Shown here piece by piece: positions 1-64,000 of a DNA stretch of 64,000 bases (the stretch's first letter is position 1; each line of letters begins with the position of its first letter). Below the pieces are notes generated by a model. The model was not told the origin of the DNA, ran no database searches, and was given only the letters and a program-made list of their open reading frames with translations. This stretch comes from Tubulanus polymorphus (Eukaryota; Animalia; Nemertea): NCBI RefSeq assembly GCF_964204645.1, contig NC_134026.1, forward strand, positions 16,340,150 to 16,404,149, in the 5' to 3' direction. The position numbers were made by a program, and so were the translations under genes.

Positions 1-431
1 CTATTAAATATGAAACCTTTAGATATATTTAAGCGTATTTAGTATATCTTTTAGATAGTTAGAGTTACCGCTAATATCTTTTAGATTAATAAAACGTCAT
101 ACGCATCAAGAAGCGATAGAGAAACTCAAGATACTCTTTCTGACTGAGGAATCAACAGCAATGGATATCGAACCAATAGAATCACCAAAAGATCGACGAA
201 GAAACTATATAAGAATTTCAAAAACATTGAGACTCCAATGATTAAGTTTAACATTTGTTAATGTAGTTAAATATTTACCAGCAATTGAAAAAATGTTTGT
301 AATTATAAATTGTATTTATAGAAATCAAATGATGTATTAGAAGAAATGACTGAACAACTTGTATAATGTATTGTGTAAATCTGATTTGTGAATTTTTATG
401 TTCAGTCGTTTCTATTATGTTTAACACATAC

Positions 432-719
432 GCATTAAGCAAAACCGGCCATAAATGGCCGCATGTGACACATGTAACGCATGTGACGAGAACATGAATG
501 CGTTTGAATTTTCTATATTCAGTTGTTTCTATTTTACAGAATTTATAGAATGAATATACAATTATGATTAACACATGTGCATTAAGCAAAACCGGCCATA
601 AATGGCCGCATGTGACGCATGTAACGCATGTGTTGTTTCTATTTTACAGAATTTATAGAATGAATATATAATTATGTTTAACGCATGCGCATTAAGCAAA
701 ACCGGCCATAAATGGCCGG
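432..719. repeat. Three imperfect tandem repeats, each with a CGGCCATAAATGGCCG hairpin
   Basis: GCATTAAGCAAAACCGGCCATAAATGGCCG at 432, 579 and 689. Confidence 0.9.
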
Positions 720-857
720 CCGCTTGTATTATTTAGATATCAAGGAACTGAAACGACTTATCAAAAGCAGCGAGGAATGAAAAAGGATGACGTTGGTCGA
801 AGAAATGGAAGAGGATTATAAAATATTAACCAATTTTAATAAAAATACGTATAATAA

Positions 858-1538
858 ATGGAACCAGAACAATCACAAGCTATAAATATAAACAATAAGA
901 AATGTTCTAAATGTAAAATAAATAAGCAACTCTCGGAATATTATAATTATAAAACTCAGAAAGATGGTAAGCAAAGTTATTGTAAAACTTGTAGTTAACT
1001 AAGTGACAAACAAAATTATAGAAATAATACTGAATCGCGCAATGATAAAAATAAGAAATGGAAAGAAAATCATTTAGAATATATTAAAGCGTATCAAAAT
1101 AAATATCATAAAGAAAGATATCAAACAGATTTTAATTTTAAAATGAAACAATGTCTAGGTAATAGATTATCACAATTATTCAGTAAAGAAGCGCATTCAG
1201 TTACACTAGCACATTTACTAGATTGTTTGGATGAATTCTTTAAATCATGGATAATATATCAATTCGATGATAAAATGAATATAAATAATTATGGTAATTA
1301 TTTTCATATTGATCATGTGTTACCAATATCTAAATTTGATATGAATGATGAATACAATCAGAAGTTAATATGGAATTGGAAGAATCTAAGACCTCTTGAA
1401 AAGAAAGAAAATAAAATAAAATTTAATAAAATAGATTTACAGTTATATTTGAATCAACTGGAAAAAGCACAAAAATTTATTGAATTATGGAATTCAACAC
1501 ATAATGAACAATACGTTGAGTCTTTAATGAGTGGTTAA
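858..1538 (+). pseudogene. HNH endonuclease with N-terminal CxxC..CxxC zinc ribbon (NCLDV-type); one in-frame stop
   Basis: ATG 858 is in frame with ORF 1143-1538. MEPEQ..KKCSKCKINK..SYCKTCS* with TAA at 996-998; C-terminal HIDHVLPISKFD..NWKNLRPLEKKEN HNH motif. Confidence 0.8.
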
Positions 1539-1764
1539 AGAATAATAGATTTTAAATAAAATATAATAAAAATTACATACCTTCAACTAGCTAATGAATT
1601 CTATTATATTTTTAATATTTTCTTTTCAAAAAGAGAATACTTTATATCACAAATAAAAAATACTAAAAAACAATAACTAATACTAGAGTTCTTTAACTTT
1701 AACTAGCTAGTATCATTTGAAGAATACTTATAATATTTTTTTTTGCTTTTTTTCTCTAATATAA

Positions 1765-2367
1765 ATGTCAAAGAAATCTAATAAGAATAGTATTGATATT
1801 GAAAAGACATTAGATGATTTGGGTATAAGTGATAATAAAGATACAGTTGTTTCTAATTCTATTCAAGTTAATAACAATATTGATTATGAATACTATTTAT
1901 ATTGTAAGCATCATCTAGAACTATTGATTGCGAGTGGAAAAACTAAAGAGTTTATTGGTAAAACAATAACTTTTCAAGAATTAGATAATATGAATAAAGA
2001 AAAAGTAATAAAATATTTTAAGATTTATGAAGAAGCTCGATTAACTAGAATAAATGATTCTATTTCAGATGGTATTGTCAAATGTTATTCAAAATTATGT
2101 AACCAGTTAATACCAATTGATGATGAAAATAAATTATATAATGATTTGAAAAATGACTATTTAGTTATGACTGAATTACAAAAATGGGTTGGATATGCTT
2201 CATTTCAATTAGGATCGGTTATGACATTGATTTCTACTGGAGTTATAACATTTTCGAATATCAAACCTATGGAATATAAATCAGGTAAGAATGAAACAGA
2301 TGTACTACAACAAAACGTCGAAACAGAAAATGAATCAGAACAAAAATTAACTAAAATAAATGAGTGA
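1765..2367 (+). CDS. Polinton hypothetical protein (200 aa) with a hydrophobic C-terminal segment
   Basis: ORF with TAAATG start; homolog in copy 2 at 53883. Confidence 0.8.
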   Translation: MSKKSNKNSIDIEKTLDDLGISDNKDTVVSNSIQVNNNIDYEYYLYCKHHLELLIASGKTKEFIGKTITFQELDNMNKEKVIKYFKIYEEARLTRINDSISDGIVKCYSKLCNQLIPIDDENKLYNDLKNDYLVMTELQKWVGYASFQLGSVMTLISTGVITFSNIKPMEYKSGKNETDVLQQNVETENESEQKLTKINE

Positions 2368-2734
2368 TGGAGTTAAGAAAAAGGCTAGATCCGAGAAACA
2401 AATTAAATGGGCAAGAGAATTAGGTAAAAGATCATCAGAATTAAAAAAAGCTAAGAAAAAGAAATTAACTGATATAAATGAATCACCCGATGATGCCGTA
2501 CGGCACCCACACGGTGGTATTGATTCAAATAATAATCCATCTAATTCTTCTAATGCTGGAAGTAATTATAAATTATATATTACAATTGGATTAGTAACAG
2601 TTATTATATTATCCGGTGTAATATATAAATCAAAATTCAAATCTGATGATAAATATGATTCCGATGACAATAAACCTATCATACCAGAAAATAAATCAAA
2701 TGAAACTAAATCTAAATTATTATTAATGGATTAA
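2360..2734 (+). CDS. Small basic protein with one transmembrane segment
   Basis: Lys-rich N-terminus; TM LYITIGLVTVIILSGVIY; homolog in copy 2 at 54437. Confidence 0.8.
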   Translation: MSDGVKKKARSEKQIKWARELGKRSSELKKAKKKKLTDINESPDDAVRHPHGGIDSNNNPSNSSNAGSNYKLYITIGLVTVIILSGVIYKSKFKSDDKYDSDDNKPIIPENKSNETKSKLLLMD

Positions 2735-2737
2735 AAT

Positions 2738-3853
2738 ATGATGAAAAAAGAACAATATTTAAGAGCGTTATATTACAACCCAGAAAGTGAAGTATCATTT
2801 TCTAACGTTTCAGAATTATGGAATAAAATTAAATCTGATAATAGCAATGGTGCCGTACGGCACCCACATGGTGGTATAAAATATAGTGAATTAAAATCAT
2901 GGTTACAAAATCAACCCACATATCAAATTCATAAAAAGATGGATAAAAAATATTTAACAAGAAAAGTAATGGTTTCATATATTGACCAACAATGGCAAGC
3001 TGATTTAATTGATATGAAAAACTTAGAAGAATATAACAAAGGATATTTTTGGATACTAAATGTTATAGATATATTCAGTAGATACGCATGGAGTATCCCG
3101 ATTAAAAATAAAACTGGTATAGAAGTTACAAATTCTTTCAAATTAATATTTAAAGAAGCTATCCCAGATAAAATACAATTTGATGAAGGTAAAGAATTTT
3201 ATAACAAACATTTTAAAAAACTATTAACTGATAACGATGTAGAATATTTTTCAACACATTCAGATAAAAAAGCATCTGTTATAGAAAGATTTAATAAAAC
3301 ATTGAAAACTAGAATGTGGAAATATTTCACCGCTAATGAAACATATAAATATATCGATGTGTTAGATGATTTAGTGAAAGGTTATAATAATTCTAAACAT
3401 AGTTCTATAAATATGAAACCTATACAAGCTAGAAAAGAAGAAAATTCAGAAATAGTTTGGAATAATTTATATGGTGCGTTTGTTACACATGATTTTGGAG
3501 AACCTAAATTTAAAATAGGACAACATGTTAGAATTTCTAAATATCGAAAAACATTTTATAAAGGTTATACTCCAAATTTTACAGAAGAAATATTTAAAAT
3601 TAAAAAGATAATATTAACTAAACCATTTGTTTATAAATTGTTTGATTTAAAAGATGAAGAAATATTAGGTTATTTTTATGAACAAGAATTATCATTAGTA
3701 CCAAATCCAGATGAAATAGAATACAAAATAGAAAAGGTATTGAAAACAAAAACTCTTAAAGGAAAAAAGTATTCTTTGGTGAAATATAAAGGATATGATG
3801 ATAAATTTAATGAATGGATTTTATCTAGTAAAATTAAAAGAATAAATGAATAA
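2738..3853 (+). CDS. int: Retroviral-type (rve) DDE integrase with C-terminal chromodomain
   Basis: WQADLIDM, IDIFSRYAW, QFDEGKEF and VIERFNKTLK motifs; chromodomain YKIEKVLK..LVKYKGYDDKFNEWI. Confidence 0.95.
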   Translation: MMKKEQYLRALYYNPESEVSFSNVSELWNKIKSDNSNGAVRHPHGGIKYSELKSWLQNQPTYQIHKKMDKKYLTRKVMVSYIDQQWQADLIDMKNLEEYNKGYFWILNVIDIFSRYAWSIPIKNKTGIEVTNSFKLIFKEAIPDKIQFDEGKEFYNKHFKKLLTDNDVEYFSTHSDKKASVIERFNKTLKTRMWKYFTANETYKYIDVLDDLVKGYNNSKHSSINMKPIQARKEENSEIVWNNLYGAFVTHDFGEPKFKIGQHVRISKYRKTFYKGYTPNFTEEIFKIKKIILTKPFVYKLFDLKDEEILGYFYEQELSLVPNPDEIEYKIEKVLKTKTLKGKKYSLVKYKGYDDKFNEWILSSKIKRINE

Positions 3854-4460
3854 AGATTTGTTTATATTTGAACCACATAATATGTTAATAACTGGAGTTA
3901 CAAATTGTGGTAAAACACACTTCATATTATATTTATTAGAAACTATTTATAAAAATCATTTCGATAATATAATATTATTCTGCCCAACTTATGAAATGAA
4001 TGAAACGTATAATAGAGATATAGTTTTTAAAGATAAAAAGTTTATTATATTAAATTCTAAAACAGTGAAAGATAATTTAGATAATTGTATAAAAATTGCA
4101 TTAGATATTTATAAAGGATCTAATACATTATTTATTATCGATGATTGCGCAAATTTACATGATTCTAAAATTAGAGAAAGTGAGTTATGTTATTTAGCTT
4201 TCTCTGGTAGACATTTTGGGATAACAACATGGGTTTTAAATCAGAAATATAATTCAATTGTGAAAGATTTTAGAGAAAATATAAGATTTCTAGTTTTATT
4301 CTACAATAAAGATAGAAAATCTATGCAACAATCATTGGAAGAAAATCAAATTATACCTACTGAATTACATGATGAATATATGAATAAATTAAAAAATAAT
4401 AAAGGTTCCAAATTACTTATGAGATTACAATTTCCATATGAATATAAATTTATAAAATAA
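3846..4460 (+). CDS. A32/FtsK-like genome packaging ATPase
   Basis: Walker A GVTNCGKT, Walker B FIIDD, and SGRH..LNQKY motifs. Confidence 0.93.
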   Translation: MNKDLFIFEPHNMLITGVTNCGKTHFILYLLETIYKNHFDNIILFCPTYEMNETYNRDIVFKDKKFIILNSKTVKDNLDNCIKIALDIYKGSNTLFIIDDCANLHDSKIRESELCYLAFSGRHFGITTWVLNQKYNSIVKDFRENIRFLVLFYNKDRKSMQQSLEENQIIPTELHDEYMNKLKNNKGSKLLMRLQFPYEYKFIK

Positions 4461-4477
4461 CTATTTGTATACCTATG

Positions 4478-4605
4478 TATTAGATACCCTAATACCTAAT
4501 ACCCCATTAGATACCCTAATACCTGATACCCTAATACCTGATACCCTATTAGATACCCTAATACCTGATACATACCCTAATACCCTATTAGATACCTTAA
4601 TACTT
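4478..4605. repeat. Short-period tandem repeat (ATACCCTAATACCTG-like) between convergent genes
   Basis: Repeated GATACCCTA(A/T)TA units; copy 2 has a different repeat (TACGTATTAAA) at 56565-56850. Confidence 0.85.
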
Positions 4606-4834
4606 AAAACCCCCTTTTTTATTTACTATCATTTTATACAATTTTCAACCTTTTTTACTTTTTGAGTGTTAGATAATCAATTTCTGAATCACTTTCACTA
4701 TAATCACTTTCAGACCCTAACAATTTATTCAAATGCTCTACCGTATCTTCATAAATAATTAGTTTATTATTTTTCACCTTTTTCACCTTTTTTACCGAAT
4801 CATCAATAGTTGTTTCATTTTTAAACTTATTCAT

Positions 4835-5689
4835 TCAATCAAATTTATTATTATTTTCTACTTTAAGTTTTATAGAATCTTTATTATCAATATGCTTATC
4901 TGTAACTATATCACCATGTGGGCGTATGGCGGCACCATTTTCATTATCATCTTTATTAGTGTTTGCTCCTAATATTTCATTTACAGTGTTTGATCCTAAT
5001 ATTTCATTAGCATCGGTTAAATCTAATTCATCTTTATTAGGTGTTGCTAATAAAAAATCTTCATATAATTCTTTACCATTTACTGTTTTATTTGAAACAA
5101 ATTTTGTAACATATCTAAATGGGTGTTCTATAAATTCTCTTAAACCAACACGTTCTATAACATTAGTAATATGTGAATTTGTATTCATATGTTTATTCCA
5201 ATTTGATGGAGCGTTTGAAAATTCACCATTACAATAACCACAATAATTTCTATTTTCACTAACATCTAATATTATTTTATTATTAGATGTAGTAGGTATT
5301 ACATTATTTGATGTAGAGGGTATTACAGATGTAGTAGGTATTACATTATTTGATGTAGAGGGTATTACAGATGTAGAAGGTATTACAGATGTAGTAGTAG
5401 GTATTACAGATGTAGAAGGTATTACAGATGTAGTAGTAGGTATTACAGATGTAGTAGTAGGTATTACAGATGTAGTAGTAGGTATTACATTATTATCAAT
5501 TACACTATTATTAACAACACCACTTTTATTATTATTACGTTCAATTAAATATTCTTTGTATTGATTTAATTCATTTAATAAAAATGTTCCAATATATTCA
5601 TTTATTCTTTTATAAGGTATTACATAATACAAATCATCATTGATTTCTTTATCAGCTTTGATTCTTTCATATACTTTACCTCCTTCCAT
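4835..5689 (-). CDS. Protein with Thr/Ser-rich repeats (VIPTTTS/VIPSTSNN) and a C2H2 zinc finger
   Basis: 284-aa ORF; YCGYCNGEF..WNKHMNTNSH; homolog in copy 2 starting at 57761. Confidence 0.8.
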   Translation of the reverse strand: MEGGKVYERIKADKEINDDLYYVIPYKRINEYIGTFLLNELNQYKEYLIERNNNKSGVVNNSVIDNNVIPTTTSVIPTTTSVIPTTTSVIPSTSVIPTTTSVIPSTSVIPSTSNNVIPTTSVIPSTSNNVIPTTSNNKIILDVSENRNYCGYCNGEFSNAPSNWNKHMNTNSHITNVIERVGLREFIEHPFRYVTKFVSNKTVNGKELYEDFLLATPNKDELDLTDANEILGSNTVNEILGANTNKDDNENGAAIRPHGDIVTDKHIDNKDSIKLKVENNNKFD

Positions 5690-5721
5690 TTATTATATAT
5701 ATTTTTATTAAAGTTAAAATT

Positions 5722-6969
5722 TTAATACATAACACTATCTAATTGTGAATTTACAATATTTAATTGTGCGTCAGATATAATATAAATGTGCATTTTAAAA
5801 TTTTTGATTCCTTTATTCTTTTTCATGAATAATTGTATTCCATCTTTAGTGTTCTGTAGTTTTTTTCCAGAACCATGTAATGAATTATCTTCTGTTGTTC
5901 TAAAATCTAACCATAATGCATATTTATTACCGGTATAATAATCAATTTGATTAATATTACAATTTTCAAATGATTTTATTTTTTCATTCATAAAATGTTT
6001 TCTAATTTCTGGCCATTGATCAATCATTCTCATTCCTTGGCAAAATATTTTATTCGCTATTCCTTCGATAGTTATTTCTACTTTTGTTATTTCAGGATTA
6101 TAATAATTATCAACATTTATTGCACCATTAGAATATGTTGCAATAGTAAAAAATATTATTATACCTTTAATAGATCTTCTTGGGAAGTTAATATTCTCAT
6201 TAATTATTTCATCATTTGCATTAATAGTTACAGTTTTAAATTTATCAATATAATCATATAATAATGAAAATCCTTGATTGTATTGAGTTTGAATTATACT
6301 TGAAATATTTTCATCAGTTACTGTATCATATTCTAAACATATATTCGATAATTTATAACTCATATCTTTAACAACGCTAGATAATACAATTTCATTTACA
6401 GGAGCAAATGTTATCTCAAATATAATATCTTCTTGAATTGCGTATTTATATAAAGGTGCATTATTATTTATCAATTCAAAGTCTAATGGAATTTTATATT
6501 TGCTTCCATAAATCTTTTTAATCAAATTATCTACGTCATTATTTACTACTGCGTTATTGGCTTCAGATCTTAATTTATTTTGGTTTTCTGATTGAATACC
6601 CTGAAATATCATATTATTTCTATTTTCTTTAGTTAACCATAAATCTTTATAATGTGAAAATAAATTATAATCATCTAATGAGAAAACTGTTTCTGGACCA
6701 ATCTTTATTGTTAACCTTTTAATCAAATATCTTCCAACATTATCAACAACATAATTATTATTATTGCCAGATACTTTTATATCGGCTGATAAATAAATAC
6801 TATTTGGAACATAAAAAGTATTTTGTGTTAATCTAGGAATTCTAACATATAAAGTTTCATCGGGATTAATATTTGAAGGGTTATGAGTAATTATATGATG
6901 TGATCTTTCTGCTTTAATAGCATTAGATATTCTATGATTCTTCGAAGGACTTATATAACTCCCACTCAT
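5722..6969 (-). CDS. Major capsid protein (double jelly-roll)
   Basis: 415 aa, beta-rich. Motifs ITHNPSNI, VGRYLIKRL.IKIG, YKLSNICLEYD, YALWLDFRTTEDNSLHGSG resemble invertebrate Polinton MCPs; recognised from memory and gene context. Confidence 0.8.
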   Translation of the reverse strand: MSGSYISPSKNHRISNAIKAERSHHIITHNPSNINPDETLYVRIPRLTQNTFYVPNSIYLSADIKVSGNNNNYVVDNVGRYLIKRLTIKIGPETVFSLDDYNLFSHYKDLWLTKENRNNMIFQGIQSENQNKLRSEANNAVVNNDVDNLIKKIYGSKYKIPLDFELINNNAPLYKYAIQEDIIFEITFAPVNEIVLSSVVKDMSYKLSNICLEYDTVTDENISSIIQTQYNQGFSLLYDYIDKFKTVTINANDEIINENINFPRRSIKGIIIFFTIATYSNGAINVDNYYNPEITKVEITIEGIANKIFCQGMRMIDQWPEIRKHFMNEKIKSFENCNINQIDYYTGNKYALWLDFRTTEDNSLHGSGKKLQNTKDGIQLFMKKNKGIKNFKMHIYIISDAQLNIVNSQLDSVMY

Positions 6970-7042
6970 TTATTTAACAAAAAAAAATTAATTATTTATT
7001 TTTTGATATCATGGTTTACTTGATATTTTTTGATATCATGGT

Positions 7043-8485
7043 TTACTTGATATTTTTTGATATCATATTTACTAAACCAAAAATAATAGCACTTACAACT
7101 GTAATTAAAAATAAAATAATATGTTCAGCAGCAAAGTTAATAATGTTTCCTGCAGATTTCAATATAAAACCAACAATTGAAGCAATAACTCCTGGTAAAG
7201 CTGCAGCAGATTTTTTAGATAGTTCCCATAAATATTTTGCTAATTTCTTTAAACCATCCTTAACTTTATCTTGTATAGAATTATTACCTGGAGGTTTATC
7301 TGGTTTATTGGGAGTGGGAGTAGGAGTAGATTTTAAAGCATTTGATATTGCTAAACCAATTGTTGTAAATAACATAGTTACAGCTGTTAGAATTGAAAGA
7401 ATTGTTATTCCTTCTAATTTAAATAATAACTTCATCCTGTCTTTTAATGATATTTCAGAATTTGGTTTAATCAACAAATCTTTAAAAATAACTTTTAATC
7501 TATTAATATTATAATCATATGATTTTAACAATAATTTAATTTCTTCTTTTTGTAATTCTATGTTATATTCTAAATCATCAATTTCTTTTTCTAAATATGC
7601 ATTTCTTTTTTTAAATTCAATTTCTTCAATAACTTTATTATCTCTATCTAATTTTAATTGTTCTATTTCTTTATTTTTATCAGTTAATTCTTTTTCTAAA
7701 GTTCTAATTTTAAAATCTCTTATACTTTTATTATGTGCAATTTTATCAGATGCAAGTCTTATACTAATAATTTCTCTAATTGCTTTATCAGAAAATATAT
7801 CTAAATCTTCTAATTCTTGATCTGTTGCATCAAATAATCCATTCGGTAAAAGTTTTTCAATTGGAACTTTATTTGATCTAAGTTTACTATTTTTGGAAGT
7901 TATATTCTGTTCAGAAGTTGTTTCTGTTTCTGATTTCTTTTTGATTATTTCAAATAATTCATTAATTCTTTGTTTAAATACATCTATATTATCATCTATT
8001 TCTTTTTGTGTAACATCAGTTATTTCATTACTATTACTTATTATTTTAATTCTATCTGGTTTTAATTTTTCTAAAGTTGATTCTAATAATATTTTATTTT
8101 TATTATTTTTATAAGTGATATCAATATAATAATCACCTTTCAAACGATAATAACATTTACCATTATCTAAAAATTTCAATTGATCTGCTAAAAGTCCAAC
8201 GTCTTCATCATTTATGTTAAAATTAGATTTTTCAATTAAATCTTCTAATTTAGGTATTTTGTTTAAATTATCTAAATCTTGTTTTACTAAATCTGGGTCT
8301 AAATTTTCAGGATTTAATTGTGATTCTGCATTTTTAATATAATCAGGCAAATTTAAATTATTATTATATTCTGGCTCATTACCATCATTAAAACTTGTTT
8401 CACTAAAATCAGGTTGTTGTTCATCAGTTATGTTAGGTTCATCAAAAGGATCCATTCCAATATCTTCTCCACCTTCTACATCCAT
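7043..8485 (-). CDS. Coiled-coil protein with C-terminal transmembrane segments
   Basis: 480 aa; acidic N-terminus, heptad-rich middle, hydrophobic ITILSILTAVTMLFTTIGLAI and IILFLITVVSAIIFGLV. Confidence 0.85.
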   Translation of the reverse strand: MDVEGGEDIGMDPFDEPNITDEQQPDFSETSFNDGNEPEYNNNLNLPDYIKNAESQLNPENLDPDLVKQDLDNLNKIPKLEDLIEKSNFNINDEDVGLLADQLKFLDNGKCYYRLKGDYYIDITYKNNKNKILLESTLEKLKPDRIKIISNSNEITDVTQKEIDDNIDVFKQRINELFEIIKKKSETETTSEQNITSKNSKLRSNKVPIEKLLPNGLFDATDQELEDLDIFSDKAIREIISIRLASDKIAHNKSIRDFKIRTLEKELTDKNKEIEQLKLDRDNKVIEEIEFKKRNAYLEKEIDDLEYNIELQKEEIKLLLKSYDYNINRLKVIFKDLLIKPNSEISLKDRMKLLFKLEGITILSILTAVTMLFTTIGLAISNALKSTPTPTPNKPDKPPGNNSIQDKVKDGLKKLAKYLWELSKKSAAALPGVIASIVGFILKSAGNIINFAAEHIILFLITVVSAIIFGLVNMISKNIK

Positions 8486-8501
8486 TTACATAATAAAAAA
8501 A

Positions 8502-9830
8502 TTAAAATTTAAAATATAATATTCCTCCGATTACAATTCCTATACAAGTTATAGCTAATTTAGTATTTTCATGGGATTTATTATCATCATTTAGTTTAAT
8601 TATATCATGTTGAATTTTATTGGTTTTAATATCACCGTGTGGGTGCCGTACGGCACCATTTTCTGATGTATTGTAATCTTTTATTTTAGAATCATTATTT
8701 AATTTAATATTCTTAGTTTTAGTTTCTGTTGATTGAATATGTTTTTTATTTTTTTCACCTTCCATTAATTTTGGAGCAGTAATAATCTTTTTATTTATAT
8801 TATTTAACCCAAATGAATTATTTATTGTTGCAGTTTTAATTAGATTATTATAACCAATTATATTTCCCATCTTTAATACTAAATCATTAGAAATAATTAA
8901 TAGATTAGGGCCTATACAATAATTAAGTCTTACATGAGATTTATCTAAATAATTTTGATATCTTATAATGTTTTCTGGAATCGATCTATTTTTATCATTA
9001 TGAATTGAATCTTCAAATAAAACTTTAAACTGTTTCTGCGCATCGAATGAAGTGTTATCATTTCCAATTATTGGGGATCTTGTTTCAACTTGCGCACCTA
9101 AAATACACATCAAATAAATTCTAATAGATTGATTTATTCTTTGTATACCTGATTTTGTAAAACCTTCACCATTTTCTAAAATGAAATTAACCCAACCATT
9201 ATCATTATCAATTTTATAATTATGATAAGCTGAAATTCTATGCATATAATCAATTCTTTTTATTTCAAACTCTTCACCAACACCTTGCAATTTACCATGC
9301 GCTCTGAAATCGGAATTAATATTTATATTAAATTCATTACATATTTTATAAAACTTGGATATATTAATATTATTATCCAATTCTTTAAAATATTTAGACC
9401 CGGGTAAAGGACATTCTAATTCATTTAATATTATTCTGATTTGAAAATATGTGTGAAATCTAAATATTGTGTGAATTAATTTTAAATCAGAATACTTCAA
9501 ATTTTTATCTAAGTTATTTAAATGATCATTCCAACTTATTCCACATCCTGTTGTTGCACAATAAACAGCAAAATTTAATTGATTCTGCCAATATTTCATA
9601 TTAGATTTTACTTTATATATATGATATTCATCTCGAGTAAAAGTAACTTCATATGTATTAAATATATTTTCCATTTTAGAAATAAAAAACTGTGATTCAG
9701 TAACATAAATTTCTAAATTAGTTAATGAATTTAAAACTACATTTTTATATGTAATATTTTTCTTAAAATCTATTGCCGGAATATTATATTTAATTGATTT
9801 ATTATATTGGAAAGCTTTTGGAAACCCCAT
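8502..9830 (-). CDS. Conserved Polinton protein with C-terminal TM anchor
   Basis: 442 aa; WQNQLNFAVYCATTGCGIS motif; C-terminal LAITCIGIVIGGILYFKF; homolog in copy 2. Confidence 0.85.
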   Translation of the reverse strand: MGFPKAFQYNKSIKYNIPAIDFKKNITYKNVVLNSLTNLEIYVTESQFFISKMENIFNTYEVTFTRDEYHIYKVKSNMKYWQNQLNFAVYCATTGCGISWNDHLNNLDKNLKYSDLKLIHTIFRFHTYFQIRIILNELECPLPGSKYFKELDNNINISKFYKICNEFNININSDFRAHGKLQGVGEEFEIKRIDYMHRISAYHNYKIDNDNGWVNFILENGEGFTKSGIQRINQSIRIYLMCILGAQVETRSPIIGNDNTSFDAQKQFKVLFEDSIHNDKNRSIPENIIRYQNYLDKSHVRLNYCIGPNLLIISNDLVLKMGNIIGYNNLIKTATINNSFGLNNINKKIITAPKLMEGEKNKKHIQSTETKTKNIKLNNDSKIKDYNTSENGAVRHPHGDIKTNKIQHDIIKLNDDNKSHENTKLAITCIGIVIGGILYFKF

Positions 9831-9846
9831 TTATATAACTAAAAAA

Positions 9847-10281
9847 TTAATAATTTATTAATTCTTTTAATAATTTATCTTGTTCTTCAACTGTTATATG
9901 ACCATTTAAACTTATTATATAATCTAGTGTGTTCTTTAATTTATTAATTTCTTTTATATTAGTTTTAATTTTTTCTTTATTACTTTTTATATTTAATTTT
10001 GAACTTATACCGGTTAAAACACTTGAACTTAATCCTAATACACCAATTGATATAGCTAAAGGTGTTAATGGGCTGAATATTGCTAGAAATGTTATTACAG
10101 AACTAATTGTAACCAAACCACTTATAATCAAATAATATATAATTTTACTTTTTAAATATTTTTTCTTTTTTATCTTTAAGTCACTTTCATATTCTAATAT
10201 TTGTTTTTCTAAATATGTTTTTAATTTAGTTTTATTTATATCATGAGGAATAATATCAATACTATCAACTTTATCTTCCAT
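9847..10281 (-). CDS. Two-TM membrane protein
   Basis: 144 aa with a central hydrophobic hairpin flanked by Lys-rich coils. Confidence 0.8.
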   Translation of the reverse strand: MEDKVDSIDIIPHDINKTKLKTYLEKQILEYESDLKIKKKKYLKSKIIYYLIISGLVTISSVITFLAIFSPLTPLAISIGVLGLSSSVLTGISSKLNIKSNKEKIKTNIKEINKLKNTLDYIISLNGHITVEEQDKLLKELINY

Positions 10282-10298
10282 TTATTTAGCAAAAAAAA

Positions 10299-10724
10299 TT
10301 ACTCATTAGTAAATTTATAAGCAACAAATATAACAATAACTGTTCCACCTAAAATCCAAATTATTTCATATTTCTGTTGTTCTTTACTTGGGGTATAATA
10401 ATCTGATAATTTAGGTTTGTATAGATGTAATTTTTCTTTATTGGTTACTGTGTTATATAAACTCATTGCATCATCAACTGATTGAAAATCTCTATGTGAA
10501 ATCTTCTGATCATATAATTCTTTATTGATGTAATCCATATAGTTTTGTCTCTTTTCTCTATATTCTTCTGCAGCTTTATTGTATTTCTCTAACGCTAAAT
10601 TATGTCTTCTTTGTTCTCCTAATGAACTATTTTTATCAATATGTTTAAATAAATAACCACCACCAGTAAATGCTAAAGCGTTAACAATTGCCGATCCTAT
10701 AATAGTTATAATTGCAGAAGCCAT
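10299..10724 (-). CDS. Small membrane-associated Polinton protein
   Basis: N-terminal IIGSAIVNALAFTGGGYLF and a C-terminal TM; intact homolog at 62541-62963. Confidence 0.85.
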   Translation of the reverse strand: MASAIITIIGSAIVNALAFTGGGYLFKHIDKNSSLGEQRRHNLALEKYNKAAEEYREKRQNYMDYINKELYDQKISHRDFQSVDDAMSLYNTVTNKEKLHLYKPKLSDYYTPSKEQQKYEIIWILGGTVIVIFVAYKFTNE

Positions 10725-10749
10725 TTATTTAGTAAAAAAAATTATGCAT

Positions 10750-10971
10750 TTATATGGGAGGAATATATTTTTGTTTTTCCAAATAATCAATAGTTAAATT
10801 AGATAAAGTAACTGCTAATGTTAACTTTAAAATATCATTGATATCAAATCTATCAACATTAACACTTCCCATTTTGAATACTTTTTTTAATACCATTGAA
10901 TAACCAACCGTTCCAACTGATAGTAATGCGCCATTATATAATCCAGTTATTATCCACTTATTATCACTCAT
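10750..10971 (-). CDS. Small hydrophobic protein (73 aa)
   Basis: Near-identical intact homolog at 62988-63209. Confidence 0.8.
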   Translation of the reverse strand: MSDNKWIITGLYNGALLSVGTVGYSMVLKKVFKMGSVNVDRFDINDILKLTLAVTLSNLTIDYLEKQKYIPPI

Positions 10972-10974
10972 TTA

Positions 10975-11331
10975 TTAATCAAAAAAATTACTATCTTCAA
11001 AATATTTAGTTAACTTATTTATGATTAATTCAACATTTATTTTATTACTAGTTTTATGATTATCATATATTTTGGTTAATATGTTTTTAATATCATATAT
11101 GATAAAATCTTCATCTAATTCATAAAATCTTAAAGATTCTCTAATTAAATTAGTAATCTTTTCTACATTTAAAGTTTCTTTATCTATTGTTGTTTCATAC
11201 TCAAATGTTGTTTCATTAGAAAATGCAATATTTTTTATATGTGTTATTACATCATTAATGTTAAATTTCATTTCTTTCTCACGTTTAAAATCAAATCCAA
11301 AACATATACTCGGTCCAACAGTTATATTCAT
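10975..11331 (-). CDS. Hypothetical protein (118 aa)
   Basis: Intact homolog at 63210-63566. Confidence 0.8.
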   Translation of the reverse strand: MNITVGPSICFGFDFKREKEMKFNINDVITHIKNIAFSNETTFEYETTIDKETLNVEKITNLIRESLRFYELDEDFIIYDIKNILTKIYDNHKTSNKINVELIINKLTKYFEDSNFFD

Positions 11332-11347
11332 TTATATAGGTGAAAAA

Positions 11348-12106
11348 TTACTCTTTACATCTTATAACTAATTCATAAATTACAGGAAAGTTATTCAAAT
11401 CAATTAAGTATCCATTATGATTTCTTATTTCTAATTTAAAATTATTAAATTGAGGAATACAAGGTTTGAAATCACATTCAGCTAAATTATAATTTATTTG
11501 CGTTCCAAATTGTTTAACATTCTTCAATGGTAAAATGTTTAGTAAACCAGAATTACATGTTGTATCTTTAGTTGCTTCAAATGTTTTTGTAGGATCGATT
11601 AAATTGCAATAAATATAAAAATGTGTAAAAGGTATTAAGTTTGATCTACCTTCTGCGTATGCTGTAACAATATCTGGGTTAATTCCTAACAGTTTAGCTA
11701 AAGGTTTTCTTACTGTAAATTTAAATTGTTCGTTATTATCTAACCTAATCTTTATTTTATTAGAACTATCACTTTTTAAAATTCTAATACTAAATCTGGA
11801 ATCACTTCCTAATTTAGCTCGAGCTTTTCTATTAATTTCTTGTGCTAATGTATCTAAATTATATAACCCCGGTTTTAAAAATATAGAGAACCATTCATTT
11901 TTACCTTTATAAAAAATTAAAAAAGCTCTATGTTCAATAGTTTTATCCGATATATTGTAAAAAGAATTACATAAACTTATATTTACTAATTTTAAATCTA
12001 CACAATTCTTGAATTCTCTATCTAATTGTACTAGTAAATTATGTGATTTATAATTTGTAAGTTTTCTAGAATCTATAAATATTCTGTATTCTTTTAATTC
12101 CGCCAT
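11348..12106 (-). CDS. Minor capsid (penton, single jelly-roll) protein
   Basis: IFIDSR..SFYNI, FYIYCNLI, LLNILP and FKLEIRNHNGYLIDLN patterns typical of Polinton/virophage pentons. Confidence 0.8.
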   Translation of the reverse strand: MAELKEYRIFIDSRKLTNYKSHNLLVQLDREFKNCVDLKLVNISLCNSFYNISDKTIEHRAFLIFYKGKNEWFSIFLKPGLYNLDTLAQEINRKARAKLGSDSRFSIRILKSDSSNKIKIRLDNNEQFKFTVRKPLAKLLGINPDIVTAYAEGRSNLIPFTHFYIYCNLIDPTKTFEATKDTTCNSGLLNILPLKNVKQFGTQINYNLAECDFKPCIPQFNNFKLEIRNHNGYLIDLNNFPVIYELVIRCKE

Positions 12107-12123
12107 TTATTTTACATATTTTC

Positions 12124-12465
12124 TCATTCGAAATCTATTTCATGGTGCCCTTTTTCATTCTTACCTTTATATACGAAATAGAAATCTCCAGAACATAATT
12201 CTTCTAGATCTTCACTTGATAATCTATGAAATCTATCTGGTAAATATGTTCTGAATTTATATGTATTTCCTTTTAATCCTTCATATTCTAAGTGTATAAC
12301 TAATTTATCTCCATATTTATTAGTAATTGTTTCAATGTTAGTAATTAAATATTTCTTGTGAATTGTTAACTCAGTTAGTTTTTTAAATTTATAATCTACA
12401 GATTTGACGCTTGAAGTATCTTTAATTCTATCTAAGAATTCACTGTGTACTTGTTTACTCTCCAT
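12124..12465 (-). CDS. Putative OB-fold ssDNA-binding protein
   Basis: KKLTEL..KKYLI..NKYGDKLVI..YLPDRF pattern; adjacent to PolB; functional call is inference. Confidence 0.55.
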   Translation of the reverse strand: MESKQVHSEFLDRIKDTSSVKSVDYKFKKLTELTIHKKYLITNIETITNKYGDKLVIHLEYEGLKGNTYKFRTYLPDRFHRLSSEDLEELCSGDFYFVYKGKNEKGHHEIDFE

Positions 12466-12493
12466 TTATTATACAAATTTTTATTGAAATTGA

Positions 12494-15400
12494 TTAACAC
12501 GTTAGAATCCTTTTCATAATCTCATTTTCTTTTGTTTCTTCTCTTTTGAATTTTATATATTCATCTAAATTGCAACCATAGGCGACTGTGTGGATTCCAT
12601 CATCTAAAATATATCTTTTATCATCAAATGGATTCAAACTTATCTTCTCTATCTCTTCAATATACATTTCATGATCTTCAGATCTTAAACATTTCATCTT
12701 ATGTTTTCTAACTTCTTCATTAAATATACAATTGATGTAATCTTTGAAATGAATATTCTTTTCAACAACGCTTTTGGTTATTCCTTTTAACTTTTTAGCT
12801 TCATGTTCTTTAGTTTTATATGAATACATTTTAGATCTAATACCAATGAACTCTATCATTTCTTCACCACCTAATTCATCCTTAAACTTCCCAGGAACTT
12901 TTTTATTATCATTGGTAAACAATTCATGATTTTTTGGATAGTTACTGAAATCAAAATGATGTTTTAATGTTTTTAAATCATCTGTTATGTTATCAGTTTT
13001 TATCTTTAATATGTAAGAATCTGTATCAAAGTATAGAATTTCTATATTCTTTTCTCCAAAATGGGGTTGTAATATGTTATAGTAAAATTTATACATTAAT
13101 AACTTTGATAATTCTAAAACAGTCGAACCAATAAATATAGGTTTATTGAATTTAATAGACGTTCTCCTCATTTTAACTGCAGCTAAATTTTCATCAAATA
13201 TTCTGTTACCTATAAACTTAGGATATGATTGTAAATGCCTTATCCTTTTACCATTACTAACTAACTCAATATCATTTCTATTTCTAATATTTTCACAAGT
13301 CTTACCATAGAACGCATTGTTCATTAACTTGAAGAAGTCTTTTTCAAAATCAGTTTTAGATTTAGTTCTCTGTGTAGTATTAAAATCTATATATTTTTCT
13401 AACCATTTAGATTGACTAAATGAAATATATCTATGTACTTTTTTTAGAATCATTCCTTGATTCAAATAAAACTTCAACATTCTATAATGTACTACATAAT
13501 TATATTTATCTTCTTGAGTTACCATTAACTTTTCAGTATGAATATGATTATCGGGTTTAATTCTTTTTTGATAATTTGATAATTCTTCATGTTTAACAGT
13601 TTTATGTTCGGGACAATATGCTAGATTTCTAGATTTGAATTTAATATTTTCAGGGTATTCTAAATCTACAACAAAGAAGTAACCAGTATCTGAATCATCT
13701 GCAATATCTAGAATTCTTTTCTTCCAATCAAATTTATCAATTTGTAAAACTTCAGTTATTTCAAACATCCCATAAGGTTGTGGTTCCATCATTGCCCAAC
13801 CATAAAGATTATTTGCATCTATATATGATAATTTATATCCAGGATTATCATTTACATTGAAATATCTATCACCCAATACACCGGAAACACCTCCTCTTAT
13901 AGATTTTTCAAATAATAGTAATTGATCTATATTTGTTAACAAATCCATTTTTATATCTGTAAATTTTAATCCACAATCCCATGTTAATCCTGGTGATGAA
14001 TAACAATGACATGGATCAATGTTAAAATATTTTAGGTTTACATCTCTAAACCTTTCGAATATATCGGTTAATAATAATACATCTGATTTTAAATATAAAT
14101 CTACTAATTGACCATGATTTTCTATTTTGAAATGATTCCAAATATTCAATGTTCTATTATAGACTTCATCTTTAACATATTCATTTTTTAATTCATCATA
14201 AAATTGTTCTTTTAATAATTCAGTTATTTTAAAATCATTATGATTTTTATAGAAAGAATATGGAATCGCTCCTTTATATCTCATTAATTGGAAATCATCA
14301 TTATTTGGGTAATATTCTTTTAATATTTTTAATTCATCATCAACTAATGATTTTGATAAGTTATCTAATGAACTACTTAAAAATCTATATGAATCTATAA
14401 ATCTTAGACAACCAAATTGGAATGATATATAATTCTCAGATGTTTTAGCTAACATTCTAAATTTATAAGTTGGTATTTTATCTTTTGATCTATTTGAATT
14501 TAATATTTCTATTTCATTATTGATTTCTTCTATTTTATAACATAGCTGTTTGATAAATAAATGTGCATCATATCCTGATAGATTATGAAATATAACTGGT
14601 ACAAAGTTAATTTTCTTAGCTTGTAAGTTACAATTCTCATGTGCAGCGCCTCTAAACTTTCCATTCAAATGATCATGGTCTCTTACTTTTTTATCTTTAT
14701 AATTAAATATCTTTTCACAATAATAACATTTATCTGCAAACTCAAATTCTTCTTTATCTTCTTCTGTCATTATAATTTCTATATTTTTATTTAACTTTTC
14801 ATTAAATCTTATTTCATATTCAATTAATAAGTCACAAAAATAATTGATAACATTTTCATTTCTATAATTATAATATTCACTTTTAATTAGTTCTGGATAA
14901 TCAGATTTAATATATAACCCGAAAGCAGCAGCTGATTGATGAATCTTTTTAATAGTATTTGTTATTGGTGGTTCATCTGAATAATCACTTTCATTAGAAT
15001 TTAATTTCTTTCTTTTATAATATATATCTTTTCTATCTTTATCTGTTAATTCTTTATTTAATGATTCAAAATCTCCATATATTACAAATGGTACTTTATT
15101 TTTGTAATCATATTTTTTGAATTCTAATATTTTATCTTTTTCATTTGGTAAAACTAATTTACAATAATCATGATTATCACATAGTTGTTTATGATTTAAT
15201 AATGTACTTTCATTACTAAATTTATGTAAACATTTTCTACATAGATATATTTTATTATGGTGATCACTTTCTGTTCTAAAAAATAAATCTATTTGTTTAA
15301 TCCACATATAATGATTCTCATAATATAGTATATCTATAACATCATTTGAATCATAATCTTTTGATAGGTATAAAGGTTCTAATGTATAATGTTTAATATT

Positions 15401-16525
15401 ATTTCCTTTTGTATTTGGTAATTTGATTAAATCAAATACATTTATCTTTAAATTATTATCTCTTTCTATTTTTGGGATATTTTTAATTCTAACAGGATAC
15501 TTATCTATCTTATAATTACTTTCAAATGGTTTATAATGAGTTAATCTAAAACTATGTGTAATATCTTCTGTTGGATGTAAACAACTTATTATAGCCCATA
15601 GAAAACATTTATCATCTTCATTTTGTATATTTATTACAGCATTAGTTTTAAATGGTAGTTTAATATAACTCGATGCTTCAATATCTAGTTCTTTATAATA
15701 TGATAAATTATTTTCATCAATTGGTTTTGATTTAGTTAACTTATTATATTTTGTGTTATAAACATGTAAAGTTATAAATATTATCTCATCAAATATTAAA
15801 CCAGATCCTTCAAAATATTTCTCTTCTATTTTAGATTTTACTTCATTATAACATTTATCTAATTTATCATCTATATGTTGTTTAGATATAATATGTTGTG
15901 AATGAGAATTTATATTATATATTGGTTTATCTTCAGATTTTATAAACTTTACTTTAACTGATATACTAATTTTAGGATATTCAACATCTGTAATTATTTT
16001 TATTATTTCTTTCATATTTTCTAAATGTTTTTTATTTTCTTCTATTGTTTTTCCTTTATGAAATTTAAACTCGATAGCTGCTGGACCAATATCACTTTTA
16101 AATGCTTCGGTTATTTCTATATCTTTTTTATTATCTAATGAATTAATATATTTTCTTACATCTTCCATGTATGGTCTTTTATTGTTTAATTTATTTTTTT
16201 TTCTTTTAATTGTCTTCTGTTTCTTATCGTTATCATTATCAAAATAATCTTCACCTAAAATATCATTATTCTTATTTCTAATATGACTTATAGATTTTAA
16301 ATGTTCTTTATAATATCTTTTATCACTGAATGATTGATTACATGTATCACATTTGTATGTTTCTTTTTCATTCTTTAATTCTTCTAATTTAGTTTCTAAT
16401 ATATCATCCTTTTATTCTAGTTTCAATTTATTCTCTAACTGTGTTCTAGTTTTATTGTGTCTTGCTTTTTGGGATTTATCTATATCGATATTACATGTTG
16501 GGCAGTAGTACTTATTTGCTTCCAT
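12494..16525 (-). CDS. polB: Protein-primed family B DNA polymerase with N-terminal zinc fingers, OTU-like region and inserted EndoVII-like domain; one in-frame stop near the 5' end
   Basis: Exo motifs YGDFES, FHNLSGYD, YLKSDV; Pol motifs YIDANNLYG, KLMNNAFYGK, YFDTDS. ATG 16525 is in frame with the 1224-aa ORF, with TAA at 16412-16414. Confidence 0.95.
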
Positions 16526-16590
16526 TTTAATACTATATTTTTTATTAAAATTGATTTTAGAAGTTCAATGATTTAAATGAATATTTTAAG

Positions 16591-16994
16591 AGTAATAGGG
16601 GTAATAGGCTTTCATATCAAAGGTTTAATGATCGAGTTCATTAATAACATATATTAAAAGTAATTAAAAAACTATAATATATTTTCATAACCGCGTGCAT
16701 TTCAGTTGAATAATAGAATAATTATTATCATTTGAATATATTTGATTATTTGAATTTGTGTATTGTAATTAAATCAATTGGTCGCGGAGCGGAGCGGTAT
16801 CGAAGTGGAGCGACCAATTGATTTAATACAATATGCTTTTTATATTATTGATATCTTAATAAATACTTAGTTTTGATATAAAATGCACGCGGTTATGAAA
16901 ATATATTATAGTTTTTTAATTACTTTTAATATTTTGTTTTTTAATGGGCTCGACCGTTCGACCTTTGGTATGAAAGCCTATTACCCCTATTACT
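16591..16994. repeat. Nested inverted repeat forming the right terminus of the Polinton
   Basis: Outer arms 16591-16702 / 16881-16994 (AGTAATAGGGGTAATAGG...CCTATTACCCCTATTACT); inner stem 16761-16785 / 16810-16833. Confidence 0.9.
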
Positions 16995-17589
16995 GTGAGT
17001 TTCAAGCTCATTTGTTTCTATATATGGTCAACAGGGGGCATTGAATTTTGTGACAAGTGGTCATGTTTCCTGAGCCTCTGGTTCAGCTGGTGGACCGCAT
17101 CTTATAATAGGGGAGGAAAATAGGCACTAATCCTGGCCCCCGTTGAGTTCTTGAACTGGTGCTTTCCTATTAGTGTACTAATATAACGAAAGACCAGAAA
17201 GGCTACATGCAATCTGATTACTTCTAACCTTTACCAGCACTTATTTTTCAGTCTATCCATCATGCCTCGCAAAAAAACTATTAAAGAATTGCATACAGAT
17301 TATCCTGAGGTAACCATCGTAAAATCTGGAAAAATGAAGCCTATTAAAGTTGTATGAGAGAAACAAAAAGAACCGATGTTATACCTGGTCAAAGATGGTG
17401 TTTTTCAAAGCGTCAGTGGGCAGTCGGAAATAAAAGGAAATGTTCCTGATTCTGGCTCATCTAATTTAACTGAGCCTGAATCTTCGGACTATGAATCACT
17501 TGATCCAACTGATAGTAAGTCAATACTAATACACTCTTATTCAATCAAATGAATTCGTTGAGAGAAATCCATTTGTATGGTACATGTAA

Positions 17590-18274
17590 TTTTTAGCTCG
17601 GCTGTGACCGAAGGTCAGTGGAGCTGATGGGTTAGAGTGATTATCTGTCGTCGTCCGTCCATTCCTCCGTCAGCTTTTGCTTCAATTTGCTACTAGTGCT
17701 ACAGTTCTTTTTTAATCTTGACCAAACTTGGTATGAAGTGAAAATGTCCAAGGGCTAAAAAGTTATGGAGCCGTTTTTCCGAATTTGATCTCTAGAGGGC
17801 GCTGTATGGGTGGCGCTTGTAAAATCTTTAAATCGCTTCTTGTCCAACAATTATAATCTCATCTTGACGAAACTGGGAATGTAGATACTACGGGCCAAGC
17901 ACTAAAAAGTTATAGGGCCGTTTTCCGTTATAGAGCCGATCTCTTTGAACTCTTGAGTGCTGTGAAGGTGGTCCTTGTAAAATCTCATCATAAAACAGGG
18001 GGGGGACATTTTGTAGCAGCAATTTTTTTGCGTAGCTGTAGCTCATGAGATGTTCCATGATTGTGGTCAGTTTCAAGGTCATGACTCTCTGTTTTGTAAT
18101 GTTCACCAGGGGGCATTGAATAGTGGAATAACGTATGATATTTCCATATTGCATGTTTTGTTACCACGATCAAAAGCAAAATTGTAGTTGCAAAAGGTCA
18201 TTGATATCTGTATTTTATAGATCGCCAGATTGTGGAGCCTTTCAACCAGCCAGTAGGCATGGTGCCCCCTAGTT
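17590..18274 (-). mobile_element. Non-autonomous Helentron-type element (HINE) in KDZ intron 1
   Basis: Hairpin plus GTCC-microsatellite end, core repeat shared with 24170-25348, and CTAGTT terminus. Confidence 0.7.
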
Positions 18275-19002
18275 AATTTGCCGGATGTTCCCATTAGGCA
18301 TTGGTGATGGCATTGTACTACTATAACTACATCTTGTTTTAAAATGATTGATCCAAATGAATATTCTTTTAACTCAAAAGGTCATTCTGAAAGTGCAACG
18401 AAAGGCAGTTATGGTGATTATGGAAAGAGACGAGTGTCTGAAGTCCATGCGTGGGATGAGTTATCGGACAAGCTCACTGAATCTGCTCTGAAGCAGTACA
18501 AACCGATGTCGTTTGAATGTTTTATCTGCGAAAAAATCGAACAAGAGCCTTTTCGATGTGATGATTGTCATCCATTTGCTACATACTGTTTGGAATGCAG
18601 CATAAACTTACATACATATTTGCCTTTCCATCGATTGAAGCAGTGGCAAGCTGTAAGTATTTATAGCCCATGTGGGACTCAAGTCCCAGGGGCCTAGCTT
18701 TCACTATTCAACTGTCATATGTCCATTATTCTGTCAAGGCGAACTTTTGAAGACACTTAATTCAATTGTCTGTCCATATATTTGGCTTGCTAAAATCAGC
18801 TCTTTTGAAGTTTTCAAGGGAAATTTCTAATACACTTCATGGTCAATTGGTATATTTGGTCAAAATTTGTTCACTCAAGGTCTTTTTTTGCGTCTAAAAA
18901 GGTTGTTTTTTATTTGAAATCTCATGTCTCTATCGCTTCTTTGCTTGGAAATATTGCACAAAATTTGACATTGGTACACATTGGAAATGTTTTTGAATAA
19001 TA

Positions 19003-19267
19003 AGCTCACGCCAATACAAACCCTGGCCACAAACCCTTCATATGGTCTATTACATTGTCCATTTCTTGGCCAGACAGTGTCCGCCAGTCTACATTTCACT
19101 CCAGTCAATCATATGCGTGGTAATGATGTAGGACAAATCATGCATCTCTTTGGCTAGATATATAGACTGGTGGGCATTCAGTGTTAACCTCTCGGCCCAC
19201 GAAATTTTGGGCGATGTAATAGACCAATGAAGGGTATACGGCCAGGGTTTGTGTTGACGGGAGCTTT
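19003..19267. mobile_element. MITE with long TIRs (Harbinger-like) in KDZ intron
   Basis: AGCTC..CAAACCCTGGCC..GGTCTATTACAT is mirrored by ATGTAATAGACC..GGCCAGGGTTTG..GAGCT; TAA/TTA flanks. Confidence 0.65.
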
Positions 19268-22200
19268 AGCGGGCGGTAATCAAGCCCTGGCAAGTGAGGA
19301 TGCCTGGATTCAGTGATAAAAATCGCCTATTGTGGGCCCTGCTTGGGTCCTAATTTTGCTGGAAAGTATTCTTTTTCAGTCAAGAAGTCCTTCCATTTGG
19401 GTCTAAAATTGCTGAAAAAGTCCTTAGTACTTCTTTTTGTCCTGGCCTTACCAGTGGAAACGTGAATGAATGGTAAAAACTCTACGTACATTGTATTTTA
19501 TGATGTTTTTATTTTGCACAGATGGATGGTTTTTTTAACCATGTGTGTCCTAGGGAGCCACCCCTCCTCAGCAGATTACCATGCAATTGTACCTTGATTG
19601 AAGAAAAAATTATTACAGTCTTCGATTCTTATGGTATGTATAATTTGCTCAAGATTTAACTCTTGTTTTATAAATGACATTATCTGTCAGTAGGTTAAAA
19701 TGCATGCCAGTATCTGGATTTAGATCCAAAAAAGTAAATTTCTTTAACCAAACAGCAAGAATTCACCAGGACGGTTAAAATCAAAATCAACCATAATTTA
19801 CTTCAGATTTATTCACTGCTATGTTTGATATTGATTAATAGGTCGATGTGATGCGAAAAAAGTTCAGCACTGCGAATGTCAAAGTCTACCTATTGCTTTA
19901 ACCAATCATCGTTTGTGGCCTGCATCTCCTTCCCAGCCAACATACGCTGCATCATTTGATTTTCTCAAACTTTTTACGACTCTCCAAATAGAAGGTCAGC
20001 TGTCAGCAAGAGCATTTGCAGACACGTATGCTGTGATGAACGCTTATTCGCTTGACCAGGTAAAGTAATACACCCCAAGTGCACATCTCCTGTCTATATT
20101 TCATTGTTAACTAAAATTTGATGTGCTTTGATGTTACGTAGGTCTCACAGTTGTATAGACTGCTGACAAGTGAGAGTCTGAGTAGATTTAGATTGATAAC
20201 TTGTGAGGAATATCTGTTGTCGAAATCTTACACTTATAAGCGGTGCTTGGCTTGTCCTGAGGTATGGCTTCTGGCTGCATTTCTGACACTGGTTTGCCAT
20301 ATAAAATAGACCCCGCCTTAACCGGTACCATTTGGACCTTCATTTAGATTGAATGGATTACCGGATAGGCAGAGTCTTCTGTATTCTGAAATATTTTTTG
20401 AAAATCAATTTTCATCTTCCTAGGATAATGGTAAACTTTTTGTGTCAGCTGATGCTAATTTTGGATTGGTTCGGAAAAAGAATGCAGGAAGGAGTTACTC
20501 TACCCCACAAATCTTAAGACCAATATTTTTAGACCAAGGCAATGTAGATTCGTATGTTTTGAGATGTTGTGATACATCCAAACTTGATGATGGTGTAAAT
20601 ATTTTGGTTTTGAAAAAAATGGTTTTGATTGTATACAATATATATTAATATATTTAATTGAAATTGCCATTTGATTAATTTTTCCAGGAATGTAATAATT
20701 TCCAGGCAGGAACAGACATCCGTACCAAAAACAAAGCTGTCAATTTGGATTATACTGGTGTGATGGGTGTGGCATGTTCACGACATGAGATTCCACTAGC
20801 GATGCTAAATCTAAGGCACGGTGAAAGGTAATCTAGTTCTGTATCTTACATGTGCATATTTTGGAACCACAATCAATTGCAAATATGTAGCTCATGAAAT
20901 CTTCTCTGATGAGTGCCAAGATCATTGGTTTCTGTGTATGTTCATTAGAGGCCATTGAATATTAAAATAGTCAATGATTTCATGGAGTCCTTGGATCCCT
21001 AGTTTTGATGTGTGAGAATGTGTTTGATTCATATTCCAGGCTCAGTTACGTTGTTTCGCTGTTGAATCATATGGTTGCAGAGCTGCAAGTTGAGCATAAT
21101 CAATTAGAATTGGTAGTTATGTATGACATAGCTTGTGTATTGCAAAAATATCTAAAGGTAGATGCCATTTCTTAGTTATTGCCCATAGACCATGTTATTG
21201 AAACAATATCCCTAGTTCCCAAATGAGAATGGTTTCCCTGAACCCATTCTAACTACCACGTGCATTTGATATTTTTTTAGAAACCAGATATTTCAAGAAT
21301 GTTGCCGGGTAATCTCCAATTTGCCATTCCATTATTTCACTGCTATGGTCATCAAGCCAATTGTCAAGTATGGATCTAACCTAGGTTTAAGTTTTCTTCT
21401 GACTGGATCATTATATTTATTTGAAAAAAAAAATGTTTTTTTATCTTTTATTATCGCTCAGACAAACTTAAGTCCACGTCGCTTGGAAAATTTTGGTTTG
21501 ACGGATGGAGAAACTATGGAACGATTTTGGTCTTATATCCGACGATTTGCTCTAATCACAAAGGAACAGACTCCAAATCGTAGGTTAGAGTTACTTACAT
21601 TAGCAGCCCAGCATTATACATGGAAGAAAATGAATAAAATTGGTAAGTAAATCCAGGATGGTATGGTTATCACGTATTGATAATTTTGACATCGTTTTTT
21701 TTTTTGTGGTTTCAGAATTCGCATTGTTTGAGCGGTTTAAGAGAGCAGATGTAGCTATAGAACAAGCAGAAAAAGAACTTGCCGATATATCATTGATAAT
21801 TCCAGGTCTCGATTTGTCACCATGTATCTTATTTGCTAGAGGAATAAAGCTGAATTTACATGTATCTTTTCATTATTTTTAGAAATAGCTACTGGGAGAG
21901 ATGATATCTTTGAACAGTGGAATTTCCAGGAAAAGGTATCAGTGACTCATAAAAGAGATAAAGGTAAAAGTTATGGCATGGTGTTAACAAGTTTAACTCT
22001 TTCCATGTTGATCATCATTAATGAAATTCCACTCAGCTGTGCTGGACCTTTTCGGGGTTGTGAACACGTGGCATTGAACTAAGTCAACACCCCAAAACCA
22101 ATAATTTTCTGAAAGCTCATGAATGGTTATATGATACACTCTAGGGTTTGGGTCCATTGAGGGTCACGCTGACTTATTGACCTTTGAATTAGAAATCTGG

Positions 22201-24169
22201 GAAAAAATGGAGGTCACCTGCCATAAGTTACTGTGGGCACAGCTTCGCCATCTAATAGTTCTATACTATACCAGATACATGACTGTGAGATCTCATCCAC
22301 TTGACAAACCAATAAAAATTGCCCTATAAACTTTTTTTCAATGAAATTATTTTAGATATATCCCTGGCAAATGAGTTTGCCCACGACATCAGCTATAGTC
22401 ATCTCATGAGGCGAAATATTTAACCCACGGTGTGGAAAGAGTTTTAAGGCCTGTTGTATTGATTATTTTTCTTTTTCAATATTAAGGAAACCCATCCTCA
22501 TGGCAAGAAAAATACGTCAAGCTCTTGTCTACATACTACAGTGTCTGGTAAGTTATAGTAATTATGAGATAAATCATCAGAGGTGCACTTATTAAGTACT
22601 TAAATGAAATATGAATGTAAATATATTTTTTTTCTCAGTACAATGATAAAGAGCTCTAATGATGGTGCCACATGTATGACCCTTGTTAAAGAGAGAGATG
22701 AGTAAGTTGGAGTAACTACGTACATTGGTATTAGTTTTCAGCTTGTTTTCTGTCAGTTTTCATTATGGTGGCATTGTGATGATACTGATACTGTTGTCTC
22801 GTTTAGACTGGATGCAAGACTTCAATCAATTGAAAATATTCGGAATCTCACTCGATGGTCCAGTTCTCAATACGAATACATCAATCTAATGGAAGCAATG
22901 AATGACAGGAAACGTTGTGCATATCTTCGACAAATGCGAACCTTAGCATGTGAGATGAAGGTTCTTGATAAAGCTTAAAAAAAACATGCAGGTGAAACTG
23001 CCATCCCATGTGACATAATTGCTTCATTGTCATTCCTCCCTTGTAAATCCCTTCAGAACAGACATAACTCATGTATATACCCCACTAAATTTTAGGTGGC
23101 CAGAAAATTGCAAGTCGTCTGATCAAGCAGCGGAAGCGGGTTGTGAAAAGTATAAAAAAGGCCATTAACTTGTACAATTGTCTGACTGCGGATATCAACA
23201 GAATTAGTTCTAAAGATGCTCTGAATCTCGAAAGCACAATTTACCAGCCATTGTCTAACGAGGTTGGTCTTTATTCTTCTCGGTGGAGCTTGCTACAAAA
23301 TTTTTCTCGTATTTGATTTCCTGTCTTGTTCTTCCTTTAGATGTCAGCTTTAACTACAATGCAACGTAAAGCCTTAGGCAGTTGGTTTACTCTGAAAAGG
23401 TCGATAGAAGAAAAGCAAATGGTTCAGGTTGAACTTTCTCATGTGATACAGAATTTAGAGATTCAACGAGCTGATCTTCTTGCTGCCAGGGAAGATGACG
23501 ATGCAGATCAGGGACTTAAGAGTTTGATATATGAAAAACTGAAGTTCCTTCATAAACGCATTTCCTCGTGTCAAGAAATATACTCAAATTTAGTGGAAAA
23601 ACAAACTGCTGAACCGGAAGATTCCAATTCCGCACTGTATACTTTTGATTCTGATGATCAAGAGTCTGACACAGAAGTAGTTGTTTAATTTGGAATTTAG
23701 GCCACAGAAAAGAAAACTCTGTTTCTCGCGCCCGACTGACCCGATATTTCGTCGTTTCAAATAATAAATTTTCAGAATAAGACATAATTGCCTATCGACC
23801 CTTTTTCAAAATTTTGGGTGAAATAACTTTTTTCAAAAATATATTTGGCCGACCGACTACCAAACTCCTTTCTCGTAATTTTTTTTTTTTTTAAATCAAA
23901 TCATTATATCGGCACAGATCATTATCAAAAAATATTTTATTACATCGGATGTTGCAAATTTGATTGGAAATGGTGCAGCCATGGAAATGGTGCAGCCATG
24001 CTCAGACAACTTTGCTAATCGGACATTGATGGCGACCTTGGATTGTAAAATTAAAATTCCCGGAATTCCGTGAAATATGTTCAAAATATAATTTTTTATA
24101 GGTAATTGTACAAACACCTCAATTTCCTTTTACTATTGTGGTCTACTAGCTGTTGATCATATTCCTGAC

Positions 24170-25348
24170 TAAAAATTTGAACTTTTTGAGGGAAATTTTT
24201 AAGACGCTTTGATCAATTACCTTGATCTTTCGGATGTATGTGTATCTTCCCAGGGCCCATCAGCATAACAAAAATTGGGTCGATCGGACTCAAGATGGCC
24301 GTCCTATGACCTTTTTAGTGCCCAAAAATGTAAATTTTGGCCCAAATTCTGAGCCCTGTAGCTTCCTACTGGTTTGCCATTTCTCAATTTGCAATTTGTG
24401 ATGGGTATTCTTTGGAAAGGGATGTTTTAAAACCTGAGACAGTTATTTTTCATCAGCCAATTATGACGCAATTGGCAGCCATCTTGGTGTCGCCAGTACT
24501 CATTTGTAAGTGGGAAAAAGTTTTTCCACATTATATTGATACCTAAGCGTATTTTGATACCACAATCAATTAGAAAGTTGTAGCTCATAACGTGTTCTAT
24601 GATTGTGGTGAGTTTCAAGGTCAATGGATTTTGTCAATGACCACCAGGGGGCGTTGAATAATACAATATCTTAGCATTTCTTTATTATATTCGTACTTAT
24701 GCATATTTTGTAACCACAATCAATTGGAAAGTTATAGCTCATGACATCATCTATTATTGTTGAGAGTTTTAAGGACATTAGTTATTCTATATGGTCACCA
24801 GGGGGCGTTGAATAGTAGAATAACTTAGTATTTCCTTATTATATTGGTACTTAGGCGTATTTTGTTATCATGATCACTTGCAAAGTTGTAGTTCATGACA
24901 TGTTCTATGATTGTGGTGAGTTTCGAGGTCATTGGGTTTTGAATATAGTCACCAGGGGGCGTTGAATAGTAGAATAACTTAGTATTTCCATATTAGATTG
25001 GTAACAAGGCATATTAAGTTATCACAATCAATTACAAAATTGTAGCTGCTGACATGTTCTATGATTGTGATGAGTTTCAAGGTCATTGGTTTTTGTATAT
25101 GGTCACCAGGGGGCGTTGAATAGTAGAATAACTTAGTATTTCCATATTAGATTGGTAACAAGGCATATTTAGTTATCACAATCAATTACAAAATTGTAGC
25201 TGCTGACATGTTCTATGATTGTGATGAGTTTCAAGGTCATTGGTTTTTGTATATGGTCACCAGGGGGCGTTGAATATTGAAATCGTTAGATTGTTGAGCA
25301 TTTGGAACCACTTCCCAAGTGGGCATGGTGTCCCTGGACCCCTAGTTT
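24170..25348 (-). mobile_element. HINE (Helentron-associated) copy with about five 154-bp core repeats
   Basis: Reverse complement of 35056-36060; CACCAGGGGGCGTTGAAT recurs every 154 bp. Confidence 0.75.
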
Positions 25349-25893
25349 TCAATCTCTGTTCATCCACTACTGTTCCCCTGTGAATTTGGAACAATATTTT
25401 TGCAAATATGTCCTGGCCAGCTTCAGTATTGATTTCTTTTCAATGGAAATTATAAATTATATCAAATGTGTTTTTAAGTATTTTTCTGAATTTTTGCATC
25501 AAATTATTGAATAAAAAACTCATGTACATCAGATTTTATTAACATAGAGTAAAATTTATAATAATTTATATTGTGATATATTTTGGCTAGAAATGCGATG
25601 TTTGTTTTTATTAGTCTATGCCTGTATGCGTGGTATGCTAGTGTAATGATATATGAATATTTATATAATATGTGTATGTGTGTAATTATCGTGTTCATGA
25701 ATAAATAGATATGTGACGCTAAACGTTCATTTGTCATTCACAATGCATTGAAGATGATTTCGTTGTTCGTTATTTCTTTGAATATAATACGTGGATGAGC
25801 CGGCTAGATCTATTTTGTGGTATTTTGGATTGAAAATGATCTTCAAAAACCAGGAGGCCCGTAGAGTCGAAGAACAACAACAACAGCAACAAC

Positions 25894-27577
25894 GAAACTT
25901 CTATTTCACGCTTAAAATAGTCGAAAAATGTGGATATTGATGATTGTTTAATTTTTTCTGCATGCTTGGTCGTTCTTGTCTCAGTATGTTTCTGGTGAAT
26001 TGCGAATATAGTTATATATTAGCAGTTGCGCGTTTCTGATATCGTCGTTCAAACAAGAACGACCAACAATGAGAAATTGATCGAAACTTCTATTTCACGC
26101 TAAATATAGTCGAAAAATGTGGATATTGATGATTGTTTAATGTTTTCTGTCTGCTTGGTCGTTCTTGTCTCAGTATGTTTCTGGTGAATTGCGAATATGG
26201 TTAAATATTAGCAGTTGCGCGTTTCTGATATCGTCGTTCAAACAAGAAATACCAACAATGAGAAATTGATCGAAACTTCTATTTCACGCTAAATATAGTC
26301 GAAAAATGTGGATATTGATGATTGTTTAATGTTTTCTGCCTGCTTGGTCGTTCTTGTCTCAGTACGTTTCTGGTGAATTGCGAATATGGTTATATATTAG
26401 CAGTTGCGCGTTTCTGATATCGTCGTTCAAACAAGAACGACCAGCAATGAGAAATTGATCGAAACTTCTATTTCACGCTAAATATAGTCGAAAAATGTGG
26501 ATATTGATGATTGTTTAATGTTTTCTGTCTGCTTGGTCGTTCTTGTCTCAGTATGTTTCTGGTGAATTGCGAATGTGGTTATGTATAAGCAGTTGCGCGT
26601 TTCTGATATCGTCGTTCAAACAAGAACGACCAACAATGAGAAATTGATCGAAACTTCTATTTCACGCTAAATATAGTCGAAAAATGTGGATATTGATCAT
26701 TGTTTAATGTTTTCTGTCTGCTTGGTCGTTCTTGTCTCAGTATGTTTCTGGTGAATTGCGAATATGGTTATATATTAGCAGTTGCGCGTTTCTGATATCG
26801 TCGTTCAAACAAGAACGACCAACAATGAGAAATTGATCGAAACTTCTATTTCACGCTAAATATAGTCGAAAAATGTGGAAATTGATGATTGTTTAATGTT
26901 TTCTGTCTGCTTGGTCGTTCTTGTCTCAGTATTTTTCTGGTGAATTGCGAATGTGGTTATATATTAGCAGTTGCGCGTTTCTGATATCGTCGTTCAAACA
27001 AGAACGACCAACAATGAGAAATTGATCGAAACTTCTATTTCACGCTAAATATAGTCGAAAAATGTGGATATTGATGATTGTTTAATGTTTTCTGTCTGCT
27101 TGGTCGTTCTTGTCTCAGTATGTTTCTGGTGAATTGCGAATATGGTTATATATTAGCAGTTGCGCGTTTCTGATATCGTCGTTCAAACAAGAACGACCAA
27201 CAATGAGAAATTGATCGAAACTTCTATTTCACGCTAAATATAGTCGAAAAATGTGGATATTGATGATTGTTTAATGTTTTCTGTCTGCTTGGTCGTTCTT
27301 GTCTCAGTATGTTTCTGGTGAATTGCGAATATGGTTATATATTAGCAGTTGCGCGTTTCTGATATCGTCGTTCAAACAAGAACGACCAACAATGAGAAAT
27401 TGATCGAAACTTCTATTTCACGCTAAATATAGTCGAAAAATGTGGATATTGATGATTGTTTAATGTTTTCTGCCTGCTTGGTCGTTCTTGTCTCAGTATG
27501 TTTCTGGTGAATTGCGAATATGGTTATATATTAGCAGTTGCGCGTTTCTGATATCGTCGTTCAAATAAGAACGACCA
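25894..27577. repeat. Satellite of about 9 x 189 bp, nearly identical units
   Basis: GAAACTTCTATTTCACGC at 25894, 26083, 26272, 26461, 26650, 26839, 27028, 27217 and 27406. Confidence 0.95.
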
Positions 27578-27857
27578 CTATAATTACTATAATAATCGTG
27601 GTGACGTACTTGCTTCGTATTTTGTTTTAAACTTCATCGAGTGTTTGAAGCGATGACGTTTGTGAAATACAATGATTTTGATTATAATCTAAAATCGTAC
27701 GGTCCAGGCAATGCGCATGCGCATGCACAACACGGGTGCGTCAAGAGTAACATCTAACATCAGCTCTCTTTTATCATACTCGAAGCGACGATACGATCCA
27801 ATTCTTTTCTTTCTATAAATTATATCAATTATATCAACTGAACGCGTCTGCATCGTG

Positions 27858-29545
27858 ATGGCTGAATGTCTAGGCGTGGATCTGGATGCAAGTAGCGATA
27901 TTAGTGGAATAGAACCATTCGATGTAAGTGATGAAGACGATAGTGACAAAGAACAAGGCCGGCAGAAGAAAGTCGGCAGTGAAACCCCGATCCTCGGTAC
28001 GCCCGTTGAAACAGATGGGCTCCGACTCAACAACCAGTACCCGGCCAACAAGCTTACTGGAGCTGCTGTAAAAGGTACATACCGTAATTGTTTAAATTTA
28101 TATACTGTCAAGGCATAGCTGTAGGACTTGGTATTAGCTGATCTGATGTCAATGATAAGTAAGAAACCTCTTTATTTACTTCGCACAGAGTCAGAGAGAA
28201 TACGAGTGGGATTTGCGTATGTTCGTAAGTTTCCTCCCAGATGTATGGGTGTGATAAATGCAGCGGAAAATACACAGGCCCAAAAACAGATCTGTGGACT
28301 ACATGATATTCCACCAACATGCCCCTATGGAAGTGGGGACCTGGTCGTTGAAATACACGGAAATGGCTATGGTTATTTGTAAGTATGGACAATAAATCCT
28401 CTTATCAACCAAAATTCTTATCTTACCTGTACTAAACTATCTTCTAATTGAATATCTTTCTTTTCAGCTTTTATACTCATGAATTTCAAGAATTTCTTCC
28501 CTCCTGCCCAATTATTGGCGAAATTGATACGATTAGACGCGTGGAAGCTCTGCGGTTAAAGTATGGTGGAGCATTGCCAATTGGGCCATGGCCAATGGAG
28601 GAAGTTAAAGAACATGCAAAATCGATTATACCATTGTTTATGGAAAAAAAAGCAATTGGACTTAAGCCCTCCCTAAATATTGGACTTCATTTCCTCGCAT
28701 GGAAGTATGATTCGATTAGTTTCGAAGAACAGTGGAATATTCATGTCGACCAATTAAAAAAGCTCAAGCAGCAACAGGACATCGAAGAAAATGTATCTGT
28801 AAAACGTGTTGATGTTACGACAACTTTGTCCAGGCGTAAAAGTAATAGACGTCGTGTTGTTTCCGTTCTAAAAAGTGACGTTAGCGAAAAGAACCAGGAC
28901 TCGTCATCAGTTATTGCGTCCGATACAGCTTCAGTATTATGTAAAAAAGTAGACAGTGGATATGAATGTTCGGTGTGCGGCAGAATTTTTGGCAATAAAT
29001 CAAATTTTAATCGTCATTCAAGAATACATTGCAAAGAACTGAAATTTTCATGCGAGATATGCGGTAAAAGCTTTACCGATAAGAGCAATTTGAACGTTCA
29101 TGTTAAAAGACATGTGCCAAAAGGACAATATGCTTGCAATATTTGTGGATTAAGATTTATGTCTAGAGGCAACCTGACTGACCATAAAAAGCGTCACACT
29201 TCTGAAAAAGTTGTTATTGCTGATCGATGTATTTTGCCTTACTGCAAAAAGTATGGTGAAAAATTTAAAGATCTCCTTCAGCATGCTCGACAAATGCATA
29301 AACTAGATACGATATGTGCCTATAACGAAGCGGTTAAAAAAAGTATTGACAAAAAATTAGGTAGTTCGAGTACCACCACAAATTGCCATTGTCCGAACCA
29401 TGATATCTGGATATACCGTTGGGTTGGCAGCAATCATAATTGTTATCTATGTGAGTGTCCTATGAAATTTACTCGCATATTCCACGAGGAGAAGAAAGCA
29501 CATATTTGGACACGTACTTGTCGCTATTCTTCTCATTTGTTTTGA
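27858..29545 (+). CDS. Three-exon C2H2 zinc-finger protein
   Basis: Exons about 27858-28073, 28125-28378 and 28469-29545; tandem fingers CSVCGRIF..HSRIH, CEICGKSF..HVKRH, CNICGLRF..HKKRH. Confidence 0.8.
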
Positions 29546-31088
29546 AAATCTTGGCTTTTAATCATAAGTAGCAGGGTCAATCGGTTATACTCATGGCCTG
29601 TAGTTACTTTCAAAGTTAGTTTTCTTTTTTGAAGTTTGATGCTTTTTAAAAGTTGTATTTTATTATATTGTGTCTGTGTACTATCATATCAACTGTAATA
29701 ACTACAGGATTATTATCCATATAGATATCAAATGATAGAATTTATTTGTTATAATAACTTAATGATGATTTTTAGAAGGTTGATGCTGTTTAAAAGTTGT
29801 TTTTTATTATATGTACTATTGACTGTAATAACTACGTACAGACTTATGATCCATAAATCTTAAATAATAGAATTAATTAGGCCTGTAAAAACTTTGCGAG
29901 GATTAATTGCAATTGTATTATTATGATCTAAGTTGCACAGCATTTCATTATATTTTTTCTCTGCAAAAGGTTATTTCAATAAAAACTGTTTTTAAATGTA
30001 CACGAAACTGAATTTTATTTTTTTAGTTTTGGAATGTGGCAGGTAGATGAAATCTAGTGAATGACTATCCTTATCAGCCAAACTTCGTGTACTGTTAAAT
30101 GTTGGTTGTTGACTGGGTTGAATTTTTTTCTCGGGATCATTTTGGTTTACATTATCGTAAAAAGAAATATAACTAAATATAAATATAGAGCGATTTTCAA
30201 ATCAGGAGTTGACTCGTGAAAATGTTTCGATCCATCATGCATTTAATGCGTGCAACATTGCGATTCATCCATCATCCAAACTACCGGTACCAGTACCACC
30301 CGGCATTGCACACCGCAGCAGCCGTGCGACTGATAAGAGTTCAACTCACGACATAAGATCTCTCAGATCCTATTTCTTCCAGTTCAAAAAAACATCTTAA
30401 AGGTAAGAATTAAGTTGGTCACGTTGCCTTTAAAAAGCTAGCCTAAACGACTCATTTCGTAACTACTGGGCAAAAATAGGGGATTCGAGAGCCTAGGTCT
30501 GGAGGAGCGAGAGAGAACAGGTCCTATTCATCTGCTCATTGACTCTCACTGAAAAGGCTTGTTGCTATAAGTGTGGCGGGCTTGGTGTATGGCATTGTGT
30601 ATTGTCTGTTAACTCCTACAATGATGAATAGATGCATTGTTAGTACCTCAGGCTCAGACTCAGTGAGGAATGAGTATTGAATTATTAAGTCAGTAGGCCT
30701 ACTAAAAAGCAAACTAATCCAGGGGCGGTGGAAGCAATTTTTTATTGCTGCAGCCAAATGCCGATTTTGGACAGATTCTAAATATTGCCACAGCGAATTT
30801 ACTTAATTTCTTCAAAAACTTGGTATTAAAAAAAAACGTCATCAGTAAATTATTGTCGCTGCAGTCGCTGCACTTCCAACGCCACTGTAATCAATTTATC
30901 TACCTTTATTATGCATCACTTTGTTTATGGTTTAGCTTCGAAAGGGTGAAATAATCAAATATCCACTACCATTTTTTGATCTACCAATTGGCCATTTTGA
31001 AGTAGGACTAGACTATAGGCCTAGCAGCCACATCATTTTTCATTGAGTGAATGAAAAGATGTCAACAATTATTCTTTTTTATTTCTAG

Positions 31089-34000
31089 ATGGACAAAGAA
31101 TTTGAAAATACCCATGGGCCATTATTAAACACCAAGGAAAGGTAAGCATGCACTTGGGCAGGTCTCTACTATCAAACCATTCAGACCTAGTTCTTATAAT
31201 TAACTGATACATGCACTATCATTACGTTGTTGACTTAGCCTAATGTCGTTCCAAGATCAGAGATAACTTATGACAACCTCTCTGATGAACTTTGGCGAGT
31301 TTGACTATGAAAGATCTTTTAAGCTACTTACATTTAACAGTCGTTAACTGCTTTAGTTTCAATTTGAATTCAGACAGTCTACTTTGGTGTCCTATTATGA
31401 GAAAGGGATGACTCATTGTGGAAATGAATTTACCAAAGGAATGGTTCGAGAAGCCAGTGTTGCTACAGGCATGCCAGAGAAATCAGTTAAGGTAGGCCTA
31501 TATAACTTTTTCTTATGATCTAGGGCCTACGGTGTTTTCTCCAGACTTTGTGATGAAGCACTTTTACTAAAATAATAAATTGATAAACTGTATTTTAAAA
31601 GTTTTAGTTTATTCTGTTAAAGAAATGGATAGAGAACCACAAGGTACAATGTCGAAAGAAAGCTGGGATTTACAACAATGAAAATCTGAGTAAGAAGCAG
31701 CGCATTCGATCATGCAGACCGTACGATGTTTATCTCTCTGATAAAAAAAAAGGAAAATGTAAGCTAGATACATGTTGATTTTAGTCAACCTCTATGTAGT
31801 TGCTGAGCCTGTTTAAAGTGAGGTGTGTGTAATTTGTATATCATTTTAGGCCAGGGAAATTGGAATGACCAAACAGAGGAAGCAATGGCTTCATACGCAC
31901 AGAGGGCTGCAAGCCACAGCCAGCCTATCGGCCCAGAAAATAAAGAAAATAACATTGAATTTCTGGTGCATGAACTAGAAAAAAAGGTAGGCCGTTTCAT
32001 TTAACCATTAACGTTTATGTTATTTGCAGTCATCTAAATAACATAATTATACTTCAGGTAAATAAATTTACTTCGACAACAGAAAAGTTGTGGCTATTGC
32101 TATTACTAAGGATGGGAATAGAATGTTTATATGTGGATCACCAATTCCAACAAAGTGGTTTGAAAAACAGAGAGAGGTTCAGCAAAGTCTGAAGTCACTT
32201 TATCAGCCAGGTAAAGATAATTCAAACATACACACTTTCACTATCATTAACTAAGATAATTCAGGCAGTCTCAGTTTCTATACGTTTGTTGCTACATTCA
32301 GATGATGACAATCAATTAGAAGATGTCAACGTACTGCGATCGAAAGTCACAGATATGTTCAATCGTAAATACAGTAAGCATATATTTTAGCTACTTGATT
32401 TGATTATACATTCAAATAGTCGAAAAATTCAGCATTTGACAATCGTAATCATTTCATATGCGCCATTATATAGCTTCAGCAATAAAGGGTATCTCCGGGA
32501 CGAGATGCAGCTACAAAGCGGTTGATGCTGGTCAAGTCAGGGCATTTAATTTGCCAACTGGAATAATTTTGAAAAGACCATCATCTTATGCAAAAAACTC
32601 GCTGAAAGCACTTTTGAAAAAGGAAGATAAAATATACTTCGAAGGTACACTGTTTCAACTTACCGGTAATAGATATTTAACACACTAAGTTAGACACACT
32701 ATTACATAATATATCAACATTTATCTTGATGTTGATATATTGAATGTCATTATTAGGCCACACAAAGAAATACCGTAGTTTCTCAGGTTTTTTCTGGAAA
32801 GTGACGCTGGTGAGCAAATTATATTTTCATAGCTCCTTTGAAAAAGAGTTGAAATAAAAAGCTCGAAACCAGAGACTTATATAAGAGATGCGGGAAGTAA
32901 GTAAATAACAAATACAGCGGTGCGGGCGAGCAGGATTTAATTTTTATAATAAAAAAAGACGATTCAGATTGATGGTTTGCCAATGCGGGTTAGCGCATTT
33001 GAATTTTCGATTTTAATTAGGGACTTTTTTTATGATGCGGGTGGCATTTGACCTTGAAGAACTAGGGTATTTCTTTGTGTGGGCTTAATGAATTAAAATA
33101 CAATGTACTGGTACTGGTATATGTCTTAATGGAATATGGAAGGATAACATTAGAATTATTTCTTATTAGTTGATACTATGAGCCACGAAGAAGCAGCGTC
33201 ACCAACTGAAGAACTTCAGTTTCCAGAAGCCACTGAAGGTACAACTAAGTCTTTTTGTCTTCTAAACTTACAAGCTATGGTAATATTGGGGTAAATTATC
33301 TTGTTTCTCATTGTAAATTCAGATAGTGCAGAGATCATCAGAGGTACGTATTGTTCTTTATATTTAGAAAATAAATAAAATGAGATATTATTGAATAGCT
33401 AGGCTGAATTATCCTTTCTTTTTTTCAACAGAACCTATGACAAAAAGAAAAACCGAAGTTGTCACAAAGAAAAAGGAGAAATCAGGTACGCAGCCTTCAA
33501 TTCAGTTAATACCAATCGAATACAGCATAACCTCTCTAGTGAACACTTCGCTTCCTAAGAAATTGTTCACTATAGAGAGGTGTTCACTAATTGGAGGTAG
33601 CACATATTTTTCCGCAAAACCCAGGTTTTAGAAACCCTTCTTGAAGAAGAACACTCCACATTGAACCCCCTGTCACGTAAAACTCTGCATTTTTTGCTAG
33701 TCTAGACAGTGAACCCGCGTTCAATGCAGAGTTCAGGCGCCACAATTGACCTTGAACTTGCACTAAAGATGTTGTTTCTTACTACCGAAACTGTGTTAAG
33801 TGTAGACGCTACTCACCGTGAACGCGGGTTTTCATTGAACCCAGGTACGTTGAAACCTGGGTACAACACGCTAGTGAGGACAAGGTTATTTTGGGATGGG
33901 ACCACTGTTCACTATAAATACTCATTTGGTAAAGTTCACTAAATGGTGGTTCTGTTTAATTGAAAATGAGTAGGGAAAATTTGGTTCCCGGGTAAAAGTG

Positions 34001-34432
34001 TTCTCTAAGGGAGGCGTTCACTAAATAGAGGAGTTCACTAAGGGAGGTGTTCACTGTAGTTTCGTTTAAAAAAAAATGATTGAGTTTTTTTTCATTTTAG
34101 CAAATAAATCCAGAAAGAAACCAAATGATGGTATGTATTTATGAAGAAACAGCATCTTAAAGCGCAAAATTTCAATTGTAATATGTAGCCTGTGGTAGTA
34201 TATTTGATATCAATCTTTAATTCCAGACATATTCTTGGTGGAAAAAATTGTTGGTCATCAATCGAAAGGAGGTCAACAATATTACAAAATTAAGTGGTTG
34301 GACTTCTCTTCAAAACACAACACATGGGAGCCGATTGAAAACCTGACATCCGTTATGGATATGGTGATCTCGTATGATAAAAAGATACAAAGTATTGTAG
34401 AAAAACATCAACCAATTGAATTGAAAGAATAA
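31089..34432 (+). CDS. Multi-exon protein: homeodomain-like N-terminus, HMG-like segment, C-terminal chromodomain
   Basis: Exons read LVSYYEKGM..TGMPEKSVK|KWIENHK, RPYDVYLSD..WNDQTEE, LPTGIILKRPSSY; last exon LVEKIVGH..YYKIKWLDFSSKHNTWEPIENL. Exon structure inferred from GT-AG sites. Confidence 0.65.
33523..34056. mobile_element. Tc1/mariner-type MITE in an intron
   Basis: TA|CAG..CCTC..TAGTGAAC ... GTTCACTAAGGGAGGTGTTCACTG|TA ends. Confidence 0.55.
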
Positions 34433-35055
34433 AAGAATTTATTATAGTACAAGAAACCAATTCATTTACATTTTTCATTCATTGAGATCGGAGTAGAGCT
34501 GTTGAGGAAACTTCACTTGCTTTGGTGAATTTAACAATTAAATTATAGTTTAGTCTACATCAGTCTTTCTGGAAAAGAAAATATTAGAAATGCTGAAATC
34601 AATACATATATTGTGATTGGAACAGAGCCCAAATGGATTACTGAACGAAATGGAATACTGAGCAAATCCCCAAGTTCCTTCAGTGCCATAATTTAGGTAC
34701 CGGTAATTTGTTGGGGGCTATTACAACTTGCCTGTTATTTGATTGTATGAATCGCACATAGGTTATCGCACATAGGTTATGTGAGAAACTTGATATCGAA
34801 GGGTCCATTCATCTTGTTGATTCTGTCCAAATGAAATCGAATATAAATGTAATTACAAATGTGATACTCATGTATAAAAGACGATTTTTAAGTTTAACAC
34901 ATCTACCCTATTTAGTCGTATTACAAAATCTTAACAATGCAATCAAATATCAACTAGGGGTTAGGGGACGCAATCGATGAGCATGCCCCCATTTGGATCC
35001 GAGCAGCCTGCAGACGGTCTCTGTGGCAGTACCCAAAAAGTTTTTATTGTGATCG

Positions 35056-36320
35056 AAACTAGGGGTCCAGGGACACCATGCCCACTTGGGAAGTGGTTTC
35101 AAATGCCCAACAATCTAACAATTTCAATATTTAACGCCCTCTGGTGACCATATACAAAAACCAATGACCTTGAAACCCAATACAATCATAAAACATGTCA
35201 GCAGCTACGATTTTGTAATTGATTGTGATAACAAAAAATGCCACGTTACTAATTTAATATGGAAATACTAAGTTAATCTACTATTCAACGCCCCCTGGTG
35301 ACCATATTCAAAACCCAATAACCTTGTAACTCACCATATTCATAGAACATGTCATGAACTACAACTTCGCAATTGATCATGGTAACAAAATATGCCTAGG
35401 TACCAATATAATAAGGAAATACCAGGTTATTCTACTATTCAACGCCCCCTGGTGACTATGTAGAATTACTAATTTCCTTAAAACTCACCACAATCATAGA
35501 TGATGTCATGAGCTACAACTTTGCAATTGATTGCGGTAACAAAATATGTATTGGTACAAATATAATATAGAAATACTAAGATATTGTATTATTCAACGCC
35601 CCCTGGTGGCCATATACAAAAAACAATGAACTTGAAACTCACCCCAATCATAGAACACATTATACTCTAAAACTTTCTAATTCATTGTTGTAACAAAATA
35701 TGCTTAGGTACCAATATAATGTCGAAAAACTTTTTCCCACCCACGAATGAGTACTAATGACACCAAGATGGCTGCCAATTGCGTCATAATTGGCGGATCA
35801 AAAATACCTATCTCAGGTATAAAACATCCCTTTACAAAGAATACCCATCACAAATTGCAATGAGAAATGGCAAACCAGTAGGAAGCTACAGGACCTAGAA
35901 TTCTGGCCAAAATTGACATTTTTGGGCACTAAAAAGGTCATAGGACAACCATCTTGAGTCAGATGGACCCAATTTTTCTTATGCTGATGGGCCCTTGGTA
36001 GATTCAAATATATTCGAAAGATCAAGGTAATTGATCATATCGTCTTCAAAATTTCCCTCGTAAACTTCGAAAATGTGTAAAAAGTGCTGATTTTGGCAAA
36101 CAACAATGGCTGCCAGTCGGCCATCTTGATTCTGATAGGGCCAGTTTTTGGGCTGAAGATGTGTCTAGGGTAGATACATGTATAAACCAAATATCAAGAC
36201 ATTACCTTGAAGCGTCTTCAAAACTTCCCAAAATAACTGGATTCCGTCTACGGACAGACGAACGGATGAAAAGTGAACGCAATAGCCCGCTGGGACTAAA
36301 GTCCCAAGTGGGCTAAAAAA
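35056..36320 (+). mobile_element. Full-length HINE (Helentron-associated, pearl/DINE-1-like)
   Basis: AAACTAG 5' end, four 154-bp core repeats (35133, 35287, 35441, 35595), GGAC-type microsatellite, 3' hairpin TAGCCC..GGGAC..GTCCC..GGGCTA followed by an A-run. Confidence 0.8.
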
Positions 36321-36586
36321 GTTTCATTTTTAAGTCATTAAAATTCACCCTATGTGGAAAATATGTTCGTCAGTCATGGTGACAATGTTCAAATTCAAGA
36401 AATCTCACAAAATGGAGGATTTTCTCTCCTATTCAACTGGACTAAAGGAGTCTTTTTGCCAATCCATCTAATTGGTGCAGAACTGGAATAATATTGGATT
36501 TCGGTTGTTGTCCACGATTTTTGGGAATCTGTTAAGACCTAAATGAGGTACGTTCCCCAAAAAGTAAGCGAGATATCCCAACATAG

Positions 36587-36727
36587 TACGGAAGCCCTGA
36601 GACGAATCTTTATGTCGCGTAATTTCATAATGTCGTGCATGGCCAAATAAACTCGAAATCTAATTAACTTGGGAAGTTATGAACTGGGGAACTCGTGAAC
36701 CCAAGATGTCGTCTCAGGGCTTCCATA
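36587..36727. mobile_element. Mini-element with TAY..RTA TIRs (IS3EU-like)
   Basis: TACGGAAGCCCTGAGACGA / TCGTCTCAGGGCTTCCATA. Confidence 0.6.
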
Positions 36728-36761
36728 CAACAGAGAAACAGGCGTGAAGCTAACACTAACA

Positions 36762-36931
36762 GGGGTCATTCATTTATTACACGCTAGAGCCAGGAGGGGG
36801 GAAGGGATAAGTGCAATAGCGTACTGTAATGCTTAATGTAGATGCAAAAATGGCCGATTTTGCATACTGAGGGGAGGGGGGTTGAAAAATTCAAATACTA
36901 TGCGTACTGTACGTAATAAATGAATGATCCC
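36762..36931. mobile_element. Small MITE
   Basis: GGGGTCATTCATTTATTAC / GTAATAAATGAATGATCCCC TIRs. Confidence 0.65.
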
Positions 36932-36989
36932 CGAAGTAGGCCTGCTAATAATGTCGAGCATGAGGCGTGGAAAACCCGAACTACTACGT

Positions 36990-37935
36990 CTATTTCAACT
37001 TGATTTGAGAGCACATCAGGTGGCCTAGCTCGCTCATTTTTGGTAGTACATACCTGGTCTTATTAGACCAGAAAGCACTGGCAGTGGATCTAAAACATCA
37101 TTTTTTAATCCATTTGAAACTGTATTAAAAGATATCCAAAACGTCTGCATTGAAAGGGGATTAGGCCGCCTAAAGCCGGGTGCACACCTTTGCGATCATC
37201 GCGACATCGTATCATCGCATGCGATGTAGCGATGACACGATGAAAATCGTATCATCGCCGCATACCTTTGCTATTTTTATGAGGGCCTCGAGTTGGATTC
37301 AATCACGTGACTGAGCCGCTGATTTTGAACATCATATGACTGCTTCATCCTTAATTCTGATTGGTTACTAAAAATTTTTATCCGGAACATCGGCAGCGTA
37401 GCCCGCAGACCTTTCTTATTTCACGGAAAAATCGCATACGAAAATAAAAAACATGTTTGATTTGTTGCGATGTAATCGGCTCCGGATGCCACCGCATACC
37501 TTTACAATGATGCGATAAAACCATGCGATGAAGCGATCATACGATCAATCGCAAAGGTGTGTGCCGGGCTTAAATAAAGAAATTTGACTCCATAATTTGA
37601 AAGTTTAACAATAGGTTTCCATGCCTACACACCAAACTTCAGTTGAGTTGGTAGGCATGGAAACATATTCAGATATTGATAAACATTTAAATCATAATCA
37701 TGGAGTCTCTTTTCTCTCAGGAACCTCTTTCAATGCAGACTTTTTGGATGTCCTTTAAAGCAGTTTAAAATTGATTAAAACACGATGTTTTAGGTCAGCT
37801 GCCATTGCTTTCCGGTCGTAGTGAGACTTTTATCAGGACAGGTATACGTGTACCACCATAACTGACTGAGTAGGCCACCCGGTATGCTTCTCACGAAATG
37901 TCACAAGTCAGGTTGAAATTGAAAATGAAATAGAC
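36990..37935. mobile_element. Degenerate long-TIR MITE with a second MITE (about 37173-37571) nested inside
   Basis: Outer arms mirror (GTCTGCATTGAAAG / CTTTCAATGCAGAC); inner AAGCCGGGTGCACACCTTTGCGAT / ATCGCAAAGGTGTGTGCCGGGCTT. Confidence 0.65.
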
Positions 37936-38239
37936 ATTAGGCCACCTTACTTACCAGGGTACACGGGGATTGGATGCAGATTGTCGTCTTGATCGAATTC
38001 AGGCCTAAAATCCTTGTAAAACGCGATGGTTATGCTAGCCGGAGGAGTTTTGTATGGCCCAAATAGGCTTCGTCCTTGAGAAGATGGATCTGTCGATAAC
38101 AACCGACAGTCATGCCGAACTAAGTACCAAAATATAAATTTGCGACCAACGCGCGCGCCCTTCTGGCAATGAGTATCTAAGAAGGGTTACCATAATATAG
38201 TATACTATAACACGAGGCGATAGACTATCAAATGAAGGT

Positions 38240-40469
38240 TTACCCTTCTTTGATAAAGTATCGACGAAGAGGATGTGTATCGGGTGAGTAAATAAACTGC
38301 TGTATTGGTGATTTGTTTCCTACAGTTCTTATTTTATGATGATTCCACATGTTACTAAATTTATCTAATAGATTATTGATCCGCGGCAGGAATATATAAT
38401 GTAGACTGAAAATATGCACGTCATTGTCAGGTGATAATATTCCGATTAGTTCCATGTGATGAAAAAGATTGTAAAACATTGAAAGCACACCTCACGTCTC
38501 TCCACAATCTTTCGATACGAGTATTGTGGATGGAGCGTCCAGCAATAAAAGATCCACGTTCGCGACCTCCTAATGGATGATCATTCATATATGCAGCAAT
38601 TCCCATATTTTCTGATCCATAGCCTGCACGTACTCTCGAGGTCCCCACATATGAACAGCACTTTCAAAAAGTCTTAGCACAGTTTCAGCCCTATTGTTAG
38701 TACTACATTTCAAATAGACAATCATTCGACTGTATCCATCTATTCCTCCATGCACAACCAACCTCCACCTGAAATATTAAATCTTTACATATAATCATCA
38801 TAGTAACATGTACAACATGTCGCTTGAATCACCGATGATGATAATTTACACGCAGATATCATTTCATAGCCTTAATGATAGGAACCCCTTCAAAAATAGG
38901 AGTATGGGTCATGCAACAAATTAGCCCTTCACGTTGGTAAAGATAGGTCTTCATATTCAATCTTTAATACAATATAATGGATTGACAACTTCTCACTGTT
39001 TTAGTATTCTCAATATTGTGATTGAATCATATAGGCTTCAATGCTTTACTTACCTAATAAGCTTGTGACTGCCATCGACATGCCAAAGAAATAGGGGTCC
39101 TGTGACACAATACACACGACGTCTAATTCGGCGTTGGATACTGTTGATCTCTCGGCCCCTGGGATCAACATTCCACATGGCCCGTCTGACGTTATCTCTC
39201 TGCACCCGATGTCCCTCTGCCAGTAACTGTCCAACAACACTTTTTAACCCTAAAGGATGAATGTGAATTAACCAATATCACACATTCCGGGATAAATTTC
39301 TAGTAATTTGCAATGTAATCCATGGTACTACACCAGTTCCATCACCAGAAAGCGAATATTCCCTACTCTATGTTTACTTACCATAGTTTGGAAATTCCTG
39401 CAATATTGTAGCAACTTTAACATTTAGATCTTGTTCAGGAATTTGTGAATATGTGTTTCTCACAGAAAGCCCAAATTCAGAAAGTCTTCTTTCAATTGTA
39501 CTCTTACTGACACACAAAATATCAGCAATTTCTGGGATCGTGAATTGGTTATCTGAAAGAATTAATCAAAGATTCTAAGTGATGAACACAGTACACAGGG
39601 CGCAATTAAAGCAAGTAATAGGCCTACCACAACCTCAAAGTTAACGGATTAGACAACAATACCCCCTGCGTCTCCAATACACGTCAACGTGGTCACAGAC
39701 GCAGTACCGGTAAACATCAAGATCAAGAGTGAAATTCCTCGGCAGCCTTTAACTCCGAGGCGCATCCTCCCTCGGCAGGGATTCGAACCGCTGCCACACT
39801 AGACCGGGGCGCAGGTATGCACAGCTTTGCCGCACGGAAATTTGTGCTCGCTGAGGCAAATTTAATGGAAGAACTATTAATGGGAAAACCCGGGCTAAAA
39901 TAAAACGGGATTTCTGATTTGCTAGACATCACTGCGTGTGTACCGTACTGGTATCTGCGCACTCGGCCTAGTGTGGCAGGGTTTCGTACCATGGCTAATA
40001 ATTAGTCTTGGTGCCATCAGGTTGAATGTCTGCTGAATGCCTGCCAAGGGAGAATGTCTGCTGAGGCGATGAAAATGTTAAGAATTAGGCCTATAATAGA
40101 GGTAGAGCAGAGAGGGGCAGCCTACATACCTAAATAGAAAAGCAACTGCTCTTTCGTGATGCCATATTGTGGACGTCCATGCATTCCAATAGCAAGGGAC
40201 CTAGCGGGTTGAATATCATTCGTGGGAAATGTGGCATCTTCTGTTAGTGTCGAGTCTAATAAATTCAAGTGACGTGCGATTTCTAATGCTCGAGCAACGA
40301 TAACCCCTGAATCCTCAAATTCGGGAAAATTTATCAGATTTCTCGTCAACCTATCGAGGCGGTATATAATGCTATCCCAATCGACGTAAGCTAAATTACT
40401 CAGTTCGGTCACAATTCTATTAATTCTTGCTTTGAAGTATATTCTGGTCTGTTCAACTTCCAAATCCAT
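38240..40469 (-). pseudogene. IS3EU-like DDE transposase (HTH plus integrase core), spliced and frameshifted
   Basis: Exons encode IADILCVSKSTIERRL, LWHVDGSHKLIR|[25 protein letters not shown] (second catalytic Asp replaced by Gly), [14 protein letters not shown] and WNHHKIRT; two frameshifts. Confidence 0.85.
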
Positions 40470-40544
40470 CGTTTTGGAAATTATTTCCGGGTTTCCCAGG
40501 ATGACGTAATTTAGATGTACGTGGCGCCATCTACTGACATTTCG

Positions 40545-40638
40545 GCGCATGACTTCGCGGCGCAGAAATGTCTTCGCGGCGCGAAAATGACTTTTTGGCG
40601 CGAAAATGTCTTCGCGGCGCGAAAATGTCTTTAACGTA
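40545..40638 (-). repeat. Putative 5' terminal repeat of the IS3EU-like element with tandem subterminal motifs
   Basis: Repeated CTTCGCGGCGCGAAAATG; minus strand begins TACGTTAAAGAC (TAY end). Confidence 0.55.
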
Positions 40639-41269
40639 CAACAGTGTCTTTTTGAAGGGAATTGTCGCCCATACGCGCGGTGTTTGTGCTCTTCCTGTTC
40701 ACATCTCGTTTTGTTTGCACGCTTAAAGTTTCCAAGGGAAATTTCGAAGATACTTTGACCAAATTTCTTGAGGTTTTTTATGCATATAAATCCTCCTGGT
40801 GGCCATCATCAAGACAACAAATTGAGTATATCAAACATAAAAAGACCAACAAAACCTGTGTTTTTCATTTCAGAAATGGTAATTTTCGGCCTAGATTATT
40901 AATGGTATAATGACCAAAATAAGCATGTAAACAGATTCCAGGTGGAATCCTCTATTGCTGCAGTAGTTGATGTCCTATCGCACACTTGCGACATCTTCTG
41001 GTGGATCCTCACTTGCCACAATTTGGATCCTTTATTGCCGCAGTAGTTGATGTCCTACCGCTCACTAGTGACACCTGGTGGATCCTCACTTGCCGCAAGG
41101 GGAATCCTCTATTGCTGTAAGAGTTGATGTCCAGCTGCACACTAATGATACCTGGTTCATCCTCCCGGGCCACAGAGTTTTCGATGAAAGCCGCCGAGAG
41201 GCGTTTGTGCGACACTAGAGCTTCGTACTTCGTCAGCGGTAAGCTGAATTCAGTCGAGGTCGTCAAGCC

Positions 41270-41306
41270 GCCTCTTTAGCGTAGTTGGTTAGCGCGTCAG
41301 TCTCAT
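41270..41306 (+). pseudogene. 5' half of a tRNA-Met(CAT)-like sequence
   Basis: GCCTCTTTAGCGTAGTTGGTTAGCGCGTCAGTCTCAT resembles elongator tRNA-Met up to the anticodon; no T-arm follows. Confidence 0.65.
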
Positions 41307-41693
41307 TTCGAACACAGGTAAGAGACTTTAAAACTCTTTAACAGACTATTTTCACCCGCAGTCGATTATTGCGTGCCCCGGACTACTGTTTACTCCGGAG
41401 TCAAACACATCTCGCACGTGATAACGACCCATCCCTACTCCGTCTGCCCCCGAATTTGCGCAGTTCCTCGAACAGTCTACTATGTACACGTAGAAGAAAT
41501 TGTAAGCTTTGAGAGAGCAGTAGTATTTAAGATTAGCTTAGTTTATTCTTTATTGCTCAAAATTATACATACTTTTTTCGAGCACAAAAACAAAAGTAAA
41601 TACATGGAAATATAGAGTTTACATGCACAATATCTTAACATACACTGCAAGTTTCCTTAATACAGAATAGTTAGGTTTACAGTGAAAAATTGG

Positions 41694-41821
<128 letters not shown>

Positions 41822-41829
41822 TTATTAAA

Positions 41830-43400
41830 GTGTCATCTTTACAAGTAAAGCCAGCCTATAAAAGGCTTACAAGACACAAATTTTCATACAATTATGAACA
41901 TATTCATGGCATGTTACCGTTACGTCGTAAGGACGCCCTTTCAATATAGTTACAAACATATTTAATTATTTTGCAATTCGATAAAATTTGAATTAATACC
42001 TCGTTACTTGAAAGGGAAGTTATATCAAGAGTTAGTACATCTTCAATTTCTTGTATAGGTCATTTCTTAAATCATGATATGCGTTACACTCACAAAGAAA
42101 ATGTAGTTCGGATTCTATTTCATTTTTATTACACATACTACAGACACGCAATGCTAAGGGTAAACTTCTATACCTTCCTAATTCTATATTAAGAGGGTAA
42201 GTACCATTTCTCATTCTAGCGATTAAAGAGCGGTTTCGTCTAGTCAGGTTGAATTTGACATAGTCTTCAGTACCAAACAAGTTTTTAAGTAATCTATAAG
42301 TTCTTAGTTTCTCCTGGGAACCTATGTTTCTCGACCAGGCAATGGAATAATTTCTGAACATAATTTTCTTTGCATCTAAAAGAACCTTTTTTATAGCCAT
42401 GTCGTTTAAAGAGCTTAATTCGGGATGTAAATAAAAATATTCCATCTGACATTCCGTGAAAATCAACTTAACATGATTACGCCAGTTTTCATAACCACTT
42501 ATGGAGTTTTGATAGTCATGTAAAAATATTTTTTTGGTTATCCTATCATCAGGCATGTTACATAGACGAAACCATAATCTTAACGTTTCTACTCGATGCC
42601 TAATAAATACAGGAGTCCAGCCCATATCACCTTCGATACTCAATAACGACGAGTGTTTTCCTGTTCCCAGGAATGAGCGCATGGCTCTAAATTGAACTTT
42701 TTTTTACAGCACTCATAGTTCTTGAGTCCCCATACAGCACTTCCATAATCCATAATTGGGACCGTAGTTGCATTATATATTTTACTATAGGTTTTATGTG
42801 AAAGACCACTTGAATTAAAATGTTTACAAAGGAGGCTACCTAGTGCTTTGCTAGAAGCTTTAGCAAGGGCATCAGCCGTATAACTAAAATCTAAATATTC
42901 ATTGAATTCTACACCTAAGTATCTATATACATTTACAATTTCAATAGTTGTGTCCTCCAGTTTGAATTGAAAGTTGGTAAGTGGAGCAGATTTCTTTCTA
43001 AAGTGCATTATTTTGGACTTTTCAAGATTTACAGTCAGTTTCCATTTTTTGCACCATTCCATTAGTTCATTTATAAGTACTTGTAATGAGTGTTCACCTT
43101 CTGCTATTAGGACAATATCATCGGCATAGAGAAGGATTGACAACCTAATATCATTGACCTCCACGCCTAGAGATTTAATTTTTGAGGCTAACTCATCTAG
43201 GTACAACGAAAAAAGTGTTGGTATATACACATTTCACAAATGCAAAAGTACGTAATTGCATTCCAAAACACATGATGGAATTCGTCACCAATTTTGTTTA
43301 GGTTACATTTGGTACATAAGCGATCGTCCCTTGGTATGTTTTGGTATCTACCAGTTTCAATTGGTAGTGGGTGACTAGAGCATCTAAATCGAGCCGCGAT
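41830..43400 (-). mobile_element. 5'-truncated LINE (RTE-X-like ORF2) plus a second short LINE 3' fragment
   Basis: RT motif LLYADDIVL; C-terminal IELGRY..CSMC..ESELHFLCEC; second fragment IETGRY..CTKC..DEFHH at 43260-43400. Confidence 0.85.
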
Positions 43401-43469
43401 CACACGGACACGATTTGGCCCGGGCAAAATTGACACGCAATCATTCGTTTAGTGCTGAAATTTGGCTCG

Positions 43470-44450
43470 TGTCTCGGGTTACCTTTTCTCGATACCGAAA
43501 TACAAATTCTGTTAGAAACCGGTAGTGACTTAATATCTCGACTGTACAGGAAAGCTTCAAACACAGGCTTACTTTTGAACTTCAACGCCATGTGCCCGTA
43601 CAAATGGAAAATAGGACTCATCAATGCCATGCTTTTTCGTGCCTACAATATTTGCAGTGATTGGACCATCTTTTTAGAAGAAATCAATTTCTTGAAAAAT
43701 CGGTTTAAATCTAATGCGTTTCCTATTCATGTCATCGATCAATGTATCAATAGATTTTTGAAATCAAAACAGAACTCAGAACCTAAACCGAAACCTGTTA
43801 AAGATGGAATTGATCTATTCATTTCATTGCCGTATATTGGTAACCCGTCAATCCTACTTGCCCGAAAATTAAAATATCTATTTAAAAGGAATTTTGAAAT
43901 CGACTTGAAATGCGCATTCACTACGACCAAAATTAAGAAGATTATTTTTTCTCTTTGAAATGTGCTACCCCTAAATCGCTGAAGGCTAAAGTCATATATA
44001 AATTTAATTGTTTATGTGATATAAACACTTCCTATATTGGGAAAACTAAACGACATTTGGTTATCAGGATTAAAGAACACAGATCAAAGATAACATTTCG
44101 CAATTTGTCACACTTGTGATCAGCAATACAGTGACAACAAATTCAAAATTCTAGACAAAGGTTCATCTGTTCTCGACTGTAAAATTAGGGAGGCCCTGTT
44201 TATTAAAGCGCAACGACCCTCTTTAAATCAACAATTATTCCAAAACGGCTCATGATTTATCCTAAATGTATTCAAATAATTAACTTGTAATTAAATACTT
44301 GGTTTGTAATTAGCTTAGAATTTAGCACTTGTAATTTTGTAACTAATGTTGTATATAAACCTGTTGTTCAATCATTTGATTCACGTGTATTTCACCTGGT
44401 GAGGGGATATGATCCCGAAAGCGTTCGTGTTTATAAACTGTATTTACTCA
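43470..44450 (+). mobile_element. Penelope-like retroelement fragment (RT thumb plus GIY-YIG endonuclease)
   Basis: LPFLD..LYRKASNTG..RAYNICS; downstream VIYKFNC..SYIGKTKRHL..RIKEH; frameshifted. Confidence 0.85.
44393..44429 (+). ncRNA. Degenerate hammerhead ribozyme-like motif (Penelope pLTR)
   Basis: CTGGTGA-GGGGAT/ATCCC stem-GAAA; core differs from CUGANGA at one base. Confidence 0.45.
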
Positions 44451-46464
44451 TTAGAAAATTAGGTTTTTAGTGTTATCGCTTCTATGGTTATTCGGACAGC
44501 CAGTAAACTCACAAAACTGGGCGAAAACAAACCACGTGTATCGTATTTTTACTCATGGCATGGGGAATAGAAGCCTGTATTTTCAAAACGGCACTTGGTC
44601 AGACGGTGGGAGGGGTGGGGGTGTCGTACCCTCGGAACCGCACTCGCCCCTGCATAGCCTCCAAAATATGAAACCGTGAGTTTTATCAAGTTTTATTATA
44701 ACGAGTCAATTTTTCCCGTTGGATTCTTTTCCTTCAGTCTTTCGAATTCATTCTGCTGTTATATCATTGTGCGAGTCGATGTGCACTACGTCATCGATTT
44801 TGAGGCTAGACTGGTTGCCAGTCAATTAAATTAAATTAAACTGTCGATTCATTCTAATTAAAATTAACCTTATTGATAATCTGCGTCGTTCTATTGTTCA
44901 CTGTTAACAATAATAAGCAACAAGTAAATGATAATTTACAAGTTGTCAAAAAGTCATTTTCTTGTTTCCTATCGTTGTTTTTTGGCTACAATGGGGTACC
45001 CGTAGTGCTGCTGCAGCGATCTAGGATTCCGCTTATTGCAGGCGAGGATCCACGTGTCCAGGTGTCGCCAATAGATAGGTCTTGCGCGTTCGATTTCTTC
45101 TACATTTCAATTAAAACTGAATGAACTTTTCTTTTAAATGAATCAATTATTAATGATAGTCCGATATCCGAGTAGAAGAATGAAAGAATTGTATATTTGG
45201 CCGTATTGTGATAGTATATGGATTGGGGAGTATGAAAATCCAGTTCAATGTTCATTGAAAAATTTAATTTTGACAACAGACGACCTACTGCTCGCTGCGC
45301 CATCTGTTCGGATAGCTGCCCCGGAGAAGAAAGATCGTACTCATCATGATCGGCTCCTGTCTTTTTTCTTCCAAAGAAGTAATTATAGGATGTACTGAAT
45401 AATATTATCTAATATATCTTGCTTCGTCTATAGGATGTACTGATAATATTATCTAATGTATCTTGCTTCGTCAACTTTTGGAAAATCACCAGCAATTTAT
45501 ACATTTGAAGTGAGGAAGTTGCTCAGGAGAAGAAAGAACGTACTCAAGATAGCCGTCTTCTGTTTTTGCTGTTCCAAAAAATCTTTCTACGATGTACTGA
45601 TAATGGTTACATGTAATCTTATATTTCTTGCTTTGTCAAGTTCTGCAAATTCACCAGTAATTACATTTATTGCAACCATCGCAACATACGACTTTCAACT
45701 GTAAGCACATAGACTGCAGCGAAGAGCGAAGAAAAGATCACATACTCATCTCTAGATAAATCCAGTTTCTGAAATGCAGATTGTTTGGGCTGCAGGACAA
45801 AACTTCAGCTACAAACTCTGGAATCTTCTTAACATGGGACAATGTTTCTTTGAATTCAGTTCTTTAATACCCTCTTTGTTTAATTCAGTTATGTTTGGGC
45901 TGCAGGACAAAACTTCAGCTTCAAACACTGGAATCCTCTTAACTTGGTCTTTTGAACTCAGTTCTATAAATATACATTTTTCAATTCAGTAATGTTTTGG
46001 CTGTAGGGTGCAAATGAGGGAACCAGAAAATCCTCCTTTACAGAACAACACCCCCTGGCGAGATCAACTCTATCCAAACTGAAATCTTTCTTTCAATTCA
46101 GACAGCCACGAGCGGGCAGGGGTTTGTTGTTGAAATAACAATCAGTTAAAAACGCGTGCGTGGTTAAGATGTTCTATAGTGTTGTACGAGGAATTATTAC
46201 CAGAAGAAAGAGGCTTGTTTCCATAGTCTATATTGTTTAGGCCTAGTATTTCCTCATTGGTATAGATTGTTGCGGGAAATGTTTTATAATACTAAATGAT
46301 TTCGTTTGGTACTTCGGGCGATAAATTTAGGCATTCATTAGATTTCAGAAATTTGAACAATACGAGCTTTGAAAATGTGTTGGACCAATCAGAATGAAAC
46401 ACCTTGCATCATACATCTACAAAGAATGGCTGTATTTAGGGAGTGTTCCATCTCACACGAGATC

Positions 46465-48220
46465 ATGAACGCGATCAACATTTTACTGGTCGGTGTTTTC
46501 TGTCTCGTCGTCGCCGATGAGGTTTTCACCGAGTTCCGCTTTCAACAATTCACTCGACTGCCAGAATGTTTGATAGGCGACAAACACAGCGAGAAAAACT
46601 CACAAAACTGGGCGAAAACAAACCACGTGATCGCAAACAGAAATGTTCGTAGCGTCGTCGAGTGCGGAGCTGATTGTATGAATGATCAGAAATGTTCAGT
46701 CATGTCGTTCAACGGAGGACATTGTTACCTGTATAACATCGACAACGCGTGCAGCGCCGCCAATGGGAAAACCAAGTACTACAAGGTAGGTGTATTCCAA
46801 TAATATATATCTTTTTAACGTGGGTGAAATTAAAACCAGAAGTGCAGTATAGATGGGCTGTTTCTGTGAACGATTAAAGCAGTGAACAGTTCCAACAATT
46901 GAAATCTGGTTACTCTATAATTCTCCGACTTTCGACTCTTGTCTTAAGTTGTTAGATTGGCTATAGAACCAAGATTAGCTTAGACTGGTCTTAAGTTGTT
47001 AGATTGGCCATAGAACCAAAATGAACTTAGACTGGTCTTAAGTTGTTAGATTGGCTATTGAACTAAAATGAGCTTAGACTGGGCTTAAGTTGTAAGATTA
47101 GCTATTGAACCAAAATGAGTTAAGACTGGTCTTAAGTTGTTAGATTGGTAATAGAACTAAGAGAAACTGGTCTTAAGATAAACTAAGATTGTCTTAGACG
47201 GGTATTAAGCCATGGATAACTTATTCCTGCTGGCTGGCTCAGTGGTGGGATGTGGCCTACACTAAAAATCTCTGAAATTTTATACCACCGGATTTTAGGT
47301 GTCTCTGAACGCCGGCGTTTAACCTGAACTCACTCCAAGGTTTCATTGTGGTTCCTGAAGAGGCTTTGACTGGTTACCTTTACCTTGAAAATGTCCTGAA
47401 TAATTTTTCTAAGAAAATAAATTATTATTCATGTTTGTTTCAGAAGAGAAATGATGGACCAACTAACATTAACAGCAGCAGCATCACCACTATGGCGACA
47501 GGTAGGTTTTTTGCTTACAATTTACATCAAGTTCCACAGTAATACATACTATTGAATAAAACGAATTTGACTCAAAACTTTGCAGGGTTTGAACCTGTAC
47601 TTGAAACCACATTTATAACACCTCTGCAAAACGACAATCTGTGTTTTTTATTTTCAGTCATGAAACCGAAACTGCGCAAACTTCGGTATTTCTTCGATTT
47701 CGAGAAAGTTGATACTGAACGTGGAATCGTGTTCGGAGAGGGAGCCAATATGACGGCGTATGATGTAGGAGGAATGAACAAGGTGAAACTCAAACATGTC
47801 GAAGGGTTCAATAACAGCCAAACTGTTTCATCGTCGCCTATTGATTTGAATTTATATATCGGGGGCAGAATTGATGTACATATCAAAAACTACTCGATTT
47901 CTTATTTAGTCCGCGGACGTGGTGTGGAAGGAATTATTACGGACGGATCGGAAAAGATGTTCACGCGCACGTCTCATATTGTTTGTAACAAATGTCCAGA
48001 GGGAAAGGAAGTGAAGTATCCGATCAATGATGTATCCAGCGAGGAGGACTGGGTTTCAGTGAGATGCACAAACGGGGATGCGTACATTAATAATGCGCGT
48101 TTATCAAGCGGTCAAATCGTGAAAGATATTGGGGCGATTGATTGTCAAATAACAACCAGTGTTATGTTTGCCTTAACACAAAGTGTGATTGATAACCTGA
48201 CGATAGAATTTTGGTATTAA
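46465..48220 (+). CDS. Secreted PAN/apple-domain protein (about 3 exons)
   Basis: Signal peptide MNAINILLVGVFCLVVA; ECGADCMNDQKCSVMSFNGGHCYLY; exons about 46465-46785, 47444-47501 and 47658-48220. Confidence 0.7.
46941..47175. repeat. 47-bp minisatellite, about 5 copies, intronic
   Basis: GTCTTAAGTTGTTAGATTGG recurs at 46941, 46988, 47035, 47082 and 47129. Confidence 0.9.
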
Positions 48221-48762
48221 TGAACTCGACAGTAAAGAACGAACATCGCTGTATAAACCGATTCATATCTCTACGAGCCGTGTGGCCTCAAATATAAGTT
48301 ACAAGATAACTGTAACTGGATGAATTAACAATTCAACGATATGAACATTTCAATCAATAAATGATTTTATCATATTCGTCAAAATCAAACAACGTTTTGC
48401 TTTAAATCGGGTACAGTTTTAGAATATGCTTAATTTTAGTTATAAATGTGACTGGTTTAGATCAATTAAATTATGTAAATTTCACGCAATAAAATGATTA
48501 TGATAATTATCAAAATATATGAGGTTTTGTTTTTTTTTTAAATTTTCGCCCCGGTTTGACAAATGTTTAGAAAATGAGGAAGGTGCTTCAGGATATATGA
48601 ACATGATAAAGAAAGTCCCCGAATTTTTCTATTTTTTATTGTTTAGTCGTTGAAATGTGGTTTTTAGCGTTGAAATAAAACAAACGTCTGTAGAAGAGGT
48701 TCAGAGATTGATGAGTTTAAACCTGATAATTGTGGAACCGGGTTTGTATTAGGAAATAATTC

Positions 48763-48876
48763 AGGGCTCGGTTTTATAGACTGGTATTAACTTTAATCCG
48801 GGGGTTAACATGACTGAAAATAAATTGAGTTAGCCCCCGGATTAAAGTTGATAGCAGTCTATTAAAACTGCCCCAG
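48763..48876. mobile_element. Hairpin MITE
   Basis: GTTTTATAGACTG..AACTTTAATCCGGGGG / CCCCCGGATTAAAGTT..CAGTCTATTAAAAC. Confidence 0.6.
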
Positions 48877-49340
48877 GTGAAACGAAACTGCGCCGCACAA
48901 GACTGATGACATATTTCGCATTTCTTGAAGGATGTATCTATATTCATGCACTTGTTTTATATTCAATGAATGTCTCTGGACCGTTGACTGTTCATTTTCA
49001 TGTAATAAGTATATAACTTACCTGCAGAAAAATCTGTTTTTGCACAGTTATTGTATGATATAGTTGTCTGGCTGCGTTCATAGTATTTGCAACAATTACC
49101 CTCTCAAATTGGACATCATCTTGGTTCACATGAAACCGGATAAAAAACTGCAATACATGGATGACCGCACTCAGACGTAAGATGTGAACCGTATTCCTTG
49201 GATGATACCAGTGGCACAACATACACAGTGGCCTCATCCGTTCCATCTACAAAATTTAAAATCGTGAAGTATCGCATTCGATTCTTTGACAAGGAAAAAG
49301 ATTCACAAGTGTTTGAGATTATTTATAAATAATCTCAAAC

Positions 49341-49720
49341 ACTATCAGGTTTCTGATTGCCGATTGCCGATTGTAGACTCGAGAAATCGTCGACTATCAG
49401 GTTTCTGATTGCCGATTGCCGATTGTCGGCCCGAGAAATCGTCGACTATCAGGTTTCTGATTGCCGATGGCCGATTGTCGGCCCGAGAAATGGTCGACTA
49501 CCAGGTTTCTGAATGCCGATTGTCGAGCCGAGAAATCGTCGACTATCAGGTTTCTGATTGCCGATTGTCGACTCGAGAAATCGTCGACTATCAGGTTTCT
49601 GATTGCCAATTACCGATTTTCGCCCCGAGAAATGGTCGACTACTAGGTTTCTGAATGCCGATTGCCGATTGTCGAGCCGAGAAATGGTCGACTATCAGGT
49701 TTCTGATTGCCGATTGCCGA
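49341..49720. repeat. Minisatellite of about 45-52 bp with internal GATTGCC subrepeats
   Basis: ACTATCAGGTTTCTGATTGCCGATTG..CGAGAAATCGTCG units. Confidence 0.9.
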
Positions 49721-49872
49721 CTTCTGAAAATTACTTCACGTGCCTCTTTCTATCGATCTACGCGTATTAATACTTTTCTCAGTGAAAATGTTGGAACCAA
49801 TCCGCAGATCTACTTTTACCAGTTCTGGAGTTGAGCTTAATCTTTGAAAGCCAGCGTATCTCTACATGCAAC

Positions 49873-50647
49873 CACAGGGATTTGGCGATGGGCTTGGATT
49901 TTATTTCCGGGTTGTTGATAATCTCGCGAACATGGCGCTAAATATGAACTGCGAATAAATTCAAAACATCATGGAAATACCTTGTGTTTATGTTGTTTAT
50001 TTATCCGCTATAAAGTTCCGATAAACAATTGGTCGTTAAGGATCATCATCAGACGGTCGACACGCTTTACTATATAAAATCACAAGGGATGAAACGCAGT
50101 TCAATTCGTGCCAGCCAGAAAGTTGGGACAGTCACGTGACTTAACGCTTCTTATTTGACTGAATGCAAACCTGAAGCATCTAAGATGGAAACTATGATAC
50201 GAAAAATATTTGAGAATAACTTACATTCAAATGCATTTTTTGTCTATGAATTATATATTTGATCATAATTATTCTTTCTAAGTTATTAATTTCATATGAA
50301 TCATAATCTGACAATTGATATCGGTCTGTAAATATGTTAACTTTTCATGTTAAAGTTTTAAATGTGATGACATCATCAGAATGTCACGTGACTGTCCCAA
50401 CTTTCTGGCTGGTACAACTCTGAAGGCGTTTCATCCCTTGTGATTTTATATAGAGCGTGACGACCGTCTGATGATTATCCTTAACGACCAATTGTTTATC
50501 GGAACTTTATAGCGGATAAATAAACAATATAAACACAAGGTATTTCCATGATATTTTGAATTTATTCGCAGTTCATATTTAGCGCCATTCTCGCGAGATA
50601 ATCAACAACCCGGAAATAAAATCCAAGCCCATCGCCAAACCCCTGTG
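49873..50647. mobile_element. Non-autonomous DNA transposon with about 270-bp TIRs (CAC...GTG ends)
   Basis: 49873-50140 mirrored by 50383-50647; no clean TSD seen. Confidence 0.8.
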
Positions 50648-50780
50648 CACGCAAGCTGAGGTCATTACCCGTCAACGCTTTTACAACTAATTTTCAGAAT
50701 AGATCCACTTGAACCATTCCATTCAGCCCCCTGTGCATGCAACGGTAAAGAAATCCGTTCCAAGAAATCTGCCGCACAGA

Positions 50781-51051
50781 ATGGAGGATAGTTCTGATCA
50801 TCAGCCTCGCAATTCAAGCACTGATCTATAGAAGGTGGACGACGTGACCATGATTACTTTTGTAAAGAATGTTGTTTCTTTCGAAAAGCAATGCATTGGA
50901 TTCCTCAGAAAAAGGAAAGTGCTACGTCCCCAGGAGTTTTGTTGTGAGAAAAAGCCAATGAGTTTAGTAAATAGCAAGGGAACAGACGGCGAAATTTGAA
51001 ATGCCCAGACTGCACCTCAAAGAAATCAATTAGGACTGGATCAATTTTTTC
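50781..51051 (+). pseudogene. Merlin/IS1595-like transposase N-terminal exon fragment
   Basis: CIGFLRKRKVL..C..M..DG..(W)KCPDC..KSIRTGSIF followed by GTAAGT; contains a stop and a frameshift. Confidence 0.6.
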
Positions 51052-51072
51052 GTAAGTGAAATACATTAATAG

Positions 51073-52280
51073 TGCCGGGATCGTGGGGCCGCGTGTAAAT
51101 TCGCTTAATATAGGCTAAAGTGGCTGGGATCGTGGGGCCATGTGTAGATTCACCTAATATAAAGTGGCTGGGGATCGTGGGGCCGTGTGTAGATACACCT
51201 AATATAAAGTGGCTGGGATCGAGGGGCCGTGTGTAGATTCACCTAATATAAAGTGGCTGGGATCGAGGGGCCGTTTGTAGGTTCACCTAATATAAGTGGC
51301 TGGGATCGAGGGGCCGTGTGTAGATTCACCTAAAGTGGCTGGGATCACGGGGCCGTGTGTAGATTCACCTAATATAAAGTGGCTAGGATCGAGGGGCCGT
51401 GTGTAGATTCACCTAATATAAAGTGGCTGGGATCGAGGGGCCGTGTGTAGATTCACCTAATATAAAGTGGCTGGGATCGAGGGGCCGTTTGTAGATTCAC
51501 CTAATATGAAGTGGCTGGTATCGAGGGGCCGTGTGTAGATTCACCTAATATAAAGTGGCTGGGGATCTTGGGGCCGTGTGAAGATTCACCTAATATAAAG
51601 TGGTTTGGATCACGGGGTCGTGCGTAGATTCACTTAACATAAAGTGGCTGGGGATCCTGGGGCCGCGTGAAGATTAACCAAATATAAAGTGGCTGGGGAT
51701 TATGGGGCCGTGTGTAGATTCACCTAATATAAAGTGGCTGGAGATATTCGGGGGCCGCGTGCAGATTCACCTAATATAAAGAGGCTGGGGATCATGGGGC
51801 CGTGTGTAGATTCACCTAATATAAAGTGGCTGCGATCGAGGGGCCGTTTGTAGATTCACCTAATATAAAGTGGCTGGGGATCTTGGGGCCGCGTGAAGAT
51901 TCACCTAATATAAAGTGGTTTGGATCACGGGGTCGTGCGTAGATTCACTTAACATAAAGTGGCTGGGGATCCTGGGGCCGCGTGAAGATTAACCAAATAT
52001 AAAGTGGCTGGGGATTATGGGGCCGTGTGTAGATTCACCTAATATAAAGTGGCTGGAGATATTCGGGGGCCGCGTGCAGATTCACCTAATATAAAGAGGC
52101 TGGGGATCATGGGGTCGTGTGTAGATTCACCTAATAAAAAATGGCTGGGATCGTGGGGCCGCGTGTAGATTCACCTAATATAAAGAGGCTGGGGATCTTG
52201 GGGTCGTGTGTATATTCACCTAGTATAAAGTGGCTGGGATTGTGAGATCGTGCGTAGATTCACGTTATATAAAGTGCCTG
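51073..52280. repeat. Minisatellite of about 44-45 bp with a higher-order duplication
   Basis: AAAGTGGCTGGGATCGAGGGGCCGTGTGTAGATTCACCTAATAT units. Confidence 0.95.
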
Positions 52281-52760
52281 GGCCGGGGTTGTGACCTGGC
52301 CTGTCTATTGTTAAGGTTTACAACGTTGTTCGAATTTTCAATAATTAATGCAGATTCCAAAATATGTCTACAATATAATACAATGGTTTTTCACCCCATA
52401 ATAAACTTATATCAAAATTCCTCTGTAAACTGGTTAAACTCAACACTTGATTTCCCCTTTGATTATTTGTTATTTGTTCTCTCATCAATTTCGTCTCTGA
52501 CTTAACTTGTATTCACCTTTGTTTTAATTTAAGTGCCCCTTAGTTTGTCTTTCTTTTTACTTCTGACTTTAAGTTTCATTTGTATTTATACTCACTATTG
52601 TTGTTTATAATCACCCCTTAGTTTGCTTCCCTTTAATCTATTTTAGCGTGTAACTGTTTCTACGTTAATTTTCCTTTAGTTTGTATCATCTCTGATTACT
52701 TGAATTAGTCTCTTTGTCTCTGGATTGTATATATATCTCATAATTTCTGTAGTATCTCAT

Positions 52761-52805
52761 TATTCCTGAAGATGACTATTAGGATATAGTCGAAACGTTG
52801 AAATA
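52761..52805 (+). ncRNA. Minimal hammerhead ribozyme motif (Penelope pLTR remnant)
   Basis: CTGAAGA-T-GACTAT/ATAGTC stem-GAAACGTTG. Confidence 0.55.
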
Positions 52806-53882
52806 AACTACTATCTCGAAGTTTCATTTTCGGACTTTTTATTATCATTGTAGGATTCTCTCCTGTGCTATTTCAGTTGAAAAGGATTAATCAATTACAT
52901 CACAAAGGAAGGAACATATGTTGATCAGATAGTGTTTAGCTAGTGAATAACTGGCAGTTATAAGCGCGCAGCACATAAGCATAGGAACGCATAGGATATT
53001 CTCTCTATAAACACAATTTTAGGAGTTAACAGTTATAAATGTAAGTACTGTTTTTGTTGTTATTAAGGCGTTGGGAAACGTTAAACATGTAAAACTTACC
53101 CTGGTAAGATGCGCCACAAATGACTATGTTTAAGTGCTATAATTAATTTTTTACAACTAAAACTTCAAGTTAGTTTTATTCTACGCTAGATATTTATCTT
53201 TTAGATTACAAAATGAAGACCATTGAATCAAGAAAGTGAAGATAGATGGATGTGGAATCAGAAATAATGGATATTTCAACTCATGAGACTGTAGCCGTTT
53301 AGCCATACTGTATAGGCTTCCAATGCATTACGTTTGCCGGAATTTCAATTGCGTCATTCAGCTGTTGTTAATGTCACACACAGTGACAGATGTTGTATTA
53401 TACTTTATTGATTCCTGCATTCCACGCATACCTTACCGCTCGGCTGCCGAGCGGCTTGGAATGTGGAAATCGATAATGATTGTAGAATGAAATATATGTG
53501 TTTATGAAATAGTATTTCCACCAGTCGTTTCTTTGAATTTATTTTCAGTTTTAGGATTTATTATCAAGAATCCGAAATGACTTATCTGGACAGTTATAAT
53601 TACTGCTCCTAATAGATAGACAATAGTAGTGAGATATTAAATCCTAATTTAAATAAAATATAATAAAAAAACAATAACTTCAACTGCTAGTGAATTCTAT
53701 TATATTTTTAATATTTTCTTTTCAAAAGAGAATACTTTATATTTTGAATAGATTCAAATAGAAATTCTTTAAATTCAAATAGCTAGTATCAGTAGTCAAT
53801 ACTAGAATTCTTTAACTTTAACTTTAACTATCTAGTATCAGAATACTTATAATATTTTTCTTATTAAATTTCTCTAATATAA

Positions 53883-54846
53883 ATGTCAAAGAAATCGAGT
53901 AAGAATAGTATTGATATTGAAAAAACATTAGATGATTTGGGCATAAGTGATAATAAAGATACAGTTGTTTCTAATTCTATTCAAGTTAATAACAATATTG
54001 ATTATGAATACTATTTATATTGTAAGCATCATCTTCAATTATTAATTGCTGGCGGGAAATCTAAGGATTTCTTGGGAAAATTTTAACTTATCAAGAACTA
54101 GATGCTATGAAACCCGATAAAGTAATAAAATATTTTAAGATTTATGAAGAGGCAAGATTGGCCCAAATAAATGATTCTATTTCAGATGGTATTGTCAAAT
54201 GTTATTCTAAGTTATGTAACCAGTTAGTACCAATTGATGATGAAAATAAATTATATAGTGATTTGAAAAATGACTATTTAGTTATGACTGAATTACAAAA
54301 ATGGGTTGGTTATGCTTCATTTCAATTAGGATCGGTTATGACATTAATTTCTACTGGCGTCATAAGAACGAAACAGATGTACTACAACCAAACGGTGAAA
54401 CAGAAAATGAATCAGAACAAAGATTAACTAAAATAAATGAGTGATGGAGTTAAGAAAAAGGCTAGATCAGAGCAGGGAAGTGTGATGAGATCATCACACT
54501 TCCCTGATCAGAGAGACAAATTAAATGGGCAAGAGAATTAGGTAAAAGATCTTCAGAATTAAAAAAAGCTAAGAAAAAGAAATTAACTGATATTAATGAA
54601 TCACAGACTTTATCTGATATTGATTCAAATAATAATCCATCTGATTCTTCTAATGCTGGAAGTAATTATAAATTATATATTACAATTGGATTAGTAACAG
54701 TTATTATATTATCCGGTGTAATATATAAATCAAAATTCAAATCTGATGATAAAGATGATTCCAATGATAATAAACCTATCATACCAGAAAATAAGTCAAA
54801 TCATAAAACCATTGAAACTAAATCTAAATTATTATTAATGGATTAA
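53883..54846 (+). pseudogene. Disrupted homologs of ORFs 1765-2367 and 2360-2734
   Basis: Frameshift near 54085, deletion near 54360, 41-bp insertion at 54473. Confidence 0.85.
54473..54506. mobile_element. 34-bp micro-MITE (16-bp TIRs, 7-bp TSD ATCAGAG)
   Basis: CAGGGAAGTGTGATGA-GA-TCATCACACTTCCCTG; absent at the copy-1 site near 2390. Confidence 0.85.
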
Positions 54847-54852
54847 AATAAG

Positions 54853-55944
54853 ATGAAAAAAGAACAATATTTAAGAGATTTATATTATAACCCAGAAAGT
54901 GAAGTATCATATTCTAACGTTACAGAATTATGGGGTAAAATTAAAGCTGATAAGGAAAATGGTAATATAAAATATAGTGAACTAAAATCATGGTTACAAA
55001 ATCAACCAACATATCAAATCCACAAGAAAATGGATAAAACTTATTTAACAAGAAAAGTTATGGTTTCATATATCGATCAACAATGGCAAGCAGATTTAAT
55101 TGACATGAAGAACTTAGAAGAATACAACAAAGGATATTACTGGATATTAAATGTTATAGACATATTCAGTAGATACGCATGGTCAATTCCAATCAAAAAT
55201 AAAACTGGAATAGAAGTTACAAATGCTTTTAAATCTATATTTAAAGAAGCTATTCCAGATAAGATACAATTTGATGAAGGTAAGGAATTTTATAACAAAC
55301 ATTTTAAAAAACTATTATCTGATAACGATGTAGAATATTTTTCAACACACTCAGATAAAAAAGCATCTATTATAGAAAGGTTTAATAAAACATTGAAAAC
55401 TAGAATGTGGAAATATTTTACTGCTAATGAAACATACAAATATATCGATGTGTTAGATGATTTAGTTAAAGGTTATAATAATTCTAAACATAGTTCTATA
55501 AATATGAAACCTATACAAGCTAGAAAAGAAGATAATTCGGAAATAGTTTGGAATAATTTATATGGAGCATTTGTTACACATGATTTCGGTGAACCTAGAT
55601 TTAAAATTGGACAACACGTAAGAATATCTAAATATAGAAAAACATTTTATAAAGGATATACCCCTAATTTTACTGAAGAAATATTCAAGATTAAAAAGAT
55701 AATATTAACTAAACCTTTTGTTTATAAATTATAAGATTTAAAATATGAAGAAATATTAGGTTATTTCTATGAACAAGAATTATCACTTGTACCAAATCCA
55801 GATGAAATAGAATACAAAATAGAAAAAGTATTGAAAACAAAAACTCTTAAAGGAAAAAAGTATTCTTTGGTGAAATATAAAGGATACGATGATAAATTTA
55901 ATGAATGGATTTTATCTAGTAAAATTAAAAGAATAAATGAATAA
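54853..55944 (+). pseudogene. int: Integrase-chromodomain of copy 2 with a premature stop
   Basis: Near-identical to 2738-3853; TAA at 55732-55734 before the chromodomain. Confidence 0.9.
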
Positions 55945-56545
55945 AGATTTATTTATATTTGAACCGCATGATAAATTAGTTACTGGAGTAACCAATTGTG
56001 GTAAAACACATTTCATATTAGACTTGTTAGAAACTGTTTATAAGAATCATTTTGATAATATAACATTATTTTGTCCTACTTATGAAATGAATAAAACATA
56101 TAATAGAGATATAGTTAAGATGAAAAAGTTTATTATATTAGATCCTAAAACAGTAAAAGAAAATTTAGATAATTGTATTAAAATAGCAATTGATACTTAT
56201 AAAGGATCAAATACATTATTTATTATAGATGATTGCGCAAATTTACATGATTCAAAAGTGAGAGAAAGTGAGTTATGTTATCTAGCTTTCTCTGGGAGAC
56301 ATTTTGGGATAACAACATGGGTTTTAAATCAAAAATATAATTCAATTGTTAAAGACTTTAGGGAGAATATAAGATTTTTAGTTTTATTTTATAACAAAGA
56401 TAAAAAATCTATGCAACAATCATTGGAAGAAAATCAAATTATACCTACTGAATTACATGATGAATATATGAATACATTAAAGAATAATGGTTCAAAATTA
56501 TTACTGAGACTACAATTTCCATATGAATATAAATTTATAAAGTAA
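55937..56545 (+). CDS. Packaging ATPase, copy 2
   Basis: GVTNCGKT and FIIDD intact. Confidence 0.9.
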   Translation: MNKDLFIFEPHDKLVTGVTNCGKTHFILDLLETVYKNHFDNITLFCPTYEMNKTYNRDIVKMKKFIILDPKTVKENLDNCIKIAIDTYKGSNTLFIIDDCANLHDSKVRESELCYLAFSGRHFGITTWVLNQKYNSIVKDFRENIRFLVLFYNKDKKSMQQSLEENQIIPTELHDEYMNTLKNNGSKLLLRLQFPYEYKFIK

Positions 56546-57069
56546 CTATTTATATATCTATGTATCTAATACGTATTAAATACGTATTAAATACGTATTA
56601 AATACATTAATACTTAAAACCCCCTTTTTTTAAATAAATGTTATTTATACAATTTTCAACCAATTTATTTTTTTATTTTTTCAACTAATATATGAATAAG
56701 TTTGAAAATAATAAAGGTTATTTATTATTACTGAGGTTTCAATATAAATTTAAAAAAGAAATATAATTTAAGGTATTTTCAAATAATATGTATTAGATAC
56801 GTATTAGATATGTATTAGATATGTATTAAATACGTATTAGATACCTTAATACTTAGAACCCCCTTTTTTATTTACTATTATTTTATACAATTTTCAACCT
56901 TTATTACTTTTTGAGTGTTAGATAATTACTTTCTGAATCACTTTCATCATCACTCTCCAATTCATCATCAGACCCTAACAATTTATTCAAATGCTCTACC
57001 GAATCTTCATAAATAATTGGTTTATTGATATACTTATTAGTCATCTCAACTATATCTTTATTTTCTTAT

Positions 57070-57761
57070 TTAAGTTTCATAGAATCTTTATTATCAATGC
57101 GCTTTCCTGTAACTATATCACCATGTGGGTGCCATACGGCACCATTTTCATTATTATCTTTATTAGTGTTTGCTCCTAATATTTCATTTACAATGTTTGA
57201 TTCTAATTTAATAGCACCGGTTAAATCTAATTCATCTTTATTAGGTGTTGCTAATAATAAATTTTCATATAATTCTTTACCATTTACTTTTTATAAAAAT
57301 TCTCTTTTACCAACATGTTCTATAACATTATTTATATGTACCTTTGTATTCATATGTTTATTCCAATTTGATGGAGCGTTTGAAAATTCGCCTTTACAAT
57401 AATCACAATAATTTCTATTTTCACTAACATTTAATAGTATTGCATTATTTGATGTAGAAGGTATTACATTATTAGATGTAGAAGGTATTACATTATTAGA
57501 TGTAGAAGGTATTACATTATTAGATGTAGTAGGTATTACATTATTAGATGTAGAAGGTATTACATTATTATCAATTACATTACTTAAATCATCAACAAAA
57601 CCACTTTTATTATTATCGATTTCTATTAGTTTAGTTTTATAAATTTTGAAAATAGGATCAAATATCAAAGCTATATTACAAGGTATTACATAATATAAAC
57701 CATCATTATTTTCATGTGTATCGATGTATGGAATATGTTTATATACTTTACCTCCTTCCAT
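57070..57761 (-). pseudogene. Repeat/zinc-finger protein, copy 2 (internal deletion and frameshift)
   Basis: VIPSTSNN repeats, YCDYC..KHMNTKVH; break near 57291. Confidence 0.8.
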
Positions 57762-57793
57762 TTATTATATAAATTTTTATTAAAGTTAAAACT

Positions 57794-59042
57794 TTAATAC
57801 ATAACACTATTTAATTGAGAATTTACAATATTTACTTGAGCGTCAGATATAATATAAATGTGCATTTTAAAATTTTTGATTCCTTTATTCTTTGTCATGA
57901 ATAATTGTATTCCATCTTTAGTGTTTTGTAATTTTTTTCCAGAACCATGTGATGAATTATCCTCGGTTGTTCTAAAATCTAACCATAATGCATATTTATT
58001 ACCGGTATTATAATCAATTTGATTAATATTACAATTTTCAGATGATTTTACTTTTTCATTCATAAAATGTTTTCTAATTTCTGGCCATTGATCAATCATT
58101 CTCATTCCTTGACAAAATATTTTATTTGCTATTCCTTCGATAGTTATTTCTACTTTTGTTATTTCAGGATTATAATAATTATCAACATTTATTGCACCAT
58201 TAGTATATGTTGCAATGGTAAAAAATATTAATATACCTTTAATAGATCTTCTCGGGAAGTTAATACTCTCATTAATAATTTCATCATTTGCATTATTAGT
58301 TACAGTTTTAAATTTATCAATATAATCATATAATAATGAAAATCCTTGATTGTATTTAGTTTGAATTATACTTGAAATATTTTCATCAGTTACTGTATCA
58401 TATTCTAAACATATATTCGATAATTTATAACTCATATCTTTATTAACGCTAGATATTACAATTTCATTAACAGGAGCAAATGTTATTTCGAATATAACGT
58501 CTTCTTGAATTGCGTATTTATATAAAGGTGCATTGTTATTTATCAATTCAAAGTCTAATGGAATTTTATATTTGCTTCCATATATACTTTTTATCAATTT
58601 ATCTATAGCATTAGTTAATATTGCATTATGCGCTTCTGATCTTAATTTATTTTGGTTTTCTGATTGGATTCCTTGAAATATCATATTATTTCTATTTTCT
58701 TTAGTTAACCATAAATCTTTATAATGCATAAATAAATAATAATCATCTAATGAGAAAACTGTTTCTGGACCAATCTTTATAGTTAATTTTTTAATCAAAT
58801 ATCTCCCAACATTATCGACAACATAATTATTATTATTACCGGTTAACTTTTATATCGGCCGATAAATAAATACTATTTGGAACATAAAAAGTATTTTGTG
58901 TTAATCGAGGAATTCTAACATATAAAGTTTCATCGGGATTAATATTAGAAGGGTTATGAGTAATTATATGATGAGATCTTTCTGCTTTTATAGCATTAGA
59001 TATTCTATGATTCTTAGAAGGATTGATATAACTCCCACTCAT
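57794..59042 (-). pseudogene. Major capsid protein, copy 2 (frameshift near 58836)
   Basis: ORF pieces 58836-59042 and 57794-58798 match 5722-6969. Confidence 0.85.
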
Positions 59043-59081
59043 TTATTTAACATAAAATTAATTATTTATTTTCTATCATGT

Positions 59082-62000
59082 TTACTTGATATTTTTTGAT
59101 ATCATAATTACTAACCCAAAAATAATTGCACTTACAACTGTAATTAAAAATAAAATAATATGTTCAGCAGCAAAGTTAATGATGTTTCCTGCAGATTTCA
59201 ATATAAAACCAACAATTGATGCAATAACTCCTGGCAATGCTGCAGCAGATTTTTTAGATAGTTCCCATAAATGTTTTGCTAATTTCTTTAAACCATCTTT
59301 AACTTCATCTTGTATAGAATTATTATCATTCGGGGGTTTATCCGGTTTATTGGGAGTAGGAGTAGATTTCAATGAATTTGATATAGCTAAACCAATTGTT
59401 GTAAATAACATAGTTACAGCTGTTAGAATTGAAAGAATTGTTATTCCTTCTAATTTAAATAATAATTTTATTCTATCTTTCAATGATATTTTAGAATCTG
59501 GTTTTATCAACAAATCTTTAAAAATAACTTTTAATTTTTTAATATGATTAAGATCATATGCTTTTAATGTATCTCTTTCTCTTTCCTGTAATTCTTTGTT
59601 ATATTTTAAATCATCTATTTCTTTTTCTTAAGCTAACTTTCTGCTTTCATAATCAGCTTCCTCGATTAATTGAAGATCTCTATTTAATTCTAATTGCTTT
59701 AATTCTTCATTTGCATTAGTTAATTCTTTTTCTAACATGGTTATTTTAGAAAATCTCATCTTAATATTAGCAATTTCACCAGCTGATTCTTGTATACCTT
59801 TAATTTCTCTACGTGTTCGTTCAGGAAATATTTTTAAATCTTCGTCAGTTAAATCAAGTATTCCTTTTTCTAATAGATGTTGTATTCGATTTATTCCAGT
59901 ACTATTCATCTCTTCTTCTGAATCTCTTAATCTATCAATTTGTTTTTCTAATGTTAATTGTAATTGACTTGAATCATTATCAATTTGTTGAGTGTCTCTT
60001 CTCGATGTTTCGGGTGTTGAAGATCTTAATTTATCTAATCGATCTGTATGATCTTCCATTTCTGGATCAACATCATTAGGATTTAAATTTGGATTTTTAA
60101 ATGGTAAATATTTGTTAATATCAATTTTAGGAATTGGTTTTTCTTCATTTATTCTTTCGATTGCATTCCATATAATTCTAAGAAATTCTGTGCCACCTTT
60201 TGAATGTTCAATTGAAGATCCTGCTAGCATTCCAGGTTCAAAAATATTTTCTTGTCTCATTTTAGATAATTGAATTGATACATTTTTGTTATTTAATTCA
60301 ACATTATAATACCATGCATCATTTTTAAATTCTAAATTATTCATGAAAAATGGGTCATATTCTAAAATCTTATCTACAATATCTTCTGTGCCAACTTTAT
60401 CTATTACATCTTTTGGTAATTATACGTTAACAATTGTATATATTACTCTATTTTTCATTAATTTTAATTGAAATTTCATAAGAGGATCAGTTGTATTTAC
60501 TTATCTTTTCATTAAATCCTTTCTAGATGTTGTGGTTCTAATAACTACCCTTTCGGTAGCTGTCATATATTCTTTAAATTCTTTACGCGTTTCATCATAA
60601 TCATCATCTTCACCTAAATTAGTATTATATTCTATTTTATTATCATCATTAAAACTTGTTTCACTAAAATCAGGTGGCTGTTCTTCAGTTATACCAGGTT
60701 CATTTAAAGGATCTATTGGAAAATCTTCTCCACCTTCTGCCATTTACATAATAAAAAAATTAAAATTTAAAATATAATATTCCTCCGATTACAATTCCTA
60801 TACAAGTTAAAGCTAATTTAGCATTTCCATGGGATTTATTATCATCATTTAGTTTAATTATATCGTGTTGAATATTATCAGTTCTAATATTTTCTGATGT
60901 ATTGTAATCTTTTATTTTAGAATCATTATTTAATTTAATATTATTAGTTTTAGTTTCTGTTGATTGAATATGTTTTTTATTTTTTTCACCTTCCATTAAT
61001 TTTGGAGCAGTAATAATCCCTTTTATTTATATCATTCAATCCAAATGAATTATTTATTGTTGCAGTTTTAATTAGATTATTGTAACCAATTATGTTTCCC
61101 ATCTTTAATACTAAATCATTAGAAATAATTAATAGATTAGGGCCTATACAATAATTTAATCTAATATGTGATTTATCTAAATAATTTTGATATCTTACAA
61201 TGTTTTCTGGAATCGATCTATTTTTATCATTATGAATGGAATCTTCAAATATTAGTTTAAATTGTTTCTGCGCATCGAATGAAGTGTTATCATTTCCAAT
61301 TATTGGTGATCTTGTTTCAACTTGCGCACCTAAAATACAAATTAAATAAGTTCTAATAGATTGATTTATTCTTTGTATACCAGCTTTAGTAAAACCTTCA
61401 CTATTTTCTAAAATGAAATTAACCCAACCATTATTATTTTGTTGTTGTATATTATTATAATATTTTGGTAATTCATTCCAATTTAGTGTTCTTATATCTG
61501 AATTTGTCATTATTTTTCCAAATTCTTTAGTATATAATATTCCTAATCCACCCATTATTCCAATTTTTGCTCTAAAATCTTTATTTGAATTAATATTAAA
61601 TTCATTACATATTTTATAAAACTTAGAAAAATTGATATTATTATTCAATTCTTTAAAATATTTTGAACCTGGTAAAGGACATTCTAATTCATCTAATATT
61701 AATTTTATTTGAAAATAAGTATGAAATCTAAAAAGTGATAACATCAATGGAAAACTTGGTTTATTCGAATGATCATTCCAACTAATTCCGCATCCTGTTG
61801 TTGCGCAATAAACAGCAAAATTTAATTGGTTCTGCCAATACTTCATATTAGATTATAATAACCATTATTTTGCCTCATTTAAATTTTTGAAATTAATTGT
61901 ATACACATGAAATATATTTTCCATCTTTACATGAAAATTATTACTTTCAGTAACATAAATATATAAATCAATTAATGAATTTAAAACTTCATTTCTATAT

Positions 62001-62518
62001 GTAATATCTTTATTAAAATCTATTGCAGGAATATTATATTTAATTGATTTTTTATATTGGAAAGCTTTTGGAAAACTATCTGCCATTTATATAATTAAAA
62101 AATTAATAATTAACTAATTCTTTTAATAATTTATCTTGTTCTTCAACTGTTATATGGCCATTTAAACTTATTATATAATCTAGTGTATTCTTTAATTTAT
62201 TAATTTCTTTTATATTAGTTTTAATATTTTCTTTATTACTTTTTATATTTAATTTTGAACTTATACCGGTTAAAACACTTGAACTTAATCCTAATACACC
62301 AAAGGTGTTAATGGACTGAATATTGCTAGAAATGTTATTACAGAACTAATTGTAACCGAACCACTTATAATCAAATAATATATAATTTTACTTTTTAGAT
62401 ATTTTTTCTTTTTAACTTTTAAATCAAATTCTAATATTTGTTTTTCTAAATATGTTTTTAATTTAGTTTTATTTATATCATGAGGAATAATATCAATATT
62501 ATCAACTTTATCTTCCAT
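59082..62518 (-). pseudogene. Fragmented homologs of the 480-aa, 442-aa and 144-aa membrane proteins
   Basis: ORF pieces 59082-60743, 60760-62086 and 62104-62518 match the termini of the copy-1 proteins. Confidence 0.85.
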
Positions 62519-62540
62519 TTATTTAGCAAAAAAAAAATTA

Positions 62541-62963
62541 CTAATTAGCAAACTTATAAGCAACAAATATAACAATAACAGTTCCACCTAAAATCCAAAT
62601 TATTTCATATTTCTGTTGTTCTTTACTTGGTGTATAATAATCTGATAACTTAGGTTTGTATAGATGTAATTTTTCTTTATTGGTTACCGCGTTATATAAA
62701 CTCATTGCATCATCAACTGATTGAAAATCTCTATGTGAAATCTTCTGATCATATAATTCCTTGTTAATAGAATCCATATAGTTTTGTCGTTTTTCTCTGT
62801 ATTCTTCTGCTGCTTTATTGTATTTCTCTAATGCTAAGTTATGTCTTTTTTGTTCTGTTAATGATCCATTTTTATCAATATGTTTAAATAAATATCCACC
62901 ACCAGTAAATGCCAAAGCGTTAACAATTGCCGATCCTATAATAGTTATAACTGCAGAAGCCAT
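62541..62963 (-). CDS. Small membrane-associated protein, copy 2
   Basis: Intact homolog of 10299-10724. Confidence 0.85.
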   Translation of the reverse strand: MASAVITIIGSAIVNALAFTGGGYLFKHIDKNGSLTEQKRHNLALEKYNKAAEEYREKRQNYMDSINKELYDQKISHRDFQSVDDAMSLYNAVTNKEKLHLYKPKLSDYYTPSKEQQKYEIIWILGGTVIVIFVAYKFAN

Positions 62964-62987
62964 TTATTTAGTAAAATAATTATGTAT

Positions 62988-63209
62988 TTATATGGGAGGA
63001 ATATATTTTTGTTTTTCCAAATAATCAATAGTTAAATTAGATAAAGTAACTGCTAATGTTAATTTTGAAATATCATTTATATCAAATCTATCAACATTAA
63101 CACTTCCCATTTTGAATACTTTTTTTAATACCATTGAATAACCAACAGTTCCAACTGATAGTAATGCTCCATTATATAATCCAGTTATTATCCACTTATT
63201 ATCACTCAT
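62988..63209 (-). CDS. 73-aa hydrophobic protein, copy 2
   Basis: Homolog of 10750-10971. Confidence 0.8.
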   Translation of the reverse strand: MSDNKWIITGLYNGALLSVGTVGYSMVLKKVFKMGSVNVDRFDINDISKLTLAVTLSNLTIDYLEKQKYIPPI

Positions 63210-63566
63210 TTATTTATCAAAAAAATTACTATCATCAAAATATTTAGTTATCTTATTTATGATTAGTTCAACATTTATTTCATTACTAGTTTCATTTGTA
63301 TATATTTCAATTATTATTTTTTTAATATCATCGATGATAAAATCTTCATCTAATTCATAAAATCTTAAAGATTCTCTAATTAAATTAGTAATTTTTTCTA
63401 CATTTAAAGTTTCTTTATCTATTGTTGTTTCATACTCAAATGTTGTTTCATTAGAAAATGTAATATTTTTGATATGTGTAATTACATCATTAACGTTAAA
63501 TTTCATTTCTTTGTCACGTTTAAAATCAAATCCAAAACATATGCTCGGCCCAACAGTTATATTCAT
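63210..63566 (-). CDS. 118-aa hypothetical protein, copy 2
   Basis: Homolog of 10975-11331. Confidence 0.8.
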   Translation of the reverse strand: MNITVGPSICFGFDFKRDKEMKFNVNDVITHIKNITFSNETTFEYETTIDKETLNVEKITNLIRESLRFYELDEDFIIDDIKKIIIEIYTNETSNEINVELIINKITKYFDDSNFFDK

Positions 63567-63581
63567 TTATATAATGAAAAT

Positions 63582-64000
63582 ATTACTCATTACATCTTAT
63601 AACTAATTCATAAATTACAGGAAAGTTATTCAAATCAATTAAATATCCATTGTGATTTCTTATTTCTAATTTAGAATTATTAAATTGAGGAATGCAAGGT
63701 TTAAAATCACATTCTGTTAAATTATAATTTATTTGATTTCCAAATTGTTTAACATTTTTTAGCGGTAAAATAGTATACTAGAACTACAAATTGTTTCTTT
63801 AGTTGCTTCGAAAGTTTTTGTAGGCTCGATTAAATTGCAATAAATATAAAATATGTTCTGAATTTATATGTATTTCCTTTTAATCCTTCATATTCTAAGT
63901 GTATAACTAATTTATCTCCATATTTGTTAGTAACTGTATCAATATTTGTAATTAGATATTTCTTATGGATTATTAATTCTTTTAACTTCTTAAATTTATA
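63582..64000 (-). pseudogene. Penton C-terminal remnant joined by deletion to the OB-fold gene
   Basis: Matches 11348-11620, then jumps to match 12242 onward at about 63850. Confidence 0.85.

Follow-up and report, generated by a model that had tools for sequence, protein, structure and literature searches.

Genes of a Maverick/Polinton element of the nemertean Tubulanus polymorphus are preceded by sequences that, in spacing as well as composition, resemble the intermediate and late promoters of poxviruses. From this sequence pattern we consider it probable, though by no means certain, that a co-infecting pox-like helper, and not the host, supplies the RNA polymerase that transcribes the element, i.e. 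a virophage-like promoter mimicry. How animal Polintons are transcribed and whether they form particles are long-standing questions, and a pox-type promoter grammar makes the first of them directly testable. A literature search recovered no report of such a layout in Polintons. The analysis covers a window of 64,000 nucleotides, which holds one copy of the element and a second, decayed one (Table 1).

The element and its genes

The element is a Maverick/Polinton: a family B DNA polymerase (PolB; PF03175, E=9.6e-15), an integrase (rve, E=7.3e-9; chromodomain, E=9.1e-5, in a profile search of the element ORFs), a packaging ATPase (PF04665, E=3.7e-12) and a double jelly-roll major capsid protein were all detected. 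The structural model of the last (pLDDT 87.9) retrieved the PBCV-1 and iridovirus capsids in Foldseek searches with E about 3e-16 and that of mavirus with 4e-11. ORF 12106 is a candidate minor capsid protein, its sole Pfam match being a weak one to DUF5901 (E=0.013); profile searches against the PDB with ORF 12106, the capsid protein and ORF 1765 gave no matches. The product of ORF 12465, labeled an OB-fold protein in the first-pass annotation, is possibly a phi29-type SSB, a label that we retain as a weak lead, and an HNH match (weak, E=0.0055) was obtained only with the homologue of the HNH-like gene in the related locus L001. ORF 9830 folded well (pLDDT 80.9), yet structure and profile searches with it gave no match.

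No cysteine maturation protease was matched among the 16 ORFs of the element, whose left end may be missing, and the right-end palindrome has no counterpart at the left end within the window. Positions 1-857 hold no long ORF and Rfam gave no match across 1-17300. The absence of an RNA polymerase gene, remarked on from the start, was borne out in that no ORF of the element matched an RNA polymerase or TBP; no unassigned ORF exceeds 480 aa.

Table 1. Features of the window, numbered from its first nucleotide.
Feature	Positions	Strand	Remarks
Polinton copy 1	1..16994	n/a	left end probably beyond window; ~22-25% GC (about 77% AT) vs ~37% in flank
A-class promoter-like site, AATAA-N12-TAAA, before HNH-like gene	838..860	+	
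HNH-like endonuclease gene	858..1538	+	1 in-frame stop near start
T-class site before ORF 1765	1745..1767	+	
ORF 1765	1765..2367	+	200 aa; kept in relatives, putative protein
ORF 2360 with A-leaning site inside end of ORF 1765	2340..2734	+	124 aa; one hydrophobic segment
rve integrase with chromodomain	2738..3853	+	start without TAAATG
A32-like packaging ATPase (ORF 3846) with A-leaning site inside integrase coding end	3826..4460	+	
Zinc-finger-like ORF 5689 with A-class site (5687-5709)	4835..5709	-	
Double jelly-roll major capsid protein gene (5722-6969) with T-class site	5722..6989	-	
ORF 8485 with T-class site	7043..8505	-	480 aa; hydrophobic C-terminus
ORF 9830 with T-class site	8502..9850	-	442 aa; conserved
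ORF 10281 with T-class site	9847..10301	-	144 aa; SLATT-like two-helix membrane domain, weak match
ORF 10724 with T-class site	10299..10744	-	141 aa; hydrophobic
ORF 10971 with T-class site within last codons of ORF 11331	10750..10991	-	73 aa
ORF 11331 with T-class site	10975..11351	-	118 aa; homologue in L003 A-class
ORF 12106 with A-leaning site	11348..12126	-	252 aa; AATAA-N13-TAAA in L003
ORF 12465 with A-class site	12124..12485	-	113 aa; L003 homologue T-class
Protein-primed-type family B DNA polymerase (12494-16525) with AATAA-N12-TAAAATG	12494..16546	-	1 in-frame stop near start
Imperfect palindrome, right end	16591..16994	n/a	404 nt; adjoins host satellite DNA
Polinton copy 2, decayed	53648..64000	n/a	TAAATG kept at 11 comparable orthologous starts

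Two classes of start-proximal motifs

As the first-pass annotation had reported, with coordinates that all check, 14 of the 16 genes of copy 1 begin at TAAATG, the exceptions being the integrase (AAAATATG) and PolB (TTAAAATG). Of the element's 618 other ATGs, 39 have the same word (Fisher p=1.5e-14), as do 39 of 434 sites in other frames that are likewise the first ATG after a stop (p=2e-13 against the gene starts), while 20,000 shufflings of the upstream 25 nt never yielded more than 7 TAAATG starts out of 16. Thus, the motifs lie well above the AT-matched expectation, a comparison that the annotation had itself proposed. The TAA within TAAATG is never the stop codon of the upstream gene.

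The A-class is typified by AATAAAAAT-NNN-TATAATAAATG, which precedes the genes starting at 858, 5689 and 12465, and also 57761, the copy-2 counterpart of ORF 5689, just as first described. The word AATAAAAAW occurs at the A-class offset in 4/16 starts as against 2/618 other ATGs, and AATAA-N12-TAAA at four gene starts as against 4/253 other TAAAT sites. PolB carries the close variant that had been noted, in which core and initiator are shifted together by one base with the 12-nt spacer kept; its initiator, TAAAAT, is that of vaccinia G8R. The ATPase gene and ORF 12106 show AAAA at -16..-13, and in ORF 2360 the A-run is displaced by one base. The sites in the original class lists stand, but three A-leaning genes had been overlooked: the split is seven A-leaning, eight T-class and one neither, with the complete core in only 4 of the 7 A-leaning genes.

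At the T-class starts TTTTT lies in -19..-9 (8/16 starts against 19/618 other ATGs), the T-run preceding TAAAT by 6-8 nt at eight starts (gaps of 6, 6, 6, 6, 6, 7, 8 and 8). A T ten bases before TAAAT combined with the T-run is seen at 8/8 of these starts and at 7/253 other TAAAT sites. The proposed TAATTTTT motif holds for its T-run; its TAA part fails at 4 of 7 sites, where it is the upstream gene's stop codon, and therefore the T-run alone counts as the motif there. The tract lies within coding sequence at three starts, including that of ORF 10971, where it indeed falls within the last codons of ORF 11331, and its position tracks the downstream ATG rather than the stop codon upstream, whose end ranges from -4 to -227 and which in two cases overlaps the start. 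A 19-residue segment with hydropathy of at least 1.75 is present in four of the eight T-class genes vs one of the seven A-leaning ones. Since seven T-class genes form an adjacent block and stretches of 45-55 nt, 84% identical, are common to the A-class sites, the sites of either class are not independent events.

Conservation and class switching across related loci

The motif definitions were set after the window had been viewed, and for this reason related loci serve as the independent test. In 11 de-duplicated loci of the capsid-defined group (capsid groups were drawn from a quick tree), TAAATG is present at 40 of 44 homology-defined starts, including 8/9 in loci of 36-44% GC, as against 2/28 ORF starts in three unrelated viral loci that are AT-rich. 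The motifs span capsids only 50% identical and loci of 20-44% GC, and the AATAA core with an N11-13 spacer to TAAA recurs at 5/44 related starts. No pox RNA polymerase subunits were found among 29 ORFs of related loci.

The first-pass annotation had proposed that the two classes separate DNA-handling from structural genes. This holds in part: the class agrees in 20 of 23 near orthologues, but among distant relatives in just 9 of 16 (p=1). Homologues of ORF 5689 are A-class in L001, L002 and L005, while the integrase homologues of L001 (start with TAAATG and a T-run) and L004, the HNH homologues of L008 and L017 and the SSB-like gene of L003 are T-class, and the major capsid gene is A-class in L007, L011, L012 and L014. 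In back-to-back promoters of 28-30 nt (L009, L010, L013) a single core is T-class when read on one strand and A-class on the opposite one. Gene-to-class assignment thus varies across the family, and the two classes may give a true two-step order in the present sub-lineage.

A sister capsid group has TAAATG at 0/11 homology-defined starts. Its member L018 has TATA at 10/13 starts vs 15/318, a signal that is significant in just two of five sister-type loci (L018, L015), and encodes a VLTF3-like protein (weak match); the late initiator of ASFV resembles this TATA. We tentatively raise the possibility, which we hold to be less likely than not to be correct in full, that the Polinton family comprises endogenous virophages sorted by helper, one group relying on a pox-type polymerase and an intermediate-to-late cascade, the sister group on an asfarvirus-type polymerase (TATA, VLTF3-like). 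If so, the promoters would point to pox-like and asfar-like viruses of invertebrates that await discovery, and animals might possess an inherited antiviral defence in the style of mavirus.

A helper-polymerase model and its alternatives

Vaccinia intermediate promoters comprise an AT-rich core of little sequence specificity, a 12-bp spacer and TAAA (PMC12917281), and its late promoters a T ten bases before TAAAT with a T-rich core 5-7 bp away. The likeness to both that had been suggested is upheld, spacing included, on comparison with these published layout descriptions: for the late layout the T is in place at 8/8 starts and the T-run gap is 6-7 in six, and 8 in the other two. Under the helper model, element DNA in a helper-infected cell would enter the virus factory in the cytoplasm. 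There the AATAA-N12-TAAA genes, those for the polymerase and the zinc-finger protein, would be switched on by the helper's intermediate factors, as would, less clearly, those for the packaging ATPase and the putative minor capsid protein. The late factors would next fire the T-run genes for the major capsid and small membrane proteins, and slippage of the polymerase on TAAAT would give the transcripts a 5' poly(A) leader replacing the 5' UTR. Among vaccinia genes, that of the A32 ATPase is of the intermediate class, and membrane proteins abound among the late ones; the capsid homologue D13 is intermediate and not late, which counts against the model. Also weighing against a helper polymerase are the shortness and AT-richness of the motifs and the contrast between a nuclear-integrated copy and a cytoplasmic polymerase.

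Searches for a helper or a further relative were negative within their reach: no pox families in scans of 12 and 13 ORFs of the flank, no relative among viral contigs with capsid and ATPase queries, no tblastn match in a phage collection, and in genome-contig scans one distant, uninformative ATPase locus (L023) only. The T-class pattern had no match in the viral contigs; the exact A-class pattern occurred once each in three of them, never at an ORF start, and was treated as chance. Promoter words of other systems (baculovirus DTAAG, mimivirus AAAATTGA, CroV TCTA, pox-early and the yeast upstream conserved sequence (UCS), ATNTGA), were not enriched at starts, TCTA occurring at 5/16 vs 222/618; a TATA-box-like word was marginal (6/16 vs 107/618, p=0.045). 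For a further consensus, AAANAA, the literature search found no paper.

The pox assignment is not unique, as TAAAN in yeast linear virus-like elements and the TAAAT motif reported for ranavirus polymerase promoters illustrate. The helper might hence be a non-pox cytoplasmic polymerase with a TAAA initiator (of a Pokkesviricetes-like or iridovirus-like virus or a linear plasmid-like element), A and T being one core used two ways without timing; the symmetric 28-nt back-to-back promoters of L009 and L010 and the class flips in distant relatives would fit this. We regard it as rather unlikely, given that two separate vaccinia descriptions are matched, by the 12-nt spacer together with the PolB shift and by the T ten bases upstream, that class is kept in near orthologues, and that the yeast word is unenriched (2/16 vs 138/618). 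Reading by host RNA polymerase II in the nucleus, with an element or host factor and AATAAA perhaps doubling as a poly(A) signal, is unlikely in our estimation: the element does integrate and exists as many diverged copies, and a regulator could hide among several unassigned ORFs, but none of them gave a match to TBP or the like. A TATA-box-type start lies about 30 nt downstream of the box, and with the tract 12-20 nt before the ATG it would fall inside the gene. Moreover, PolB has an A-class site without an upstream gene, AATAAA is undepleted on coding strands (81 vs 79.4 +/- 5.3 expected; weak evidence), and the T at -3 opposes the purine usual under the Kozak rule.

That the promoters are an unused inheritance from a helper-dependent ancestor, the family now spreading as a transposon, is suggested by the damage to both copies in the window and by a helper not having been seen. 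The persistence of the motifs across such divergent capsids and GC contents implies long-term selection, and the many contig records in the family that are 95-99% identical also speak against it, making this explanation quite improbable. Still more improbable is that TAAATG is a translation signal or a by-product of AT-richness and ORF-calling and the T-runs upstream terminators, even with an element about 77% AT and the stop codons within TAATTTTT. Chance was rejected by three nulls, stop-start coupling by the TAA of TAAATG never being an upstream stop, and a solely terminator role by the T-run-to-ATG distance, which is kept even with an upstream stop 74 or 227 nt off, or with one that lies beyond the T-run; GC-richer relatives also retain the motif. 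We accordingly favor the pox-like helper. If this is correct, integrated Polintons would correspond in animals to mavirus, and from their start motifs one could predict the unseen large DNA viruses that infect a given group of hosts.

Comparison with known systems

According to a 2026 preprint, Maverick/Polinton elements (Polintoviricetes; 'adintoviruses') encode a pPolB-type polymerase, an rve integrase with chromodomain, an A32 ATPase and a double jelly-roll capsid in about 17 kb, gene content is variable in Polinton group 2, and virions of animal Polintons have never been observed (bioRxiv 10.64898/2026.06.19.733378). The present element differs in that nearly all of its genes have the pox-type layout, and no cysteine protease was detected among its 16 ORFs seen. 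Entomopoxvirus occlusion bodies harbor animal-associated relatives of Polintons that are proposed to be poxvirus hyperparasites, two of them described as divergent representatives of the mavpol2 capsid clade (PMC11296320, Barth et al. 2024). They come from occlusion bodies and encode a protease, whereas here the link is through promoter grammar alone; in that paper neither 'promoter' nor 'motif' occurs in the main body, nor 'promoter' in the supplement (PMC11296320).

Mavirus and the EMALEs are, like this element, integrated small DNA viruses, and they share a promoter word with a helper, as this element may do; EMALE types of Cafeteria have differing promoter motifs, taken to reflect differing helpers. 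They are unlike the present element in their protist host, known mimivirus-family helper and TCTA motif (PMC8547959). The yeast pGKL1/2 elements, cytoplasmic and related to Polintons, are protein-primed linear DNAs whose TAAAN initiator gives 5' poly(A) leaders, but they have their own polymerase and no capsid (PMC6211774). Neither an own polymerase gene nor enrichment of the upstream conserved sequence was found in the present element. With vaccinia promoters, the element appears to share a TAAA(T) initiator overlapping the ATG, an AT-rich core with a 12-nt spacer and the T-run, and its ATPase gene leans to the A-class, matching the intermediate A32 ATPase of vaccinia.

Composition and ends of the element

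Copy 1 is an AT-rich Polinton (~22-25% GC vs ~37% in the flank): its integrase combines rve with a chromodomain, its packaging gene encodes an A32-like ATPase, its polymerase matches PF03175, and the predicted structure of its capsid protein (pLDDT 87.9) resembles double jelly-roll capsids. ORF 12106 is labelled a putative minor capsid protein and a weak Atlas lead (0.85) points to ORF 12465 as an SSB, while ORF 9830, the largest conserved unknown, matched no known fold. RNA polymerase, TBP and protease families found no match among the copy-1 ORFs, in keeping with the first-pass annotation, which had seen no RNA polymerase gene in the element. HNH and PolB each contain one in-frame stop. Copies of the family are many and diverged (19,885 public contig records, run X1).

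An imperfect palindrome (AGTA...TACT; folding energy as DNA -120.7 kcal/mol, z=-23.7) forms the right end and adjoins a host satellite unit of 154 nt. Deep coverage by family contigs places the palindrome in the Polinton family, where it may serve as a terminal repeat that folds on itself or as a hairpin end. No left end of copy 1 was seen in the window. In PolB, an endonuclease VII-like segment (PF02945) lies directly ahead of the polymerase domain. Four different genes contain a short palindromic insert with a GCCGTACGGCAC core, which keeps the reading frame, encodes AVRHPHG-like peptides and is missing from the copy-2 integrase. A further unit of 110-150 nt is present three times, each with the near-palindrome CCGGCCATAAATGGCC, which itself contains TAAATG. 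Flank satellites have units of 154, 189 and 44/45 nt.

Features of the window and of related loci
Feature	Sequence	Position
Polinton, copy 1	window	1-16994
Three repeat units with CCGGCCATAAATGGCC	window	420-725
A-class sites	window	808-863; 5684-5724; 12461-12515
Inserts with GCCGTACGGCAC core	window	2490-2532; 2846-2881; 4916-4940; 8617-8660
PolB	window	12494-16525
Imperfect palindrome, 404 nt, right end of copy 1	window	16591-16994
KDZ transposase piece	window, flank	21270-21650
Tandem C2H2 zinc-finger ORF	window, flank	28448-29545
Reverse transcriptase (RT) piece	window, flank	42640-43233
PAN-domain exon	window, flank	46357-46803
Decayed second copy	window	53648-64000
Spacers of back-to-back genes	L009; L010; L013	370-399; 2017-2046; 788-819
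Deoxynucleoside kinase gene	L003; L007	10340-10981; 2895-3377
165-aa ORF, weak Pox_VLTF3 match	L018	5082-5579

Two start-site layouts and their likeness to vaccinia promoters

TAAATG is found at 14 of the 16 gene starts of copy 1, as had been counted at first pass, vs 39/618 other ATGs (p=1.5e-14), 39/434 when the null mimics an ORF caller, and no more than 7 starts in any of 20,000 shuffles. Farther upstream, positions -16..-13 read TTTT in eight genes, AAAA in six, AAAT in ORF 2360 and ATTA in the integrase, as against AAAA or TTTT at merely 27/618 other ATGs, and T occupies -12 in 15/16 starts. The position of the tract follows the downstream ATG rather than the upstream stop, and at three starts it lies inside coding sequence. 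Every promoter-like site listed in the first-pass annotation was recovered. Its division into an A class (AATAA or A-rich core) and a T class (T-run) was incomplete, having overlooked the ATPase, ORF 12106 and ORF 2360 as A-leaning; it also overlooked that in four TAATTTTT sites TAA serves as the stop codon of the upstream gene. The A-class sites are 84% alike over 45-55 nt, and this likeness outside the core suggests that a promoter may have been copied between unrelated genes.

PMC12917281 describes vaccinia intermediate promoters as TAAA at -1..+3 preceded, across a 12-bp spacer, by an AT-rich core that follows no consensus. AATAA-N12-TAAA precedes HNH, the zinc-finger gene, ORF 12465 and PolB, vs 4/253 other TAAAT sites with the core at N11-13. 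In PolB the initiator lies one base farther upstream (TAAAATG) and the core shifts along; its TAAAAT is the same as the vaccinia G8R initiator given in PMC12722222. Vaccinia late promoters are described as TAAAT(G) with a T-rich core at a distance of 5-7 bp and, ten bases upstream, a T (PMC11980589; PMC5294985). The tenth-base T is present in 8/8 T-class starts and absent from 6/7 A-leaning ones, and the T-run gaps of the former are 6 (n=5), 7 (n=1) and 8 (n=2), vs 7/253 other TAAAT sites. Spacing and initiators fit the vaccinia layouts as described in these texts, bearing out the originally proposed likeness to poxvirus intermediate and late promoters.

Conservation in related elements

A metagenome scan yielded 22 capsid loci. 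Starts were set by N-terminal homology without use of the motif, at least one being obtained in 19/22, and removal of the near-duplicates L002, L009, L011 and L014 gave 11 loci with 44 starts (capsids 49-76% identical). TAAATG is present at 40/44 of these starts and TAAA within ~11 nt at 43/44. The GC-richer loci L006-L008 (36-44% GC) keep TAAATG at 8/9 starts, and three unrelated AT-rich viral loci have it at 2/28 ORF starts; therefore, composition is not the explanation. Four more distant loci had TAAATG at 0/11 starts. A capsid tree (quick IQ-TREE search, 48 rows, midpoint root) groups 14 TAAATG rows with L014 (TGAATG) and with 11 rows for which DNA context is lacking (SH-aLRT 98), and places four non-TAAATG rows in a separate group (support 88). 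On sequence evidence, the promoter grammar of this Polinton group is real and conserved.

Of the named animal relatives among the capsid matches listed, the nearest comes from the bivalve Mactra antiquata (38%). Together with the C2H2, PAN, RT and KDZ pieces in the flank, this relative is consistent with an invertebrate host. Capsid relatives that fall within the TAAATG group (cluster P0046) also occur on short contigs of several Bartonella assemblies, where they are probably host contamination. In two relatives there is a gene for a deoxynucleoside kinase (PF01712, E ~1e-31); its start in L003 is a T-class TAAATG.

Do the layouts order expression?

Two promoter layouts exist, and they may order expression. 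The class is retained in 20/23 near-relative orthologues (Fisher p=7e-4, inflated by shared descent) and in 9/16 distant ones, with 2 unclassified (p=1). The zinc-finger gene and the ATPase mostly keep the A class and small membrane-protein genes mostly the T class. L003 has a T-class start at its SSB-like gene, L001 and L004 have one at the integrase, and L008 and L017 at HNH homologues; L007, L011, L012 and L014 have an A-class start at the major capsid gene. Further, in three loci back-to-back genes share a spacer of 28-30 nt; each end of it bears TAAATG, and the one tract in its middle reads T or A according to the strand. Vaccinia expresses its polymerase and SSB early and A32 and D13 at the intermediate stage, and membrane proteins abound among its late genes. 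Given these class flips, shared cores and vaccinia timing, DNA-handling first and structural second is no family-wide rule: of the split suggested at first pass, the layouts and their retention in near relatives stand, and the functional division is weakened by the distant orthologues and the flipped genes.

Candidate readers of the promoters

We favor, as the somewhat likelier account, that the polymerase and post-replicative factors of a pox-like helper virus would act on the Polinton promoters in the cytoplasm, where slippage at TAAAT would give the transcripts an A leader; with such a polymerase reading the promoters, expression would be confined to infected cells. The observed basis comprises the motifs, their spacing, their conservation and the lack of a recognizable polymerase in the element. 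Another helper with a TAAA initiator and one reversible core (compare the shared spacers of back-to-back genes) is unlikely, and host polymerase II with a further factor is rated just after it; 81 undepleted AATAAA in the coding strands are a weak argument against the latter. Relic promoters appear improbable next to the same conservation, and a translation signal or chance, set beside the null counts, highly improbable.

Possible parallels with helper-dependent systems

In the sister group by capsid, TATA lies at most 22 nt from 10/13 ORF starts of L018 (47% GC) vs 15/318 other ATGs (p=1.4e-11), the three exceptions having TATA 5, 16 and 22 nt ahead of the second in-frame Met, and L015 has it at 3/3 starts vs 15/101 (p=0.003). 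The signal was not significant in L016 (1/2), L020 (1/4) and L021 (1/3), and L022 and L023 were uninformative for these tallies. ASFV late genes begin at a TATA initiator and have short UTRs (PMC7458399), and the TATA shortly before ATG in L018, L015 and L016 resembles that initiator. An L018 ORF matches Pox_VLTF3 weakly, in its C-terminal part only (E=3.6e-5, 24 bits vs cut-off 25). A scan of 29 ORFs from related loci turned up no pox polymerase subunit. From one or two loci, we infer a possible tie of the sister group to asfarviruses.

Polinton relatives travel with entomopoxviruses (PMC11296320), and the abstract, excerpts and supplement of that study hold no promoter analysis. The word promoter has 0 occurrences in the available text of a coral polintovirus paper and of a 2026 PLV preprint, and the accessible part of a preprint on endogenous dsDNA viruses has nothing on a pox-like helper in such hosts. 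Searches of openly available papers turned up none that describes pox-type promoters in animal Polintons; work behind subscription and the supplements of bioRxiv preprints lie outside this scope and may bear on it. Helper-matched promoters are already known in protist virophages, and the pox-type grammar of animal Polintons would be a variation on that pattern, its helper and timing being only proposed. A comparable precedent is presented by the Cafeteria virophage types, which share genes and differ in start motif (PMC8547959), as do the sister groups here that share genes and switch between TAAATG and TATA.
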